From assembly GCA_035714365.1 (NCBI GenBank), contig DASTMB010000098.1, positions 70,005-134,004 on the forward strand: a stretch of 64,000 nucleotides of DNA, in the 5' to 3' direction. The position numbers and the translations under genes were made by a program. This document shows, piece by piece, positions 1-64,000 of this stretch. Position 1 is the stretch's first letter. Every line of letters starts with the position of its first letter. A model generated the notes under the pieces. The model searched no databases and had not been told where the DNA came from. It was given only the letters and a program-made list of their open reading frames with translations. The stretch comes from Mycobacteriales bacterium (GTDB taxonomy: Bacteria > Actinomycetota > Actinomycetes > BP-191).

Positions 1-1717
1 CCGTCGCGCGCCCGGCCACGGCCGCGAACGCCGCCGCGTCGCCCTCGCCGCGCAGCAGCCCCGCGAGCGCGGTCGCGAACGCCACCAGCAGCGCGCCCCA
101 CGGGTCGTCCGCCGCCTCCGGCGCCGGGGCGCCGGCGTCGCGGCAGGCCGCCAGCGCGGCACAGGCGCGGGCCACCCACGGCACCCCGGTGCGTTCGGCG
201 TCGGCCCCGATGCGTTCGACCGCCGGCGCGGCGGCCGCGCCGTCCAGCGCCGCGCAGACCGCCGTCACCAGCCGCACCGCCAGCGCCGCGAACTCGCCGT
301 CCGGCACCGGGCACCGGTCCCGCAGCAACGCCGCCGCGTCGCCCGCCTGACCGGCCAGCAGCAGCGCGACCGCCGACGCCAGCACGTCCTCCGGCCGCTC
401 GCCGCGCGGCTCGGCCGCGTCCAGCGGCGAACGGCGCAGCGCCGCGCGGACGCGGTCCAGCCAGTGCAGGTCCGGGCGTTCCGGCGCGCCGAGCCACACG
501 TCGGCCAGGCGGCGTTCGGCCGCCGCGACCCGGCGCACCCGCGGGTCCGCCGCCAGCGACTCGGCGTGCCGGTACCGCTCGCGCGCCTCGGCCAGCCGGC
601 CGTCCGCGACCGCCCGCCGCGCGACCGCGAGCGACAGCCACGGGCTCTCCTCCACCAGCCGCGCCGGGATGCGTTCGGCCTCGCCCGCGCCGACGACCGG
701 GTCGCCCGCGCCGCGCAGCAGCCGCGTCACGTCCGGCCAGCGCTCCGCCCGCGCGTAGGCGACGACCGCCTCGGCGACCGCGCCGTCGTCCTCCAGCAGC
801 CCGGCCGCCGTCGCGTACCAGTCCCGCGCGCCCGCCTCGCCCAGGTCCTCCAGCAACGCCGTCTCGAGATGCCGGCGCAGCACCTCGTGGTAGCGGAACG
901 TCCGCCCGTCGTCGTCGGAGGTCGTCAGCGCCTGGCGGCGTTCCAGCTCCTCCAGCCGGCGCTGCGCGTCCGCGCTGCCGAGCAGCCGGTCGCACCGCGC
1001 GGCGGTGAGGACGCCGAAGACGCAGGTCAGCCGCAGGAACTCCCGCAGCTCCTCCGGCAGGTCGTCCAGCACCGTGCGCGCCAGGTACGCGCGCGCGAAC
1101 CGCGACCGCCCCGACAGCGACCCGATCGCCCGCCGCCGGTCGCCCAGCGGCCGCCCCGCCGTCGACAGGTGGAACAGGTGCAGTCCGGCCGCCCACCCCT
1201 CCGTCCGCCGCGTCAGCACCGCCGCGTCCGCCGGCGGCAACGGCTCCGCGTACACGTCGCCGAAGAGGCGTTCGACCTCCCACGACCGGAACCGCAGGTC
1301 GTCCGCCGTCACGATCGCGACGTCGCCCACCTCGGCGCGGGAGACGTTGAACGACGGCAGCCGCCGCGACGCCACGAACACCCGCGGCGGCAGCGTGCCG
1401 GACGTGAGCAGGTCCTCGACGGCGCGCTCGGCGGCGGTGCCGACGGCCACGTCGAAGTCGTCGAGCACCAGCGTCCCCGCACCCGCCGCGACGGCCGCGC
1501 GCAGCCGGGCGGCGAGGCGTTGCGGGTCGGTGTCCTCCGGCGCCAGCCGGTGCCACGCCACCGGCTCGGCGGCCGCCGCGGCGTACTGCGCGAGCAGGGT
1601 GGTCTTGCCGGACCCGGCCGGCGCGACGACGAGCGTCAGCCCGGCCGGGCGGTCCAGGCAGGCGATGAGCCGGGCGCGCACCAGCCCCGCCGCCGCCCCG
1701 GGCCGTGCGCCTGCCAT
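1..1717 (-). CDS. LuxR/MalT-type large ATP-binding transcriptional regulator, N-terminal ~570 aa (3' end of gene is beyond the window start)
   Basis: Minus-strand translation from ATG (complement of cat at 1715-1717) gives MAGARPGAAAGLVRARLIACLDRPAGLTLVVAPAGSGKTTLLAQYAAAAAEPVAWHRL... with a Walker-A P-loop (GSGKT), followed by a long helical, TPR-like region. Same architecture as the complete regulator at 27467..30019. Absent from the ORF track because it runs off the window edge; the + ORF 464..1849 is an Arg-rich off-frame artefact of this gene. Confidence 0.6.
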   Translation of the reverse strand, partial: MAGARPGAAAGLVRARLIACLDRPAGLTLVVAPAGSGKTTLLAQYAAAAAEPVAWHRLAPEDTDPQRLAARLRAAVAAGAGTLVLDDFDVAVGTAAERAVEDLLTSGTLPPRVFVASRRLPSFNVSRAEVGDVAIVTADDLRFRSWEVERLFGDVYAEPLPPADAAVLTRRTEGWAAGLHLFHLSTAGRPLGDRRRAIGSLSGRSRFARAYLARTVLDDLPEELREFLRLTCVFGVLTAARCDRLLGSADAQRRLEELERRQALTTSDDDGRTFRYHEVLRRHLETALLEDLGEAGARDWYATAAGLLEDDGAVAEAVVAYARAERWPDVTRLLRGAGDPVVGAGEAERIPARLVEESPWLSLAVARRAVADGRLAEARERYRHAESLAADPRVRRVAAAERRLADVWLGAPERPDLHWLDRVRAALRRSPLDAAEPRGERPEDVLASAVALLLAGQAGDAAALLRDRCPVPDGEFAALAVRLVTAVCAALDGAAAAPAVERIGADAERTGVPWVARACAALAACRDAGAPAPEAADDPWGALLVAFATALAGLLRGEGDAAAFAAVAGRAT

Positions 1718-1859
1718 CCCCGTCCCCCGCGTGTGGAGGTAACGCCGGAAACCGGCGCGTTCCGGACTCTAGCGATCACGGCGGCGGCGTCACCATCACC
1801 TCCGCGACACCTGCCCGTACCCGTGACATGGTGGGCGCCCGTGACGTGAGGAGGGGCGG

Positions 1860-3653
1860 ATGAGGCGCGTCCTGGCGGCCGTGCTCGTGCTCGTGGCGCT
1901 CGCCGCCCCGGCGGCGTCGGCGCAGGCCGGCTCCGAACGCATCACCCGGTACACCGTCGACCTCGAGCTGCGCCCCGACGGGCGGCTGCACGTCGTGGAG
2001 ACGATCGTCTACGACTTCGCCCTCACGCCGCGGCACGGCATCTACCGGATCGTCCCGGACCGGTTCCGCTACGACCGCGACAACGACCGCGTCGAACCGA
2101 TCCGCAACGTTCGCGTCACCGGCTCGCCCGGCACCCCCACCAAGACCAAGGTCGAGCACGGCGGCAACGCCACCAAGATCCGCGTCGGCGACCCCGACCG
2201 CACCATCACCGGCACCCACACGTACACGCTCGCCTACGACGTCGACGGCAGCGTCAACCGGTTCGAGGACCACGACGAGCTCTACTGGAACGCCATCGGC
2301 GACGAGTGGACCGTCCCGATCGCCGACGCGCGCGTCACCGTCCGCGCCGAGGCGACGATCGGCGAGGCGAGCTGCTTCGCCGGCCCGCGCGGCAGCAACC
2401 TGCCCTGCGGCAGCCGCACCGGCACCGCCCGCGCCGCGACGTTCGCGAAGGCGCGGCTCGGCCCCGGCTCCGCCATGACGATCGCCGTCGCGCTGCCCCG
2501 CGGCTACGCCGCCACGCCGGGGCCGCTGCTGGTCGAGCACCGGACGTTCGACAAGGCGTTCAGCCGGTCGCCGCTCGCGCTCGGGCTGGCCGCGCTGCTG
2601 CTCCTGCTCGGGCTCGGCACCGTGCTGCGGCTGCTGTCCGTGCAGGCGCGCGACCGGGCGTTCGCCGGCCAGGTGCCGGGCCTCGAACCCCCCGGTGGCG
2701 AGGCGGGCAGCGAGGAGCGGGTGCCGTTGACCGGCGCCCCGGAGGGGCCGATCGAGTACCGGCCCGACGACACCATGCGGCCCGCCCTGATGGGCGTGCT
2801 GCTGGACGAGCGGGCCGACCCGCTCGACGTCACCGCGACGATCGTCGACCTCGCCGTACGGCGGTTCCTCACCATCGAGGAGCTGCCGCGTAGCGGGCTG
2901 TTCCGCCGCCGCGACTGGCAGCTCTCGGTCCAGCCGCGCCCGGAGGGCGACGAGCTGTCGCCGTGGGAGGAGCGGCTGCTCACCGGCCTGTTCGCCGGCC
3001 GTGGCGACGTGCGGGTGTCGGACCTGAAGAAGTCGTTCCACGCCACGTACCTCGACATCACCGAGGCGCTCTACGACGACGTCGTCGCGCACGGCTGGTT
3101 CACCCGGCGGCCGGACAAGGAGCGCGGCCGCTGGTACGGCATCGGCGTCGTCGTGGTCGTCGCCGGCGGGCTGCTCACGTTCCTGCTCGCGCAGCGCACG
3201 CACCTCGCGCTCGTCGGCGTCCCCGTCGTGCTGACCGGCCTGCTGCTGCTCGCCGTGCACCGGCGGATGCCGTTCCGCACCGCGCGCGGCACCGCCGCCC
3301 GCACCCGCGCGCTGGGCTTCAAGCGCTACCTCGCCACCGCCGAGGCGAACCAGCTCCGCTTCGAGGAGCAGGAGGGCATCTTCGCCCGCTACCTGCCGTA
3401 CGCCGTCGTGCTCGGCGAGACCGAGCGCTGGGCCAAGGCGTTCCGCCACCTCGCCGACGACCCGCAGTCGGACCTGTACTGGTTCAGCGGCCCGCACGGC
3501 TGGTCCGCCAACGACTTCTCCGACTCCATCGGCGACTTCTCCACCGCGACGGCCGGCACGTTCACCTCCGCCGCGTCGAGCGGGCACAGCGGGCTCGGCG
3601 GCGGCGGCTCCTCCGGCGGCGGGGGCGGCGGCGGGGGCGGCGGCTCCTGGTGA
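1860..3653 (+). CDS. DUF2207-family predicted membrane protein (signal peptide, TM segments, Gly-rich C-terminal tail)
   Basis: MRRVLAAVLVLVALAAPAASAQA signal peptide; conserved N-terminal beta-rich domain (RYTVDLELRPDGRLHVVETIVYDF...YWNAIGDEW); two hydrophobic stretches; C-terminus [17 protein letters not shown], characteristic of DUF2207. Paralogue at 6913..8766. Confidence 0.7.
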   Translation: MRRVLAAVLVLVALAAPAASAQAGSERITRYTVDLELRPDGRLHVVETIVYDFALTPRHGIYRIVPDRFRYDRDNDRVEPIRNVRVTGSPGTPTKTKVEHGGNATKIRVGDPDRTITGTHTYTLAYDVDGSVNRFEDHDELYWNAIGDEWTVPIADARVTVRAEATIGEASCFAGPRGSNLPCGSRTGTARAATFAKARLGPGSAMTIAVALPRGYAATPGPLLVEHRTFDKAFSRSPLALGLAALLLLLGLGTVLRLLSVQARDRAFAGQVPGLEPPGGEAGSEERVPLTGAPEGPIEYRPDDTMRPALMGVLLDERADPLDVTATIVDLAVRRFLTIEELPRSGLFRRRDWQLSVQPRPEGDELSPWEERLLTGLFAGRGDVRVSDLKKSFHATYLDITEALYDDVVAHGWFTRRPDKERGRWYGIGVVVVVAGGLLTFLLAQRTHLALVGVPVVLTGLLLLAVHRRMPFRTARGTAARTRALGFKRYLATAEANQLRFEEQEGIFARYLPYAVVLGETERWAKAFRHLADDPQSDLYWFSGPHGWSANDFSDSIGDFSTATAGTFTSAASSGHSGLGGGGSSGGGGGGGGGGSW

Positions 3654-3697
3654 CGCGGTAGCGTCGGCCGCCGGACGGGTGGAACGGGGGAGCGGCG

Positions 3698-4591
3698 ATG
3701 GACTCACGGCGGCGCCAGGGCGAGCTGGTGCGCGGGGTGTTCCGGATCCTGGCGGACGAGCCGGACGGGCTGCCGGCCAAGGTCGTGCTCGCCCGGCTGG
3801 AGGAGACCGTGCCGCCGACGGAGTTCGAGGACTCCGCGTACCCCAGCGACCCCACGGTGCGGCGCCGCGAGAAGGCGGTGCGGTTCGCGACCGTCCCGTT
3901 CGTCAAGGCCGGGTGGCTGCGCAAGGAGAAGGGCGTCTGGCGCGTCACGCACGAGGGGCTCGCCGCCGAGACGGCGCACCCGGACGACTACGCGTTCGCG
4001 CAGGCCGCCGTGCGGCTCTACCGGGAGTGGAAGCGGACCCAGGCGCTCGACGAGACGGAGGCCGCCGACACGCCGCTGGACGAGGTCCCGCAGACGGCCT
4101 CGGTCCTCGAGGAGGCGGAGGAGTCGGCCCAGGCGCAGGTCCGCGACCACCTGCTCGCCATGAACCCGTACGACTTCCAGGACCTCGTCGCCGCGCTGCT
4201 GCGGGGGATGGGCTACCACGTCCACGACGACGACGTCAGCAAGGGCGGCCCCGACCAGGGGATCGACATCATCGCGTACACCGACCCCCTCGGCACCGAG
4301 GGACCGCGCATCAAGGTGCAGGTCAAGCGGCACGCCGAGAAGATCACGGTCGAGAGCCTGCGCGCGTTCCTCGCCGTGCTCGGCACGCAGGACGTCGGCA
4401 TCTACGTCACGTCCGGGGAGTTCACGAGGGAGGCGCGACGGGAGGCGCGCACGCAGGAGTCGCGGCGCCTCACCCTCGTCGACCGTTCGCGGCTGTTCGA
4501 GCTCTGGGTCGAGCACTACGGCCGGCTCAGCGAGACCGACCGCAACCGGCTGCCGTTGCGGCCGGTCTACTTCCTCGACCCGCGCGCCTGA
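3698..4591 (+). CDS. mrr: Mrr-like restriction endonuclease (winged-helix Mrr_N + PD-(D/E)xK Mrr_cat); putative type IV modification-dependent restriction enzyme
   Basis: N-terminal DNA-binding module (VVLARLEETVPP...RFATVPFVKAGWLRKEKGVW), then LLAMNPYDFQDLVAALLRGMGYHV...GGPDQGIDIIAYTD...IKVQVKRH...VGIYVTSGEFTREA, matching the Mrr catalytic core (D...D/E-x-K). GGGGGAG-type RBS upstream of ATG 3698. Confidence 0.6.
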   Translation: MDSRRRQGELVRGVFRILADEPDGLPAKVVLARLEETVPPTEFEDSAYPSDPTVRRREKAVRFATVPFVKAGWLRKEKGVWRVTHEGLAAETAHPDDYAFAQAAVRLYREWKRTQALDETEAADTPLDEVPQTASVLEEAEESAQAQVRDHLLAMNPYDFQDLVAALLRGMGYHVHDDDVSKGGPDQGIDIIAYTDPLGTEGPRIKVQVKRHAEKITVESLRAFLAVLGTQDVGIYVTSGEFTREARREARTQESRRLTLVDRSRLFELWVEHYGRLSETDRNRLPLRPVYFLDPRA

Positions 4592-4595
4592 CCCG

Positions 4596-6755
4596 TCACT
4601 CCGCCACGAACCACAACGCCGCGAGCGCCGGCAGGTAGATCTCCGCCGACGCCGGCTGCCCGTGCCACGGCTGCTCGGTCGCCTCGACCGCGCCGAAGTT
4701 GCCGCCGCCCGCGCCAGCGTACCCCTCGGCGTCGGTGTTCAGCGCCTCGCGCCAGCGGCCCGCGCGCGGCAGGCCGAGCCGGTAGCCGGTGTGCGGCTGG
4801 CCGCTGAAGTTCGCGACGCAGGCCAGCACCGAGCCGTCCGAGCCCCAGCGCAGGAACGACAGCACGTTGCTCCCGGCGTCGTTCGCGTCGATCCACTGGA
4901 AGCCCTCGGGCGTCACGTCCTGCGACCACAGCGACGGCTCGTTGCGGTAGGTGCGGTTGAGGTCGCGGACCAGCGCCTGCATGCCGCTGTGGTCCGGCCA
5001 CTGGAGCAGGTCCCAGCTCAGCGACCGCGACTCCGACCATTCCTCCGGCTGCGCGATCTCGCAGCCCATGAACAGCAGCTGCTTCCCCGGATGCGCCCAC
5101 ATGTAGGCGAGCAGCGCGCGCATCGTCGCGAGCTGCTGCCACTGGTCGCCCGGCATCTTGCGCAGCAGCGAGCCCTTGCCGTGCACGACCTCGTCGTGGC
5201 TGATCGGCAGCACGAAGTTCTCGGAGTACGCGTACATCATCGAGAACGTCATCTGGTGGTGGTGGTACTGCCGGTAGATCGGCGGGCGTTCCGCGTACGC
5301 GAGCGTGTCGTGCATCCAGCCCATGTTCCACTTGAAGCCGAAGCCGAGGCCGCCCAGGTGGACCGGGCGGGAGACGCCCGGCCAGGCGGTCGACTCCTCC
5401 GCCACCGTCACCACGCCCGGGTTGCGGCGGTAGACCACGGCGTTCATCTCGCGGAGGAACTCCACCGCGTCGAGGTTCTCGCGACCGCCGAACTCGTTCG
5501 GCAGCCACTCGCCCTCCTTGCGCGAGTAGTCGAGGTAGAGCATCGACGCGACCGCGTCGACGCGCAGCCCGTCGACGTGGAACTCCTCGATCCAGTACAG
5601 GGCGTTGGCCACGAGGAAGTTGCGGACCTCGTTGCGGCCGAAGTCGAAGACCAGCGTCCCCCAGTCCGGGTGCTCCCCGCGCCGCGGGTCGGCGTGCTCG
5701 TACAGCGGCGTCCCGTCGAACCGCGCCAGCGCGAACTCGTCCTTCGGGAAGTGCGCCGGCACCCAGTCGACGATCACGCCGACGCCCGCCTGGTGCAGCC
5801 GGTCCACCAGGTAGCGGAACTCGTCCGGCGTCCCGAACCGCGACGTCGGCGCGTAGTACGCCGACACCTGGTAGCCCCACGACCCGCCGAACGGGTGCTC
5901 CGCCACCGGCAGCAGCTCGACGTGCGTGAAGCCCATCTCGACCACGTAGTCGGTGAGCTGGTCGGCCAGCTCGGTGTACGACAGGCCCTGGCGCCACGAG
6001 CCGAGGTGGACCTCGTAGACGCTCATCGGCTCCGCGTGCTGCCGGCGCTGCGCCCGCTGCTCCAGCCAGTCGTCGTCCTTCCAGTCGTACCGGCTGGTGT
6101 AGACGACACCCGCCGTGTCCGGCGGCACCTCCGTGTGGAACGCGAGCGGGTCGAGCTTCTGCCGCCAGACGCCGTCCGCGCCGAGGATCTCGTACTTGTA
6201 CCTCGTGCCGTCGCCGACGCCGGGGACGAACACCTCCCACACGCCGCTGCTGCCCATCGACCGCATCGGGTGGCCGCGGCCGTCCCAGTAGTTGAAGTCA
6301 CCCACCACGCGCACGCCCTGCGCGTTCGGCGCCCACACGGCGAACGTCGTGCCGGTCGTCTCGCCGTAGGTCCGGACGTGCGCGCCGAGCTTGCACCACA
6401 GGTCCTCGTGCCGGCCCTCGCCGATCAGGTGCAGGTCGATGTCGCCGAGGCTCGGCCAGTACCGGTACGGGTCGTCCGTCACGTGGGTCTCGCCGCCGTA
6501 CGCGACCTCGATCCGGTAGTCCGGCACGTCGCCACCCGCGACGCTGCCCGCCCACACGCCGCCGTCGTGCACCTGCTTCAACGGCACCCGCTCGCCGTTG
6601 ACGATCGCGGTCACGCGGCTCGCGCCGGGGCGGAGCGCGCGGATCGTCGTCTTGCTGCGCGCCGGGTGCGCGCCGAGCAGCGAGTGCGGGTCGTGGTGGG
6701 TCCCCGCGACGAGCCGGTCCAGCTCCTCCGTCAGGACACGCGAAACAGGCGGCAT
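4596..6755 (-). CDS. glgB: 1,4-alpha-glucan branching enzyme GlgB (GH13)
   Basis: [31 protein letters not shown]..., CBM48 and GH13 catalytic motifs ([33 protein letters not shown]). Start taken at the conserved MPPVS (codon 22 of track ORF 4596..6818). Confidence 0.9.
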
Positions 6756-6912
6756 GAGGTCCACCTTCCCCGGAAGGTCCTCCGATAACAACGCGCGGCC
6801 GGGGTGGTGCGCGCGCACGTCGCCGGACGGCAGAATCGGCGGCGCCCCCAGGAGGAACCCATGCCCGCACGCACGCCCCGTCCGCCCGCCGCGCCCAGCC
6901 GGGCGGTCTGAC

Positions 6913-8766
6913 GTGCGCCTGGCGCGCCTGGCGCGCCTCGCCGGCGCGCTCGGTGTCGTCGCGGCGGTCGCCCTCCCCGGCGCGGGCGCGTCCGCGCAGG
7001 CCTTCGAGCGGATCGTGCGTTACGACGTGACGCTCGACGTGCGCCCCACCGGGGTGCTGCACGTCACCGAGACGATCGACTACGACTTCGGCGCGGCGTA
7101 CCGGCACGGCATCTTCCGCAGCATCCCGCGCCGGTTTCGCTACGACGACCGGCATGACCGCGTGTACCCGATCCACGGCGTGCGGGTCAGCGGGTCGCCG
7201 GGGACGCCGCTGGACTTCACGACGCACGAGGAGGGCGGCGACACCGTCGTCAAGGTCGGCGACCCCGACCGGACGGTCAACGGCCGGCACCGGTACGTCA
7301 TCGCGTACGACATCGACGGCGCGCTGAACCAGTTCGACGACGACCAGGAGCTGTACTGGAACGCCATCGGCCCCGAGTGGGCCGTGCCGGTGGACAGCGC
7401 GACCGTGACCGTCCACGCCGACGCGCCGATCGGCGAGGTCGCCTGCTTCGCCGGACCCGCCGGCAGCACCCGCGCGTGCCGGTCGTCGCGCGTCCGCGGC
7501 GACGTGGCGACGTTCGCGCAGCCGGGGCTGGACCCGTACGACGGCTTCACCGTCGTGGCCGCCCTGCCGGTGCGGTACGCCGCGAGCGCGGCCCCGGTGC
7601 TGGTCGAACGGTGGAGCCTCGACCGCGCGTTCGACCGTTCGCCGCGCGCGCTCGCGCTGAGCGGGCTGGTGCTGCTCGCCGGCGTGGGGACCGCCGGCGG
7701 CCTGGTGTACGCCGGACGGGACCGCCGCTACCCGGGACAGGTGCCGGGGCTCGAACCGGCGCCGGGGCAGGAGGCGGACGAGGAGCGGGTGCCGTTGCTC
7801 GGCTCGCGCGCCGGCCCGGTGGAGTTCCGGCCGCCGGACGGAATGCGTCCGGCGCAGATGGGCCTGGTGCTGGACGAGTCGGTGGACCCGGTCGACGTGA
7901 CGGCGACGGTGATCGACCTCGCGGTGCGCGGCTACCTCACGATCGAGGAGCTGCCGCGGCAGGGGCGGTTCCACGGGCGCGACTGGCGGCTGCGGCTGCT
8001 CGACACGCCGACCCGCGACCCGGACGACCGCCTGCTGCCGTGGGAGGAACGGGTGCTGTCCGGCCTGTTCCGCGGCGGCGACGACTCGCTGCTGTCGGAC
8101 GCCGAAACGCGCTTCCGGCCGTTCTTCGAGTCGTTCGAGAAGGCGCTCTACTCGGACGCGCTGCGGCGCGGCTGGTTCAGCCGCCACCCCAACGAGGTCC
8201 GCGGCCGCTGGCACCGCGTCGGTGCGCGCGTGACGTTCGCCGGGGTGGTGCTCACCGGGCTGCTGGTGCCGTGGACGCACCTCGCGCTGGTCGGCGTCGC
8301 GGTGCTCCTGGCGGGCGTCGCCTTCCTCGCGCTGCACGGCCGGATGCCGGCTCGTACCGCGCGGGGCAGCGCGGCGCTGGCGCGGGCGCTCGGCTTCCGC
8401 CGCTACCTCGTGACCGCGGAGGTGGAGCAGCTCCGGTCGGAGGAACGCGCCGGGCTGTTCGCGCGGTACCTGCCGTACGCGATCGTGCTGGGCGAGACCA
8501 AGCGCTGGGCGAAGGTGTTCCACGACCTCGGCGCGCCAGCGGCGGAGCACCTCTCCTGGTACTCCGGCCCCGAAGGCTGGTCGACGCTCGACTTCACCGA
8601 GTCGCTCCACTCGTTCAGCACCACCACGGCGGCCACGGTCGTGGCGCGGACGCCGACGGTGTCGTCGTCGGGCGGCAGCGGTTTCTCCGACAGCGGCTCC
8701 TCCGGCGGCTCCTCGGGCGGCTCGTCCGGCGGTGGCGGCGGCGGGGGCGGCGGCGGGAGCTGGTAG
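6913..8766 (+). CDS. DUF2207-family predicted membrane protein (paralogue of 1860..3653)
   Basis: GTG start gives [30 protein letters not shown] signal peptide; same conserved blocks as the first copy ([46 protein letters not shown]); C-terminus [22 protein letters not shown]. Track ORF 6598..8766 extends the start over the divergent glgB start region. Confidence 0.7.
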
Positions 8767-8767
8767 G

Positions 8768-10071
8768 TCAGCCGACGAGGCGTTCGATGCCCGCGAGCGG
8801 GATGCCGATCCAGGACGGGCGGTGGGAGGCCTCGTACCGGACCTCGTACACCGCCTTGTCGAGCTCGAACGCCCTGAGCAACGCCGCCGCCTCGCGCGGG
8901 TCGCGCCCGGACTGCTGGCCGTACCCGTCGCAGAACGCGTCGCGGTTGCGGTCGGCCCACTCCACGGCGCGGTAGACGAGCTGGGCCGAGTCGGGGTGGT
9001 CGGCGAGCAGGTGGCGGGCGGCGTAGTCGAACGACCGCAGCATCCCCGCCACGTCCCGCAACGGCGACATCAGCGCGGTGCGTTCGGCGAGCGGCCGCGC
9101 GGGCTCGCCCTCGAAGTCGAGCACGACCCACCCGTCGCCGGTGCGCAGGCACTGGCCGAGGTGCAGGTCGCCGTGGATGCGCTGCACGGGCACCTCGCCC
9201 ACGTCGGACAGCGCGTCGTACGCGGCGCCGATCCCGGCGGCGTACGGCGCCAGCTCCGGCCCGGCCGCGACGGCCGCCGCGAGCCGCGCGTGCAGCATCG
9301 CCACCGTCTCGGCGGTCTCCTCGGCCGACGCGGTCCGTGACGGCAGCGCGCGCGCCAGGTCGGCGTGCAGCGCGGCGGTGACGGCGCCGAGCCGGCACGA
9401 CTCGGGCGCGAGGTCGCCGCCGACCTCGTCGGCGTGCAGGTCCCGCTCGGCGTAGAGGTCGCGGACGCTGGTCAGCGCGAGCGTCCACCCGTCGGTGCCG
9501 CCCTTGATGAACGGCTGGAGCAGCGCGAGCGTCGACCCGGCGCCCTCGGCCCAGCCGAGCGCGCGCGCGATCGACGTGGAGCCGAGCTCGCCGAGGGCGC
9601 GCACCACCTCGAGGTCGGGGTTCGGCGAGTCGGTGAGCCGCCGGTACAGCTTGAGGATGTACGTGTCGCCGTAGACCAGCGACGTGTTGCTCTGCTCGGC
9701 GCCGAGCGGCCGCCCCGGCAGGTCCGGCTCGCTGACCTCGCCGGTGAACGTCAGGCCGTCGACGGTGGCGCCGGTCGCCATGAGGCGGAGCCACTCGTTG
9801 TTGACGGCGGGGTCGTGCGGCGCGTCGTAGACGAGCTCGCCGTCGACCTCGCCGACCAGCGCGTGCGCGAGACGTTCGTCCTCCTCGGCCCGGAACGACA
9901 GCCACACCTGATAGCGGTCGTCGTGCGCGGTGACGACGTAGAGGTCGAGCCGCGGGTCGCCGTCGCGCACCGTGGCGACGTGCTCGGCGGTGACGGACGG
10001 GAGCGCGCGCGACTTGTCGGCGTACCACCGCTGCTTGGGCAGCCACTCCGCCAGCAGCGCGTCGAGATCGG

Positions 10072-10075
<4 letters not shown>
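8768..10075 (-). CDS. mak: Maltokinase (maltose 1-phosphate-forming; Mak/Pep2)
   Basis: [23 protein letters not shown]...[18 protein letters not shown]...[11 protein letters not shown]...DFEG, i.e. the Pep2/Mak aminoglycoside-phosphotransferase-like fold. GTG start overlaps the treS stop by 4 nt (GTGA). Lies inside the artefactual 871-aa track ORF 8768..11383. Confidence 0.8.
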
Positions 10076-11712
<1,637 letters not shown>

Positions 11713-11933
11713 GGCGCTGCGGGGGCGTGTGGGGTCAGCACGGGCCGAACCTACCCGGCGAGACGGTCAGGCAACATCGGCGCCGGGGCTCCGTCCTGAC
11801 TCGGCCCGGAGGTGCGTCTACTCCTCGCGAGCGAGGTCTCACCCCCAAATCAGGTTGCTCCGTGTGGCGGTTGAGTTAGACGGATGGCGCATGCCAAGAT
11901 TTCATCCCGTCACCACACGACGGGGGAACACCA

Positions 11934-12632
11934 ATGCGCATCAGGCGCCTCGTAGTAGTCGCGGCGTCTGCCGCGGTGTGCTTGCTCCAGCTACCCGCAT
12001 CGGCCGTGACGGTGGCGTCCGATCGCGCCTTTCCTCGCTATCGATCGCTCGACATAGCCGACGCCTACGCGCGCTTCGAGTGCGACGGTGTGGAATGTCA
12101 TCTCATGACGAGGGCCGTCGCGAACACGTCCAGCGTCCGCGGGTGCATGCGCGAGATCGTGGGGGCGGCCTCCGTGAGTCCGGCGCTGTCGTACTCCGAC
12201 ACCGAATGCATCGTCATCGTCGACGGCCGGTTCCAGCCGGGCCCGGGATCGGGCTCGGCCGCCGCCTGCACGTTACAGTCCGCCCAAGCGGTCGCTGTCG
12301 AATTCTCCAGCGGGGTCAACTCGGCTTTCAGCGGTACCTTCTCGGCCAGCGGGACCGTGGTGCCGACGGTGGTCCAGCGGTCGCCGCAAGGCTGGCCACT
12401 CGTCAAGAAGGCGCGGCTGTCACTCATCGGCGGCAGCGTGTTGCGGAGCTCGACGCTCCCGGGGATCGGTACGATCGAGCACACCTACTTCGACATCACG
12501 TTCCCGATCCCGATCGACACCTGCCACCCCTCCGCGCGCTACGCCGACGGCAAGGCAGGTGCGGTCCGGCCCGTCCGGGTGCTCGACGGGGCCGAGGCGA
12601 CGGAGTCGAGCACGATCAGCGTCTATGTCTGA
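11934..12632 (+). CDS. Secreted hypothetical protein (signal peptide)
   Basis: MRIRRLVVVAASAAVCLLQLPASA signal peptide; GGGGGAA RBS 6 nt upstream. The 5' region and upstream intergenic DNA are noticeably lower in GC than the surroundings. The stop overlaps the start of the next gene by 8 nt. Confidence 0.45.
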   Translation: MRIRRLVVVAASAAVCLLQLPASAVTVASDRAFPRYRSLDIADAYARFECDGVECHLMTRAVANTSSVRGCMREIVGAASVSPALSYSDTECIVIVDGRFQPGPGSGSAAACTLQSAQAVAVEFSSGVNSAFSGTFSASGTVVPTVVQRSPQGWPLVKKARLSLIGGSVLRSSTLPGIGTIEHTYFDITFPIPIDTCHPSARYADGKAGAVRPVRVLDGAEATESSTISVYV

Positions 12633-13893
12633 GCGGGGGGTCGCGCGGCGCCTGGCCCGGCGGGGGGCGCTCGCGCTGCTCCTCGCGGTCACGGCACTCC
12701 CTCCCACGACCTCGGCTTCCGGAGCTGCGGCCGCACCGGTCACGCCGTGCTCACGCGTCGCGGTGGCTCCGGACGTCCGGGATCCCACGGTCTACTGCGC
12801 AGGCGAAGTGGTGGACGAGCACCGCACCGTCACCGACGTGGCGCTGTTCGTCTCGCGGGACAGGGGACGGACCTGGACGAAGGCCACCGGGTCAGGGCTG
12901 ACGGTCCAGCCCGCCGGGGCTGCGGGAGAGGTGCTGCTCGACCTGTTCGTGTCTCCCGAGCACGCGGTCGACCACACCGTGTTCCTCGACCTCGCACCCG
13001 GAGGCCTCTACGAGTCGACCGACTACGGGACGACGTTCCTGATCGTGGACCCGTTGCTCGGGACCCGGCCCGTGCGGCCGTTCGTCACCGGCGTCTCCGC
13101 CGCGGCCACGGGTTCGGTCGGCCGGCGGACGACGCTCGTCGCCGCCGCCACCAGCAACGTCGACGGAGCGAACGCCTCGGTGCTCATCGACCCGGTCACG
13201 CATTCGCGGACGCCGATCAAGGGAACGCCCGGGCGGGATATCGCGTACGCCGTCTCGCCCAACTACCTGGAGGACCACCGCGCCTTCGCGGTCGGGGCGA
13301 GCGGAGCGGGCACCGGCGCCCTCACCGTCTACGGATGCAATCTCGCGTTCGACTGCTCCACGCCACTGAAACAGTTTCCGGCGTACTCGCGGTTCGGGCG
13401 AATCTGGATATCGGGCTCCCTCGTCGCGATCAGCATCGACGACGGTGCCGGCCACTTCGCCGTCTGGCGGTCGACCGACGGGGGCGCGCACTGGAGCGTC
13501 TGGCGTCCCGTGCAGTCGATCCTCGCGGCGTACAAGCTCGGGGCGCCGTATTACGACCTCGTGTTCCCGACGGCCCGCACCGTGTATCTCCGGACGAGCT
13601 TCGACGGCTACCGCGAGCCGCCGGGAGAGCAGCTTTTCGTGAGCCGGGACAACGGGAACACGTTCACCCGGATCGCGTGGGGCAAGGAGCCCCCCGGCCC
13701 CGCGGGGACCATGCCGTTGTTGCCGCTGCCGATGACGAACGGCGACCAGAACCTCCGCGCGGGCATCGTCGCGGTGGGTCCGGACGGGCGGATCTTCGAG
13801 ATCGGCCGGCGGCGCGACCGCACCGGTTTCACCTCGACGTTTGCCTGCACCGTCGACAACGGACGGCACTGGGCGTACCGCTGCGCCAAGTAG
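12625..13893 (+). CDS. Secreted BNR/Asp-box repeat protein (sialidase-like beta-propeller fold, function unknown)
   Basis: ATG 12625 gives MSERGVARRLARRGALALLLAVTALPPTTSASGAAA (signal peptide). Four S-x-D-x-G-x-T-W/F Asp-box motifs (SRDRGRTW, STDYGTTF, STDGGAHW, SRDNGNTF plus TVDNGRHW). Convergent with glgE (1-nt gap). Confidence 0.5.
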   Translation: MSERGVARRLARRGALALLLAVTALPPTTSASGAAAAPVTPCSRVAVAPDVRDPTVYCAGEVVDEHRTVTDVALFVSRDRGRTWTKATGSGLTVQPAGAAGEVLLDLFVSPEHAVDHTVFLDLAPGGLYESTDYGTTFLIVDPLLGTRPVRPFVTGVSAAATGSVGRRTTLVAAATSNVDGANASVLIDPVTHSRTPIKGTPGRDIAYAVSPNYLEDHRAFAVGASGAGTGALTVYGCNLAFDCSTPLKQFPAYSRFGRIWISGSLVAISIDDGAGHFAVWRSTDGGAHWSVWRPVQSILAAYKLGAPYYDLVFPTARTVYLRTSFDGYREPPGEQLFVSRDNGNTFTRIAWGKEPPGPAGTMPLLPLPMTNGDQNLRAGIVAVGPDGRIFEIGRRRDRTGFTSTFACTVDNGRHWAYRCAK

Positions 13894-13894
13894 G

Positions 13895-15886
<1,992 letters not shown>

Positions 15887-15957
15887 ACCACGGGTGAAGG
15901 TGTGGGCTCCGCAGTCTCACCCTCACGTCGCGCGCGTTCTCGCTAGGGTCGGGCGGC

Positions 15958-18447
15958 ATGAGAGCGCTGCGCCGACTGACCGTCCGGGCCACGCTGCCCG
16001 AGCCGCTCGCCCCGCTCGGCGAGCTGGTCATGAACCTCCGCTGGTCGTGGCACCACGAGTCGCTGGACCTGTTCGAGTCGGTCGACCCGGAGGTCTGGGC
16101 GGCGGTCGGGCAGGACCCGGTACGGCTGCTGGCGACCGTCTCCCGCGAACGCCTCGCCGCCCTGGCCGGCGACAAGCGGTTCCTGCGGCGGCTGTCCGAC
16201 GCGTACGACGACCTCCAGGAGTACCTGGCGAAGCCGCTCTGGTACCAGTCGCTCGACGGCGCGCCGGGCTCGATCGCGTACTTCTCGCCGGAGTTCGGCA
16301 TCACCGAGGTGCTGCCGCAGTACTCGGGCGGCCTCGGCATCCTCGCCGGCGACCACCTCAAGACCGCGAGCGACCTCGGCGTCCCGATCATCGGCGTCGG
16401 CCTGCTCTACCGCACCGGCTACTTCCGGCAGTCGCTGTCGCCGGAGGGCTGGCAGCTCGAGCACTACCCGGCGCTCGACCCGCACGGCCTGCCGCTGACC
16501 CGCCTCACCAACGCCGACGGCTCGCCGATGCGCGTCGAGGTCGGCCTGCCGGCGGGCGCGCGGCTGCGCGCGCAGGTGTGGAAGGCGCAGGTCGGCCGGG
16601 TGCCGTTGCTGCTGCTCGACTCCGACGTCGAGGACAACGCCCCGGCCGAGCGCGAGGTCACGGACCGGCTCTACGGCGGCGGCACCGACCACCGGCTGCT
16701 CCAGGAGATGCTGCTGGGCATCGGCGGCGTCCGCGCGCTGCGGGCGTTCGGGGCGGAGCCGGAGGTGTTCCACACCAACGAGGGGCACGCCGGCTTCCTC
16801 GGCCTCGAACGCATCCGCCGCCTCGTCGAGGAGGAGTCGCTCGACTGGGACGCGGCGCTGGAGGCCGTCCGCGCCGGGACCGTCTTCACGACGCACACGC
16901 CGGTGCCGGCGGGCATCGACAGGTTCCCGGCCGACCTGATCGCGGCGTACTTCGGCGGCGACAACGCCTGCCCGGGCGTGGCGGTCGAGAACATCCTCGC
17001 GCTCGGCGCGGAGCCCGGCGGCGACGGCTCGGTGTTCAACATGGCGGTGATGGGCCTGCGCCTCGCCCAGCGCGCCAACGGCGTCTCCAAGCTGCACGGC
17101 GTCGTGTCGCGCGGCATGTTCGCCGGGCTCTGGCCGGGCTTCGACGAGGCCGAGGTGCCGATCGCGTCCGTCACCAACGGCGTCCACGCCCCCACCTGGG
17201 TGGCGCGCGAGACGGCGGAGCTCGACGTGGCGACCGCGTCGGACGAGGAGCTGTGGGCGGCGCGGAGCGCGTTGCGGCGGCGGCTGGTGGAGGACGTGCG
17301 GCGGCGGGTGCGGGCGTCGTGGCTGGCGCGCGGCGCGACGCCGTCGGAGCTCGGCTGGACCGCCGACGCGCTCGACCCGGACGTGCTGACGGTCGGCTTC
17401 GCGCGACGGGTGCCGTCGTACAAGCGGCTGACGTTGATGCTGCGTTCGCCGGACCGGCTGCGCGCGCTGCTGCTGCACCCGGAGCGGCCGATGCAGCTCG
17501 TCGTCGCCGGCAAGGCGCACCCGGCCGACGACGGCGGCAAGGCGCTGGTGCAGGAGATCGTCCGCTTCGCCGACGAGGCGGACGTGCGGCACCGGATCGT
17601 GTTCCTGCCGGACTACGACATCGGCATGGCGAAGGTGCTGCTGCCCGGCTGCGACGTGTGGCTCAACAACCCGCTGCGGCCGTTGGAGGCGTGTGGCACG
17701 TCGGGGATGAAGGCGGCGCTGAACGGCGGGCTGAACCTGTCGATCCGCGACGGCTGGTGGGACGAGCTGTTCGACGGCGAGAACGGCTGGGCGATCCCGT
17801 CCGCCGACGGTGTCGTCGACCCCGACCGCCGCGACGACCTCGAGGCCGCCGCGATCTACGACCTGCTCGAGGGCACGGTGCTGCCGCGCTTCTACGACCG
17901 GGTCGGCGGCGTGCCGCGGCGGTGGATCGAGATGGTGCGGCACACGCTGCGCACGCTCGGCCCGGAGGTGCAGGCGACGCGGATGGTGCAGGAGTACGTG
18001 TCCGCGCTGTACGCGCCGGCCGCCGCGTCGTCGCGCGCGATGTCCGCGTCCTCGTACGGCGCGGCGCGGGCGCTGGCCGAGTGGCGCGGGCGGGTCGCGA
18101 AGGAGTGGCCGGGCGTCGCCGTCTCGCACGTCGAGTCCTCCGGCGTCGGCGACACCCCGGAGGTCGGCTCCACCGTGCACCTGCGCGCGATCGTCGCGCT
18201 GGGGGCGCTGGCGCCGGACGACGTGGCCGTGGAGGCGGCGTTCGGGCGGGTGGACGACGCCGACCAGATCGCCGCGCCGGAGCACCTGCCGCTCGCCTGC
18301 ACCGGCGACGCCGGGCAGGGGCAGTGGGCGTTCGAGGGCGACGTGCCGCTGGTGCGCACCGGCGCGTTCGGCTACACCGTGCGGGTCCTCCCACGTCACG
18401 CAAACCTGGCGAGCGCCGCCGAACTCGGCCTGATCACCTCGGCATGA
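15958..18447 (+). CDS. glgP: Alpha-glucan (glycogen/maltodextrin) phosphorylase, actinobacterial GlgP type (GT35)
   Basis: MRALRRLTVRATLPEPLAPLGELVMNLRWSWHHES..., PLP-site region CGTSGMKAALNGGLNLSIRDGWWDE. Divergent from glgE with a 71-bp spacer. Confidence 0.85.
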   Translation: MRALRRLTVRATLPEPLAPLGELVMNLRWSWHHESLDLFESVDPEVWAAVGQDPVRLLATVSRERLAALAGDKRFLRRLSDAYDDLQEYLAKPLWYQSLDGAPGSIAYFSPEFGITEVLPQYSGGLGILAGDHLKTASDLGVPIIGVGLLYRTGYFRQSLSPEGWQLEHYPALDPHGLPLTRLTNADGSPMRVEVGLPAGARLRAQVWKAQVGRVPLLLLDSDVEDNAPAEREVTDRLYGGGTDHRLLQEMLLGIGGVRALRAFGAEPEVFHTNEGHAGFLGLERIRRLVEEESLDWDAALEAVRAGTVFTTHTPVPAGIDRFPADLIAAYFGGDNACPGVAVENILALGAEPGGDGSVFNMAVMGLRLAQRANGVSKLHGVVSRGMFAGLWPGFDEAEVPIASVTNGVHAPTWVARETAELDVATASDEELWAARSALRRRLVEDVRRRVRASWLARGATPSELGWTADALDPDVLTVGFARRVPSYKRLTLMLRSPDRLRALLLHPERPMQLVVAGKAHPADDGGKALVQEIVRFADEADVRHRIVFLPDYDIGMAKVLLPGCDVWLNNPLRPLEACGTSGMKAALNGGLNLSIRDGWWDELFDGENGWAIPSADGVVDPDRRDDLEAAAIYDLLEGTVLPRFYDRVGGVPRRWIEMVRHTLRTLGPEVQATRMVQEYVSALYAPAAASSRAMSASSYGAARALAEWRGRVAKEWPGVAVSHVESSGVGDTPEVGSTVHLRAIVALGALAPDDVAVEAAFGRVDDADQIAAPEHLPLACTGDAGQGQWAFEGDVPLVRTGAFGYTVRVLPRHANLASAAELGLITSA

Positions 18448-18450
18448 TGC

Positions 18451-18951
18451 CTAATTCTCTGGAAGAGGTCCGAGGTTCACCATCGCGACCAGCAGGAGGA
18501 ACAGCACGGCCGCCGCAAGTGCGTAGAAACCTTTCCACCACCCGTAGCCCGAGAAGGCCTCACCACTACTCGCCACGAAGATCACGAACCCGAGGGTGGT
18601 GACGGCCAGTTGCTTCATGCGCGTGACGTGCAATACCGATCGGGCGAATAGCGGCGTCACGACGGCCCCTACGAGGAGGAGCGCGAGGTAGGCGCGGTGG
18701 ACGGCTTCGCCAGCGAACGTGTCAGGTATAGGGGCGGCAAGGACTACGTATGCGCTGACGACCTCTGCGGGCACGTACTTGAGAAGCCGGTCGAAGTAGT
18801 TGTCAGGCTTGGGTGCACCACCCGCCGGAGGTGCGGTATCGGTAGATCCGGGCATAGACGGCCCGATCTGCAGCAGAACAGCATCCCGTTGCGGTTGTGC
18901 CAGATTTGCTAGCTGTGTCGCATCTTCCAGGGTGATGATATTTCTGTTCAC
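18451..18951 (-). CDS. Small hypothetical membrane protein (166 aa; ~50-aa soluble N-terminus + 3 predicted TM helices) in a low-GC patch
   Basis: GTG start preceded by GGGGGAATA (RBS-like). VNRNIITLEDATQLANLAQ...YFDRLLKYVPAEVVSAYVVLAAPIP...LALLLVGAVVTPLF...LAVTTLGFVIFVASSG...FYALAAAVLFLLLVAMV. The region 18440-19000 is ~58-60% GC by eye versus >70% in the flanks. Listed in the track only as the 3' tail of the artefactual ORF 18451..21060. Confidence 0.4.
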   Translation of the reverse strand: MNRNIITLEDATQLANLAQPQRDAVLLQIGPSMPGSTDTAPPAGGAPKPDNYFDRLLKYVPAEVVSAYVVLAAPIPDTFAGEAVHRAYLALLLVGAVVTPLFARSVLHVTRMKQLAVTTLGFVIFVASSGEAFSGYGWWKGFYALAAAVLFLLLVAMVNLGPLPEN

Positions 18952-19001
18952 TATTCCCCCGGCGTAAGACGATGATGCGCGGAATATAGTCCGCCGTTTC
19001 C

Positions 19002-21112
<2,111 letters not shown>

Positions 21113-21116
<4 letters not shown>

Positions 21117-22054
21117 GATCCGGCCTCCGACCGGGCGTCGCCGCGGCGGGCGCGGCGGCGCCGCTCCGGCGGGAACAGGTCCTTGTCGGGCAGCGGCCCG
21201 GTGATCCGCTGGCCGCGGCGGGAGCGTTCGAGCATGGCGTGCACGACGAGCGCGTTGTGCAGCAGCGTCGCGAACTCGTCCGGCGCGGTGAGCAGCCAGC
21301 CGTGCCGGCCGTGCACGACCTCGGGCGTGAGCGCGTTGGAGATCTCGCCGAACGCGCCCGGCGTGATGAGCCGGTCCCGGTCGCCCCACACGAACAGCAC
21401 GGGCAGGCCGTCGTCGACGAGGCGCTGCGCGTCGTCCGCGAGCTGCGCGGACAGCGCGAGGTAGGCGGTGACGGCGGCGGTCACCGGGCGGCGGACGACG
21501 TTGGGGAGCAGGTCGCGGAGGACGCCGGTGACGGCATCGACGGTGGCGCGCGGGCCGGCGTCGAACATCGTGCCCGGGTGCGCCTCGGACAGCGCGCCGA
21601 GCGCCCACTGCCACCACGGCCGGCCGGTCATGCCGTCGCGGCGGCCGGGCGCGCCGCCGACGCTGTTGACGAGGGTGAGCGAACGCACCAGGTCCGGGCG
21701 GCGCGCGGCCAGCCGGATCGCGACGCCGCCGCCGAGCGAGTGGCCCATGACGAACGCCGGGGAGTCGAGCGCCAGCTCGTCCAGGAACGCCGCGACCCGG
21801 TCGGCGTAGGTGTCGAGGTGCAGCGCGCGCAGCGGCGGCGCGCTGCTGCCGCCGAAGCCGGGCAGCGCGGGCGCGATGACGCGGATGCCGGCGCGGCAGA
21901 GCGGGGTGACGGCGCGGGCGTAGACGCGCGGCGTCATGCCCCAGCCGTGCAGGAACAGCAGCGGGTCGCCCTCGCCGGCGTCGAGCCAGCGCACGCGCGC
22001 GCCGTCGACTTCGGTCGTGTGCCACGCGACGGCGGGCACGACTCGCAGCGGCAC
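21113..22054 (-). CDS. Alpha/beta-hydrolase fold protein
   Basis: LLFLHGWG oxyanion region, GHSLGG nucleophile elbow, C-terminal His region. Translationally coupled to glgX. Confidence 0.6.
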
Positions 22055-22056
22055 GT

Positions 22057-22464
22057 GTGCGAGGCTATCCGCTCGTGCCCGTCGTCGTGACCGCCGCCGA
22101 GACTCCGCTGGGCCGGGTGGTCGTGGAGCGGCTGCGCCGCGAGGGCGCGGAGGTCCGCGCCGTCGTCGGCAAGCCGGTGACCGACCTGGGCGTGCCGACC
22201 TCCCTCGCCGACTGGGGCGACGCGGAACGCCTCGGCGCGGTGCTGGAGGGCGCGCACACCGTGATCCACCTGGCCGGGCGGCGGCGGGTGCCGGACCTGC
22301 TGGCGGCGGCGGAGGGCAGCGGCGTCGTGCGGATCATCACGACCGCCCCGCACGCGGCGCTCGCGGACGCGCCGTACGAGGTGTTCGTGACGGTGGTGCG
22401 CCGGTGGCGGCCGGACCTCGCCGAGGTCGCGGAGATCCTCGTGGCGGCCGACCGCCGCGTCTGA
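22057..22464 (+). CDS. Short hypothetical protein with Rossmann-like N-terminus (possible truncated NAD(P)-binding/NmrA-like protein); doubtful gene
   Basis: PVVVTAAETPLGRVVVERLRREGAEVRAVV resembles a dinucleotide-binding beta-alpha-beta element, but the ORF is only 135 aa and its start lies 2 bp from the divergent start of the hydrolase gene. Confidence 0.25.
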   Translation: MRGYPLVPVVVTAAETPLGRVVVERLRREGAEVRAVVGKPVTDLGVPTSLADWGDAERLGAVLEGAHTVIHLAGRRRVPDLLAAAEGSGVVRIITTAPHAALADAPYEVFVTVVRRWRPDLAEVAEILVAADRRV

Positions 22465-22470
22465 CGCGGT

Positions 22471-22582
22471 GCGACCAGGAGGCGCCGGGCCGCGCGGCAC
22501 CGGTCCCGCTTGTTCCGCGCCGCTGCGCGGCGCTCCCTTCGTCGCGGGACCGGTGCCGCGCACCCCGCCGCCTCCTGGTCGC
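22471..22582. promoter_or_regulatory. Large nested inverted repeat in the leader of echA (outer arms 14+18 bp with a 7-nt mismatch bubble; inner 7-bp hairpin in the ~34-nt loop); candidate terminator/attenuator
   Basis: GCGACCAGGAGGCG-CCGGGCC-GCGCGGCACCGGTCCCGC ...loop containing GCGCCGC-TGC-GCGGCGC... GCGGGACCGGTGCCGCGC-ACCCCGC-CGCCTCCTGGTCGC. The left arm carries GGAGG and the right arm the complementary CCTCC, ~20 nt before the echA ATG (22597). Confidence 0.4.
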
Positions 22583-22596
22583 TAGGCTCGCGCCCC

Positions 22597-23372
<776 letters not shown>

Positions 23373-23373
<1 letters not shown>

Positions 23374-24269
23374 TGGACGCGAAGACGGCCAACGTCGTCT
23401 ACCACGACTACGAGGCCGACCAGTACGACGAGAAGTGGTCGATCAGCTACGACGAGCGCTGCGTCGAGTACGCGCGCGACCGGTTCGTGCGGATGGCCGG
23501 CACCGACGGCTGGCCGTACCCGAAGACGCTGGAGGTCGGCTGCGGCACCGGCTTCTTCACGCTGAACCTCCTGCTCGCCGGGGTGCTCGGCGAGGCGCAC
23601 GTCACCGACATCTCCTCCGGCATGGTGCGGGTCGCCGAGCGCAACGCGCGCGAGCTCGGCCTGACCGTGCACGGCAAGGTCGCCGACGCCGAACGCCTGC
23701 CGTACGACGACGGCACGTTCGACCTCGTCGTCGGCCACGCGGTGCTGCACCACATCCCCGACGTCGAGCTGGCGCTGCGCGAGGTGCTGCGGGTGCTGAA
23801 GCCGGGCGGGCGGTTCGTGTTCGCGGGGGAGCCGACGACGTACGGCGACCTCGTCGCGCGGCGGCTGTCGCACGCGGCGTGGGTGGCGGCGACGCGGCTG
23901 TCGCACCTGCCGCTCGTCCGCGACGGCTGGAGCCGGCCGAAGGACGAGCTGAAGGCGTCGAGCGACGCGGCGGCGCTGGAGTCGCAGGTGGACCTGCACA
24001 CGTTCCACCCGGAGGACCTGGCACGGACCGCGCTGCGCGCGGGCGCGGTCGACGTGCGCGCCGACGCCGAGGAGCTGACGGCGGCGTGGGCGGGCTGGCC
24101 GATCCGCACCGTCGAGTACGCCGTCAACCCGGAGCGGCTCGGCACGCGCTGGAAGTTCTTCGCGTTCAACACGTGGCGGCGGCTGACCTGGCTGGACGAG
24201 ACGCTGCTGCGCCGCGTCGTGCCGAAGGCGTTCTTCTACAACGCGCTCGTCACCGGCACGAAGCCGTAG
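23373..24269 (+). CDS. Class I SAM-dependent methyltransferase
   Basis: MDAKTANV...LEVGCGTGFFTLNLL (motif I)...FDLVVGHAVLHHIPD...LKPGGRFVF. ATG overlaps the echA stop (TGATG). Sits inside the long artefactual track ORF 21936..24269. Confidence 0.75.
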
Positions 24270-24271
24270 CC

Positions 24272-24559
24272 GTGGAGCTCGCGTTCGAGGCGGAGCTGTG
24301 GCAGCACGGCGGCGAGGGCGGCTGGTGCTTCGTCACGCTGCCGGTGGAGGTGGCCGACGAGGTCCGCGACGTGGTGCCGGCCGGCAACGGCTTCGGCTCG
24401 CGGCGCGTCACCGCCGAGATCGGCGAGTCGCGGTGGCAGACGTCGCTGTTCCCCGAGCGGGCGTCCGGGTCGTTCGTGCTGCCGGTCAAGCAGCCGGTGC
24501 GCCGGGCGAACGACCTCCTGCCCGGCGACCGCGTCCGCGTGCGCCTGGCCCTCGGTTAG
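24272..24559 (+). CDS. DUF1905-family small protein
   Basis: GTG start 2 nt after the methyltransferase stop; VELAFEAELWQHGGEGGWCFVTLP...SGSFVLPVKQPVRRANDLLPGDRVRVRLAL, ~95 aa. Confidence 0.5.
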   Translation: MELAFEAELWQHGGEGGWCFVTLPVEVADEVRDVVPAGNGFGSRRVTAEIGESRWQTSLFPERASGSFVLPVKQPVRRANDLLPGDRVRVRLALG

Positions 24560-24569
24560 CGTTGCGCGG

Positions 24570-25286
24570 GTGAGCCGCGACCCGCGCCAGGCGCGCTACC
24601 TGACCTGGGCGTCGTTGCGCTGGGTGTGGCGCAACCGGGCGTTCACGCCGTGGTACCTCGTGCGGTACTGGCGGTTCTTCACCTGGCGGCTGCGCAACCG
24701 GCACATCGTCACCGAGGGGTTCGTCTTCCTCGGCAAGAACGTCGAGCTCTACGCGCGCAAGGGGTTCGGCCGGATGGTCGTCGGCCGTTGGGTGCACATC
24801 GGCAACGGCAACGCGATCCGCTGCCACGAGGGCAACCTGCGCATCGGCGACAAGTGCGTCTTCGGCAAGGACAACACCGTCAACTGCTACCTGGACATCG
24901 AGTTCGGGGAGGCGGCGCTGGCGGCGGACTGGGTCTACATCTGCGACTTCGACCACGTCTTCGACGACGTGCACGTGCCGATCAAGGACCAGGGGATCGT
25001 GAAGTCGCCGGTGCGCATCGGGCGCGACGTGTGGATCGGGGAGAAGGCGTCGGTGCTGCGCGGCGTGCACATCGGCGAGGGGTCGGTCATCGCGTCGCAC
25101 TGCCTGGTCAACAAGGACGTGCCGCCGTACTCGGTCGCGGTCGGCGTGCCGGCGCGGGTGGTGCGCAACCGGCTGGACGACTACCGCGCCGCCGAGGCGA
25201 AGCGGCTGGCGCACGAGGACATCGCCCGCAAGGTCGCCGAGGCGGCCACCGAACGTGCCGCCGCCAAGGGCCGCGCCCGCCGGTAG
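24570..25286 (+). CDS. Hexapeptide-repeat (left-handed beta-helix) acyl/acetyltransferase
   Basis: Successive [LIV]-G-x-x-x-x hexapeptides (HIGNGNAIRCHEGNLRIGDKCVFGKDNTV...VRIGRDVWIGEKASVLRGVHIGEGSVIAS). Confidence 0.75.
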   Translation: MSRDPRQARYLTWASLRWVWRNRAFTPWYLVRYWRFFTWRLRNRHIVTEGFVFLGKNVELYARKGFGRMVVGRWVHIGNGNAIRCHEGNLRIGDKCVFGKDNTVNCYLDIEFGEAALAADWVYICDFDHVFDDVHVPIKDQGIVKSPVRIGRDVWIGEKASVLRGVHIGEGSVIASHCLVNKDVPPYSVAVGVPARVVRNRLDDYRAAEAKRLAHEDIARKVAEAATERAAAKGRARR

Positions 25287-25314
25287 CGGCGGCGCGGCCC
25301 TCGGCGGCTCGTTC

Positions 25315-25842
25315 CTACGGGCAGGTGACCGCGGGGTTCCAGTCCGCGAACATGCCGTTGACGTTGTCGCGCCAGATCCAGGCGTGCAGCTCGTAGAACG
25401 GCGGCAGGTCGTACCGGTTGCCCGCCGGCACCAGCTCGAACTCCTGCCCGAACAGCGACGGCGGGTCGTCGTGGTCCGCGTCCCACGCGGACGCGATGAC
25501 GACGTACTCGGCCGCGACGAGCCGCAGCGTGCCGTCGGGGCGCGGCGCGTAGACGAGCGCCTCCGGCGCGCCGGCGCTGACCGCGGGGTCCCCGACGAGC
25601 GCCCCCTGCACGTAGTGCACGCCCATGCCGCCCTCGCCGGGCTGGTCGATGCAGGCGACGCCGTCGCGGTCGGTGAACCGGCCGTACCCCTCGTCCGTGG
25701 CGACGGCGAGGTCGTGGAACCGCGCGGTGGCCGCGCGGGCGGTGGCGAGCTCGGGCGGCGCCGCCAGGGCGGTGCCGGTGAGCGCGAGGCAGGTGGCGAC
25801 GGTCGCCGCGGCGACGGTGCCGGTCCGCTGGATGGTGCGCAT
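25315..25842 (-). CDS. Secreted hypothetical protein (signal peptide)
   Basis: MRTIQRTGTVAAATVATCLALTGTALAAPPE signal peptide; 175 aa; last gene of a three-gene minus-strand run behind the DUF4242-like and PAP2 genes. Confidence 0.4.
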   Translation of the reverse strand: MRTIQRTGTVAAATVATCLALTGTALAAPPELATARAATARFHDLAVATDEGYGRFTDRDGVACIDQPGEGGMGVHYVQGALVGDPAVSAGAPEALVYAPRPDGTLRLVAAEYVVIASAWDADHDDPPSLFGQEFELVPAGNRYDLPPFYELHAWIWRDNVNGMFADWNPAVTCP

Positions 25843-25854
25843 GGGAGGTTCCCC

Positions 25855-27093
25855 TCAGCAGTCGGTGGGGCCGAGCGAGGTGAGCACCTCGCCGGCGACG
25901 GCGCGGCCGGCGGCGAGGCCGGCCTGGTTGCTGAACTCGAAGTGCAGGCCGCCGACGACGCGCGACCGGCCGGCCTCCGCGGCGGCGGCCGAGAACGACG
26001 CGTACGTCCGCGGCTGGCCGGCGCCGGTGTCGAGCGAGAACGGCACCGCGTCGGTGCAGAGCACGCCGGCGAGCACGGTGGCCGCGGCGGCGCTGAACGA
26101 CGAGTGCCCCGACCAGTGCTCCGGCGACGAGCCGGCGGAGCCGCCGCGCGGCGACCACGACGGGTCGGCGACGGTGGCCGCGTTGCCGTCGGTGTCCGCC
26201 TCGCGGATCGCGGTGACGGGGCGCCAGGAGTGCCAGCGGTACTTGGTGGCGTACGTCGGCGCGACCGTGTCGGCCATCGCCATCGACTCCAGCGCGAGCA
26301 GCCGCGTGGTCCGCGCGAGCGGCCAGCCCGCGGCCAACGACGACGCGACGCCGAGCCAGGCGCCGGGCGGCTGGACGCTGTTCGCCCCGAGCGCCCAGAA
26401 GCGGTACGTCGCGAGTCGGCCCTCGTCCGGCGTGGCCGCGCTGCCCGCGTCGGTCACGTCGGCGAACGCCGCGGCGTACTCGGCGCTGGTCAGCGCCGGC
26501 GGCCCGGCGGAGACGTACCCGGCCGGGTCGGCGATCGCGAACGGCGCGAGGTTGCGGTACTGCACGCCGGACCACGACGCGCGGAACTCGCCGGGCGCGG
26601 TGCCGCCGGCCTGCGACGCCGCGGGCGCGGAGCCGTCGTTGGCACGGGCGTCGAGGACGCGCGCGGCGACCCGCGCGCCCCAGTCGCGGCCGAGCGTGGC
26701 CTGGCCCGGTGCGGTGACCGTGGCGAGGTCGGCGGCGAGGCGGGCGTCGTACGCCGCCGCGCGCGCCGGGTACAGGGCCGCGAGCACGTCGTGCGCGGCG
26801 CCCGCGGCGGCCGCCACGGGGTCGCCCGCGGCGCCGGGCGACGGCGGCACGAGCGCGGGCGCGTGCCGGTCGACGGTGGTGGGGAGGCCGTTGACGGCGT
26901 CGTACATCGCGACCTCGACCATCGCGTACAGCCGCGCCGCGGCCGCGTCGCCGCCGTTGGTCGCGCGCACGGTGTCGAGCGAGAGCGCCGTCCACGCGCG
27001 GGCGACGTCGCCGCTCGCCTGCGGCACCGCCGCGTGCGCGGGCGCCACCAGGACGGCGGCACCCGCGACGGCGGCGGCGAGGAGCTGCCTCAC
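25855..27093 (-). CDS. Secreted PAP2-superfamily protein, vanadium-dependent haloperoxidase/acid-phosphatase-like
   Basis: GTG start (overlaps the upstream stop by 4 nt) gives VRQLLAAAVAGAAVLVAPAHAAVP signal peptide. PAP2 active-site triad present: KYRWHSWRP (K-x6-RP), WSGHSS (SGH), SRVVGGLHFEFS (SR-x5-H). The track ORF adds 112 Arg-rich codons upstream. Confidence 0.6.
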   Translation of the reverse strand: MRQLLAAAVAGAAVLVAPAHAAVPQASGDVARAWTALSLDTVRATNGGDAAAARLYAMVEVAMYDAVNGLPTTVDRHAPALVPPSPGAAGDPVAAAAGAAHDVLAALYPARAAAYDARLAADLATVTAPGQATLGRDWGARVAARVLDARANDGSAPAASQAGGTAPGEFRASWSGVQYRNLAPFAIADPAGYVSAGPPALTSAEYAAAFADVTDAGSAATPDEGRLATYRFWALGANSVQPPGAWLGVASSLAAGWPLARTTRLLALESMAMADTVAPTYATKYRWHSWRPVTAIREADTDGNAATVADPSWSPRGGSAGSSPEHWSGHSSFSAAAATVLAGVLCTDAVPFSLDTGAGQPRTYASFSAAAAEAGRSRVVGGLHFEFSNQAGLAAGRAVAGEVLTSLGPTDC

Positions 27094-27362
27094 AGGTACG
27101 CGTACGGGTCGAGCACGCTGACCTCGGTGATGCTGTCCACCGGCAGGCCGTTGTGCTTGGCGACGAGGCGGATCGCCTCCGGGCTCGGCGCGTCGTAGAC
27201 GCAGAACGTCTTCTCCTTGTCGGTGGTCACGTACGAGTGGACCCAGGTGACGCTCTCCCGCGCGTTCGTGCCGATGACGGCGTCGCAGGTGGCGGCGCCC
27301 TCGGCGTTGCGGGGGATGTCGAGGCCGTCGGGGAAGGTGCGTTCGACCAGGTAGCGCGGCAT
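27090..27362 (-). CDS. DUF4242-like small protein (90 aa)
   Basis: MPRYLVERTFPDGLDIPRNAEGAATCDAVIGTNARESVTWVHSYVTTDKEKTFCVYDAPSPEAIRLVAKHNGLPV...; stop overlaps the PAP2 gene start (GTGA). Confidence 0.45.
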   Translation of the reverse strand: MPRYLVERTFPDGLDIPRNAEGAATCDAVIGTNARESVTWVHSYVTTDKEKTFCVYDAPSPEAIRLVAKHNGLPVDSITEVSVLDPYAYL

Positions 27363-27466
27363 CGCGGGCTCCTCGGGGAGTCGGGTGAAGGGGACGCCGC
27401 GACGCTACGAACGGGGCGGATGCCCGCACATCGGTACCTACTGCCCATGTCGGGCGGCGGCGGTAC

Positions 27467-30019
27467 CTACATCAGGCGGGCGGCGTCGGCGCGGGAGCGG
27501 ACGCCGAGCTTGCGCAGCACGGCCGACACGTGGTGGTCGACGGTGCGGCGGGAGACGACGAGCCGGTCGGCGATGGCGGCGTTCGACAGCCCCTCGCGGA
27601 CCAGCGACAGCACCTCGCGCTCGCGCTCGGTGAGGCCGAGCGGGTCGGCGCCGGTGGACGTCCGCGGCCCGCGCGGGATGCTCGTGGCGCCGAGCTCGCG
27701 CAGCTTCGCGGTGACCCGGCGCAGCAACGGCCCCGCGCCCAGCTCGCCGAGCACCCGCGCGGCGTCGCGCAGCGCCTCGACGTCGTCGCCCTCGTACGCC
27801 GCGAGCGCGGCCTCGTACCGGCAGCCGCGCGCGGTCCACAGCGCCGCCGCGCCGCGCCAGTCGCCGGCGACGAGCAGCGCCCACGGCTCCCCGGGCGGAC
27901 CGGTGACCTCGCCGGTGAGCCCGAACCGCCACGCCCACCCGCAGACCGGGCTGCCGAGGACCGACTCGGGCCGCGACCGGGCGACGGCCAGCGCCTCGTG
28001 CAGGTCGGGCGGCGGGTCGGTCGCGCCGTCGAGCCAGGCGGCCTCGGCGCACGCCGTGGCGACGTAGGCGTACCGCTGGAGCTCGCGGGTCTCGCGCGTC
28101 ACGGCCATGGCCTCGTCGAGGACCGGCCACACGCCGGGGTCGCCGCGGCGGGCCCGGACCCGGCCGAGCACGGACAGCGCGGTGACCCGCGAGACCGGCG
28201 CGCTGCCGGGGTGCGCGCGGACCTGCTCGGCGGCGCGCGTGGCGCCGGTCCAGTCGTCGTGCTCGGCGAGGTGCTGCGCGAGGAAGCCGAGCATGTACAC
28301 GCGCCACGCGTCGAGGTCGCGTTCCTCGCAGTACGCGATGCCGTCGGCGAGGGTCGGGCCGGCGATCGCGGCGTTCTGGCGGTTGACGGCGCAGGTGCCG
28401 AGGTTCGTGTACGCCCGCGCCACGTGCTCCTCGAGGCCGCGGTCGAGCGCCATGGCGAGGCTGCGCCGCAGCAGGTCGAAGCCCGCGTCGTCGCCGCTGC
28501 ACGCCCGCGCGGTGCCGACGTTGTTGAGGGCGTGCAGGACTGCCTCGTCGTCGCCGAGCGGCTCGGCCAGCGCCAGCGCGCGCTCGCCCCACGCGATCGT
28601 CTCCGCGAGGTCGCTGTCGAGCATCGCGAGCTGCGCGCGGGTGCTGTACGCCATCGCCAGCTCGTGCCCGGGGCCGAACGGTTCGAGCGCCTCGACCGCG
28701 GCCCGGCTGTACGCATCGGCGTCCTCGCGCCGCCCGGCGAACCACGACAGCCGCGACAGCCAGCGCATCGCGGCGCCCTCGCGGGCGCGGTCGCCGACCG
28801 AGCGCCAGCAGGCGAGCGCCTCCTCGTGCGCCTCCAGCGCCCAGAGCGGGCGGTCGGTGAGGTAGCACTCGAACGAGCGGCGTTCGAGCAGCTCCGCTCG
28901 CTCGGCCGGCTCGAGCGAGCCCGCGTGGCGCAGTGCCCGCGCGTACTGCCCGGCGGCCTCCACGTGCGCGCCGAGCGCGGCGGCGGCCTCGGCCGCGAGC
29001 GGCGCGTAGCGCAGCACGTCGGCCGCGAGGCCCGCCGCGTCGGCGTGGTGCGCGAGCCGCGCCGCGTCGGCGTCGGTGCGTTCGAGGGAGCGCAGCAACG
29101 CCTCGTGCAGCTCGCGCCGGCGCCCCGGCGGCACGGCGCTCTCGACGGCGAGCCGGCCCAGCTCGTGCCGGAACCGCACGCCGTCGCCGTCCGCCACCAG
29201 CACGCCCGAGTCGAGGCAGCGGTCGAGCGCGGCCGCGTCCTCGCCGGTGGCGCCGGCGAGGAGGCGGCGTTCGGCGCGGTACGGCACGAGCGACGCCGCG
29301 TCGGCGACGGCGCGCGCGTTCGCCGGGAGCCGCCCCACCCGCGCGAGCACGGCGTCGCGCACCGTCTCCGGGATCTCCGCCGAGCCCGCCGCGACGACCT
29401 CGGAGACGAAGAACGGGTTGCCGCCGGTCGCGCGGTACAGCGTCTCGCCGTCGAGGCCGTGCGTCGCCGCGATCGCGTCCACGGCGTCGCGGGAGAGCAG
29501 CGGGACGTGCAGCCGGCGGACGGCCGCCGCGCCGGCGAGGTCGCCGAGCACCAGGCGGAGCGGGTGGGTGGCGGTCACCTCGTCGTCGCGGTACGTCGCC
29601 ACCAGCAGCACCGGAACGTCGCCCAGCCGGCGGCCGAGGAACCGCAGCAGGTCCAGCGTCGCCTCGTCGGTCCAGTGGACGTCCTCGAACACCACGACGC
29701 GCGGCGTCTCGCGCAGCGCGGCGAGCACGTGCGCGAACGTGTCGTGCGGCGCGGCGTGCGGCGCGAGGTCGACGCCGAGCTCGCCCGCGACGTCGCGCAG
29801 CGGGCCGAGCGGCCGCGGCGTGTCCAGCGGGTCGCACGCGCCGACCAGCACCGGCACCCGCGCGTCCTCCGCGAGCGCCCGGACCAGCGACGTCTTGCCG
29901 GCGCCCGCCTCGCCGCCGACCAGCGCCATCCGCCCGGCACCCGCGGCGGCCTCGTCCAGCCAGCCGCCGAGCTCGCGCCGGAGGCCGGCGCGTTCGAGCA
30001 GGTCCACGCGCGCATTCAA
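27467..30019 (-). CDS. Large LuxR-family transcriptional regulator (AAA/P-loop NTPase + TPR-like + C-terminal GerE HTH)
   Basis: [19 protein letters not shown] (Walker A), [15 protein letters not shown], a long helical region, and the C-terminal [45 protein letters not shown] (LuxR/GerE HTH). 850 aa. Confidence 0.75.
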
Positions 30020-30025
30020 CAGCGA

Positions 30026-31300
30026 CTACGCCCCGGCGTCGCCGCCGAGCAGCGCGGAGGCGTCGTAGAGGACGCGCAACGGCACCTTCGCCTCCGCCAC
30101 GAACCCGGCCCGCAGCGCGCGCTCCTCGCGGGCGGCGCGCTCGTAGCCGGCGGCGGTGCGGCGGGCGATCGCGTCCCACGTGTAGTCGCGCGCGAGCAGC
30201 TCGCGCGCGTCGCGGACGAGGCGTTGCGCGAGCACCTCGTCGCGGAGGATGCCGGTGACGGCGTCGGCGAGCGCCGCGGGGTCGCCGGGCGGGAACCGCA
30301 GGCCGGTGACCCCCGGGGACACGAACTCCCGCAGCCCGCCCGTGTCGGCGACGACGAGCGGCGTGCCCGCCGCCGCGCACTCCAGCGCGACCATGCCGAA
30401 CGGCTCGTACAGCGACGGCACGACCGCGCACCGCGCGGCGGCGGCGAGGACGGCGAGCTCCTCCGGCGACAGGAAGCCGAGGAACTCCACCGCGCGGCCG
30501 ACGCGCAGCGACCGCGCCATCGCCCGCAGCTCCGCCTCGTGCGTGCCGACGCCGGCGATGACGAGGCGCACGCCGGGGTGCCGGCGGCGCAGCCGGGGGA
30601 GCGCCTGGAGGACGGTCTGCACGCCCTTCTCGTACTCGAGGCGGCCGGCGTAGAGCAGCAGCGGCGCGCCGTCCGGGGCGAGCCGCGCGCGCAGGGCGGC
30701 GACCCGCTCGGCGTCGGCGTGCCAGTGGGCGAGGTCGATGCCGTTGGGGACGACGTCGACCTTCTCCGGCGGCAGCGCGAACAGCCGCAGCACCTCGTCG
30801 CGCATGTACGCCGAGCAGGTCACGACCCGCCGCGCCTCGTAGGTGAGCCACCACTCGACGGAGTGGATCGCGCGGTTGACCGGCCCCGGCAGGTACCCCT
30901 GGTGGCGGCCCGCCTCGGTCGCGTGGACGGTCGCCACGAGCGGTGCGCCGGTGTGGTCCTTCAGCGTCTTCGCCGCGTGCGCGACCAGCCAGTCGTGCGC
31001 GTGCACGACGTCCGGGTCGAACTCGTCCAGCACCCGCAACGCCGCCCGCGTGATCGAGTGGTTGAACGCCATCACCCAGGCGAGCAGCTCCTCGAACGGC
31101 ACGAGCGGCGGGTCCTCGGCGACCCGCACGACGCGCACGCCCTCGACCACGGCGTCGGCGGGCGCGTCCGGGTGGTCGCGGCTGACGACGACGACGGCGT
31201 GCCCCTCCCGCACGAGGGAGGTGGCCAGCGCGTGGACGTGCCGGCCCAGCCCGCCGACGACCCGCGGCGGGTACTCCCAGGACAGCATGAGGACGTTCAT
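30026..31300 (-). CDS. GT4-family alpha-glucosyltransferase (GlgA / Rv3032-like)
   Basis: MNVLMLSWEYPPRVVGGLGRHVHALATSLVREGHAVVVV (GT4 N-terminus), and C-terminal EPFGMVALECAAAGTPLVVADTGG (E-x7-E region). Start at the conserved Met (codon 116 of track ORF 30026..31645). Ends 7 nt before the LuxR regulator gene. Confidence 0.75.
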   Translation of the reverse strand: MNVLMLSWEYPPRVVGGLGRHVHALATSLVREGHAVVVVSRDHPDAPADAVVEGVRVVRVAEDPPLVPFEELLAWVMAFNHSITRAALRVLDEFDPDVVHAHDWLVAHAAKTLKDHTGAPLVATVHATEAGRHQGYLPGPVNRAIHSVEWWLTYEARRVVTCSAYMRDEVLRLFALPPEKVDVVPNGIDLAHWHADAERVAALRARLAPDGAPLLLYAGRLEYEKGVQTVLQALPRLRRRHPGVRLVIAGVGTHEAELRAMARSLRVGRAVEFLGFLSPEELAVLAAAARCAVVPSLYEPFGMVALECAAAGTPLVVADTGGLREFVSPGVTGLRFPPGDPAALADAVTGILRDEVLAQRLVRDARELLARDYTWDAIARRTAAGYERAAREERALRAGFVAEAKVPLRVLYDASALLGGDAGA

Positions 31301-31391
31301 CGGTGGGAATGCTCCCAGGTGCGCACGGCGGCGGCGAACGCGGGTCACGTTTCGGCGAAGGGGCGGACAGGACGGGGGTGGGGGCGGTTCC

Positions 31392-33206
31392 ATGACGGAC
31401 GGAGGCGCGCGCATCCGCGCGTGGACGAGCATGAGCCGACCCGGGGTGGTCGGGTCCGAGGCGCTGTTCGAGGACCCGCACACGGACGGCCGCATGCGCG
31501 CGCTGATCCCCCGGTTCGCGTTCCTCGGCGCGGCGGCGTACGTCGTCGTGGCCGGGCTGGCCAGCCGGTCGGCGACCGAGCTGGTGGCGCTCGGCGTGGT
31601 GCTCGTCGTGACGCTGGCGCTGACGGTGCTGCTCGCGCGCGGCACGGTGCTGTCGCGGGTGTCGCGGCGGACGGTGTTCGTGGTGCTGGTGACCTACGCC
31701 GCGCTGATCGCGGTGCCGACCACCGACCACGACGCCGTGCTGCTGCTGGACGAGATCCTCCAGGTGCTGGCCGTGCTCTTCGGCGCGGTGTTCTTCGCCG
31801 GATGGGCGCGGTTCGGGACGCCGCTGTCGATCGCCGTCGTGGTGCACCTGGTGCTGACGGCCGGGGGGAAGGGGTCGTGGGGCGAGCTCGGCGCGCACGT
31901 CGCCGGGTACGTGCTCGTCGGCTACTTCGGCAGCGAGGTCGCGTCGACGCTGCGCGAGTCGCTGCGCGCCAACCGCGCGATCCACTCGGTGCTCGAGGCG
32001 GCCACCGGCGAGCTGGCCGAGGAGGACATCGCGGCGATCGGGCTGCGCGCGGCGCTGGTGGTGTCGCGGTTCGAGGCCGGCGCGGTGACGCTCGCCGACG
32101 GCGAGGCGTTGCGGGTCGTCGCGACGAGCGGGTTCCCCGAGGTGGTCGTCGACGACCTGCCGCCGCTGCGGGTCGACGGGCCGGGCCTGTCGGCCGCGGT
32201 CGTGCGTAGCGGGGAGCCGTTGTACGTCGAGGAGGCCGGCGAGCTGCTCGGTGCCGAGCAGGCGGTGATGCGCTGGGGCGCGCGGTGCCTCGCGGGCGTG
32301 CCGGTGCGCTACCACGGCGAGGTGATCGGCACGGTGACGCTCTGCCACCGGTCGCCGCGCGGGTTCGCCGACGCCGACCGGCACCGCGTCGCGCAGGTCG
32401 CCGAGCAGCTCGGCCTCGCCCTCGGCAACGCCCGCGCGTACCGCCGCGAGGCCGCCGTCGCCGCGCGGCTGCTCGACCTGAACCGCCGCAAGGACGAGTT
32501 CCTCGCCAACGTCTCCCACGAGCTGCGCACGCCCGCCACGTCGCTGGGGCTGGCGGCGCGGACGTTGCATGCCGGGCGCGGCCGGCTCACCGAGGAGCAG
32601 GAGGCGCGGATCGTCGAGATGATGCGCCGCCGCTCCGCGGAGCTGACCGGGCTGATCGAGGCGCTGCTCGCCGAGACCGTCGCGGCCAGCGGGCAGACGC
32701 GGCTGGAGACGCAGCCGGTGGACTGGGCGGAGGCGCTGCCGCGGTGGGTCGCCGCCGCCGAGGACGTCACCGGCCGCCACGTCGACCTGGAGCTGCCGGA
32801 CGCGCCGGTGGTGTCGTTCGCGGACCCGGCGAAGTGCGAGCGGATCGTCGGCAACCTGCTCTCCAACGCCACGAAGTTCTCCGAGCCGGACACGCCCGTC
32901 ACCTGCCGCCTCGACGCGGACGCGGACGCGGTGCGGGTGACCGTCACCGACCGCGGCGTGGGCATCGCGGAGCACGTGCTGCCGCACGTGTTCGACCGGT
33001 TCTTCCAGGGCGACGGCTCGTCCACCCGCGCGCACGGCGGGCTCGGCATCGGGCTGTCGCTGGTGCGGCACTTCGCCCAGGCGCACGGCGGGTCGGTCGA
33101 CATCGCGTCGACGGAGGGCGTGGGGACGACGGTCACCGTGACGCTGCCGCGCGACGTGGCGGGGGCCGCCCCGCGGCTGTCGGTGGTCCCGCCGCTCGGG
33201 GCCTAG
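31392..33206 (+). CDS. Sensor histidine kinase (N-terminal TM region + GAF-like domain + HisKA + HATPase_c)
   Basis: Several hydrophobic helices at the N-terminus, a GAF-like segment, H-box FLANVSHELRTP, N/G boxes (LLSNATKF..., TDRGVGIA, GGLGIGLSLV). Divergent from the GT4 gene (91-bp spacer); its stop overlaps the GH57 gene stop. Confidence 0.7.
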   Translation: MTDGGARIRAWTSMSRPGVVGSEALFEDPHTDGRMRALIPRFAFLGAAAYVVVAGLASRSATELVALGVVLVVTLALTVLLARGTVLSRVSRRTVFVVLVTYAALIAVPTTDHDAVLLLDEILQVLAVLFGAVFFAGWARFGTPLSIAVVVHLVLTAGGKGSWGELGAHVAGYVLVGYFGSEVASTLRESLRANRAIHSVLEAATGELAEEDIAAIGLRAALVVSRFEAGAVTLADGEALRVVATSGFPEVVVDDLPPLRVDGPGLSAAVVRSGEPLYVEEAGELLGAEQAVMRWGARCLAGVPVRYHGEVIGTVTLCHRSPRGFADADRHRVAQVAEQLGLALGNARAYRREAAVAARLLDLNRRKDEFLANVSHELRTPATSLGLAARTLHAGRGRLTEEQEARIVEMMRRRSAELTGLIEALLAETVAASGQTRLETQPVDWAEALPRWVAAAEDVTGRHVDLELPDAPVVSFADPAKCERIVGNLLSNATKFSEPDTPVTCRLDADADAVRVTVTDRGVGIAEHVLPHVFDRFFQGDGSSTRAHGGLGIGLSLVRHFAQAHGGSVDIASTEGVGTTVTVTLPRDVAGAAPRLSVVPPLGA

Positions 33207-34687
33207 AACGCGCGCGCGTCGAGGTGGCCGAACGGCCCGTCGACCGCGCGCAGCCGCTCGGCCACGGCCGCGCCGCGCCCGGCCTCGACCGCCTGCGCCA
33301 GCTCGTGGAACCGCGCGACGTGCGCCGCGTGCCGCCCCCGCGCGTACTCCGCCGCCGTGTCCTTCGAGACGCAGAACGCCCAGTCGCTCGACATGACGAG
33401 GAACGCCTCCCGCGCGAGCTGGTCCAGCGCCGCGTCGCGGCCGCCGCGCGGGTCGCGGCCGTCCACCGCCTTGAGCAGGCGGCGTTGCACGTCGTGCGAC
33501 TCGCCCAGCAGGTCCGGCACCTCCCAGACGTGCCAGTCCTTGCCGGACCCCCACGAGCCCGGCTGGAGGTCGACCGACCGCTCGGCGTCGGCGCGCGCCT
33601 CGCGCAGCGTCGTCAGCCGGACGCCGGCCTCCGGCAGCAGCCGCAGCACGCGTTCCAGCCAGGCCGGCCCCTCGTGCCACCAGTGGCCGAACAGCTCGGT
33701 GTCGTACGCGACGACGGTCATCCCCGGGCGCCCGCGCTCGCGCCCGATCGCGGTGAGCCGCTCGACCACCACGCGCACGAAGTCCTCGGCGTCGCGCTCG
33801 ACCGCGAGCGCCGCCCGGGCAGGGTCGTACGGCCGCTTCTCCTCCGGCGGCGTCCGCGTGCTGGTGACCCGCGCGGGCCGCAGCCCGCTGCCGTGGTCGA
33901 ACGTGTGGAAGTCGCGGTACCACCGCCCGCCCGGGTAGCCCGAGCGCGGCGACCAGACCCGGTACGTCACGTCCAGGTCGCGGCCGAACACGACGACGTC
34001 GCCGTCGCCGACCCGGCGCGGCGCGGTCGTGTCGACGCCGCTGCCGAGCAGCGTCGGGCCGTCGGCGACGAAGTGGGTGACACCCGCGGCGGCGTAGTGG
34101 CGTTCCAGGCCGGGCGCGTAGCCGCACTCCGGCGCCCAGATGCCCTCCGGCCGCGCGCCGAGGCGGATCGCGGCGTCGTCCAGGCCGGTCCGGAGCTGCG
34201 CGCGGACCAGCCGCTCGTCCGCGAGCAGCGGCTGGAACGGGTGCGTCGCCGGCCCGCCGAGCAGCTCCACGACGCCGCTGTCCCGCAACGCCCGCAGCAC
34301 CGGCGCGCCGCCGTGGCGCCAGCGGCGTTCGAACCGGTCCAGCGCGTGCGACGCGAGCCGCCACTCGTACGCCGCCGTCTCCTTGAGCGCCGCGTCCGCG
34401 CCGGGCCGCGCGGCGAGCGAGGCGGCGCGGACCTGCCAGGTGCCGAGCCAGGTGTGGTGCTGGCGCAGCAGGTACGGGTCGTCCAGCATCGCCGCGACGA
34501 CGGGCGTGACGCCGAGGGTGAGCACGTCGGTGCGGCCGTCGCCGGCGAGGCGTTCGAGCACCTCGGTCACCGGGTCGTAGGAGGTCGCCCACGCCTGGTG
34601 CAGCCACTCCTCGCCGACCGGCCAGGCGCCGGCGTGCGCGAGCCAGGGCAGGTGCGTGTGCAGGACGACGCAGCAGGTCCCGATCAT
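33203..34687 (-). CDS. GH57-family 1,4-alpha-glucan branching enzyme (Rv3031-like, DUF1957 C-terminal domain)
   Basis: MIGTCCVVLHTHLPWLAHAG... matches the GH57 N-terminal HTHLPW signature; ~494 aa. ATG overlaps the stop of the upstream methyltransferase (ATGA). Confidence 0.75.
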   Translation of the reverse strand: MIGTCCVVLHTHLPWLAHAGAWPVGEEWLHQAWATSYDPVTEVLERLAGDGRTDVLTLGVTPVVAAMLDDPYLLRQHHTWLGTWQVRAASLAARPGADAALKETAAYEWRLASHALDRFERRWRHGGAPVLRALRDSGVVELLGGPATHPFQPLLADERLVRAQLRTGLDDAAIRLGARPEGIWAPECGYAPGLERHYAAAGVTHFVADGPTLLGSGVDTTAPRRVGDGDVVVFGRDLDVTYRVWSPRSGYPGGRWYRDFHTFDHGSGLRPARVTSTRTPPEEKRPYDPARAALAVERDAEDFVRVVVERLTAIGRERGRPGMTVVAYDTELFGHWWHEGPAWLERVLRLLPEAGVRLTTLREARADAERSVDLQPGSWGSGKDWHVWEVPDLLGESHDVQRRLLKAVDGRDPRGGRDAALDQLAREAFLVMSSDWAFCVSKDTAAEYARGRHAAHVARFHELAQAVEAGRGAAVAERLRAVDGPFGHLDARAF

Positions 34688-35466
34688 CGGCGGACGGCCA
34701 CCGCGACCAGGTCGAGGCTGGTGTCGACGCCCTCGGGCGTGATCGCGAAGTCGTCCGCCGTGACCCGCCGCACCATCTCCCGCACGCCCGCCGGCCACCC
34801 CTCCGGCGACGACGCGAGCTGCGCGCCGACGAGCGGGCCGCGGCGGCGTTCCCAGCGCTCGATCCGGCGGCCGTGCCGGACGCCGAGCATCCGCGTCACC
34901 GCGAACCGCGGCGCCAGCAGCTCGTGCAGCTCGCGCGCCGACAGCTCACGGGTGTGGAACGGGTTCAACGGCGTGTCCCGGCCCGGCGAGAATGTCAGCC
35001 GGTTCGGCGTCGTGACGACGAGCGTCCCCGCCGGCCGCAGCACGCGCGCGCACTCGGCGACGAACCCCGGCTGGTCGTGCAGGTGCTCGATCGTCTGGAG
35101 GCTCACGACCACCTCGGCCGCGCCGTCGGCGACCGGGAGGCGTTGCAGGTCGCAGTGGACCGGCGTGACCCCGGGGTAGCTGTCGCGGACGTGCGCGAGC
35201 ACGTCCGGCGCGTAGTCGAGCGCGACGACCGCGCGCGCCGCCCGCCGCAGGAACGCCGCGCCGTACCCCTCGCCGCAGCCCGCGTCGACCACGAGTGCGC
35301 CCGCGCACCACGGCGCGAGCCACCGGTAGGCGACCTCGTGGCGGCGGAACCAGTAGTTCTCGTCGGCGATGCCGGGGAGCGTCCGCTCGCCCGTCAACGT
35401 CAGCCCGGTCACGCCCGCACGGTACCGGCCGGTTCGCCGGACACGCCCGCCGGGGAGGCGGTACAA
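34684..35466 (-). CDS. SAM-dependent methyltransferase (Rv3030-like)
   Basis: VVDAGCGEGYGAAFL (motif I), VVVSLQTIEHL, LRPAGTLVVTTP. The start is uncertain: ATG 35466 or GTG 35412. Confidence 0.65.
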   Translation of the reverse strand: MYRLPGGRVRRTGRYRAGVTGLTLTGERTLPGIADENYWFRRHEVAYRWLAPWCAGALVVDAGCGEGYGAAFLRRAARAVVALDYAPDVLAHVRDSYPGVTPVHCDLQRLPVADGAAEVVVSLQTIEHLHDQPGFVAECARVLRPAGTLVVTTPNRLTFSPGRDTPLNPFHTRELSARELHELLAPRFAVTRMLGVRHGRRIERWERRRGPLVGAQLASSPEGWPAGVREMVRRVTADDFAITPEGVDTSLDLVAVAVRR

Positions 35467-35623
35467 CGGCGCCGTGAGGCGTCTCCCGCTGCTCGCCGCT
35501 CCCGCGCCGTTGCTCGTCGCCGTCCGGTCCGGGTCGCGGCGGTGGGGTACTTCCGGCTGCGGCGGCCGGACCCGACACCAGTGTCGGTTTGACTGCTAGC
35601 CGCCAGCAAGCAACCCTTCGCGC

Positions 35624-36406
35624 ATGAACATCGTGGTGTGCGTGAAGCAGGTCCCGGACACGTGGGCCGAGAAGCGGCTCGACCCCACCGACAAGACCGT
35701 CGACCGCGCCGGTGTCGACGGCGTCATGAACGAGATCGACGAGTACGCCGTCGAGGAGGCGCTCCGGCTCAAGGAGGCCCACGGCGGCGAGGTCACCGTC
35801 CTGACGATGGGTCCGGCCAAGGCCGTCGAGACGATCCGCAAGGCGCTGTCCATGGGCGCCGACAAGGCGGTCCACGTCAGCGACGACGCGCTCCACGGCA
35901 CCGACGCGCTCGGCACCTCGCACGCGCTCGCCAAGGCCCTCGGCACCATCGAGGGCTGGGACCTCGTCATCGCCGGCTCCGAGTCGACGGATGCGCGGAT
36001 GTCCGTCGTGCCCGCGATGCTCGCCGAGCAGCTCGGCGTCCCGCAGCTCACCATGGCGCGCAAGGTCACCGTCGAGGGCGGCACCGTCCGCATCGAGCGG
36101 CAGACCGAGTCCGGCTACGACGTCGTCGAGGCGGCGACGCCCGCCGTCGTCTCCGTCGTCGAGAAGATCAACGAGCCGCGGTACCCGTCGTTCAAGGGGA
36201 TCATGGCCGCGAAGTCCAAGCCGCTCACCACGCTCACCGTCGCCGACGCCGGCATCGATACCTCGCTCGTCGGGCTCGGTGGCGCGAAGACCGAGGTCGT
36301 GGAGTTCGCGGCCCGCCCGCCGCGCGAGAGCGGCACCATCGTCAAGGACGAGGGCGACGGCGGCACCAAGCTCGCCGAGTTCCTCCAGTCGCAGAAGTTC
36401 ATCTAG
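35624..36406 (+). CDS. etfB: Electron transfer flavoprotein beta subunit
   Basis: MNIVVCVKQVPDTWAEKRLDP...VLTMGPAKA... is the canonical EtfB. Confidence 0.9.
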   Translation: MNIVVCVKQVPDTWAEKRLDPTDKTVDRAGVDGVMNEIDEYAVEEALRLKEAHGGEVTVLTMGPAKAVETIRKALSMGADKAVHVSDDALHGTDALGTSHALAKALGTIEGWDLVIAGSESTDARMSVVPAMLAEQLGVPQLTMARKVTVEGGTVRIERQTESGYDVVEAATPAVVSVVEKINEPRYPSFKGIMAAKSKPLTTLTVADAGIDTSLVGLGGAKTEVVEFAARPPRESGTIVKDEGDGGTKLAEFLQSQKFI

Positions 36407-36420
36407 GGAGCGCGTACTTC

Positions 36421-37371
36421 ATGGCTGAGATCCTCGTCCTCGTCGAGCACGCCGACGGCACCCCCAAGAAGGTGACGTTCGAGATGCTCACCAAGGCGCG
36501 CGAGCTGGGTGAGCCGAGCGCCGTCTTCGTCGGCCGCAACTACGCCGCCGCCAAGGAGCGCCTCGCCGAGTACGGCGCCGCCAAGGTGTACGTCGCCGAG
36601 GGCGACGAGTACGCCGACCACGTCGTCGCGCCCGCCGCCGAGGTGCTCGCGTCGCTCGTGCGGTCGGCGTCGCCCGCCGCGGTGTTCGTCGCGTCGTCCG
36701 CGGACGGCAAGGAGGTCGCCGCCCGCCTCGCGGTCAAGACGTCCTCCGGCGTCCTCACCGACGCCGTCGACGTCGCCGACGGCTTCGTCGCGACGCAGAA
36801 CGTGTTCGGCGGCGCGACCGTCGTCCAGTCCCGCGCGCACGGCACCCCGATCGTCTGCCTCCGCCCCAACTCCACGCCCCCCACCGCCGCGCCGTCGACG
36901 CCCGCCGAGGAGCAGGTGTCGTTGACGCTCTCCGACGCCGCCAAGGGCGCCCGCGTGGTCGACCGGGTCGTGGAGGAGAAGGGCGGCCGCCCCGACCTCA
37001 CCGAGGCGTCGGTCGTCGTCTCCGGTGGTCGCGGCCTCGGCGGCGCCGAGCACTTCGCGCTGATCGAGACCCTCGCCGACTCCCTCGGCGCGGCCGTCGG
37101 CGCCTCGCGCGCCGCCACCGACGCCGGCTGGTACCCGCACCAGAACCAGGTCGGCCAGACCGGCAAGACCGTCTCGCCGCAGCTGTACCTGGCGGTCGGC
37201 ATCTCCGGCGCGATCCAGCACCGGGCCGGCATGCAGACGTCGAAGACGATCGTCGCGATCAACAAGGACCCGGACGCGCCGATCTTCTCGATCGTCGACT
37301 TCGGCGTCGTCGGCGACCTGTTCAACGTCGTGCCGCAGCTCACCGAGGAGATCGCCAAGCGCAAGGCGTAG
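36421..37371 (+). CDS. etfA: Electron transfer flavoprotein alpha subunit
   Basis: MAEILVLVEHADG...; FAD-binding C-terminal domain (SPQLYLAVGISGAIQHRAGMQTSKTIVAINKDPDAPIF). GGGAG RBS upstream. Embedded in the long track ORF 35638..37371. Confidence 0.9.
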   Translation: MAEILVLVEHADGTPKKVTFEMLTKARELGEPSAVFVGRNYAAAKERLAEYGAAKVYVAEGDEYADHVVAPAAEVLASLVRSASPAAVFVASSADGKEVAARLAVKTSSGVLTDAVDVADGFVATQNVFGGATVVQSRAHGTPIVCLRPNSTPPTAAPSTPAEEQVSLTLSDAAKGARVVDRVVEEKGGRPDLTEASVVVSGGRGLGGAEHFALIETLADSLGAAVGASRAATDAGWYPHQNQVGQTGKTVSPQLYLAVGISGAIQHRAGMQTSKTIVAINKDPDAPIFSIVDFGVVGDLFNVVPQLTEEIAKRKA

Positions 37372-37381
37372 GGCTGTTGCC

Positions 37382-37400
37382 AGGGCGCCCGGCTCGCCCT
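37382..37400 (+). terminator. Putative short GC hairpin downstream of etfA (weak intrinsic terminator candidate)
   Basis: AGGGCG-cccggct-CGCCCT starting ~11 nt after the etfA stop; no U-tract, as is common in high-GC actinobacteria. Confidence 0.25.
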
Positions 37401-37456
37401 AGGGTGCGCGCATTCGGTCGTGTCGCTTCGCGGCCCGGGGGACGGGGGAACGTCTC

Positions 37457-39022
37457 GTGGCTCCACGCCGTCTGCGCCTGCTCACCGCCGGCGCGCTCGC
37501 TGTCACCGCGGCCCTGCTCGCCGCACCCGCCGCCCGCGCGCAGGCCCCGTTGCCGCCCGCCTCGCGGGTCTGGCTCGGCCTCCAGCTCTCGCCGCGCGAC
37601 GGCGGCGTCACCGTCGACCGCGTCGAGTACTGCGCGTTCCTGCCCGGCGGCGGCACCGGCACGCTGCCCTGCGGCGTGACGCTCGCGCCCGGCGCGTCGG
37701 CGGTCGTCGCCTGCGACTCGGGGACGGTCGCCGGCACCGTCACGGCCAGCGTCCCGCTCGCCGGCGACCTGACGCGCACGGTCGAGGTGCCGTTCCGCGC
37801 GACGATCGCCAACGGCACCGGCACCGTCGAAGGCCCGGCCGGCCGCGCCGTCCGCAACGCCACCGACTCGGCGCTGCCCGTGCCCGCGCCGAACGCCTAC
37901 GCGTACGGCACCGCGACGCTGCGTCCGACGCTGGTCGTCGTCAGCGGTCCGGCGGCCTGCGCGGCCGGCAACGACGGCCCGCCGTGGTCGTTCCGCGCCG
38001 ACGTCACGGTCGACCCGGACACCGCCGAGGACGCCACGTCGGACGCGTACCTCCTCAGCGGGTCGTTGCCGGTCGAGGTGGTCGACGCGCTCGACGCGCA
38101 GGACACCGACCTGGCCGCCGCCGAGGTCTCCGGCGTCGGCATCGACCCCGACACCGGGCTGTTCCTCCAGCCGATCGGCAACGACCCGAACGGCGGGTCG
38201 GGCCGCACCTGCAAGCGCGCGGCGCGCGTCGACCGCTCGATCGGCCCGCCCGCGATCGCCGCCCCGGTACAGGTCATCTACTTCGTGCCGAACGACGTCC
38301 CGCCGAACATGGGCCTCGACCAGCCGATCGTCTGCAACGACGGCTACCGCGTCGAGTCCGGGATCGGCTACGCGTTCATGAACCTCCGCGACTGGACCGC
38401 CTCCGTACGCGGCGGCCAGGCCGACCGCATCCACGGCAAGTCGTACAAGCGGCAGATCCGTTCGGTGACGGCGTACGACAAGTCGTTCACGTTCACCAAC
38501 GTCATGTTCGTGCGCGGCAACCAGACGGAGGCGTACTACCGCGACTACGAGTACGGCGCCTTCGACGCGATTGTGACGGAGATGGTGCACAGGGGCTGGC
38601 GAGGTGGCCGGTTCGCCGTCTTCGCCGACGTCACCGGGTTGCACGCCGTCGGCGGCACGGCCGACGTAGGAGGCGAGTGGGCGGTGGCGTATCGCCGGCT
38701 CCGCAGCAACAAGGGGGTGCAGACCGCGGTTCGCTGGGGCTGTGCGACCGACGGCGACACGGCCGCCGCGCACGAGCTGACGCACGAGTTCGGCGCGGTG
38801 CCGCCGGGCGCGCCGGAATGGGTCACCGGCTACCACGTGACGCAGGAGCCGGACCTCATGTACCCGACCCTGCGGTCGACGTTCTCCGCGCGGCGCACCA
38901 ACGGCACCGCGACGGCACCGACGTCGTGGGACCGGGACAAGGACTCGTACACGTCGACGATCCTCACGGCGGCGAACGGCTACCTCGACGCCAACCAGAA
39001 CGGCATCCTGCGGGTATGTTGA
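37457..39022 (+). CDS. Secreted hypothetical protein with HExxH motif (putative zinc metallopeptidase of unassigned family)
   Basis: GTG start; VAPRRLRLLTAGALAVTAALLAAPAARAQA signal peptide; TAAAHELTHEFGAVPPGAPEW contains HELTHE (HExxH+E). 521 aa. Confidence 0.45.
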   Translation: MAPRRLRLLTAGALAVTAALLAAPAARAQAPLPPASRVWLGLQLSPRDGGVTVDRVEYCAFLPGGGTGTLPCGVTLAPGASAVVACDSGTVAGTVTASVPLAGDLTRTVEVPFRATIANGTGTVEGPAGRAVRNATDSALPVPAPNAYAYGTATLRPTLVVVSGPAACAAGNDGPPWSFRADVTVDPDTAEDATSDAYLLSGSLPVEVVDALDAQDTDLAAAEVSGVGIDPDTGLFLQPIGNDPNGGSGRTCKRAARVDRSIGPPAIAAPVQVIYFVPNDVPPNMGLDQPIVCNDGYRVESGIGYAFMNLRDWTASVRGGQADRIHGKSYKRQIRSVTAYDKSFTFTNVMFVRGNQTEAYYRDYEYGAFDAIVTEMVHRGWRGGRFAVFADVTGLHAVGGTADVGGEWAVAYRRLRSNKGVQTAVRWGCATDGDTAAAHELTHEFGAVPPGAPEWVTGYHVTQEPDLMYPTLRSTFSARRTNGTATAPTSWDRDKDSYTSTILTAANGYLDANQNGILRVC

Positions 39023-39717
39023 CCGCCCGCCGCGCTGCCGCGGTCGCCGCCGCGCTCGCGGCGATCGGCGGCTGCACGGCGACGGAGGCGGCGCGACCGT
39101 CGCCGTCGCCCGCACCGGTGCAGCGGCGGCCGCGCGACCCGGGGCCGCCGTTCGTGATGGCCGTGCCGGTCCCGCCGACCCCGCAACCAGGACCGGACGT
39201 GTCGGTCGCGGCGGCCGGGGTGACCCCGCACGGCTGGGTGCCGATCGGCGGCACGGTGCGGCTCACGATCACGCTGGTCAACCACAGTGACCGTTCGGTC
39301 CCGCTGCACCCGTTCACGAGCTACTCGAAGCGGATGCAGCTGCGGACGGTCGCGGCGCCGCCGGGCAGCACGGACGCGATCTGGTGCCACGACGACTACG
39401 TCGAGCCGCCTCCGCCCGAGGACATCGACCCGGCTCCGTACTGCACCCCCCGCAGTGGCCAGGCGGACATCACGCTCCGGCCGCGCGAACGGCGAACGGT
39501 GGCGTGGACGGTGCGGGTCATGGACTTCCAGTGCCCGGGTGCGGGCGACTTCCAGGACGAGCTCCGGATCTCGGCGGGGAGCTACCTGGACCACCGGCCG
39601 GACACCTTCCGGCTGTTCGTGTGGTTCGCCAACGACACGGACGACTACGCGGCGGCGAAGGCAAGGTACCCGTACCTGCACCGCACCGGCGCGCCCGCCT
39701 GCCGGTCGCGTGGGTGA
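39016..39717 (+). CDS. Putative lipoprotein (signal peptide with lipobox cysteine)
   Basis: MLTARRAAAVAAALAAIGGCTAT (L-A-A-I-G-G-C lipobox-like). ATG overlaps the preceding stop (ATGTTGA). 233 aa. Confidence 0.45.
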   Translation: MLTARRAAAVAAALAAIGGCTATEAARPSPSPAPVQRRPRDPGPPFVMAVPVPPTPQPGPDVSVAAAGVTPHGWVPIGGTVRLTITLVNHSDRSVPLHPFTSYSKRMQLRTVAAPPGSTDAIWCHDDYVEPPPPEDIDPAPYCTPRSGQADITLRPRERRTVAWTVRVMDFQCPGAGDFQDELRISAGSYLDHRPDTFRLFVWFANDTDDYAAAKARYPYLHRTGAPACRSRG

Positions 39718-39720
39718 CGG

Positions 39721-39960
39721 TCAGCGGCGGCGCAGCGGCTCGCCCTCCGCGCGGCCGCGGTTGAACAACGAGCCGTAGCCGGGCCCGCCCACGAGGTAGG
39801 CGCCGACGTTCTCGCGGTCGCCGCCGGTGAGGCGGCCCAGCCGGTACGCCAGCCACGGGAACGGCACCACGAGGACGCCCCACCACGAGTTCAGCGCGCG
39901 GTGGTCGAGGTCGTAGAGCCGCCGCAGCAGCCCGCGCCGTTGTCCGCTCATGCGGGACAT
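39721..39960 (-). CDS. Small hypothetical protein (79 aa)
   Basis: MSRMSGQRRGLLRRLYDLDHRALNSWWGVLVVPFPWLAYRLGRLTGGDRENVGAYLVGGPGYGSLF...; divergent from the PaaK-like gene (37-bp spacer). No family recognised. Confidence 0.3.
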   Translation of the reverse strand: MSRMSGQRRGLLRRLYDLDHRALNSWWGVLVVPFPWLAYRLGRLTGGDRENVGAYLVGGPGYGSLFNRGRAEGEPLRRR

Positions 39961-39997
39961 GATCCGGTGTCGCGGCGGCGCCGGTAGGGTTTTCGTC

Positions 39998-41374
39998 ATG
40001 CCGACCTGGGACCGCCGCACGCCGCAGCAGCAGGCGAAGGTGCGGGACGCGCTGCTGCGCCGGCAGCTCCGCGACGCGGTGGGGCCGTTCTCGCCGTACT
40101 GGCGCGAGCGGTTCGCGGCGCTGCGCGTCCCCGCGGCGTCGATCAAGACGGTCGCCGACCTGGCGAAGCTGCCCGCGGTGGGGGAGCGCGACGTCTGCCC
40201 CAACGGCGACGCGGCCGAGGCGGCGCGCCTGGTGCTCCAGGCGGACGAGGCCGGGTTCGCGCTGCACGCGCCGGGCCCGGACCTGCGCAAGGCGCTGGTG
40301 CAACGCCTCGCCGGCAAGGCGGCGTACCGCCGGCACGTGGAGGCGGACACCCGGCCGACGACGTTCCACTTCGCCGGCCGGTCGCTGCGGTTCCCGGTCG
40401 CGTCGACGCGCAACGACCTGGACCTGGTGGCGCGCGCCGGTGCCCGCGCGTGGACGGTGCTGGGCCTGACCAACGCCGACGTGCTGGTGTCGGCGGTGCC
40501 GGTGGCGGCGGCGCTGGACCACACGTTCCTCACGTACGCGGCGCTGGGGGCGGGGGCGCCGGCGCTGTTCCCCGGCGCGGACGTGGACCGGGTGACGGAG
40601 GCGCTGCGGCTGGTGCCGGCGACGGTGCTGGCGGTGCGCCCGGAGGAGGCCGCCGACCTGCTCGCCGCGGTCCCGCTCGGCGGCATCACGACCGTGCTGC
40701 TCGTCGGCGTCCCCGACGAGGCGGTGCGCGAGGCGGTGAGCAACGCCGCGCCCGACGCGCGGGTGCTCGGCCTGTGGGGGCCGGACGAGGGGCGCGTCAT
40801 GTGGGCGGAGTGCCGCGCGCGGTCGGGCTGGCACACCTACCCGGACCTCGAGCTCCTCGAGCTGGTCGACCCGGAGACGGGGAAGGCGCCGAGCCGCGAC
40901 GGCGGGGAGCTGACGGTGACGCAGCTCGGGTTCCGGGGGAGCGCGCTGCTGCGCTGGCGGACCGGCGACGTCGTGGACGGTCCGTTGGAGACCAACGCCT
41001 GCCCGGGCTGCGGCCGCACGGTGCCGCGCGTGCCCGCGACCGTGCACCCCGGCCACCTGCAGGTCCGCGTCGCGCTGCGCGAGGGCGAGCGCCACCTGGA
41101 CCTGCGTTCGGTCGCCGGCGCGCTGGCGGGCCGGCCGGACCTGGCGGACTGGATGGTGGAGGTCGTGCCGTCGCCGCGCGAGCACGACAGCGACCTGATC
41201 GTGCTCATCGCGCCGACCGGCGACGAGACGGACGCGGCGGTCGGCGCGTACCGCGACGTGCGCGCGGTGGCGGGCGTGACGCCGTCGCAGGTGGTGGTCG
41301 TGACGCCGGAGGAGCTGGCCGCCCGGCGGCCCCCGGCCGATACCGCCGCGCCCCGGGTGGTCGTCCGCCGGTAG
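39998..41374 (+). CDS. Phenylacetate-CoA ligase (PaaK)/coenzyme-F390-synthetase-like adenylate-forming enzyme homologue with a degenerate P-loop
   Basis: PaaK-like N-terminal helices ([60 protein letters not shown]) and C-terminal block ([39 protein letters not shown]...GELTVTQLG...RWRTGDVV). Where the SSGTTGKP loop belongs, the sequence reads [30 protein letters not shown]. Extra CPGCGR motif present. Confidence 0.55.
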
Positions 41375-41386
41375 TCTGGCGGCCTG

Positions 41387-42553
41387 ATGGTGTACCTCGA
41401 CCACGCCGCGACGACGCCGATGCTCCCCGAGGTGCTGGCGGCGATGACGCCGTTCTTCCTCACCGAGCCCGGCAACCCGTCCTCCCTGCACGCCTCCGGC
41501 CGCCGCGCCCGCCGCGCCGTCGAGGAGGCGCGGGAGGCGATCGCGCACGCGCTGGGCGCGCGGCCGAGCGAGGTGGTGTTCACCGGCGGCGGCACCGAGG
41601 CCGACAACCTCGCCGTGAAGGGCCTGTACTGGGCGCGCCGCGGCGCCGACCCGGCCCGCACCCGGATCGTCGCCAGCGCCGTCGAGCACCACGCGGTGCT
41701 GGACGCGGTCGACTGGCTGGTCGAGCACGAGAACGCCACCGTCACCTGGCTGCCCGTCGACCGCGCGGGCCGCGTCTCCGTCGACGACCTGCGTGGCGCG
41801 CTCGGCGACGACGTCGCGCTCGTCACGGTCATGTGGGCGAACAACGAGGTCGGCACGGTGCAGCCGGTCGCCGAGCTGGCGGCGGTCGCGGCCGCTGCGG
41901 GGGTGCCGTTCCACACCGACGCGGTGCAGGCGGTCGGCGCGCTGCCGGTCGACTTCGCCGCGAGCGGCGTGACGGCGCTGACGCTGACCGGCCACAAGAT
42001 CGGCGGGCCGAAGGGTGTCGGCGCGCTGCTGCTGCGGACCGGCGTGCCGTGCGTGCCGTTGCTGCACGGGGGCGGGCAGGAGCGCGACGTCCGTTCCGGC
42101 ACCCTCGACACCCCCGGCATCGTCGGCCTCGGCGCCGCCGTGCGCATCGCGGTCGAGCAGCAGCCGCAGCGCGCGTCGCACCTCGCCGGGCTGCGCGACG
42201 CGCTGGTCAAGGCGGTCACCGAGGCGATCCCCGACGCCACCCTCAACGGCGACCCGGAGGGCCGGCTGCCCGGCAACGCGCACCTGTCGTTCCCCGGCTG
42301 CGAGGGCGACTCGCTGCTGCTGCTGCTCGACGCGCGCGGCATCGAGTGCTCGACCGGCTCGGCCTGCACGGCCGGTGTCGCGCGGCCCTCGCACGTGCTG
42401 CTCGCGATGGGGCTGCCGGAGGACCTGGCGCGGGGGTCGTTGCGGTTCAGCCTCGGCCACACGACGACCGAGTCGGACGTCGCGGCGGTCGCCGACGCGA
42501 TCGTGCCCGTCGTCGAACGCGCTCGCCGCGCGGGCGCCACGCACGCGCGATGA
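41387..42553 (+). CDS. iscS: Cysteine desulfurase (IscS/NifS-like, PLP-dependent)
   Basis: [20 protein letters not shown]...[19 protein letters not shown] (PLP-Lys)...SACTAG (catalytic Cys loop). Confidence 0.85.
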
Positions 42554-43608
42554 GGGTCCTCGCCGCCATGTCCGGCGGCGTCGACTCGGCCGTCGCCGCG
42601 GCCCGGGCGGTCGACGCGGGCCACGACGTCACCGGCGTCCACCTCGCCCTCTCGTCGGCACCGGAGTCGAGCCGCACCGGCGCGCGCGGCTGCTGCACGC
42701 TGGAGGACGCGCGTGACGCGCGGCGGGCCGCCGACGTCATCGGCATCCCGTTCTACGTCTGGGACCTCGCCGAACGCTTCCGCGCCGACGTCGTGGACGA
42801 CTTCGTCGCCGAGTACGCCGCCGGCCGCACCCCCAACCCGTGCCTGCGCTGCAACGAGCGCATCAAGTTCGCGGCGGTGCTCGACAAGGCGCTGGCGCTC
42901 GGCTTCGACGCGATCTGCACCGGCCACTACGCGCGCCTGGTCGACGGTGTCCTGTACCGCGCCGCCGACACCGTGAAGGACCAGTCGTACGTGCTCGGCG
43001 TGCTGACGCCGGAGCAGCTCGCGGCGTCGCTGTTCCCGCTCGGCGGGTCGCTGAAGTCCGAGGTGCGCGCCGAGGCCGCCGCGCGCGGGCTGCTCGTCGC
43101 TGACAAGACCGACTCGTACGACGTCTGCTTCATCCCCTCCGGCGACACCGCGGCGTGGCTGCGCGACCGCGTCGGTGTCGCGCCGGGCCCGGTGGTCGAC
43201 GGTGACGGCACGGTGCTCGGGACGCACGAGGGCGCGCACCAGTTCACGGTCGGGCAACGCCGCGGGCTCGGCGTCGCGTCGCCGGACGGGCGGCCGCGGT
43301 ACGTGCTCTCGGTCTCGCCCGCGACGGCCACGGTGACGGTCGGCCCGGCGGAGGCGCTGGACGTGGACGTGGTGCGCGGCGTGCGGGCGCGCTGGGCCGG
43401 GCCGCCGCCCGCGGACGGCGAACGCCTGCTCGCCCAGGTGCGCGCCCACGGCGACGCCGCGCCGTGCGTCGTGTCGGTCGGCGGCGACGAGGTGACGGTG
43501 ACGCTGGACGCGCCCGCGCGGGGCGTCGCGCCCGGCCAGGCGGTCGTCCTCTACGACGGCGACCGCGTCGTCGGCTCCGCCACGATCGCGGCGACCGCGC
43601 GCCGGTAA
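42550..43608 (+). CDS. mnmA: tRNA-specific 2-thiouridylase MnmA
   Basis: [17 protein letters not shown] (PP-loop SGGxDS)...[12 protein letters not shown]...CTGHYAR. ATG overlaps the iscS stop (ATGA). Confidence 0.85.
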
Positions 43609-43617
43609 GGTCGGGGC

Positions 43618-43958
43618 ATGGCGGACGACGTGCGGCTCACCGACCTCGAGGTCATCCAGCGCTACAGCATCGCGGTGCGCGGCGAGACGGCCGCGCGCGA
43701 CGAGCTGGTGGCGGCGTTGCGGGCGGACCTGGCCTGGCTCGAGGGCGGCACGCGCGCCAGGGCGGCGAAGGCCGCACCCGCCGCGGCACCCCCCGCGAAG
43801 CCCGCGCCGGCCAAGGCCGCCGCCACGCCCGCCGCCAAGCCCGCGCCCGCGAAGCCCGCCCCGGCGAAGGCCGCCAAGCCCGCGCCCGCGAAGCCGGCCC
43901 CCGCCAAGCCGGCGACCAAGCCCGCCGCGAAGAAGGCCGCCCCCGCGAAGAGGCGCGG

Positions 43959-43962
<4 letters not shown>
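43618..43962 (+). CDS. Small protein with a folded N-terminal domain and a C-terminal Ala/Pro/Lys (PAKPA) repeat tail, histone H1/HupB-tail-like
   Basis: MADDVRLTDLEVIQRYSIAVRGETAARDELVAALRADLAWLEGG, followed by ~65 aa of AKPAPAK repeats. Confidence 0.4.
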
Positions 43963-46945
<2,983 letters not shown>

Positions 46946-47108
46946 GCGCGTCGTTCGCCCCCTTTCGGCACCATTTCCTTACTCTCGGGACTCAAGAATC
47001 CCGCTCGGTTGCCGATGATCGCCCCAGAGTCCGCCGTACGGCGCCGTCGTACGGACCACCGACACCTGCCCGCGCACGCGGACCAGGCCCACCGGGAGCG
47101 CCCGCACG

Positions 47109-49178
47109 ATGGTCGACGCGAGGGAGCAAGGACGCGGGCTGTTCTCCGCGTTCACGCTCTACATCGCCACCGTCACGGCGATCGGGCTGGTCTTCACGCT
47201 GAACACGGTCCGGCACCTCCGCGCCGAGGATGCGCGGCTGATGGGGCCGGCGTTCCTCATGGCCGCGGCGCTGCTCGTCGTCGGCGAGCTGCGGCCGCTG
47301 TTCACCGCCGGCGGCAAGGACCAGAACGGCGTCGCGACGTCGACGACGTTCGTGTTCGCGCTGCTGCTGCACTGGGGCCTCGGCGTCGCGATCCTCATGC
47401 AGGCCGTCGCGACGGTCGTCGCCGACCGCACCAACCGCAAGGCGTGGTGGCGCACCGGCTTCAACGTCGCGCAGTACTCGCTGTCCTACGGCGCCGCGTC
47501 GTGGGTGCTGCACGCGGTCGGCCGCACCGGCACGCCCGCCGACCCGCTGCACCTCACCGGCACCGACCTGCCCGCGATCGCGCTCGCCGGCCTCGCGTTC
47601 TTCGTCTGCAACAACCTGCTCGTCAGCGAGGCGATCTCGCTGCACACCGACGAGCCGCTGGCGACGGTCGTGCGGGAGGACCTGGCGTTCCAGGGCCTCA
47701 CGACGGCCGCCCTGCTCGCGCTGTCGCCGGTCGTCGTCGTCGTGCTCGAACGCAGCGTCGGCCTGGTGCCGTTGCTGCTGCTCCCGCTGTTCGCGGTCTA
47801 CAAGAACGCGTCGGTGTCGCTGGAGCGCGAGCACCAGGCGTTGCACGACACCCTGACCGGCCTGCCGAACCGCAAGCTGCTGCTCAGCCAGGTCACCGAC
47901 GCGATCGAGGAGGCGGGACGGCTCGACCAGCAGGTCGGGCTCTTCCTCCTCGACCTGGACCGGTTCAAGGACGTCAACGACACCTTGGGGCACCACGTCG
48001 GCGACGAGCTGCTGACCCACGTCGCGGACCGGCTGGCGTCGGTGCTGCGGCCGCAGGACACGGTGGCGCGGCTCGGCGGCGACGAGTTCGGGGTGCTGCT
48101 GCCGACCGTCCGCGACGCCGCCGTCGCCGAGGAGGTCGCCGAGCGCATCCGCGCGGCGCTCACCCAGCCGTTCCACCTGGACGAGGTGTCGCTCGACCTC
48201 GAGGCGAGCATCGGCATCGCGCTCTACCCGGCGCACGCCGGCGACGCGGACGCGCTCATGCAGCGCGCCGACGTCGCGATGTACCACGCCAAGGAGACGC
48301 GCAGCGGCATCGAGACCTACGACGCCGAGCGCGACCCGCACAGCACGCAGCGGCTCTCGCTGTTCGGCCAGCTCCGCCGCGCCATCGAGGACGGCGAGCT
48401 GGTCCTGCACTACCAGCCGAAGGTCGACCTCGAGTCCGGCGAGGTCGCCGGCGTCGAGGCGCTGGTCCGCTGGGAGCACCCGGAACGCGGCCTGCTCGGC
48501 CCGGACACGTTCGTCCCGCTCGCCGAGCAGACCGGCCTGATGAAGTCGCTCACCGCGAACGTCCTGGAGCAGGCGCTGCGGCAGACCGCGGTTTGGGCCG
48601 ACGCCGGGCTGCGCGTCCGCATGGCCGTCAACGTCTCCGCGCGCGACCTGCACGACGACGCGTTCTGCGACCGGGTCAGCGCGGCGCTGGAGCAGACCGG
48701 AGTCCCGGCGTCGATGCTCGAGCTGGAGCTCACCGAGCGCGTCGTCATGGCCGACCCGGAGCGCGCGATGCGCAACCTCACCGCGCTGTCCCGCCTCGGC
48801 GTCCGGCTCTCGCTGGACGACTTCGGCACCGGCTACTCGTCGCTCGCCTACCTGCGCCGCCTGCCGGTCACCGAGATCAAGATCGACAAGTCGTTCGTGC
48901 TGCGGATGGACGTGGACGACGAGGACGCGACGATCGTCCGCTCCACCATCGACCTCGCGCACGGCCTCGGCCTGCGCGTCCTCGCCGAGGGCGTCGAGAC
49001 CGCCGAGACCTGGCAACGCCTCTCCGACCTCGGCTGCGACGCCGCGCAGGGGTACTTCCTCTCCCGCCCGCACCCGGCCCGCGTCGTCACCGAGTGGCTC
49101 GCCGCCCGCGACGCGATCCCGGTGATGCGCGTCCTCGACGGCGGCCGCGACGGCGGCGAGCGCCGCGCCGCGCGTTGA
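47109..49178 (+). CDS. Membrane-anchored GGDEF-EAL protein (diguanylate cyclase/phosphodiesterase; N-terminal multi-TM sensor domain)
   Basis: ~8 hydrophobic helices, then GGDEF ([11 protein letters not shown]) and EAL ([24 protein letters not shown]) motifs. The minus-strand 693-aa ORF 46992..49073 is its antisense artefact. Confidence 0.8.
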
Positions 49179-49240
49179 CGGTGCGGTCCCGCCCGGCCTA
49201 GCGTCCGCGCCGTTCGACCCCTACCGAACGGAGCCCAGCC

Positions 49241-49504
49241 ATGTCGTTCCGCCGCGCCGCCGCCGCGCTCGCCATCGCCGCCCTGGGGGCGTTCGCGCCC
49301 GCCGCGCACGCCGACTACCCGTACACCTGCGACAACGTCGACTGCTTCGCGCTGTGGTGCGTCGACCACCTCGGCGACTGCCGAGACAGCAGCCCGAGCT
49401 CCGGCTTCTGCTACGACCGCACCTGCTTCGCCGCCAGGGGCGACGTCGCCGACTACGCGATGTACTGCACGCTGGACAACAGCCCGGTGTGGTGCGTCCT
49501 CTGA
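49241..49504 (+). CDS. Small secreted cysteine-rich protein (signal peptide + ~63-aa mature peptide with 8 Cys)
   Basis: [24 protein letters not shown] | [63 protein letters not shown]; RBS GGAG upstream. Confidence 0.4.
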
Positions 49505-49554
49505 CGCGGCCGCCGGCGGGAAACCTGTCGGCGGGCCTCGGTAGGCTTCGCCGC

Positions 49555-49851
49555 ATGGCCATCACCCGAGCCGAGGTCGCGCACCTCGCGCGCCTGTCGC
49601 GGCTGGCGTTGAGCGACGACGAGCTGGACCGGCTCGCCTCCCAGCTCGACGTCATCCTCGGCGCCGTCGCGCGCGTCGGGGAGGTCGCCGCCGGCGACAT
49701 CCTGCCGACCAGCCACTCGGTGCCGTTGACGAACGTCTTCCGCCCCGACGAGGTCCGCCCGTCGCTGCCGCGCGACGCCGCGCTCGCCGGCGCGCCGGCG
49801 GCCGAGCAGGGCCGGTTCCGCGTCCCGCGCATCCTGGACGAGGAAGCATGA
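49555..49851 (+). CDS. gatC: Asp/Glu-tRNA amidotransferase subunit C
   Basis: [38 protein letters not shown]... Start at the conserved Met (codon 68 of track ORF 49354..49851). Confidence 0.8.
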
Positions 49852-51308
49852 CCGAGCTCACGCGGCGTTCCGCCGCCTCGCTCGCGGCGTCGATCGCGGC
49901 GGGCGAGGTGTCCGCCGTCGAGGTGACGCAGGCGCACCTGGACCGGATCGCGGCCGTCGACGACAAGGTCCACGCGTTCCTCCACGTCGACGCCGAGGGG
50001 GCGCTGACCCAGGCGCGGCGGGTCGACGCGGGCGAGGTGACCGGCCCGCTGGCGGGCGTGCCGCTGGCGTTGAAGGACGTGTTCACCACCGAGGGCGTCC
50101 CGACCACCTGCGGCTCGAAGATCCTCGAAGGCTGGCGGCCGCCGTACGACGCGACCGTGACGCGGCGGCTCAAGGAGGCCGGCGTCGTCATCCTCGGCAA
50201 GACCAACATGGACGAGTTCGCGATGGGCTCCTCCACCGAGAACAGCGCGTACGGCCCCACCCGCAACCCGTGGGACCTCGACCGCGTCCCCGGCGGCTCC
50301 GGCGGCGGCTCGTCGGCCGCGGTCGCGTCGTTCATGGCGCCGCTCGGCATCGGCACCGACACCGGAGGGTCGATCCGCCAGCCGGCCGCCGTCACCGGCA
50401 CCGTCGGCGCCAAGCCCACCTACGGCGGCGTGTCCCGGTACGGCCTCATCGCGTTCTCCTCCTCGCTCGACCAGGGCGGGCCGTGCGCGCGCACCGTGCT
50501 CGACGCGGCGTTGCTGCACGAGGTCATCGCCGGCCACGACCCGATGGACTCCACCTCGATCGACGCGCCGGTGCCGCCGGTGGTCTCGGCCGCGCGGTCC
50601 GCGGACGTGTCCGGGATGCGCGTCGGCGTCGTCCGCGAGTTCACCGGCGACGGGTACCAGCCCGGCGTCGAGGCGGCGTTCCGCGCGGCCGTCGCGACGC
50701 TCGAGTCGCTCGGCGCCACGGTGGTCGAGGTGTCCTGCCCGCACTTCGTCTACGCGCTGCCCGCCTACTACCTGATCGCGCCCAGCGAGTGCTCCTCCAA
50801 CCTCGCCCGCTTCGACGCCATGCGGTACGGCCTGCGGGTGGGCGACGACGGGGCGCGTTCGGCCGAGGAGGTCATGTCCGTCACCCGCGACGCGGGCTTC
50901 GGCGACGAGGTCAAGCGACGCGTCATCCTCGGCTCGTTCGCCCTGTCGTCCGGCTACTACGACGCGTACTACGGCCAGGCGCAGAAGGTCCGCACGCTCA
51001 TCACCCGCGACTTCGCGGCGGCGTTCGAGCAGGTCGACGTGCTCGTGTCGCCCACGACGCCGACGACGGCGTTCCGCATCGGCGAACGCGCCGACGACCC
51101 GATGGCGATGTACCTCGCCGACCTGTGCACCATCCCCTCCAACCTCTCCGGCGGCGCCGCCATGTCCGTCCCCTGCGGCGCCCTCTCCGACGACGGGCTG
51201 CCGGTCGGGCTCCAGGTCATGGCACCCGCGATGCGCGACGACCAGATGTATCGGGTGGCGGCGGCGTACGAGGCCGCGGCCCCGCTGACGGAGGTGCCCG
51301 CGCTGTGA
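49848..51308 (+). CDS. gatA: Asp/Glu-tRNA amidotransferase subunit A (amidase signature)
   Basis: Amidase signature [12 protein letters not shown]...[12 protein letters not shown]; overlaps gatC by 4 nt. Confidence 0.9.
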
Positions 51309-52777
51309 CCGCCGTTGTGGACGACGTGCTGGCGAGGTGGGAGCCGGTCATCGGCATGGAGACCCACGTCGAGCTCGGCACCCGGTCGAAGATGTTCTGC
51401 GGCTGCGCGACGGAGTTCGGCGCCGAGCCGAACACGCAGACCTGCCCCGTCTGCCTCGGCCTCCCCGGGTCGCTGCCCGTCGCCAACGAGGCTGCCATCC
51501 GCTACACCGTCATGATCGGGCTGGCGCTGAACTGTTCCATCGCCGAGTGGTGCCGCTTCGCGCGGAAGAACTACTTCTACCCGGACATGCCGAAGAACTT
51601 CCAGATCAGCCAGTACGACGAGCCGTTGTGCTTCGACGGCTGGATCGAGGTCGGCGGCGAGCGCATCGGCATCGAACGCGTCCACCTCGAGGAGGACACC
51701 GGCAAGTCGCTGCACGTCGGCGGCGCCACCGGCCGCATCCACGGCGCCGACCACTCGCTCGTCGACTACAACCGCGCCGGCATCCCGCTCGTCGAGATCG
51801 TCACCCGCCCCGACATCCACTCCGCCGAGACGGCCCGCGCCTACGTCACCGAGCTGCGCGACATCCTGCGCACCCTCGGCGTCAGCGACGTGAAGATGGA
51901 GGAGGGGTCGCTGCGTTGCGACGTCAACGTGTCGTTGCGGCCGCGCGGCGTTCTCGCGCTCGGCACGCGCGCGGAGGTCAAGAACGTCAACTCGCTGCGT
52001 TCGGTCGAGCGGGCCGTCCGGCACGAGATCGGGCGGCAGGCGGCACGGCTGGAGGCGGGGGAGCGGATCGTCCAGGAGACGCGCCACTTCCACGAGAACA
52101 CCGGCACCACCACCGCCGGGCGGTCCAAGGAGGAGGCGCAGGACTACCGGTACTTCCCGGAGCCCGACCTCGTCCCGATCGCGCCCGCGCGCGACTGGGT
52201 GGAGTCGTTGCGGGCGGCGTTGCCCGAGCTGCCGTCGGCGCGGCGCGCCCGCCTCGTCGGCTCGCTCGGCCTGCCCGAGCTCGACGTCGAGGCGATGACC
52301 CGCGCGGGCGTTCTCGACCTGGTGCTCGCCACCGTCGAGGCCGGCGCGTCCCCGGCCGAGGCCCGCAACTGGTGGCTCGGCGACCTCCAGGCCCGCGCCA
52401 ACGCCGCCGGTGTCCCCGCCGGCGACCTCGGCGTCACGCCCGCGCACGTCGCCCGCGTCTGCGCGCTCGTCGCGGCCGGCGACCTGTCGGCGTCGCTGGC
52501 GAAGGAGGTCTTCGCAGCGGTCATGGAGACCGGTCAGGACCCGGACACCGTCGTCGCGGAGCGCGGGCTGAAGCAGGTGTCCGACGAGGGCGCGCTCGGC
52601 GCCGCCGTGGACGAGGCCATCGCCGCGAACCCGGACGTCGCGCAGAAGGTCCGCGACGGCAAGGTCGCCGCGGCCGGCGCGCTCGTGGGCGCGGTGATGA
52701 AGGCGATGCGCGGGCAGGCGAACGCCGCCACCGTCAACCGCCTCGTCCTCGAACGCCTCGGCGTTCATCGCCCGTAA
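51305..52777 (+). CDS. gatB: Asp/Glu-tRNA amidotransferase subunit B
   Basis: GTG start overlapping the gatA stop (GTGA). [20 protein letters not shown]...[20 protein letters not shown] is the GatB signature. Embedded in track ORF 50270..52777. Confidence 0.9.
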
Positions 52778-52819
52778 CTTATCGGCCGCACGTCAGAGTG
52801 ATGTTCGAGCGGCGATCAC

Positions 52820-54412
52820 TTATTCGGGAAAGTAATCGCCGTCATCCGCTTCCTCGTCCGGCACTAGCGCCTCACTTACTTGTTCCACGGCGCTCAGTGG
52901 AGGGAAAGGGCTCGCTGCTGGCGCCGGCGTATAGGATCCTAACTCCGGGTACAGAGCAACAGTGCGTGTGACGAGATCGGTGGCCTTCGTTCGCAGATCA
53001 TCCGAGAACTCATCTGCGAGGGTGAGTTGGCCAATCAAGAGACGTCGAACAATGTCGCAGCAATAGGCGATATCGTCATCGGTCGGAGCGCCATCCTCGT
53101 GCTGGTCCAGCTCGCGGTCGAGTGACTGCACAAGTTCCGAGACGGCAATCGAGGGCAGCGGCACTGAGTATATGTGACCCCAAGAAATTTCGTTTGCTGC
53201 CGCAACGATATGGCGACGAGTGTAATTCAATCGAAGTCCCGTGAGGATCGTGGATGCAATCCCTGGGCCATAAATCCCGTCAACAGCTGCGGCAACTGCA
53301 CTTTGCAATATGATGCTAAGATCCTCCCAGCGTGCAACGTTACTCCCTTGCACACGCAAGAGGAAGTCGTCGTATGCCTCAGCCAGCGCGTGTGGAATCT
53401 TGCGCTTAGATAATTGCGCAATCAGATCTGATGTGAAGATCGTCTGCGCGCCAAAGGGAGTCCGACGCCGAGGGCTCGTCGCTGGCCGTATTTGTGCGGA
53501 CAACTGCGAGATCAAGCCATAGCTGGTAAGCATCTTGAGAGTCGAACCGGGTATCACGGCCTGTGGGAAGGCTGTAATAGTTAGGCGACTCAGGAACTCG
53601 CCTAGAAGGCGTGCATGTTCGCTGTGATCGACGGTCTTAGTGGGATCGAGGACAATGGTCCTCAGGCCAACCGAGGAGTACAGAGCTTCTAGTACGGGAT
53701 TCGGGTGCAGACGAACAATCCAGGAGATGGGCCGATCGGCCGTCGGAACGTCCTTCATCATTTGCATTAGCTTGAACCAGATAACGCGGATGTTAATATC
53801 GCCGAAACCATACCCCATAAAAAGGACGGAGCGGCCAAGTAGATCCCCTCGGAACTTGAGGTCCATGGGCGATTCGAAGTCGAGGCGGGCGTAGTACGAA
53901 CTTTCTGTAAGAACAAGCGTATCTTCATACATCAAGTCGCCGTGATACTTTACTATCTGCGTTCTGTTTCCTCCGGTACCTAGCGCTAGGTGACGTGGGA
54001 GAGCTACGAGATCAGTCAAAATCCCTGCTCGGCGAAAGGTTCGTTCAATTAAATCATCATAGTTTGTCGTGTAGACTTGCGGAGCGCCGAGGTTCACTAG
54101 CTCCACGTGGCAAGTCGACAGGAGTGGATCTGTTTCTGTGCGCAGGGCTTCCGAGATTCGTTGCCGCAGCGGACCGATCATGCTGCCCGACTTGATAAAC
54201 AGGTACTCCGCTACCTGCAGGAAGTTATTGTCACACAGATCGCATAGATCATCGAACTCCGGTACGTCTTCTGCTACGTCGCAGATGCTCGCAAGTAGAT
54301 CGCGCCACGATGGCAGGCCCAGGGATGCGGAGAACCCTGCGCCGACAAATGGAATAACTCGCCGCTCCGCGACCATCTTCGCGAGTTCGGTCGGAATTAC
54401 AAAGTCAGACAT
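52820..54412 (-). CDS. SIR2-family (SIR2_2/DHS-like NAD-binding) protein with uncharacterised C-terminal domain; candidate NAD+-depleting anti-phage defence effector, in a low-GC island
   Basis: N-terminal ~280 aa carries the defence-type SIR2 signature: RVIPFVGAGFSASLGLPSW, VYTTNYDDLIERTF (catalytic Asn), VKYHGD (catalytic His), VLFMGYGFGDINIRV. No Cys4 zinc ribbon of deacetylase sirtuins. The C-terminal ~240 aa are helical with no recognisable motif. The gene lies in DNA of ~50-55% GC (eyeball counts) between >70% GC flanks. Confidence 0.7.
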   Translation of the reverse strand: MSDFVIPTELAKMVAERRVIPFVGAGFSASLGLPSWRDLLASICDVAEDVPEFDDLCDLCDNNFLQVAEYLFIKSGSMIGPLRQRISEALRTETDPLLSTCHVELVNLGAPQVYTTNYDDLIERTFRRAGILTDLVALPRHLALGTGGNRTQIVKYHGDLMYEDTLVLTESSYYARLDFESPMDLKFRGDLLGRSVLFMGYGFGDINIRVIWFKLMQMMKDVPTADRPISWIVRLHPNPVLEALYSSVGLRTIVLDPTKTVDHSEHARLLGEFLSRLTITAFPQAVIPGSTLKMLTSYGLISQLSAQIRPATSPRRRTPFGAQTIFTSDLIAQLSKRKIPHALAEAYDDFLLRVQGSNVARWEDLSIILQSAVAAAVDGIYGPGIASTILTGLRLNYTRRHIVAAANEISWGHIYSVPLPSIAVSELVQSLDRELDQHEDGAPTDDDIAYCCDIVRRLLIGQLTLADEFSDDLRTKATDLVTRTVALYPELGSYTPAPAASPFPPLSAVEQVSEALVPDEEADDGDYFPE

Positions 54413-54440
54413 GGCGTCCCCTCTCAGGGGGAACTATACC

Positions 54441-55526
54441 GTGGTAAGACGGAGCGGGACATTGATCGCGCTTGTGCTGGCCATCGGCATAGCGGCTATC
54501 GCGCCGGCGGGCGCCCACACCAGCGACCCGACGATCGTCACGCGCATCGACGCGGTCGAGCCGCACCCGGACGGCGTGACGATCGAGGTGCGCGCCGGCG
54601 TCGCCGACCAGCTCCTCGCCGTCAACACCACACCGACGCCGCTCACGATCCTGGCGACCGGCGGCGAGCCGTTCCTGCGCATCGGGCAGCACCAGGTCGA
54701 GGCGAACCTCGCCTCCCCGGACTGGTACCTGTCGAACTCCCCGCTCGGCCTCGCCCGCATCCCGGGCACCGCGACGCCACGAGCGGCGCCGCGCTGGCTG
54801 GTGGTCGCGCGGTCCGGCTCGTGGGGCTGGTTCGACCACCGGCTGCACCCGGTCATCCGCCCGCTCACGCCCGAGCTGCGCAACGCCCGCGCCGCGGTGC
54901 GGCTCGGCGACTGGAGCGTGCCGTTCACCTACGGCGCCACGCCCGGCCGCGTCACCGGGCACGTCGAGTACCGGCCGGTGCTCGGCGCGTTCCGCAGCCG
55001 GGTCGAGCACGTACCCGACGGCGTGGAGGTGGACGTGCTGGACGGGCGGGTGCCGGGGCTGTTCCTGCGCTGGCGGGGCAGCGGGACGTTGACGGTCGGC
55101 GGGATCGCGGGGGAGCCGTTCGCGCGGCTCACGCCCACCACCGCCGAGGTCAACGCCGCGAGCGAGACGTGGCAGGACGACCAGCGGCTGCGCGGCACGG
55201 CGCCGACGGCGGCGGCGGACCCGGCGCGACCGCAGTGGCGGGTCACGGGAACGGCGCCGCGGCTCACCTGGCTGGACCGGAGGCTCGCGTACGCGCCGGG
55301 CGTGCCGCCGGACGCCGTGCTGCGGTCGCGGCGGGTCACGACGATGGTCGAGTGGGACGTGCCGGTGAACGTCGCCGGGCGGGCCGAGCACGTCACCGGC
55401 ACCACCACCTGGGTGCCGTCGGCGACGGCGCCGCAACGGCACCCGTGGCCGCTCTACGCGGCCGCCGCGCTGGCCGCCGTCGCGGGGCTCGCGGTCCTGC
55501 GCCGCAAGGGGCCGCGGCGCCGCTGA
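54441..55526 (+). CDS. Secreted hypothetical protein with C-terminal hydrophobic anchor
   Basis: GTG start with AGGGGGA RBS ~10 nt upstream; VVRRSGTLIALVLAIGIAAIAPAGAHT signal peptide; C-terminus PLYAAAALAAVAGLAVLRRKGPRRR (TM + basic tail). An alternative ATG at 54411 overlaps the SIR2 start (CATG). Confidence 0.45.
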   Translation: MVRRSGTLIALVLAIGIAAIAPAGAHTSDPTIVTRIDAVEPHPDGVTIEVRAGVADQLLAVNTTPTPLTILATGGEPFLRIGQHQVEANLASPDWYLSNSPLGLARIPGTATPRAAPRWLVVARSGSWGWFDHRLHPVIRPLTPELRNARAAVRLGDWSVPFTYGATPGRVTGHVEYRPVLGAFRSRVEHVPDGVEVDVLDGRVPGLFLRWRGSGTLTVGGIAGEPFARLTPTTAEVNAASETWQDDQRLRGTAPTAAADPARPQWRVTGTAPRLTWLDRRLAYAPGVPPDAVLRSRRVTTMVEWDVPVNVAGRAEHVTGTTTWVPSATAPQRHPWPLYAAAALAAVAGLAVLRRKGPRRR

Positions 55527-55589
55527 CGCAGGGAACGCCGCCTCCGGTGTCGAAGCGGACCGGCGCTGTCCCTACCGAGAGGCCCGCCG

Positions 55590-57764
55590 ATGCGCACGAC
55601 CGCCGCCGTCGCCGCCCTGCTGCTCGCCGCGGGCGCCGCGCCCACCCTGCTGTCCCCGGCCGCGCAGGCCACCGACCCGTCCGTCGTCGGCGTGTTCTCG
55701 CAGCCGTTCGAGGAGGCCGGGCCGCGCTGCGCGAAGGACGCGCAGGGGCACACGATCTGCAAGCCGGCCGGCGTCTCCACGGTCGCCCTCGCCGACGGCA
55801 CGGTCCTCTACTGGGACGGCCTGGAGGGCATGGAGGACGTCCGCTACAACACCGTCCTCGAGATCGGCGACACCGCGCAGGACGACCTCTCCCGCGTGCT
55901 CGACCTGCGCGGCGGCCGCCCCCGCTGGTCGACGCCGACGCCGAAGGACGCCAGCCCCTCCAACGCCCCCGTCGGCGACGAGTTCCTCCCGGTCGTCCCG
56001 CACAACAACGACCGGACCGACAACGACAACGACCTGTTCTGCGCCGACCAGGTGCAGCTCGCCGACGGCCGGGTGCTCACGGTCGGCGGCACCGGCTACT
56101 ACCTGGAGCCCGGCGTCACCGGCGTCCCCTACGGCCTCAGCGAGCTCGAGGGCCTCAAGGCGACGCGCCTGTTCGACCCCGCGACACGGACGTGGCGCAA
56201 CGCGCGCGGCCACATGACGTACGGCCGCTGGTACCCGAGCCTGGTCACGCTGCCGGACGGCAAGGTGCTCGTCACGAGCGGCGTCACCAAGCTCATCAAG
56301 CCGATGTACCCGGACCGCCCCGCCGACAGCGGCACCAACGTCAAGCAGACCGAGACGTTCGACCCGGCGACCGAGACGTGGACGGTCAACCCGGCGAGCG
56401 CCGACCGGTCGCTGCCGCTGTTCCCGCGGCTGCACCTGCTGCCGGACGGCAAGGTGTACTACGACGCCGCCGGCCAGACGTTCAACCCGATGGGCCAGTC
56501 GTACGACGAGGCGCTGTGGAACATGGCCGCCGTCTACGACCCGGCCACCAAGGCGTGGACCGACCTGGGCCTGCCGCAGTTCGGCCCGGCGCTGAAGGGC
56601 TTCCGCGGCAGCGGGTTCTCGCAGCAGCTCACGCTGCGGGCGCCGTACACGAAGGCGGAGTTCCTCTCCGCGGGCGGCGTCTACGGCGTCACGCCCGGCA
56701 CCTACGTCGGCACCGACACGTCGACGCTCAACACCGTCGACACCGCGGCCGGCGACGCGTTCAGCAGCGTCGCGACCGGCCCGCTGCGCAACGCCCGCTG
56801 GTACTCCACCGGCGTCACGCTGCCGACCGGGCAGGTGCTCGCGTTCTCCGGTGCCGACCGCGACGAGGTCGACGCGCCGGGCAGCGGCGCGGCGGTGACG
56901 CAGGCCGAGCTGTTCGACCCGGCGACGCGCACCTGGACGGCGCTGGCGAGCGGCCACAAGGGCCGGACGTACCACAACACCGCGATCCTGCTGCCGGACG
57001 GCCGGGTGCTCGTCGGCGGGCACGCGCCGATCAACACGGGCTACGCGTTCGGCACCAACGCCGTCCGCTCCGAGGTGGGCCTGTCGGACGCGTTCCGCGA
57101 CCCGTCGTTCGAGGTGTTCACGCCGCCGAACCTGTTCTACGGCCCGCGCCCGGTCATCACCGACTACGAGCGCAGCCAGCGGTACGGCACCCGCACGACC
57201 ATCGACGTCACGGACGCCCGCGACGTCGCGAGCGTCGTGCTGGTCCGCAACCCGGCGCTGACCCACCTCATCGACGGCGACCAGAAGGTGGTCGAGCTGC
57301 CGATCGTCGGCCGCGACGGCGGCAGCGTCACCGTCGCCACGCCGCCGTCGGCGAACGTCGCCCCCGCGGGCCCGTACTGGCTGTTCGTCAACAAGCGGAC
57401 GCCGAAGGGCCTGACGCCGTCGGTGTCACGCCAGGTGTTCGTCGGCGCGCCCGTCCCGGCCGCGCTGGCCGGCACCATCGAGGCCAACAACGCCGCCGCC
57501 GTGCGCGCCGAGCTCGGCGCCGCGAAGGCGGCACCGCACGGCAAGGCGAAGGGCCACGACAAGCGCTCGAAGACCGCCGCGCCCGCCGGCTCGTCGACCC
57601 CGGCGAAGGCGCCAGCCGCCACCGTCGCGAACCACGCCGGGGACGCGCGGGCGATCGACGCGGTGCCGGTGAGCGACACGCGTCGCCGGGCGCCGTACGC
57701 GCTGCTCGCGCTCACCGCCGCGGCGGGCGTCGCGGTGACGCGGCGCCGGCTCGCGCGCCGGTAG
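55590..57764 (+). CDS. Secreted Kelch/galactose-oxidase-like copper radical oxidase family protein (glyoxal-oxidase-like, DUF1929 C-domain) with C-terminal membrane anchor
   Basis: Signal peptide MRTTAAVAALLLAAGAAPTLLSPAAQA. Repeated Kelch-like blades (DGRVLTVGG, DGKVLVTSG, DGKVYYDAAG, TGQVLAFSG, DGRVLVGGH). C-terminal E-set-like domain (PYWLFVNKRTPKGLTPSVSRQVFVG). Terminal LLALTAAAGVAVTRRRLARR. Confidence 0.7.
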   Translation: MRTTAAVAALLLAAGAAPTLLSPAAQATDPSVVGVFSQPFEEAGPRCAKDAQGHTICKPAGVSTVALADGTVLYWDGLEGMEDVRYNTVLEIGDTAQDDLSRVLDLRGGRPRWSTPTPKDASPSNAPVGDEFLPVVPHNNDRTDNDNDLFCADQVQLADGRVLTVGGTGYYLEPGVTGVPYGLSELEGLKATRLFDPATRTWRNARGHMTYGRWYPSLVTLPDGKVLVTSGVTKLIKPMYPDRPADSGTNVKQTETFDPATETWTVNPASADRSLPLFPRLHLLPDGKVYYDAAGQTFNPMGQSYDEALWNMAAVYDPATKAWTDLGLPQFGPALKGFRGSGFSQQLTLRAPYTKAEFLSAGGVYGVTPGTYVGTDTSTLNTVDTAAGDAFSSVATGPLRNARWYSTGVTLPTGQVLAFSGADRDEVDAPGSGAAVTQAELFDPATRTWTALASGHKGRTYHNTAILLPDGRVLVGGHAPINTGYAFGTNAVRSEVGLSDAFRDPSFEVFTPPNLFYGPRPVITDYERSQRYGTRTTIDVTDARDVASVVLVRNPALTHLIDGDQKVVELPIVGRDGGSVTVATPPSANVAPAGPYWLFVNKRTPKGLTPSVSRQVFVGAPVPAALAGTIEANNAAAVRAELGAAKAAPHGKAKGHDKRSKTAAPAGSSTPAKAPAATVANHAGDARAIDAVPVSDTRRRAPYALLALTAAAGVAVTRRRLARR

Positions 57765-57778
57765 CCGCGCCCGCCGGC

Positions 57779-58642
57779 TCAGCGCGTCTCGGCCACCAGT
57801 TCGGCGAGCAACGCCGTCAGCTCGTCCGGGCGTTCGATCGGCAGGAAGTGCGAGCCGTCGAGCTCGACCAGCCGCGCGTGCGGGATCGCCGCCGCCGCGC
57901 GGCGCATCGCGTGCCGCGACGTGACGATGTCCCGGCGTCCGGCGACGAGCGTCGTCGGGCAGCGCACGAACGACAGGTCCATCGGCGCGTGGTCGGCCAG
58001 CGCGACGGCGAGCGTGAAGTACCAGCGGAAGTCGTGCTTGCGGAACTCGTCCAGCGTCGGCACCAGGCGTTCCGGCGTGGCGGCGGGCAGCATGAACCCG
58101 CTGTGCGCCACCGCCCACGCCGTCGCGCGGTTGACCGGCACGGTGCGGGCGGTGAGGTTCAGCGCCGGGGCGGCGAGCCGCAGCCCGCGCGCCACCGACA
58201 CCGCCGCCGCGTGCCGCACCCGCGGCAGCCCGCGCAACGGCCCGAACATCGCCGCGAACGACCCGCCCGGCACGCCGGCGACCGCGAGCAGGCCGGCGAC
58301 CCGCTCCGGGTACGCCTCCGCGAACGCGAACGCCACGTTGACGCCGAGGCTCCAGCAGACCAGCACGGCGCGGTCGATCCCGCGCGCGTCGAGCAGCCCC
58401 AGCAGGTCGCCGACGTGGTCCTCGATGCGGATGCGGGCCGGGTCGAGCGGGCGCTCGGACCCGCCGGAGCCGCGGTAGTACCACGTGTGCACGCGGTACC
58501 CGCTGTCCGCCGACACCAGCGTCGGCCACGACTCCGGCGGTGCCCCGAGACCGTTCGCGACGACGACGTCGGGGCCGGTGCCGTCGTTGCACCACCCGCG
58601 CACGCGCGTGCCGTCGCCGGTGAGGTAGCCGAACGTGCTCAT
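57779..58642 (-). CDS. Alpha/beta-hydrolase fold protein
   Basis: VVVANGLG, CWSLGVNVAF (nucleophile elbow S), C-terminal DGSHFLPIERPDE (His). Confidence 0.65.
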   Translation of the reverse strand: MSTFGYLTGDGTRVRGWCNDGTGPDVVVANGLGAPPESWPTLVSADSGYRVHTWYYRGSGGSERPLDPARIRIEDHVGDLLGLLDARGIDRAVLVCWSLGVNVAFAFAEAYPERVAGLLAVAGVPGGSFAAMFGPLRGLPRVRHAAAVSVARGLRLAAPALNLTARTVPVNRATAWAVAHSGFMLPAATPERLVPTLDEFRKHDFRWYFTLAVALADHAPMDLSFVRCPTTLVAGRRDIVTSRHAMRRAAAAIPHARLVELDGSHFLPIERPDELTALLAELVAETR

Positions 58643-58688
58643 ACGCGACGTAGGGTCTCACCCGCCCCACGTCCACGTCCGGCGAGGC

Positions 58689-59141
58689 CTACGGGCCGGT
58701 CTGGGCCCCGAGGAACGTCACCGACGCCGGAGCACCGCACGGGATGCCGACCGGTGCCGTGACCGCCCACGTACCGGCCGCGACGGACCCTCCGCTGAAC
58801 GTCGCGGTCCAGCCGCCGGGCACGGCGTTCAGCGTGAACGACTGCACGCCGTTCGGGAACGCGATCGTCCCGGCGGCGGTGAGCGTGGCGGGGCAGGTGG
58901 CGGCGGGGGAGTTGACGGAGCCCCAGCCGTAGTAGTGGCACTCGACGAGGCAGACGTTGCCGTTGACGACGCAGGGGCCGTAGCACCACCACGCCACCCG
59001 GCCGTTCGACGAGCCGCAGCCGAAGCAGCTCACGTCGATCTGCATGTGGACGTCCGCCGCGGTGACGGCCTGCGCGGGCTGGGCGCCGAAGTAGGTCGAC
59101 GCGAGGGCGGCGACGGTGGCGACCGTGGAACGAACCTTCAT
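58689..59141 (-). CDS. Small secreted cysteine-rich protein (150 aa, 9 Cys)
   Basis: MKVRSTVATVAALASTYFGAQPAQA signal peptide; mature part rich in Cys/Gly/Trp (SCFGCGSSNGRVAWWCYGPCVVNGNVCLVECHYYGWG...); GAGAGG RBS upstream. Appears in the track only as the tail of the artefactual ORF 58689..60698 (antisense to ilvD). Confidence 0.4.
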   Translation of the reverse strand: MKVRSTVATVAALASTYFGAQPAQAVTAADVHMQIDVSCFGCGSSNGRVAWWCYGPCVVNGNVCLVECHYYGWGSVNSPAATCPATLTAAGTIAFPNGVQSFTLNAVPGGWTATFSGGSVAAGTWAVTAPVGIPCGAPASVTFLGAQTGP

Positions 59142-59258
59142 GTGGCACCTCTCAGTAGGGACGATCGAGGCGCGGGGAGACCTTCCTATGCCCGCCCCCG
59201 CGACGTCCGCAATGTCGGTCCGGGACAAAGGTCGGCCACCCCCTACTAGGGTCGCCCT

Positions 59259-60923
59259 ATGCGACGCAGCGCGGACGTGACGCAGGGGGACGAGCGCGCG
59301 CCGGCCCGGGCGATGCTGCGCGCGATCGGCATGACCGACGACGACTGGGACAAGCCGCAGGTCGCGGTCGCCTCCTCGTGGAACGAGGCGACGCCGTGCA
59401 ACCTGCCGCTCGACCGGCTCGCGAAGGACGCGAAGGCGGGCGTGCGCGAGGCGGGCGGGTTCCCGATCGAGTTCACGACGATCGCGGTCAGCGACGGCAT
59501 CTCGATGGGCCACGAGGGGATGCGCGCGAGCCTCGTCTCGCGCGAGGTCATCGCCGACTCGGTCGAGCTGATGGTCCACGCCGAACGCCTCGACGCCGCC
59601 GTTCTCCTGGCCGGCTGCGACAAGAGCCTGCCCGGCATGCTGATGGCGGCGGCGCGGCTGGACGTGCCGAGCGTCTTCCTCTACGGCGGCTCGATCCTGC
59701 CCGGGCACCTCGCCGACGGGACGGCGGTGACGATCCAGGACGTGTTCGAGGCGGTCGGCGCCTGCGCGCTCGGCCGGATCACCCGCGAGCGCCTCGGCGA
59801 GATCGAACGCGCCGCGTGCCCCGGGGAGGGCTCGTGCGGCGGCATGTTCACCGCGAACACCATGGCCAGCGCCGCCGAGGCGCTCGGCATGGCGCTGCCG
59901 GGCAGCTCGTCGCCGCCGGCGGTGGACCCGCAGCGCGCCGACCTCGCGCGCCGCTCCGGCGAGGCGGTCGTCGCGCTCACCGAGGCCGGCGTCACCGCGC
60001 GTCGCATCCTGACGCGGAGCGCGTTCGAGAACGCCGTCGCCGTCGTCATGGCGCTCGGCGGCTCCACCAACGCGGTGCTCCACCTGCTGGCGATCGCGCA
60101 CGAGGCGCGGGTGCCGTTGGACCTCGACGACTTCGACCGGATCGGCCGCAAGGTGCCGCACCTGGCCGACGTGAAGCCGTTCGGCCGCTACGTCATGAGC
60201 GACGTCGACGCGGTCGGCGGCGTGCCGGTCGTCATGCGGCACCTGCTCGACGCCGGGCTGCTCGACGGCGATGCGCTCACCGTCACCGGCCGCACGATCG
60301 CCCAGAACCTCGCCGCGATCGCGCCCGCCGCCCCGGACGGCGAGGTGGTCCGGCCGCTGGACCGCCCGATCCACGCGAGCGGCGGCCTGGCGATCCTGCG
60401 CGGCACGCTGGCACCCGACGGCGCGGTCGTGAAGACGGCGGGCATGGACGCGCTGGTGTTCGAGGGGACGGCGCGGGTCTTCGACGGCGAGGCCGCCGCG
60501 ATGGCCGCCGTCACCGAGGGCCGGATCAGCCCGCGCGACGTCATCGTGATCCGGTGGGAGGGGCCGAAGGGCGGCCCCGGGATGCGGGAGATGCTGGCGG
60601 TCACCGCGGCCGTGAAGGGCGCCGGGCTCGGCAGCGACGTCGCGCTGCTGACCGACGGGCGGTTCAGCGGGGCGACGTTCGGGCTCTGCGTCGGGCACGT
60701 CGCGCCGGAGGCCGCCGACGGCGGGCCGATCGCGCTCGTGGCGGAGGGGGACCGCGTCCTGCTCGACGTCCCCAACCGTCGGCTCGACCTGCTGGTCGAC
60801 CCAGACGAGCTCGACCGCCGCCGCGCTGCCTGGCGCCCCCTCCCGCCGCGGTACGAGCGCGGCGCGCTCGCGAAGTACGCCCGGCTCGTCTCCTCCGCGG
60901 CCCGCGGCGCCGTCTGCGACTGA
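59259..60923 (+). CDS. ilvD: Dihydroxy-acid dehydratase
   Basis: [25 protein letters not shown]...[18 protein letters not shown]...[16 protein letters not shown] (Fe-S cluster Cys ligands). Confidence 0.9.
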
Positions 60924-60944
60924 GAGCGGACACGACGCGCGCTG

Positions 60945-61421
60945 CTAGTGCCTGGCCGCCACGACCGCGAGGGCCCAGACGGTCCGCGAGTCCGTGCTGA
61001 CCTTGATGGTCACCGAGGCCGTTCCGGTCGGGCGCGCCAACGTGATGGTCACCGGGTGGTCGTAACAGTTGGACCCGCTCTGCTGAACTCCGTCGACCCG
61101 CACCCACGCCGGTCCGCCGACGCAGTGCCAGAGGATCGAGTACCTCGCCGGGACTCGCAGCCGGCCGAGATCACGCGTGCCCGCCCCCAGCACCTCCGGC
61201 AGCACCACCCGGTCGGCCGAAAGGATCGGGACGTGAACACCGAACGTCGAGACGACGTCGGGCGTCAGGACCGGGTGCGTCGGCGACGGCTGGACGACGG
61301 GGCGCGATGCCGAGCACTCGACCGCGCCGAGCACCGCCGCTGCCACGACGACGAGACGGCCGGCTCTCGTCCCTGGACGGTCCTTCATCGACGGCCTGAC
61401 CCGGCCCGATCGACGGTTCAT
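60945..61421 (-). CDS. Secreted hypothetical protein
   Basis: ATG preceded by GGAGGAGG RBS gives MNRRSGRVRPSMKDRPGTRAGRLVVVAAAVLGAVECSAS (signal peptide). 158 aa; no family recognised. Confidence 0.4.
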   Translation of the reverse strand: MNRRSGRVRPSMKDRPGTRAGRLVVVAAAVLGAVECSASRPVVQPSPTHPVLTPDVVSTFGVHVPILSADRVVLPEVLGAGTRDLGRLRVPARYSILWHCVGGPAWVRVDGVQQSGSNCYDHPVTITLARPTGTASVTIKVSTDSRTVWALAVVAARH

Positions 61422-61714
61422 GTGCCTCCTCCGGTCGTGGCGTTGCGGGCGGTCCAGCACAGGCCGCGCCGCGGTGTACTCCTGTCCTGATAGAGACGAA
61501 TCTGGACGAGGTGGACGCAGTCGGGGCGCAGGACTCTCGGGGAGAGTCGGGTATCTGACATATCGCCCGCCGTCACGCGCCCGGCGCCCCGATGAGGGCC
61601 GAACGTCCCGCGTACTAGCCCGATCGGACCAGCCCGAACGGCCCCGCCCGACGTTTCAGTCGGCCGCACCGTTGCCGATGTTCTCGGGGAAGACGGAGGG
61701 AGCGGGCCGCGACC

Positions 61715-64000
61715 GTGCCACGACCGAACGAGTTCCGCCGTGCCGGGGCGCTGTGCGCCGCCGGCTCCGCGGCGTTCCTCGGCTGGTCGCTGGCGCCCGC
61801 CTCGCGCGGGTTCGCGGGCAGCGTCGTCTCGGACCTGGTCTGCCTCGTGGCCGCCGTCGCGCTCGCGTCGGTGTCGCTGCACGCGGCGCTCCAGTGCACC
61901 GGGCGGCGCCGGCTCCACCTCCTGCTCATGGGCGCGGGCGGCGCCTGCTGGGCGGTCGGGCAGACGCTCTGGGCGGTGTTCGACCTCCTGCTGCGGACGC
62001 GGGCGCCGTTCCCGTCCCTCGCCGACGCCGGGTCGCTGGCGTTCGTGCCGCTGGTAGGCCTCGCGACGTTGCTGCTGCCGGAGGCGCCGGAGGACCTGCG
62101 CGGCCGCGTGCGGGTCGCGCTCGACGGGCTGCTCATCGGCGGCTCGCTGCTGTTCCTGTCGTGGGCGACGGTCCTCGGCCCGGCGTACCGGCAGGGCGGG
62201 GAGTCGCCCGCCGGCGCTGTGGTCGCGGTGGCCTACCCGTTCGCCGACGTCGTGCTGGCGACGATCGCGCTGTCGGTGCTGACCCGGCTGCGCGGCCGCA
62301 ACCGCATCCAGCCGTTCTGCGTCGCCGCCGGGCTGCTCGCGTTCGTCGTGGCGGACAGCGGGTTCGCGGTGCTGTCGATGCGCGGCGCGTACCGCTCCGG
62401 CACCCTCACCGACCTCGGCTGGGTCGCCGGCGCGCTGCTCATGGCGCTCGCCGCGCTGGCCCCCGCGTACGACGGCGTCGGCCGCCGCGCCGACGACGCC
62501 AAGACGTTCAGCGCGCTGCCGTACCTGCCGCTCGCGTTCGCGGCCGCCGTGGCGTTCTGGTCCGGCGTCGCCCACGATGGCCTGGCCGGCACCGAGACGA
62601 CGATCGGTGTCGGCGTCGTCGTGCTGGTCGTCCTGCGCCAGCTCCTCTCCGTCTCCGACAACGCCCGCCTGACCCGGTCGCTGGCCGCCGCCATGCACGA
62701 GGCGCAGCAGCGCGAGGAGCACTTCCGCTCGCTCGTGCAGGGCTCGTCGGACGTGCTGACGATCTGCGAGCGCGACGGCACCATCCGGTTCATCTCGCCG
62801 GCCGTCTACCGCGTGTTCGGCTACCACCCGGACGACCTGATCGGCACCCACCTCGCCGAGCTGGTGCACCCGGACGACCGCGACCGCGTCGTCGGCGAGG
62901 TCGCCGACGCCGTCCTCAACCCGGGCCACCCGATCCTGATCCAGTGCCGCTACCGCTGCGCCGACGAACGCTGGATCCACGTCGAGGCGCTGCTGTCGAA
63001 CGACCTCGACCACCCGCACATCGCCGGCCTGGTCTTCAACACCCGCGACGTCAGCGAGCGCAAGGAGCTGGAACGCCAGCTCACGCACCAGGCGTTCCAC
63101 GACCCGCTCACCGGGCTCGCGAACCGCGCGCTGTTCCGCGACCGGGTGCGGCACGCGCTCGCGCTACGGCGGCGGACGTTGCAGCCGCTGGCGGTGCTGT
63201 TCCTCGACCTCGACGGCTTCAAGGCCATCAACGACTCCCTCGGCCACGCGCACGGCGACCGCCTGCTCGGCGCCGTCGCCGGCCGGCTGCAGGCCTGCGT
63301 CCGCCCCGGCGACACCGTCGCGCGGCTCGGCGGCGACGAGTTCGCGGTGCTGCTCGAGGAGCTCGACGGCGTGCACGTCGCGCAGCAGGTCGCGCAACGG
63401 TTCATCGCCGAGCTCCAGTCGCCGTTCGCGCTCGACGGCCACGACGTCGTCGTCGGCGCGAGCGTCGGCCTCGCGCTCGCCGAGGTCGACGACGACGCCG
63501 ACGAGCTGCTGCGCAACGCCGACCTCGCGATGTACCGCGCGAAGACGCTCGGCAAGAACCGCTGCGAGATCTTCGAGCCGGACATGCACGCCGCCGCGCT
63601 CGACCGGATGGCCATCGAGAACGACCTGCGCCACGCCGTGGTCCGCGACGAGCTGCGGCTGCACTACCAGCCAGTTGTGGAGCTCGCGACCGGCCGCGTC
63701 GTCGGCGTCGAGGCGCTGCTGCGCTGGCAGCACCCGGAGCGCGGGCTGGTCTCGCCGCTGGACTTCATCTCCGTCGCGGAGGAGAGCGGCATCATCGTGC
63801 CGGTCGGCCGCTGGGTGCTCACCGAGGCGCTGCGCCAGGTCGCCCGCTGGCGCCGCGAGACGGGCCTGCCGTTGCGGCTGTCGGTCAACATCTCCGCCCG
63901 CCAGCTCCAGGCGCCGCGGCTCGCCGAGCACGTCGCGAAGACGTTGCGCTCCACGGGTGTCAGCCCCAACGACCTCGTCCTCGAGATCACGGAGTCGATG
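61715..64000 (+). CDS. Membrane-anchored PAS-GGDEF-EAL protein (partial; continues past window end)
   Basis: GTG start after a GGAGGGAG RBS; ~9 hydrophobic helices; PAS (ICERDGTIRFISPAVYRVFGYHPDDLIG); GGDEF (RLGGDEFAVLL); EAL start (ELRLHYQP...LEITESM). The frame is open to position 64000. The minus-strand track ORFs 61418..63154 and 62950..63615 are antisense artefacts. Confidence 0.7.
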   Translation, partial: MPRPNEFRRAGALCAAGSAAFLGWSLAPASRGFAGSVVSDLVCLVAAVALASVSLHAALQCTGRRRLHLLLMGAGGACWAVGQTLWAVFDLLLRTRAPFPSLADAGSLAFVPLVGLATLLLPEAPEDLRGRVRVALDGLLIGGSLLFLSWATVLGPAYRQGGESPAGAVVAVAYPFADVVLATIALSVLTRLRGRNRIQPFCVAAGLLAFVVADSGFAVLSMRGAYRSGTLTDLGWVAGALLMALAALAPAYDGVGRRADDAKTFSALPYLPLAFAAAVAFWSGVAHDGLAGTETTIGVGVVVLVVLRQLLSVSDNARLTRSLAAAMHEAQQREEHFRSLVQGSSDVLTICERDGTIRFISPAVYRVFGYHPDDLIGTHLAELVHPDDRDRVVGEVADAVLNPGHPILIQCRYRCADERWIHVEALLSNDLDHPHIAGLVFNTRDVSERKELERQLTHQAFHDPLTGLANRALFRDRVRHALALRRRTLQPLAVLFLDLDGFKAINDSLGHAHGDRLLGAVAGRLQACVRPGDTVARLGGDEFAVLLEELDGVHVAQQVAQRFIAELQSPFALDGHDVVVGASVGLALAEVDDDADELLRNADLAMYRAKTLGKNRCEIFEPDMHAAALDRMAIENDLRHAVVRDELRLHYQPVVELATGRVVGVEALLRWQHPERGLVSPLDFISVAEESGIIVPVGRWVLTEALRQVARWRRETGLPLRLSVNISARQLQAPRLAEHVAKTLRSTGVSPNDLVLEITESM

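Follow-up and report, generated by a model that had tools for sequence, protein, structure and literature searches.

A candidate single-protein immune effector: a KomC-clade SIR2 protein with a family-specific helical domain in a low-GC island beside gatB

Relation of the protein to described SIR2 systems

SIR2 NADases, which also have human immune relatives (FAM118/SIRal), rank among the commonest bacterial immune effectors. The Kongming NADase, KomC, is a protein of ~264 aa that acts only in a filament with a separate dITP sensor, KomB, and needs KomA; to our knowledge, komB always accompanies komC. ThsA of Thoeris carries a SIR2_2 domain whose NADase is activated through oligomerisation, and DSR1 and DSR2 place a SIR2_2 NADase at the N-terminus and a helical sensor region at the C-terminus of a single polypeptide; DSR2 is reported to bind a phage tail tube protein directly. 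Oligomerisation is the reported mode of activation of related sirtuins (PMC13454610, PMC12700824). The H146A substitution abolishes the NADase activity of KomBC, and D194 of the SIR2 effector is reported to be critical for this activity (PMC13454610).

The protein considered here is encoded on the minus strand of a 64-kb stretch of a Mycobacteriales genome (hereafter, the window), from an ATG start, and an identical protein is on deposit as 'SIR2 family protein [Mycobacteriales bacterium]'. The features of the gene and its product are as follows.

52820..54412, minus strand: gene for a 530-aa protein with a SIR2 domain, a helical domain and an acidic tail, stop codon included (ORF list)
53570..54412, minus strand: SIR2_2 domain of the KomC clade, residues 1-281 (Pfam, KomC 8zsf, Foldseek, Zymomonas KomC)
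54305..54343, minus strand: GAGFSASLGLPSW, glycine-rich NAD-binding loop, residues 24-36 (translation)
54062..54064, minus strand: N117, catalytic Asn of TTNYD (residues 115-119; codon checked, invariant in 66 sequences)
53942..53944, minus strand: H157, catalytic His of KYHGD (residues 155-159), equivalent to KomC H146 (KomC alignment; invariant in the family)
53798..53800, minus strand: D205, aligned to KomC D194 (alignment offset to KomC; invariant in the family)
52901..53566, minus strand: family-specific all-helical C-terminal domain, residues 283-504
52823..52900, minus strand: acidic C-terminal tail, residues 505-530, ending in …VPDEEADDGDYFPE, a degenerate version of an SSB-like tip (sequence)

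Profile comparison placed the N-terminal half in SIR2_2, as the original prediction had proposed: Pfam SIR2_2 (PF13289) matched residues 113-237 with 75.6 bits (E 5.3e-21), above the gathering cut-off of 24.5 bits for this family, and translation located GAGFSASLGLPSW, TTNYD and KYHGD at the predicted positions. In an alignment of 66 family sequences, G24, G26, P34 and W36 were invariant, as were N117, H157 and D205, which align with the catalytic residues of KomC; every family-invariant residue is present in the window protein, and its ORF is intact. The predicted lack of the Cys4 zinc ribbon of deacetylase sirtuins held as well, since the alignment contained no conserved Cys and the C57-x-x-C60 of the window protein is not kept by its relatives, and the canonical SIR2 (deacetylase) Pfam family gave no match to the protein. 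From its sequence, this KomC-clade domain is predicted to be a NAD glycohydrolase that has retained the NAD loop, N117, H157 and D205.

The list of known systems with which the protein had initially been compared lacked its nearest characterised relative, which is KomC and not ThsA or DSR. The N-terminal half matched KomC (PDB 8zsf) with an E-value of 4e-42 over residues 17-246, and Foldseek comparison with KomC structures, including another KomBC complex (PDB 9v0g), gave TM-scores of 0.86-0.90 at 33-35% identity; a literature search turned up no mention of the entries 9v0g, 9v0y and 9v2k. KomC from Zymomonas pZMOB01, whose reference operon comprises genes for an adenosine deaminase, an NTP pyrophosphatase and the SIR2 protein, was 41% identical to the window SIR2 domain (E 3e-54). 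The catalytic His of KomC (H146) and its NADase-linked Asp (D194) recur in the window protein as H157 and D205; however, where Kongming has the separate KomB, the window protein has a fused helical domain of about 250 aa with no relationship to KomB (hhalign probability 0.2%). In addition, the KomC filament residue R77 is aligned with E88 in the window protein, so the KomC mode of assembly is not simply transferable to it.

Neither komB (a HAM1-like NTP pyrophosphatase) nor komA (an adenosine deaminase or other nucleotide-modifying enzyme) adjoins the gene in the island or at eight other homologue loci, which together with the window make up the nine loci compared throughout. With both partner genes missing and the C-terminal domain unrelated to KomB, membership in Kongming was rejected. 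A KomC-type enzyme, hitherto found only in a three-gene nucleotide-signalling system, also exists in stand-alone form, with a presumed sensor domain of its own that falls in no catalogued family.

A conserved two-domain family outside the named systems

The best PADLOC match was ThsA (E 5e-26 for the SIR2 domain), although this was limited to residues 9-221, and the C-terminus of the window protein is all-helical, without SLOG. Neither thsB nor another TIR gene adjoins it: its neighbours in the window are gatB and a gene for a secreted protein, and no Pfam TIR domain occurred among the called genes within ~8 kb at the eight other loci. ThsA/Thoeris was rejected on the strength of the SIR2-only match and the missing SLOG domain and TIR neighbour. 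DSR1 and DSR2, despite their similar layout, are proteins of about 1000-1250 aa, and the full-length NCBIfam equivalog models for Dsr2 and Dsr1 scored 22.7 and 16.8 bits against cut-offs of 1400, with the SIR2 part alone aligning; the Avs5 model, whose cut-off is 1000, scored 13.3 bits. All three were rejected on these scores. Two PADLOC candidate single-gene systems of ~500-590 aa, PDC-S25 and PDC-S65, resemble the window protein in size and in having a SIR2 domain plus an extension, but their matches were weak and reached no further than the SIR2 core (E 2e-10 and 3e-3, respectively), and they belong to a different family. HerA, pAgo and STAND, which mark SIR2-HerA, SPARSA (SIR2-APAZ/pAgo) and Avs5 (SIR2-STAND), were absent from the protein (Pfam, PADLOC, NCBIfam) and from its neighbours at all nine loci; the predicted absence of any TIR, HerA, pAgo or STAND partner therefore extends from the window to the eight other loci, and no neighbouring gene or partner of any kind was shared across the nine.

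All PADLOC and NCBIfam matches were confined to the SIR2 half and far under the family cut-offs, and PADLOC 2.0, NCBIfam and PHROGs contained no model of the full-length family. The architecture had been suggested to be undescribed, and in the PADLOC and NCBIfam profiles no named system spans the whole protein. Defence-finding tools would label members merely as an orphan ThsA-like domain, and the family has been overlooked for this reason.

An AlphaFold2 model of the full-length protein was confident and compact (pLDDT 89.6, pTM 0.90), with an all-helical C-terminal half and a disordered tail tip. The helical domain had no sequence match in Pfam or the PDB and no specific fold match, in keeping with the proposal of a helical, non-SLOG domain of unknown type; in the predicted model it looks more like a generic protein-binding helical repeat than a nucleotide-binding fold. 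The original prediction had treated the protein as a single case, which did not stand: at least 120 full-length homologues (identity 40-47%) have both domains, and the two-domain family is conserved across at least 150 clusters. Among 1.84 billion representative proteins, the helical domain was found only in fusion with the KomC-like SIR2 clade, in 150 clusters. We presume that this domain is a sensor or regulator.

The island and its acquisition

The gene occupies a low-GC island flanked by gatB on one side and a native high-GC gene on the other, with the following junctions.

52778..54440, unstranded: low-GC single-gene island, the sole trough in the GC profile of the window
52778..52819, unstranded: left junction, a 42-bp convergent gap between the stop codons of gatB and the SIR2 gene (stop positions)
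54410..54413, unstranded: right junction, CATG, with overlapping divergent starts (sequence; alternative plus-strand GTG at 54441)

The limits and composition drop that had been predicted for the island were both recovered. GC content is 0.51-0.58 over 52750-54400 and 0.70-0.80 in both flanks, and the next-lowest 1-kb bin in the window is 0.661. The SIR2 gene itself has a GC content of 0.545 and a GC3 of 0.584, compared with a GC3 of 0.96-0.99 in gatA, gatB and the two downstream genes. On the left, gatB finishes with a TAA whose last base is 52777, and the stop codon of the SIR2 gene spans 52820-52822, which leaves the 42 bp originally reported; on the right, two start codons, ATG at 54410-54412 on the minus strand and ATG at 54411-54413 on the plus strand, share 2 nt of the CATG, as described, with GTG at 54441 as a possible alternative start of the plus-strand neighbour. 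Apart from the SIR2 gene, the island contains just one ORF of 80 aa or more, an 84-aa antisense ORF lying inside that gene, and there is no room for a second gene, as had been claimed. No tRNA was found in the window, no integrase among the listed ORFs of the island, and no convincing direct repeat flanking it; likewise, no terminator-like site was found in the convergent gap and no sigma-70-like promoter near the start overlap.

Comparison of the region downstream of gatB with related genomes agreed with an insertion, the SIR2 gene being absent from this position in 80 of 80 related gatB loci, four of which had an alpha/beta hydrolase homologue ~0.1-1.1 kb after gatB. The insertion is poorly dated, since among the matches listed in a GTDB scan the closest gatB relatives were only about 70% identical, with 73% as the best GatB identity. 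The composition bias is not peculiar to the window: at all nine loci the GC content of the SIR2 gene was 7-20 points below that of its flanks, which, with the low GC3, supports the horizontal acquisition originally proposed. An integrase, recombinase or transposase was near the SIR2 gene at four of the nine loci: one had a serine recombinase along with type I restriction-modification genes, another an integrase and IS110, a third a serine recombinase, and the fourth an integrase fragment plus a transposase; a recognised defence system, the type I restriction-modification genes just mentioned, adjoined in only one of the nine contexts. Phages yielded no matches to the family and IMG/VR viral contigs no family member, and the matches on plasmids covered the SIR2 half only and not a full-length protein. 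The family has the patchy spread, low GC content and ties to mobile elements that typify defence genes.

Proposed function and competing explanations

We favour, with a probability of roughly 0.6, the interpretation that the island consists of one gene, acquired horizontally, for a self-contained, NAD-depleting SIR2_2 (anti-phage sirtuin) immune effector. Under this interpretation, the enzyme would be held inactive in the uninfected cell, and the helical domain, the tail or both would bind an infection cue; binding would change the oligomeric state, as in ThsA, DSR2, KomBC, Avs5 and FAM118B, turn on NAD hydrolysis and arrest the infected cell. The fused helical domain and acidic tail would stand in for the separate sensing subunit KomB of Kongming. 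Counting against this interpretation are the missing full-length model in PADLOC 2.0, NCBIfam and PHROGs, the lack of family members on phages, IMG/VR viral contigs and, at full length, plasmids, the single context with a recognised defence neighbour, the unconserved filament residue R77, the poor dating of the insertion and the absence of integration scars. The NADase activity and the role in defence are suggested by the domain and its kin, and activation through oligomerisation, like the nature of the trigger, is a proposal drawn from the related sirtuins; no report of NADase activity or phage protection by any family member was found in the literature searched.

The acidic tail suggests a more specific, and more speculative, form of the same interpretation. 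The acidic hexapeptide that ends SSB proteins (DDDIPF, PMC5872125; WMDFDDDIPF in E. coli and GADDEPPF in M. smegmatis, PMC3575820) is of the same type (DDDIPF or DDEPPF) as that ending about one-third of the family, which is otherwise unrelated to SSB and without an OB fold. A PF ending with the consensus [DE]-D-[DE]-[IVP]-P-F was present in 43 of 120 homologues and in 47 of 151 full-length sequences; the tail of the window protein (…DDGDYFPE) is degenerate and has no canonical tip, and no ssb gene occurs in the window or at the other loci compared. As a refinement of the favoured interpretation at the family level, the tail might act as bait by mimicking the host SSB tip, and oligomeric phage proteins docking there, for example single-strand-annealing recombinases, exonucleases or helicases, might cluster or release the SIR2 enzyme and so switch on NAD hydrolysis. 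In addition to the frequency of the tip, several members resemble E. coli SSB in having an aromatic side chain at position -7, and the tip is borne on a poorly conserved, disordered acidic tail; its scatter over the SIR2-domain tree (27 state changes versus 40 in shuffles) fits repeated loss of an ancestral tip. The SIR2 domains with PPF tips are richer in the amino acids of high-GC genomes than those with IPF tips, and one IPF-tipped member follows smc-zipA-ligA, a context that we take to be of gammaproteobacterial type. Phage recombinases are reported to bind the host SSB tip (PMC6393309, PMC13490951), and phage recombinases and phage SSBs are known triggers of defence. Against this, approximately two-thirds of members, including the window protein, have no canonical tip, which is therefore not essential to the family; a PPF-tipped member adjoins a gene with a weak match to the PEP-CTERM sorting domain (PF07589), at a locus that presumably is not actinobacterial; and the tail could equally recruit the SIR2 enzyme to host partners of SSB or fold back as an autoinhibitor. 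We regard it as doubtful that the family represents a novel class of immune sensor made of one protein and relying on an SSB-tip bait in a guard/decoy strategy, with a window copy that has shifted or lost its specificity. The SSB-tip-like tail nevertheless offers a concrete and cheap hypothesis for infection sensing by one protein: if correct, the bait would be aimed at SSB docking, an interaction that phages could hardly abandon, the copying of a host replication hub would join the known modes of phage sensing, and the family would provide a useful handle on phage proteins that target SSB.

The same features bear on two other explanations, in which the helical domain answers to a different signal or the protein has no part in immunity. 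An orphan signalling effector, its helical domain binding a small molecule in the manner of KomB with dITP or SLOG with gcADPR, produced by the phage or by an enzyme encoded at another genomic site, would suit the placement of the SIR2 domain in the KomC clade, whose members are signal-activated, and a cluster of invariant charged and aromatic residues in the helical domain (R337, R399, W411, E434, D445, D447, D453 and R457) could form a pocket. The lack of an adjoining deaminase, HAM1, TIR or cyclase gene at the nine loci, the absence of any relationship between the helical domain and KomB, and a fold closer to protein-binding repeats than to nucleotide-binding folds make this improbable. Still more remote is a non-immune role, either as a mobile-element-borne sirtuin, for instance one that would ADP-ribosylate or deacylate a DNA-metabolism protein reached via the SSB network, or as a decaying passenger. 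Most contexts are not recognisable defence islands, the SSB-like tip hints at replication or repair partners, and the window copy combines its degenerate tip with a Tyr at the nearly invariant W415. However, the closest proteins by both sequence and fold (KomC, ThsA and DSR2) are all NADase immune effectors, the deacetylase-type Pfam match and zinc ribbon are missing, the spread of the family is that of defence genes, and the window ORF is intact with every family-invariant residue in place.

Setting of the SIR2 gene and its family

The 530-aa open reading frame (ORF) named in the original prediction was present in the ORF listing, and translation upheld the motif positions claimed for it, namely the NAD loop, TTNYD with N117, and KYHGD with H157.

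Features of the SIR2 gene and its junctions
52820-54412, minus strand: SIR2 gene encoding the window protein, stop codon at 52820-52822
Residues 24-36 of the window protein, minus strand, from translation: NAD-loop motif GAGFSASLGLPSW
54410-54412, minus strand: CAT, start of the SIR2 gene
54411-54413, plus strand: ATG of the neighboring gene
54441, plus strand: GTG, possible alternative start of that neighbor

The gene converges on gatB across the predicted 42-bp gap (last base of the gatB stop codon, 52777), and at its other end the proposed sharing of bases between the two starts was confirmed. The claimed drop in GC content was sharp, 0.51–0.58 in the island versus 0.70–0.80 in the flanks; GC3 was 0.58 in the SIR2 gene versus 0.96–0.99 in gatA and gatB and in both genes downstream, and no further 1-kb bin in the 64 kb fell below 0.66. 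Mild dips at 10001-15000 and 18001-19000 (0.66–0.70, against a window mean of ∼0.74) were far weaker than the SIR2 island. The gatB-side flank comprises GGDEF-EAL, gatC, gatA, and gatB, and the opposite flank a protein that has a signal peptide but no Pfam family, a Kelch protein resembling glyoxal oxidase, and an alpha/beta hydrolase. The island was marked by neither a tRNA nor a flanking repeat, nor by a consensus for a promoter or terminator. The CATG start overlap leaves zero intergenic promoter space, and because the divergent starts overlap and neither a sigma-70-like promoter nor an intrinsic terminator was found around the SIR2 gene, leaderless transcripts or promoters within neighboring coding sequence are suggested at 54410-54441.

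The region downstream of gatB was compared in 80 loci from GTDB representative genomes (GatB identity ≤73% among the matches listed), and none of the 80, again among the matches listed, carried the SIR2 gene within 6 kb. The signal-peptide and glyoxal/galactose-oxidase-like Kelch genes (54411-57764) have native GC3, yet were likewise in none of these loci, and a homolog of the hydrolase (57779-58642) lay close after gatB, at ∼0.1–1.1 kb, in four; DNA may thus have been taken up more than once at this site. The GGDEF-EAL (MASE9) gene immediately upstream of gatCAB (together 47109-52777) was kept in 51 of the 80, mostly actinobacterial, loci.

An identical protein has been deposited from a Mycobacteriales MAG, and both of its domains are common to at least 120 full-length homologs at 40–47% identity. 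The original interpretation was supported, with the correction that the protein is not isolated and belongs to a sizeable family. In keeping with the claimed lack of a partner gene, no neighbor was common to the window and eight other loci, and in all nine the SIR2 gene was 7–20 GC points below its flanks.

Genes near the SIR2 gene in five of the other loci
L001: serine recombinase and type I restriction-modification genes
L002: integrase fragment and transposase
L086: tyrosine integrase and IS110 transposase
L087: SIR2 gene directly after smc-zipA-ligA
L089: serine recombinase

Locus L087, which we take to be of gammaproteobacterial type, resembles the window in its insertion beside housekeeping genes. 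It also holds a 132-aa ORF without a Pfam family (9544-9942) that shares 20 nt with the 3′ end of the SIR2 gene, and no counterpart was listed in the other loci examined. Neither INPHARED phages nor IMG/VR contigs yielded a family member.

A KomC-like SIR2 half

The N-terminus was correctly placed in SIR2_2, with a Pfam match at residues 113-237 (E 5e-21) well over the gathering score; the canonical sirtuin family gave no Pfam match in the protein, and the absence of a Cys4 zinc ribbon was borne out, as no Cys is conserved in the family. The top PADLOC models were ThsA (E 5e-26), LmuA, Dsr1, and PDC-S25, each aligning through the SIR2 core only. Among solved structures, KomC chains of Kongming (KomABC, with KomB a separate sensor subunit and KomC the SIR2 NADase) led by a wide margin (8zsf, E 4e-42 over residues 17-246; 9v0g, E 2e-32), followed by ThsA at ∼1e-13 and DSR2 at ∼1e-10. 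Foldseek superposed the AlphaFold2 model on KomC with a TM-score of 0.86–0.90 at 33–35% identity, and showed 9v0g to be a KomBC complex. The original prediction was thus right about kinship with defense-type SIR2 systems, but did not name the nearest relative, KomC. In the structure-search alignment KomC H146 and D194 correspond to H157 and D205 of the window protein, which with N117 are invariant across the family alignment; the H146A mutant of KomBC retains almost no NADase activity, for which D194 too is reported to be critical (PMC13454610).

Plasmid matches in tblastn were confined to the SIR2 half. The SIR2 encoded on Zymomonas mobilis plasmid pZMOB01 (41% identity over 253 residues, E 3e-54) lies in a clean, textbook Kongming operon (2439-4795 of that locus) of adenosine deaminase, HAM1-like non-canonical NTP pyrophosphatase, and SIR2, on a 32-kb plasmid, adjoining transposase genes and deposited under generic product names only. 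On a Mesorhizobium ciceri plasmid, a stand-alone ∼300-aa SIR2 of the same clade (3977-4876 of its locus; 36% identity over residues 10-323), without a KomB or KomA neighbor, may be a further solitary KomC-like variant.

Helical C-terminal domain and acidic tail

AlphaFold2 gave a compact full-length model of high confidence (pLDDT 89.6, pTM 0.90) that agrees with the helical C-terminal half that had been proposed: it is all-helical from ∼298 to 490, residues 506-514 form a short docked helix, and the tip is disordered; residues 283-530 alone were modeled as confidently (pLDDT 89.2). The domain was also of unknown kind as claimed, since a 34-sequence profile matched neither PDB sequences nor Pfam and BFVD gave nothing significant. 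Searched against 1.84 billion representative proteins, the profile recruited only 150 clusters, and in every full-length match the domain occupied ∼283-530 of a 500–620-aa protein; the domain is thus exclusive to this SIR2 clade and not a shuffled module. Shorter matches look like gene fragments, and eight of ten odd-length matches contained SIR2_2, the other two being weak partial matches without a Pfam match.

The acidic tail is otherwise poorly conserved, but about a third of members (43 of 120 homologs, 47 of 151 full-length sequences) end in PF with the consensus [D/E]-D-[D/E]-[I/P/V]-P-F, and the same ends were seen in an independent sample of representatives. SSB recruits many partner proteins through its C-terminal tip. 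To judge by sequence, the tail motif of many members is such a tip, of the DDDIPF or DDEPPF type (E. coli …MDFDDDIPF; M. smegmatis …GADDEPPF; PMC3575820; PMC5872125), and several members share with E. coli SSB an aromatic residue at -7. The tip is scattered on a tree of the SIR2 half only (27 state changes versus 40 ± 2.4 in shuffles), and recurrent loss from an ancestor that had the tip is a likelier history than recurrent invention of a hexapeptide. The SIR2 domains of PPF-tipped members are richer in high-GC-typical amino acids than those of IPF-tipped members, which hints that tip type follows the host. The window protein ends in …DDGDYFPE (tail 52823-52900), acidic but non-canonical and degenerate, and two other members carry one residue beyond PF (…DDLPFK, …DDLPFE); the tip appears eroded in some lineages. 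No sirtuin or other defense effector with an SSB-like tip was found in the literature searched, which most subscription-journal papers lay outside, and as far as could be found the tail is undescribed.

Predicted function and relation to known systems

Low GC, absence from the 80 gatB loci, and SIR2_2/KomC kinship support the original reading of a horizontally acquired defense gene, and a self-contained, predicted NAD-depleting immune effector is the best-supported interpretation (probability about 0.6). Like DSR2, the protein joins a SIR2 domain and a presumed helical sensor in one polypeptide, and KomC is the closest enzyme to its SIR2 half. Kongming membership was rejected because neither komA nor komB adjoins the gene in the nine loci and the C-terminal domain shows no relation to KomB (hhalign probability, 0.2%), Thoeris because the ThsA match is limited to the SIR2 core, and DSR1/2 and Avs5 because the NCBIfam equivalogs Dsr1, Dsr2, and Avs5 scored 13–23 bits against cut-offs of 1000–1400; the protein did not qualify as SIR2-HerA or SPARSA either, and no PADLOC 2.0, NCBIfam, or PHROG model spans the whole of it. 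Effector chemistry and single-gene logic are already familiar, and the presumed sensor domain belongs to no cataloged family. It is a solid result that can be tested and carries some surprise, with function predicted throughout and its most intriguing feature, the SSB-like tip, degenerate in the window copy.

The effector might be triggered in three ways. By analogy with DSR2, the helical domain is a candidate for binding a phage protein directly, which fits its generic protein-binding repeat fold. Use of the tip as bait for SSB-docking phage or host proteins is a doubtful prospect for the family and less relevant still to the window copy. Sensing of a small-molecule signal made elsewhere is rather improbable, as none of the loci examined links a signal-producing gene, and least likely of all is that the gene is decaying or serves a purpose outside immunity, since the ORF is intact and the invariant residues are present.

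As an immune effector, the protein would be a KomC-type SIR2 NADase regulated by its fused helical domain and acidic tail in place of KomB and KomA. Activation might proceed through an altered oligomeric state, as in KomBC filaments, ThsA, DSR2, Avs5, and FAM118B, oligomerization being the reported activation mode of related sirtuins (PMC13454610; PMC12700824). R77, a residue of the KomC filament, is not kept in the window protein, so that its assembly geometry need not equal that of KomC.
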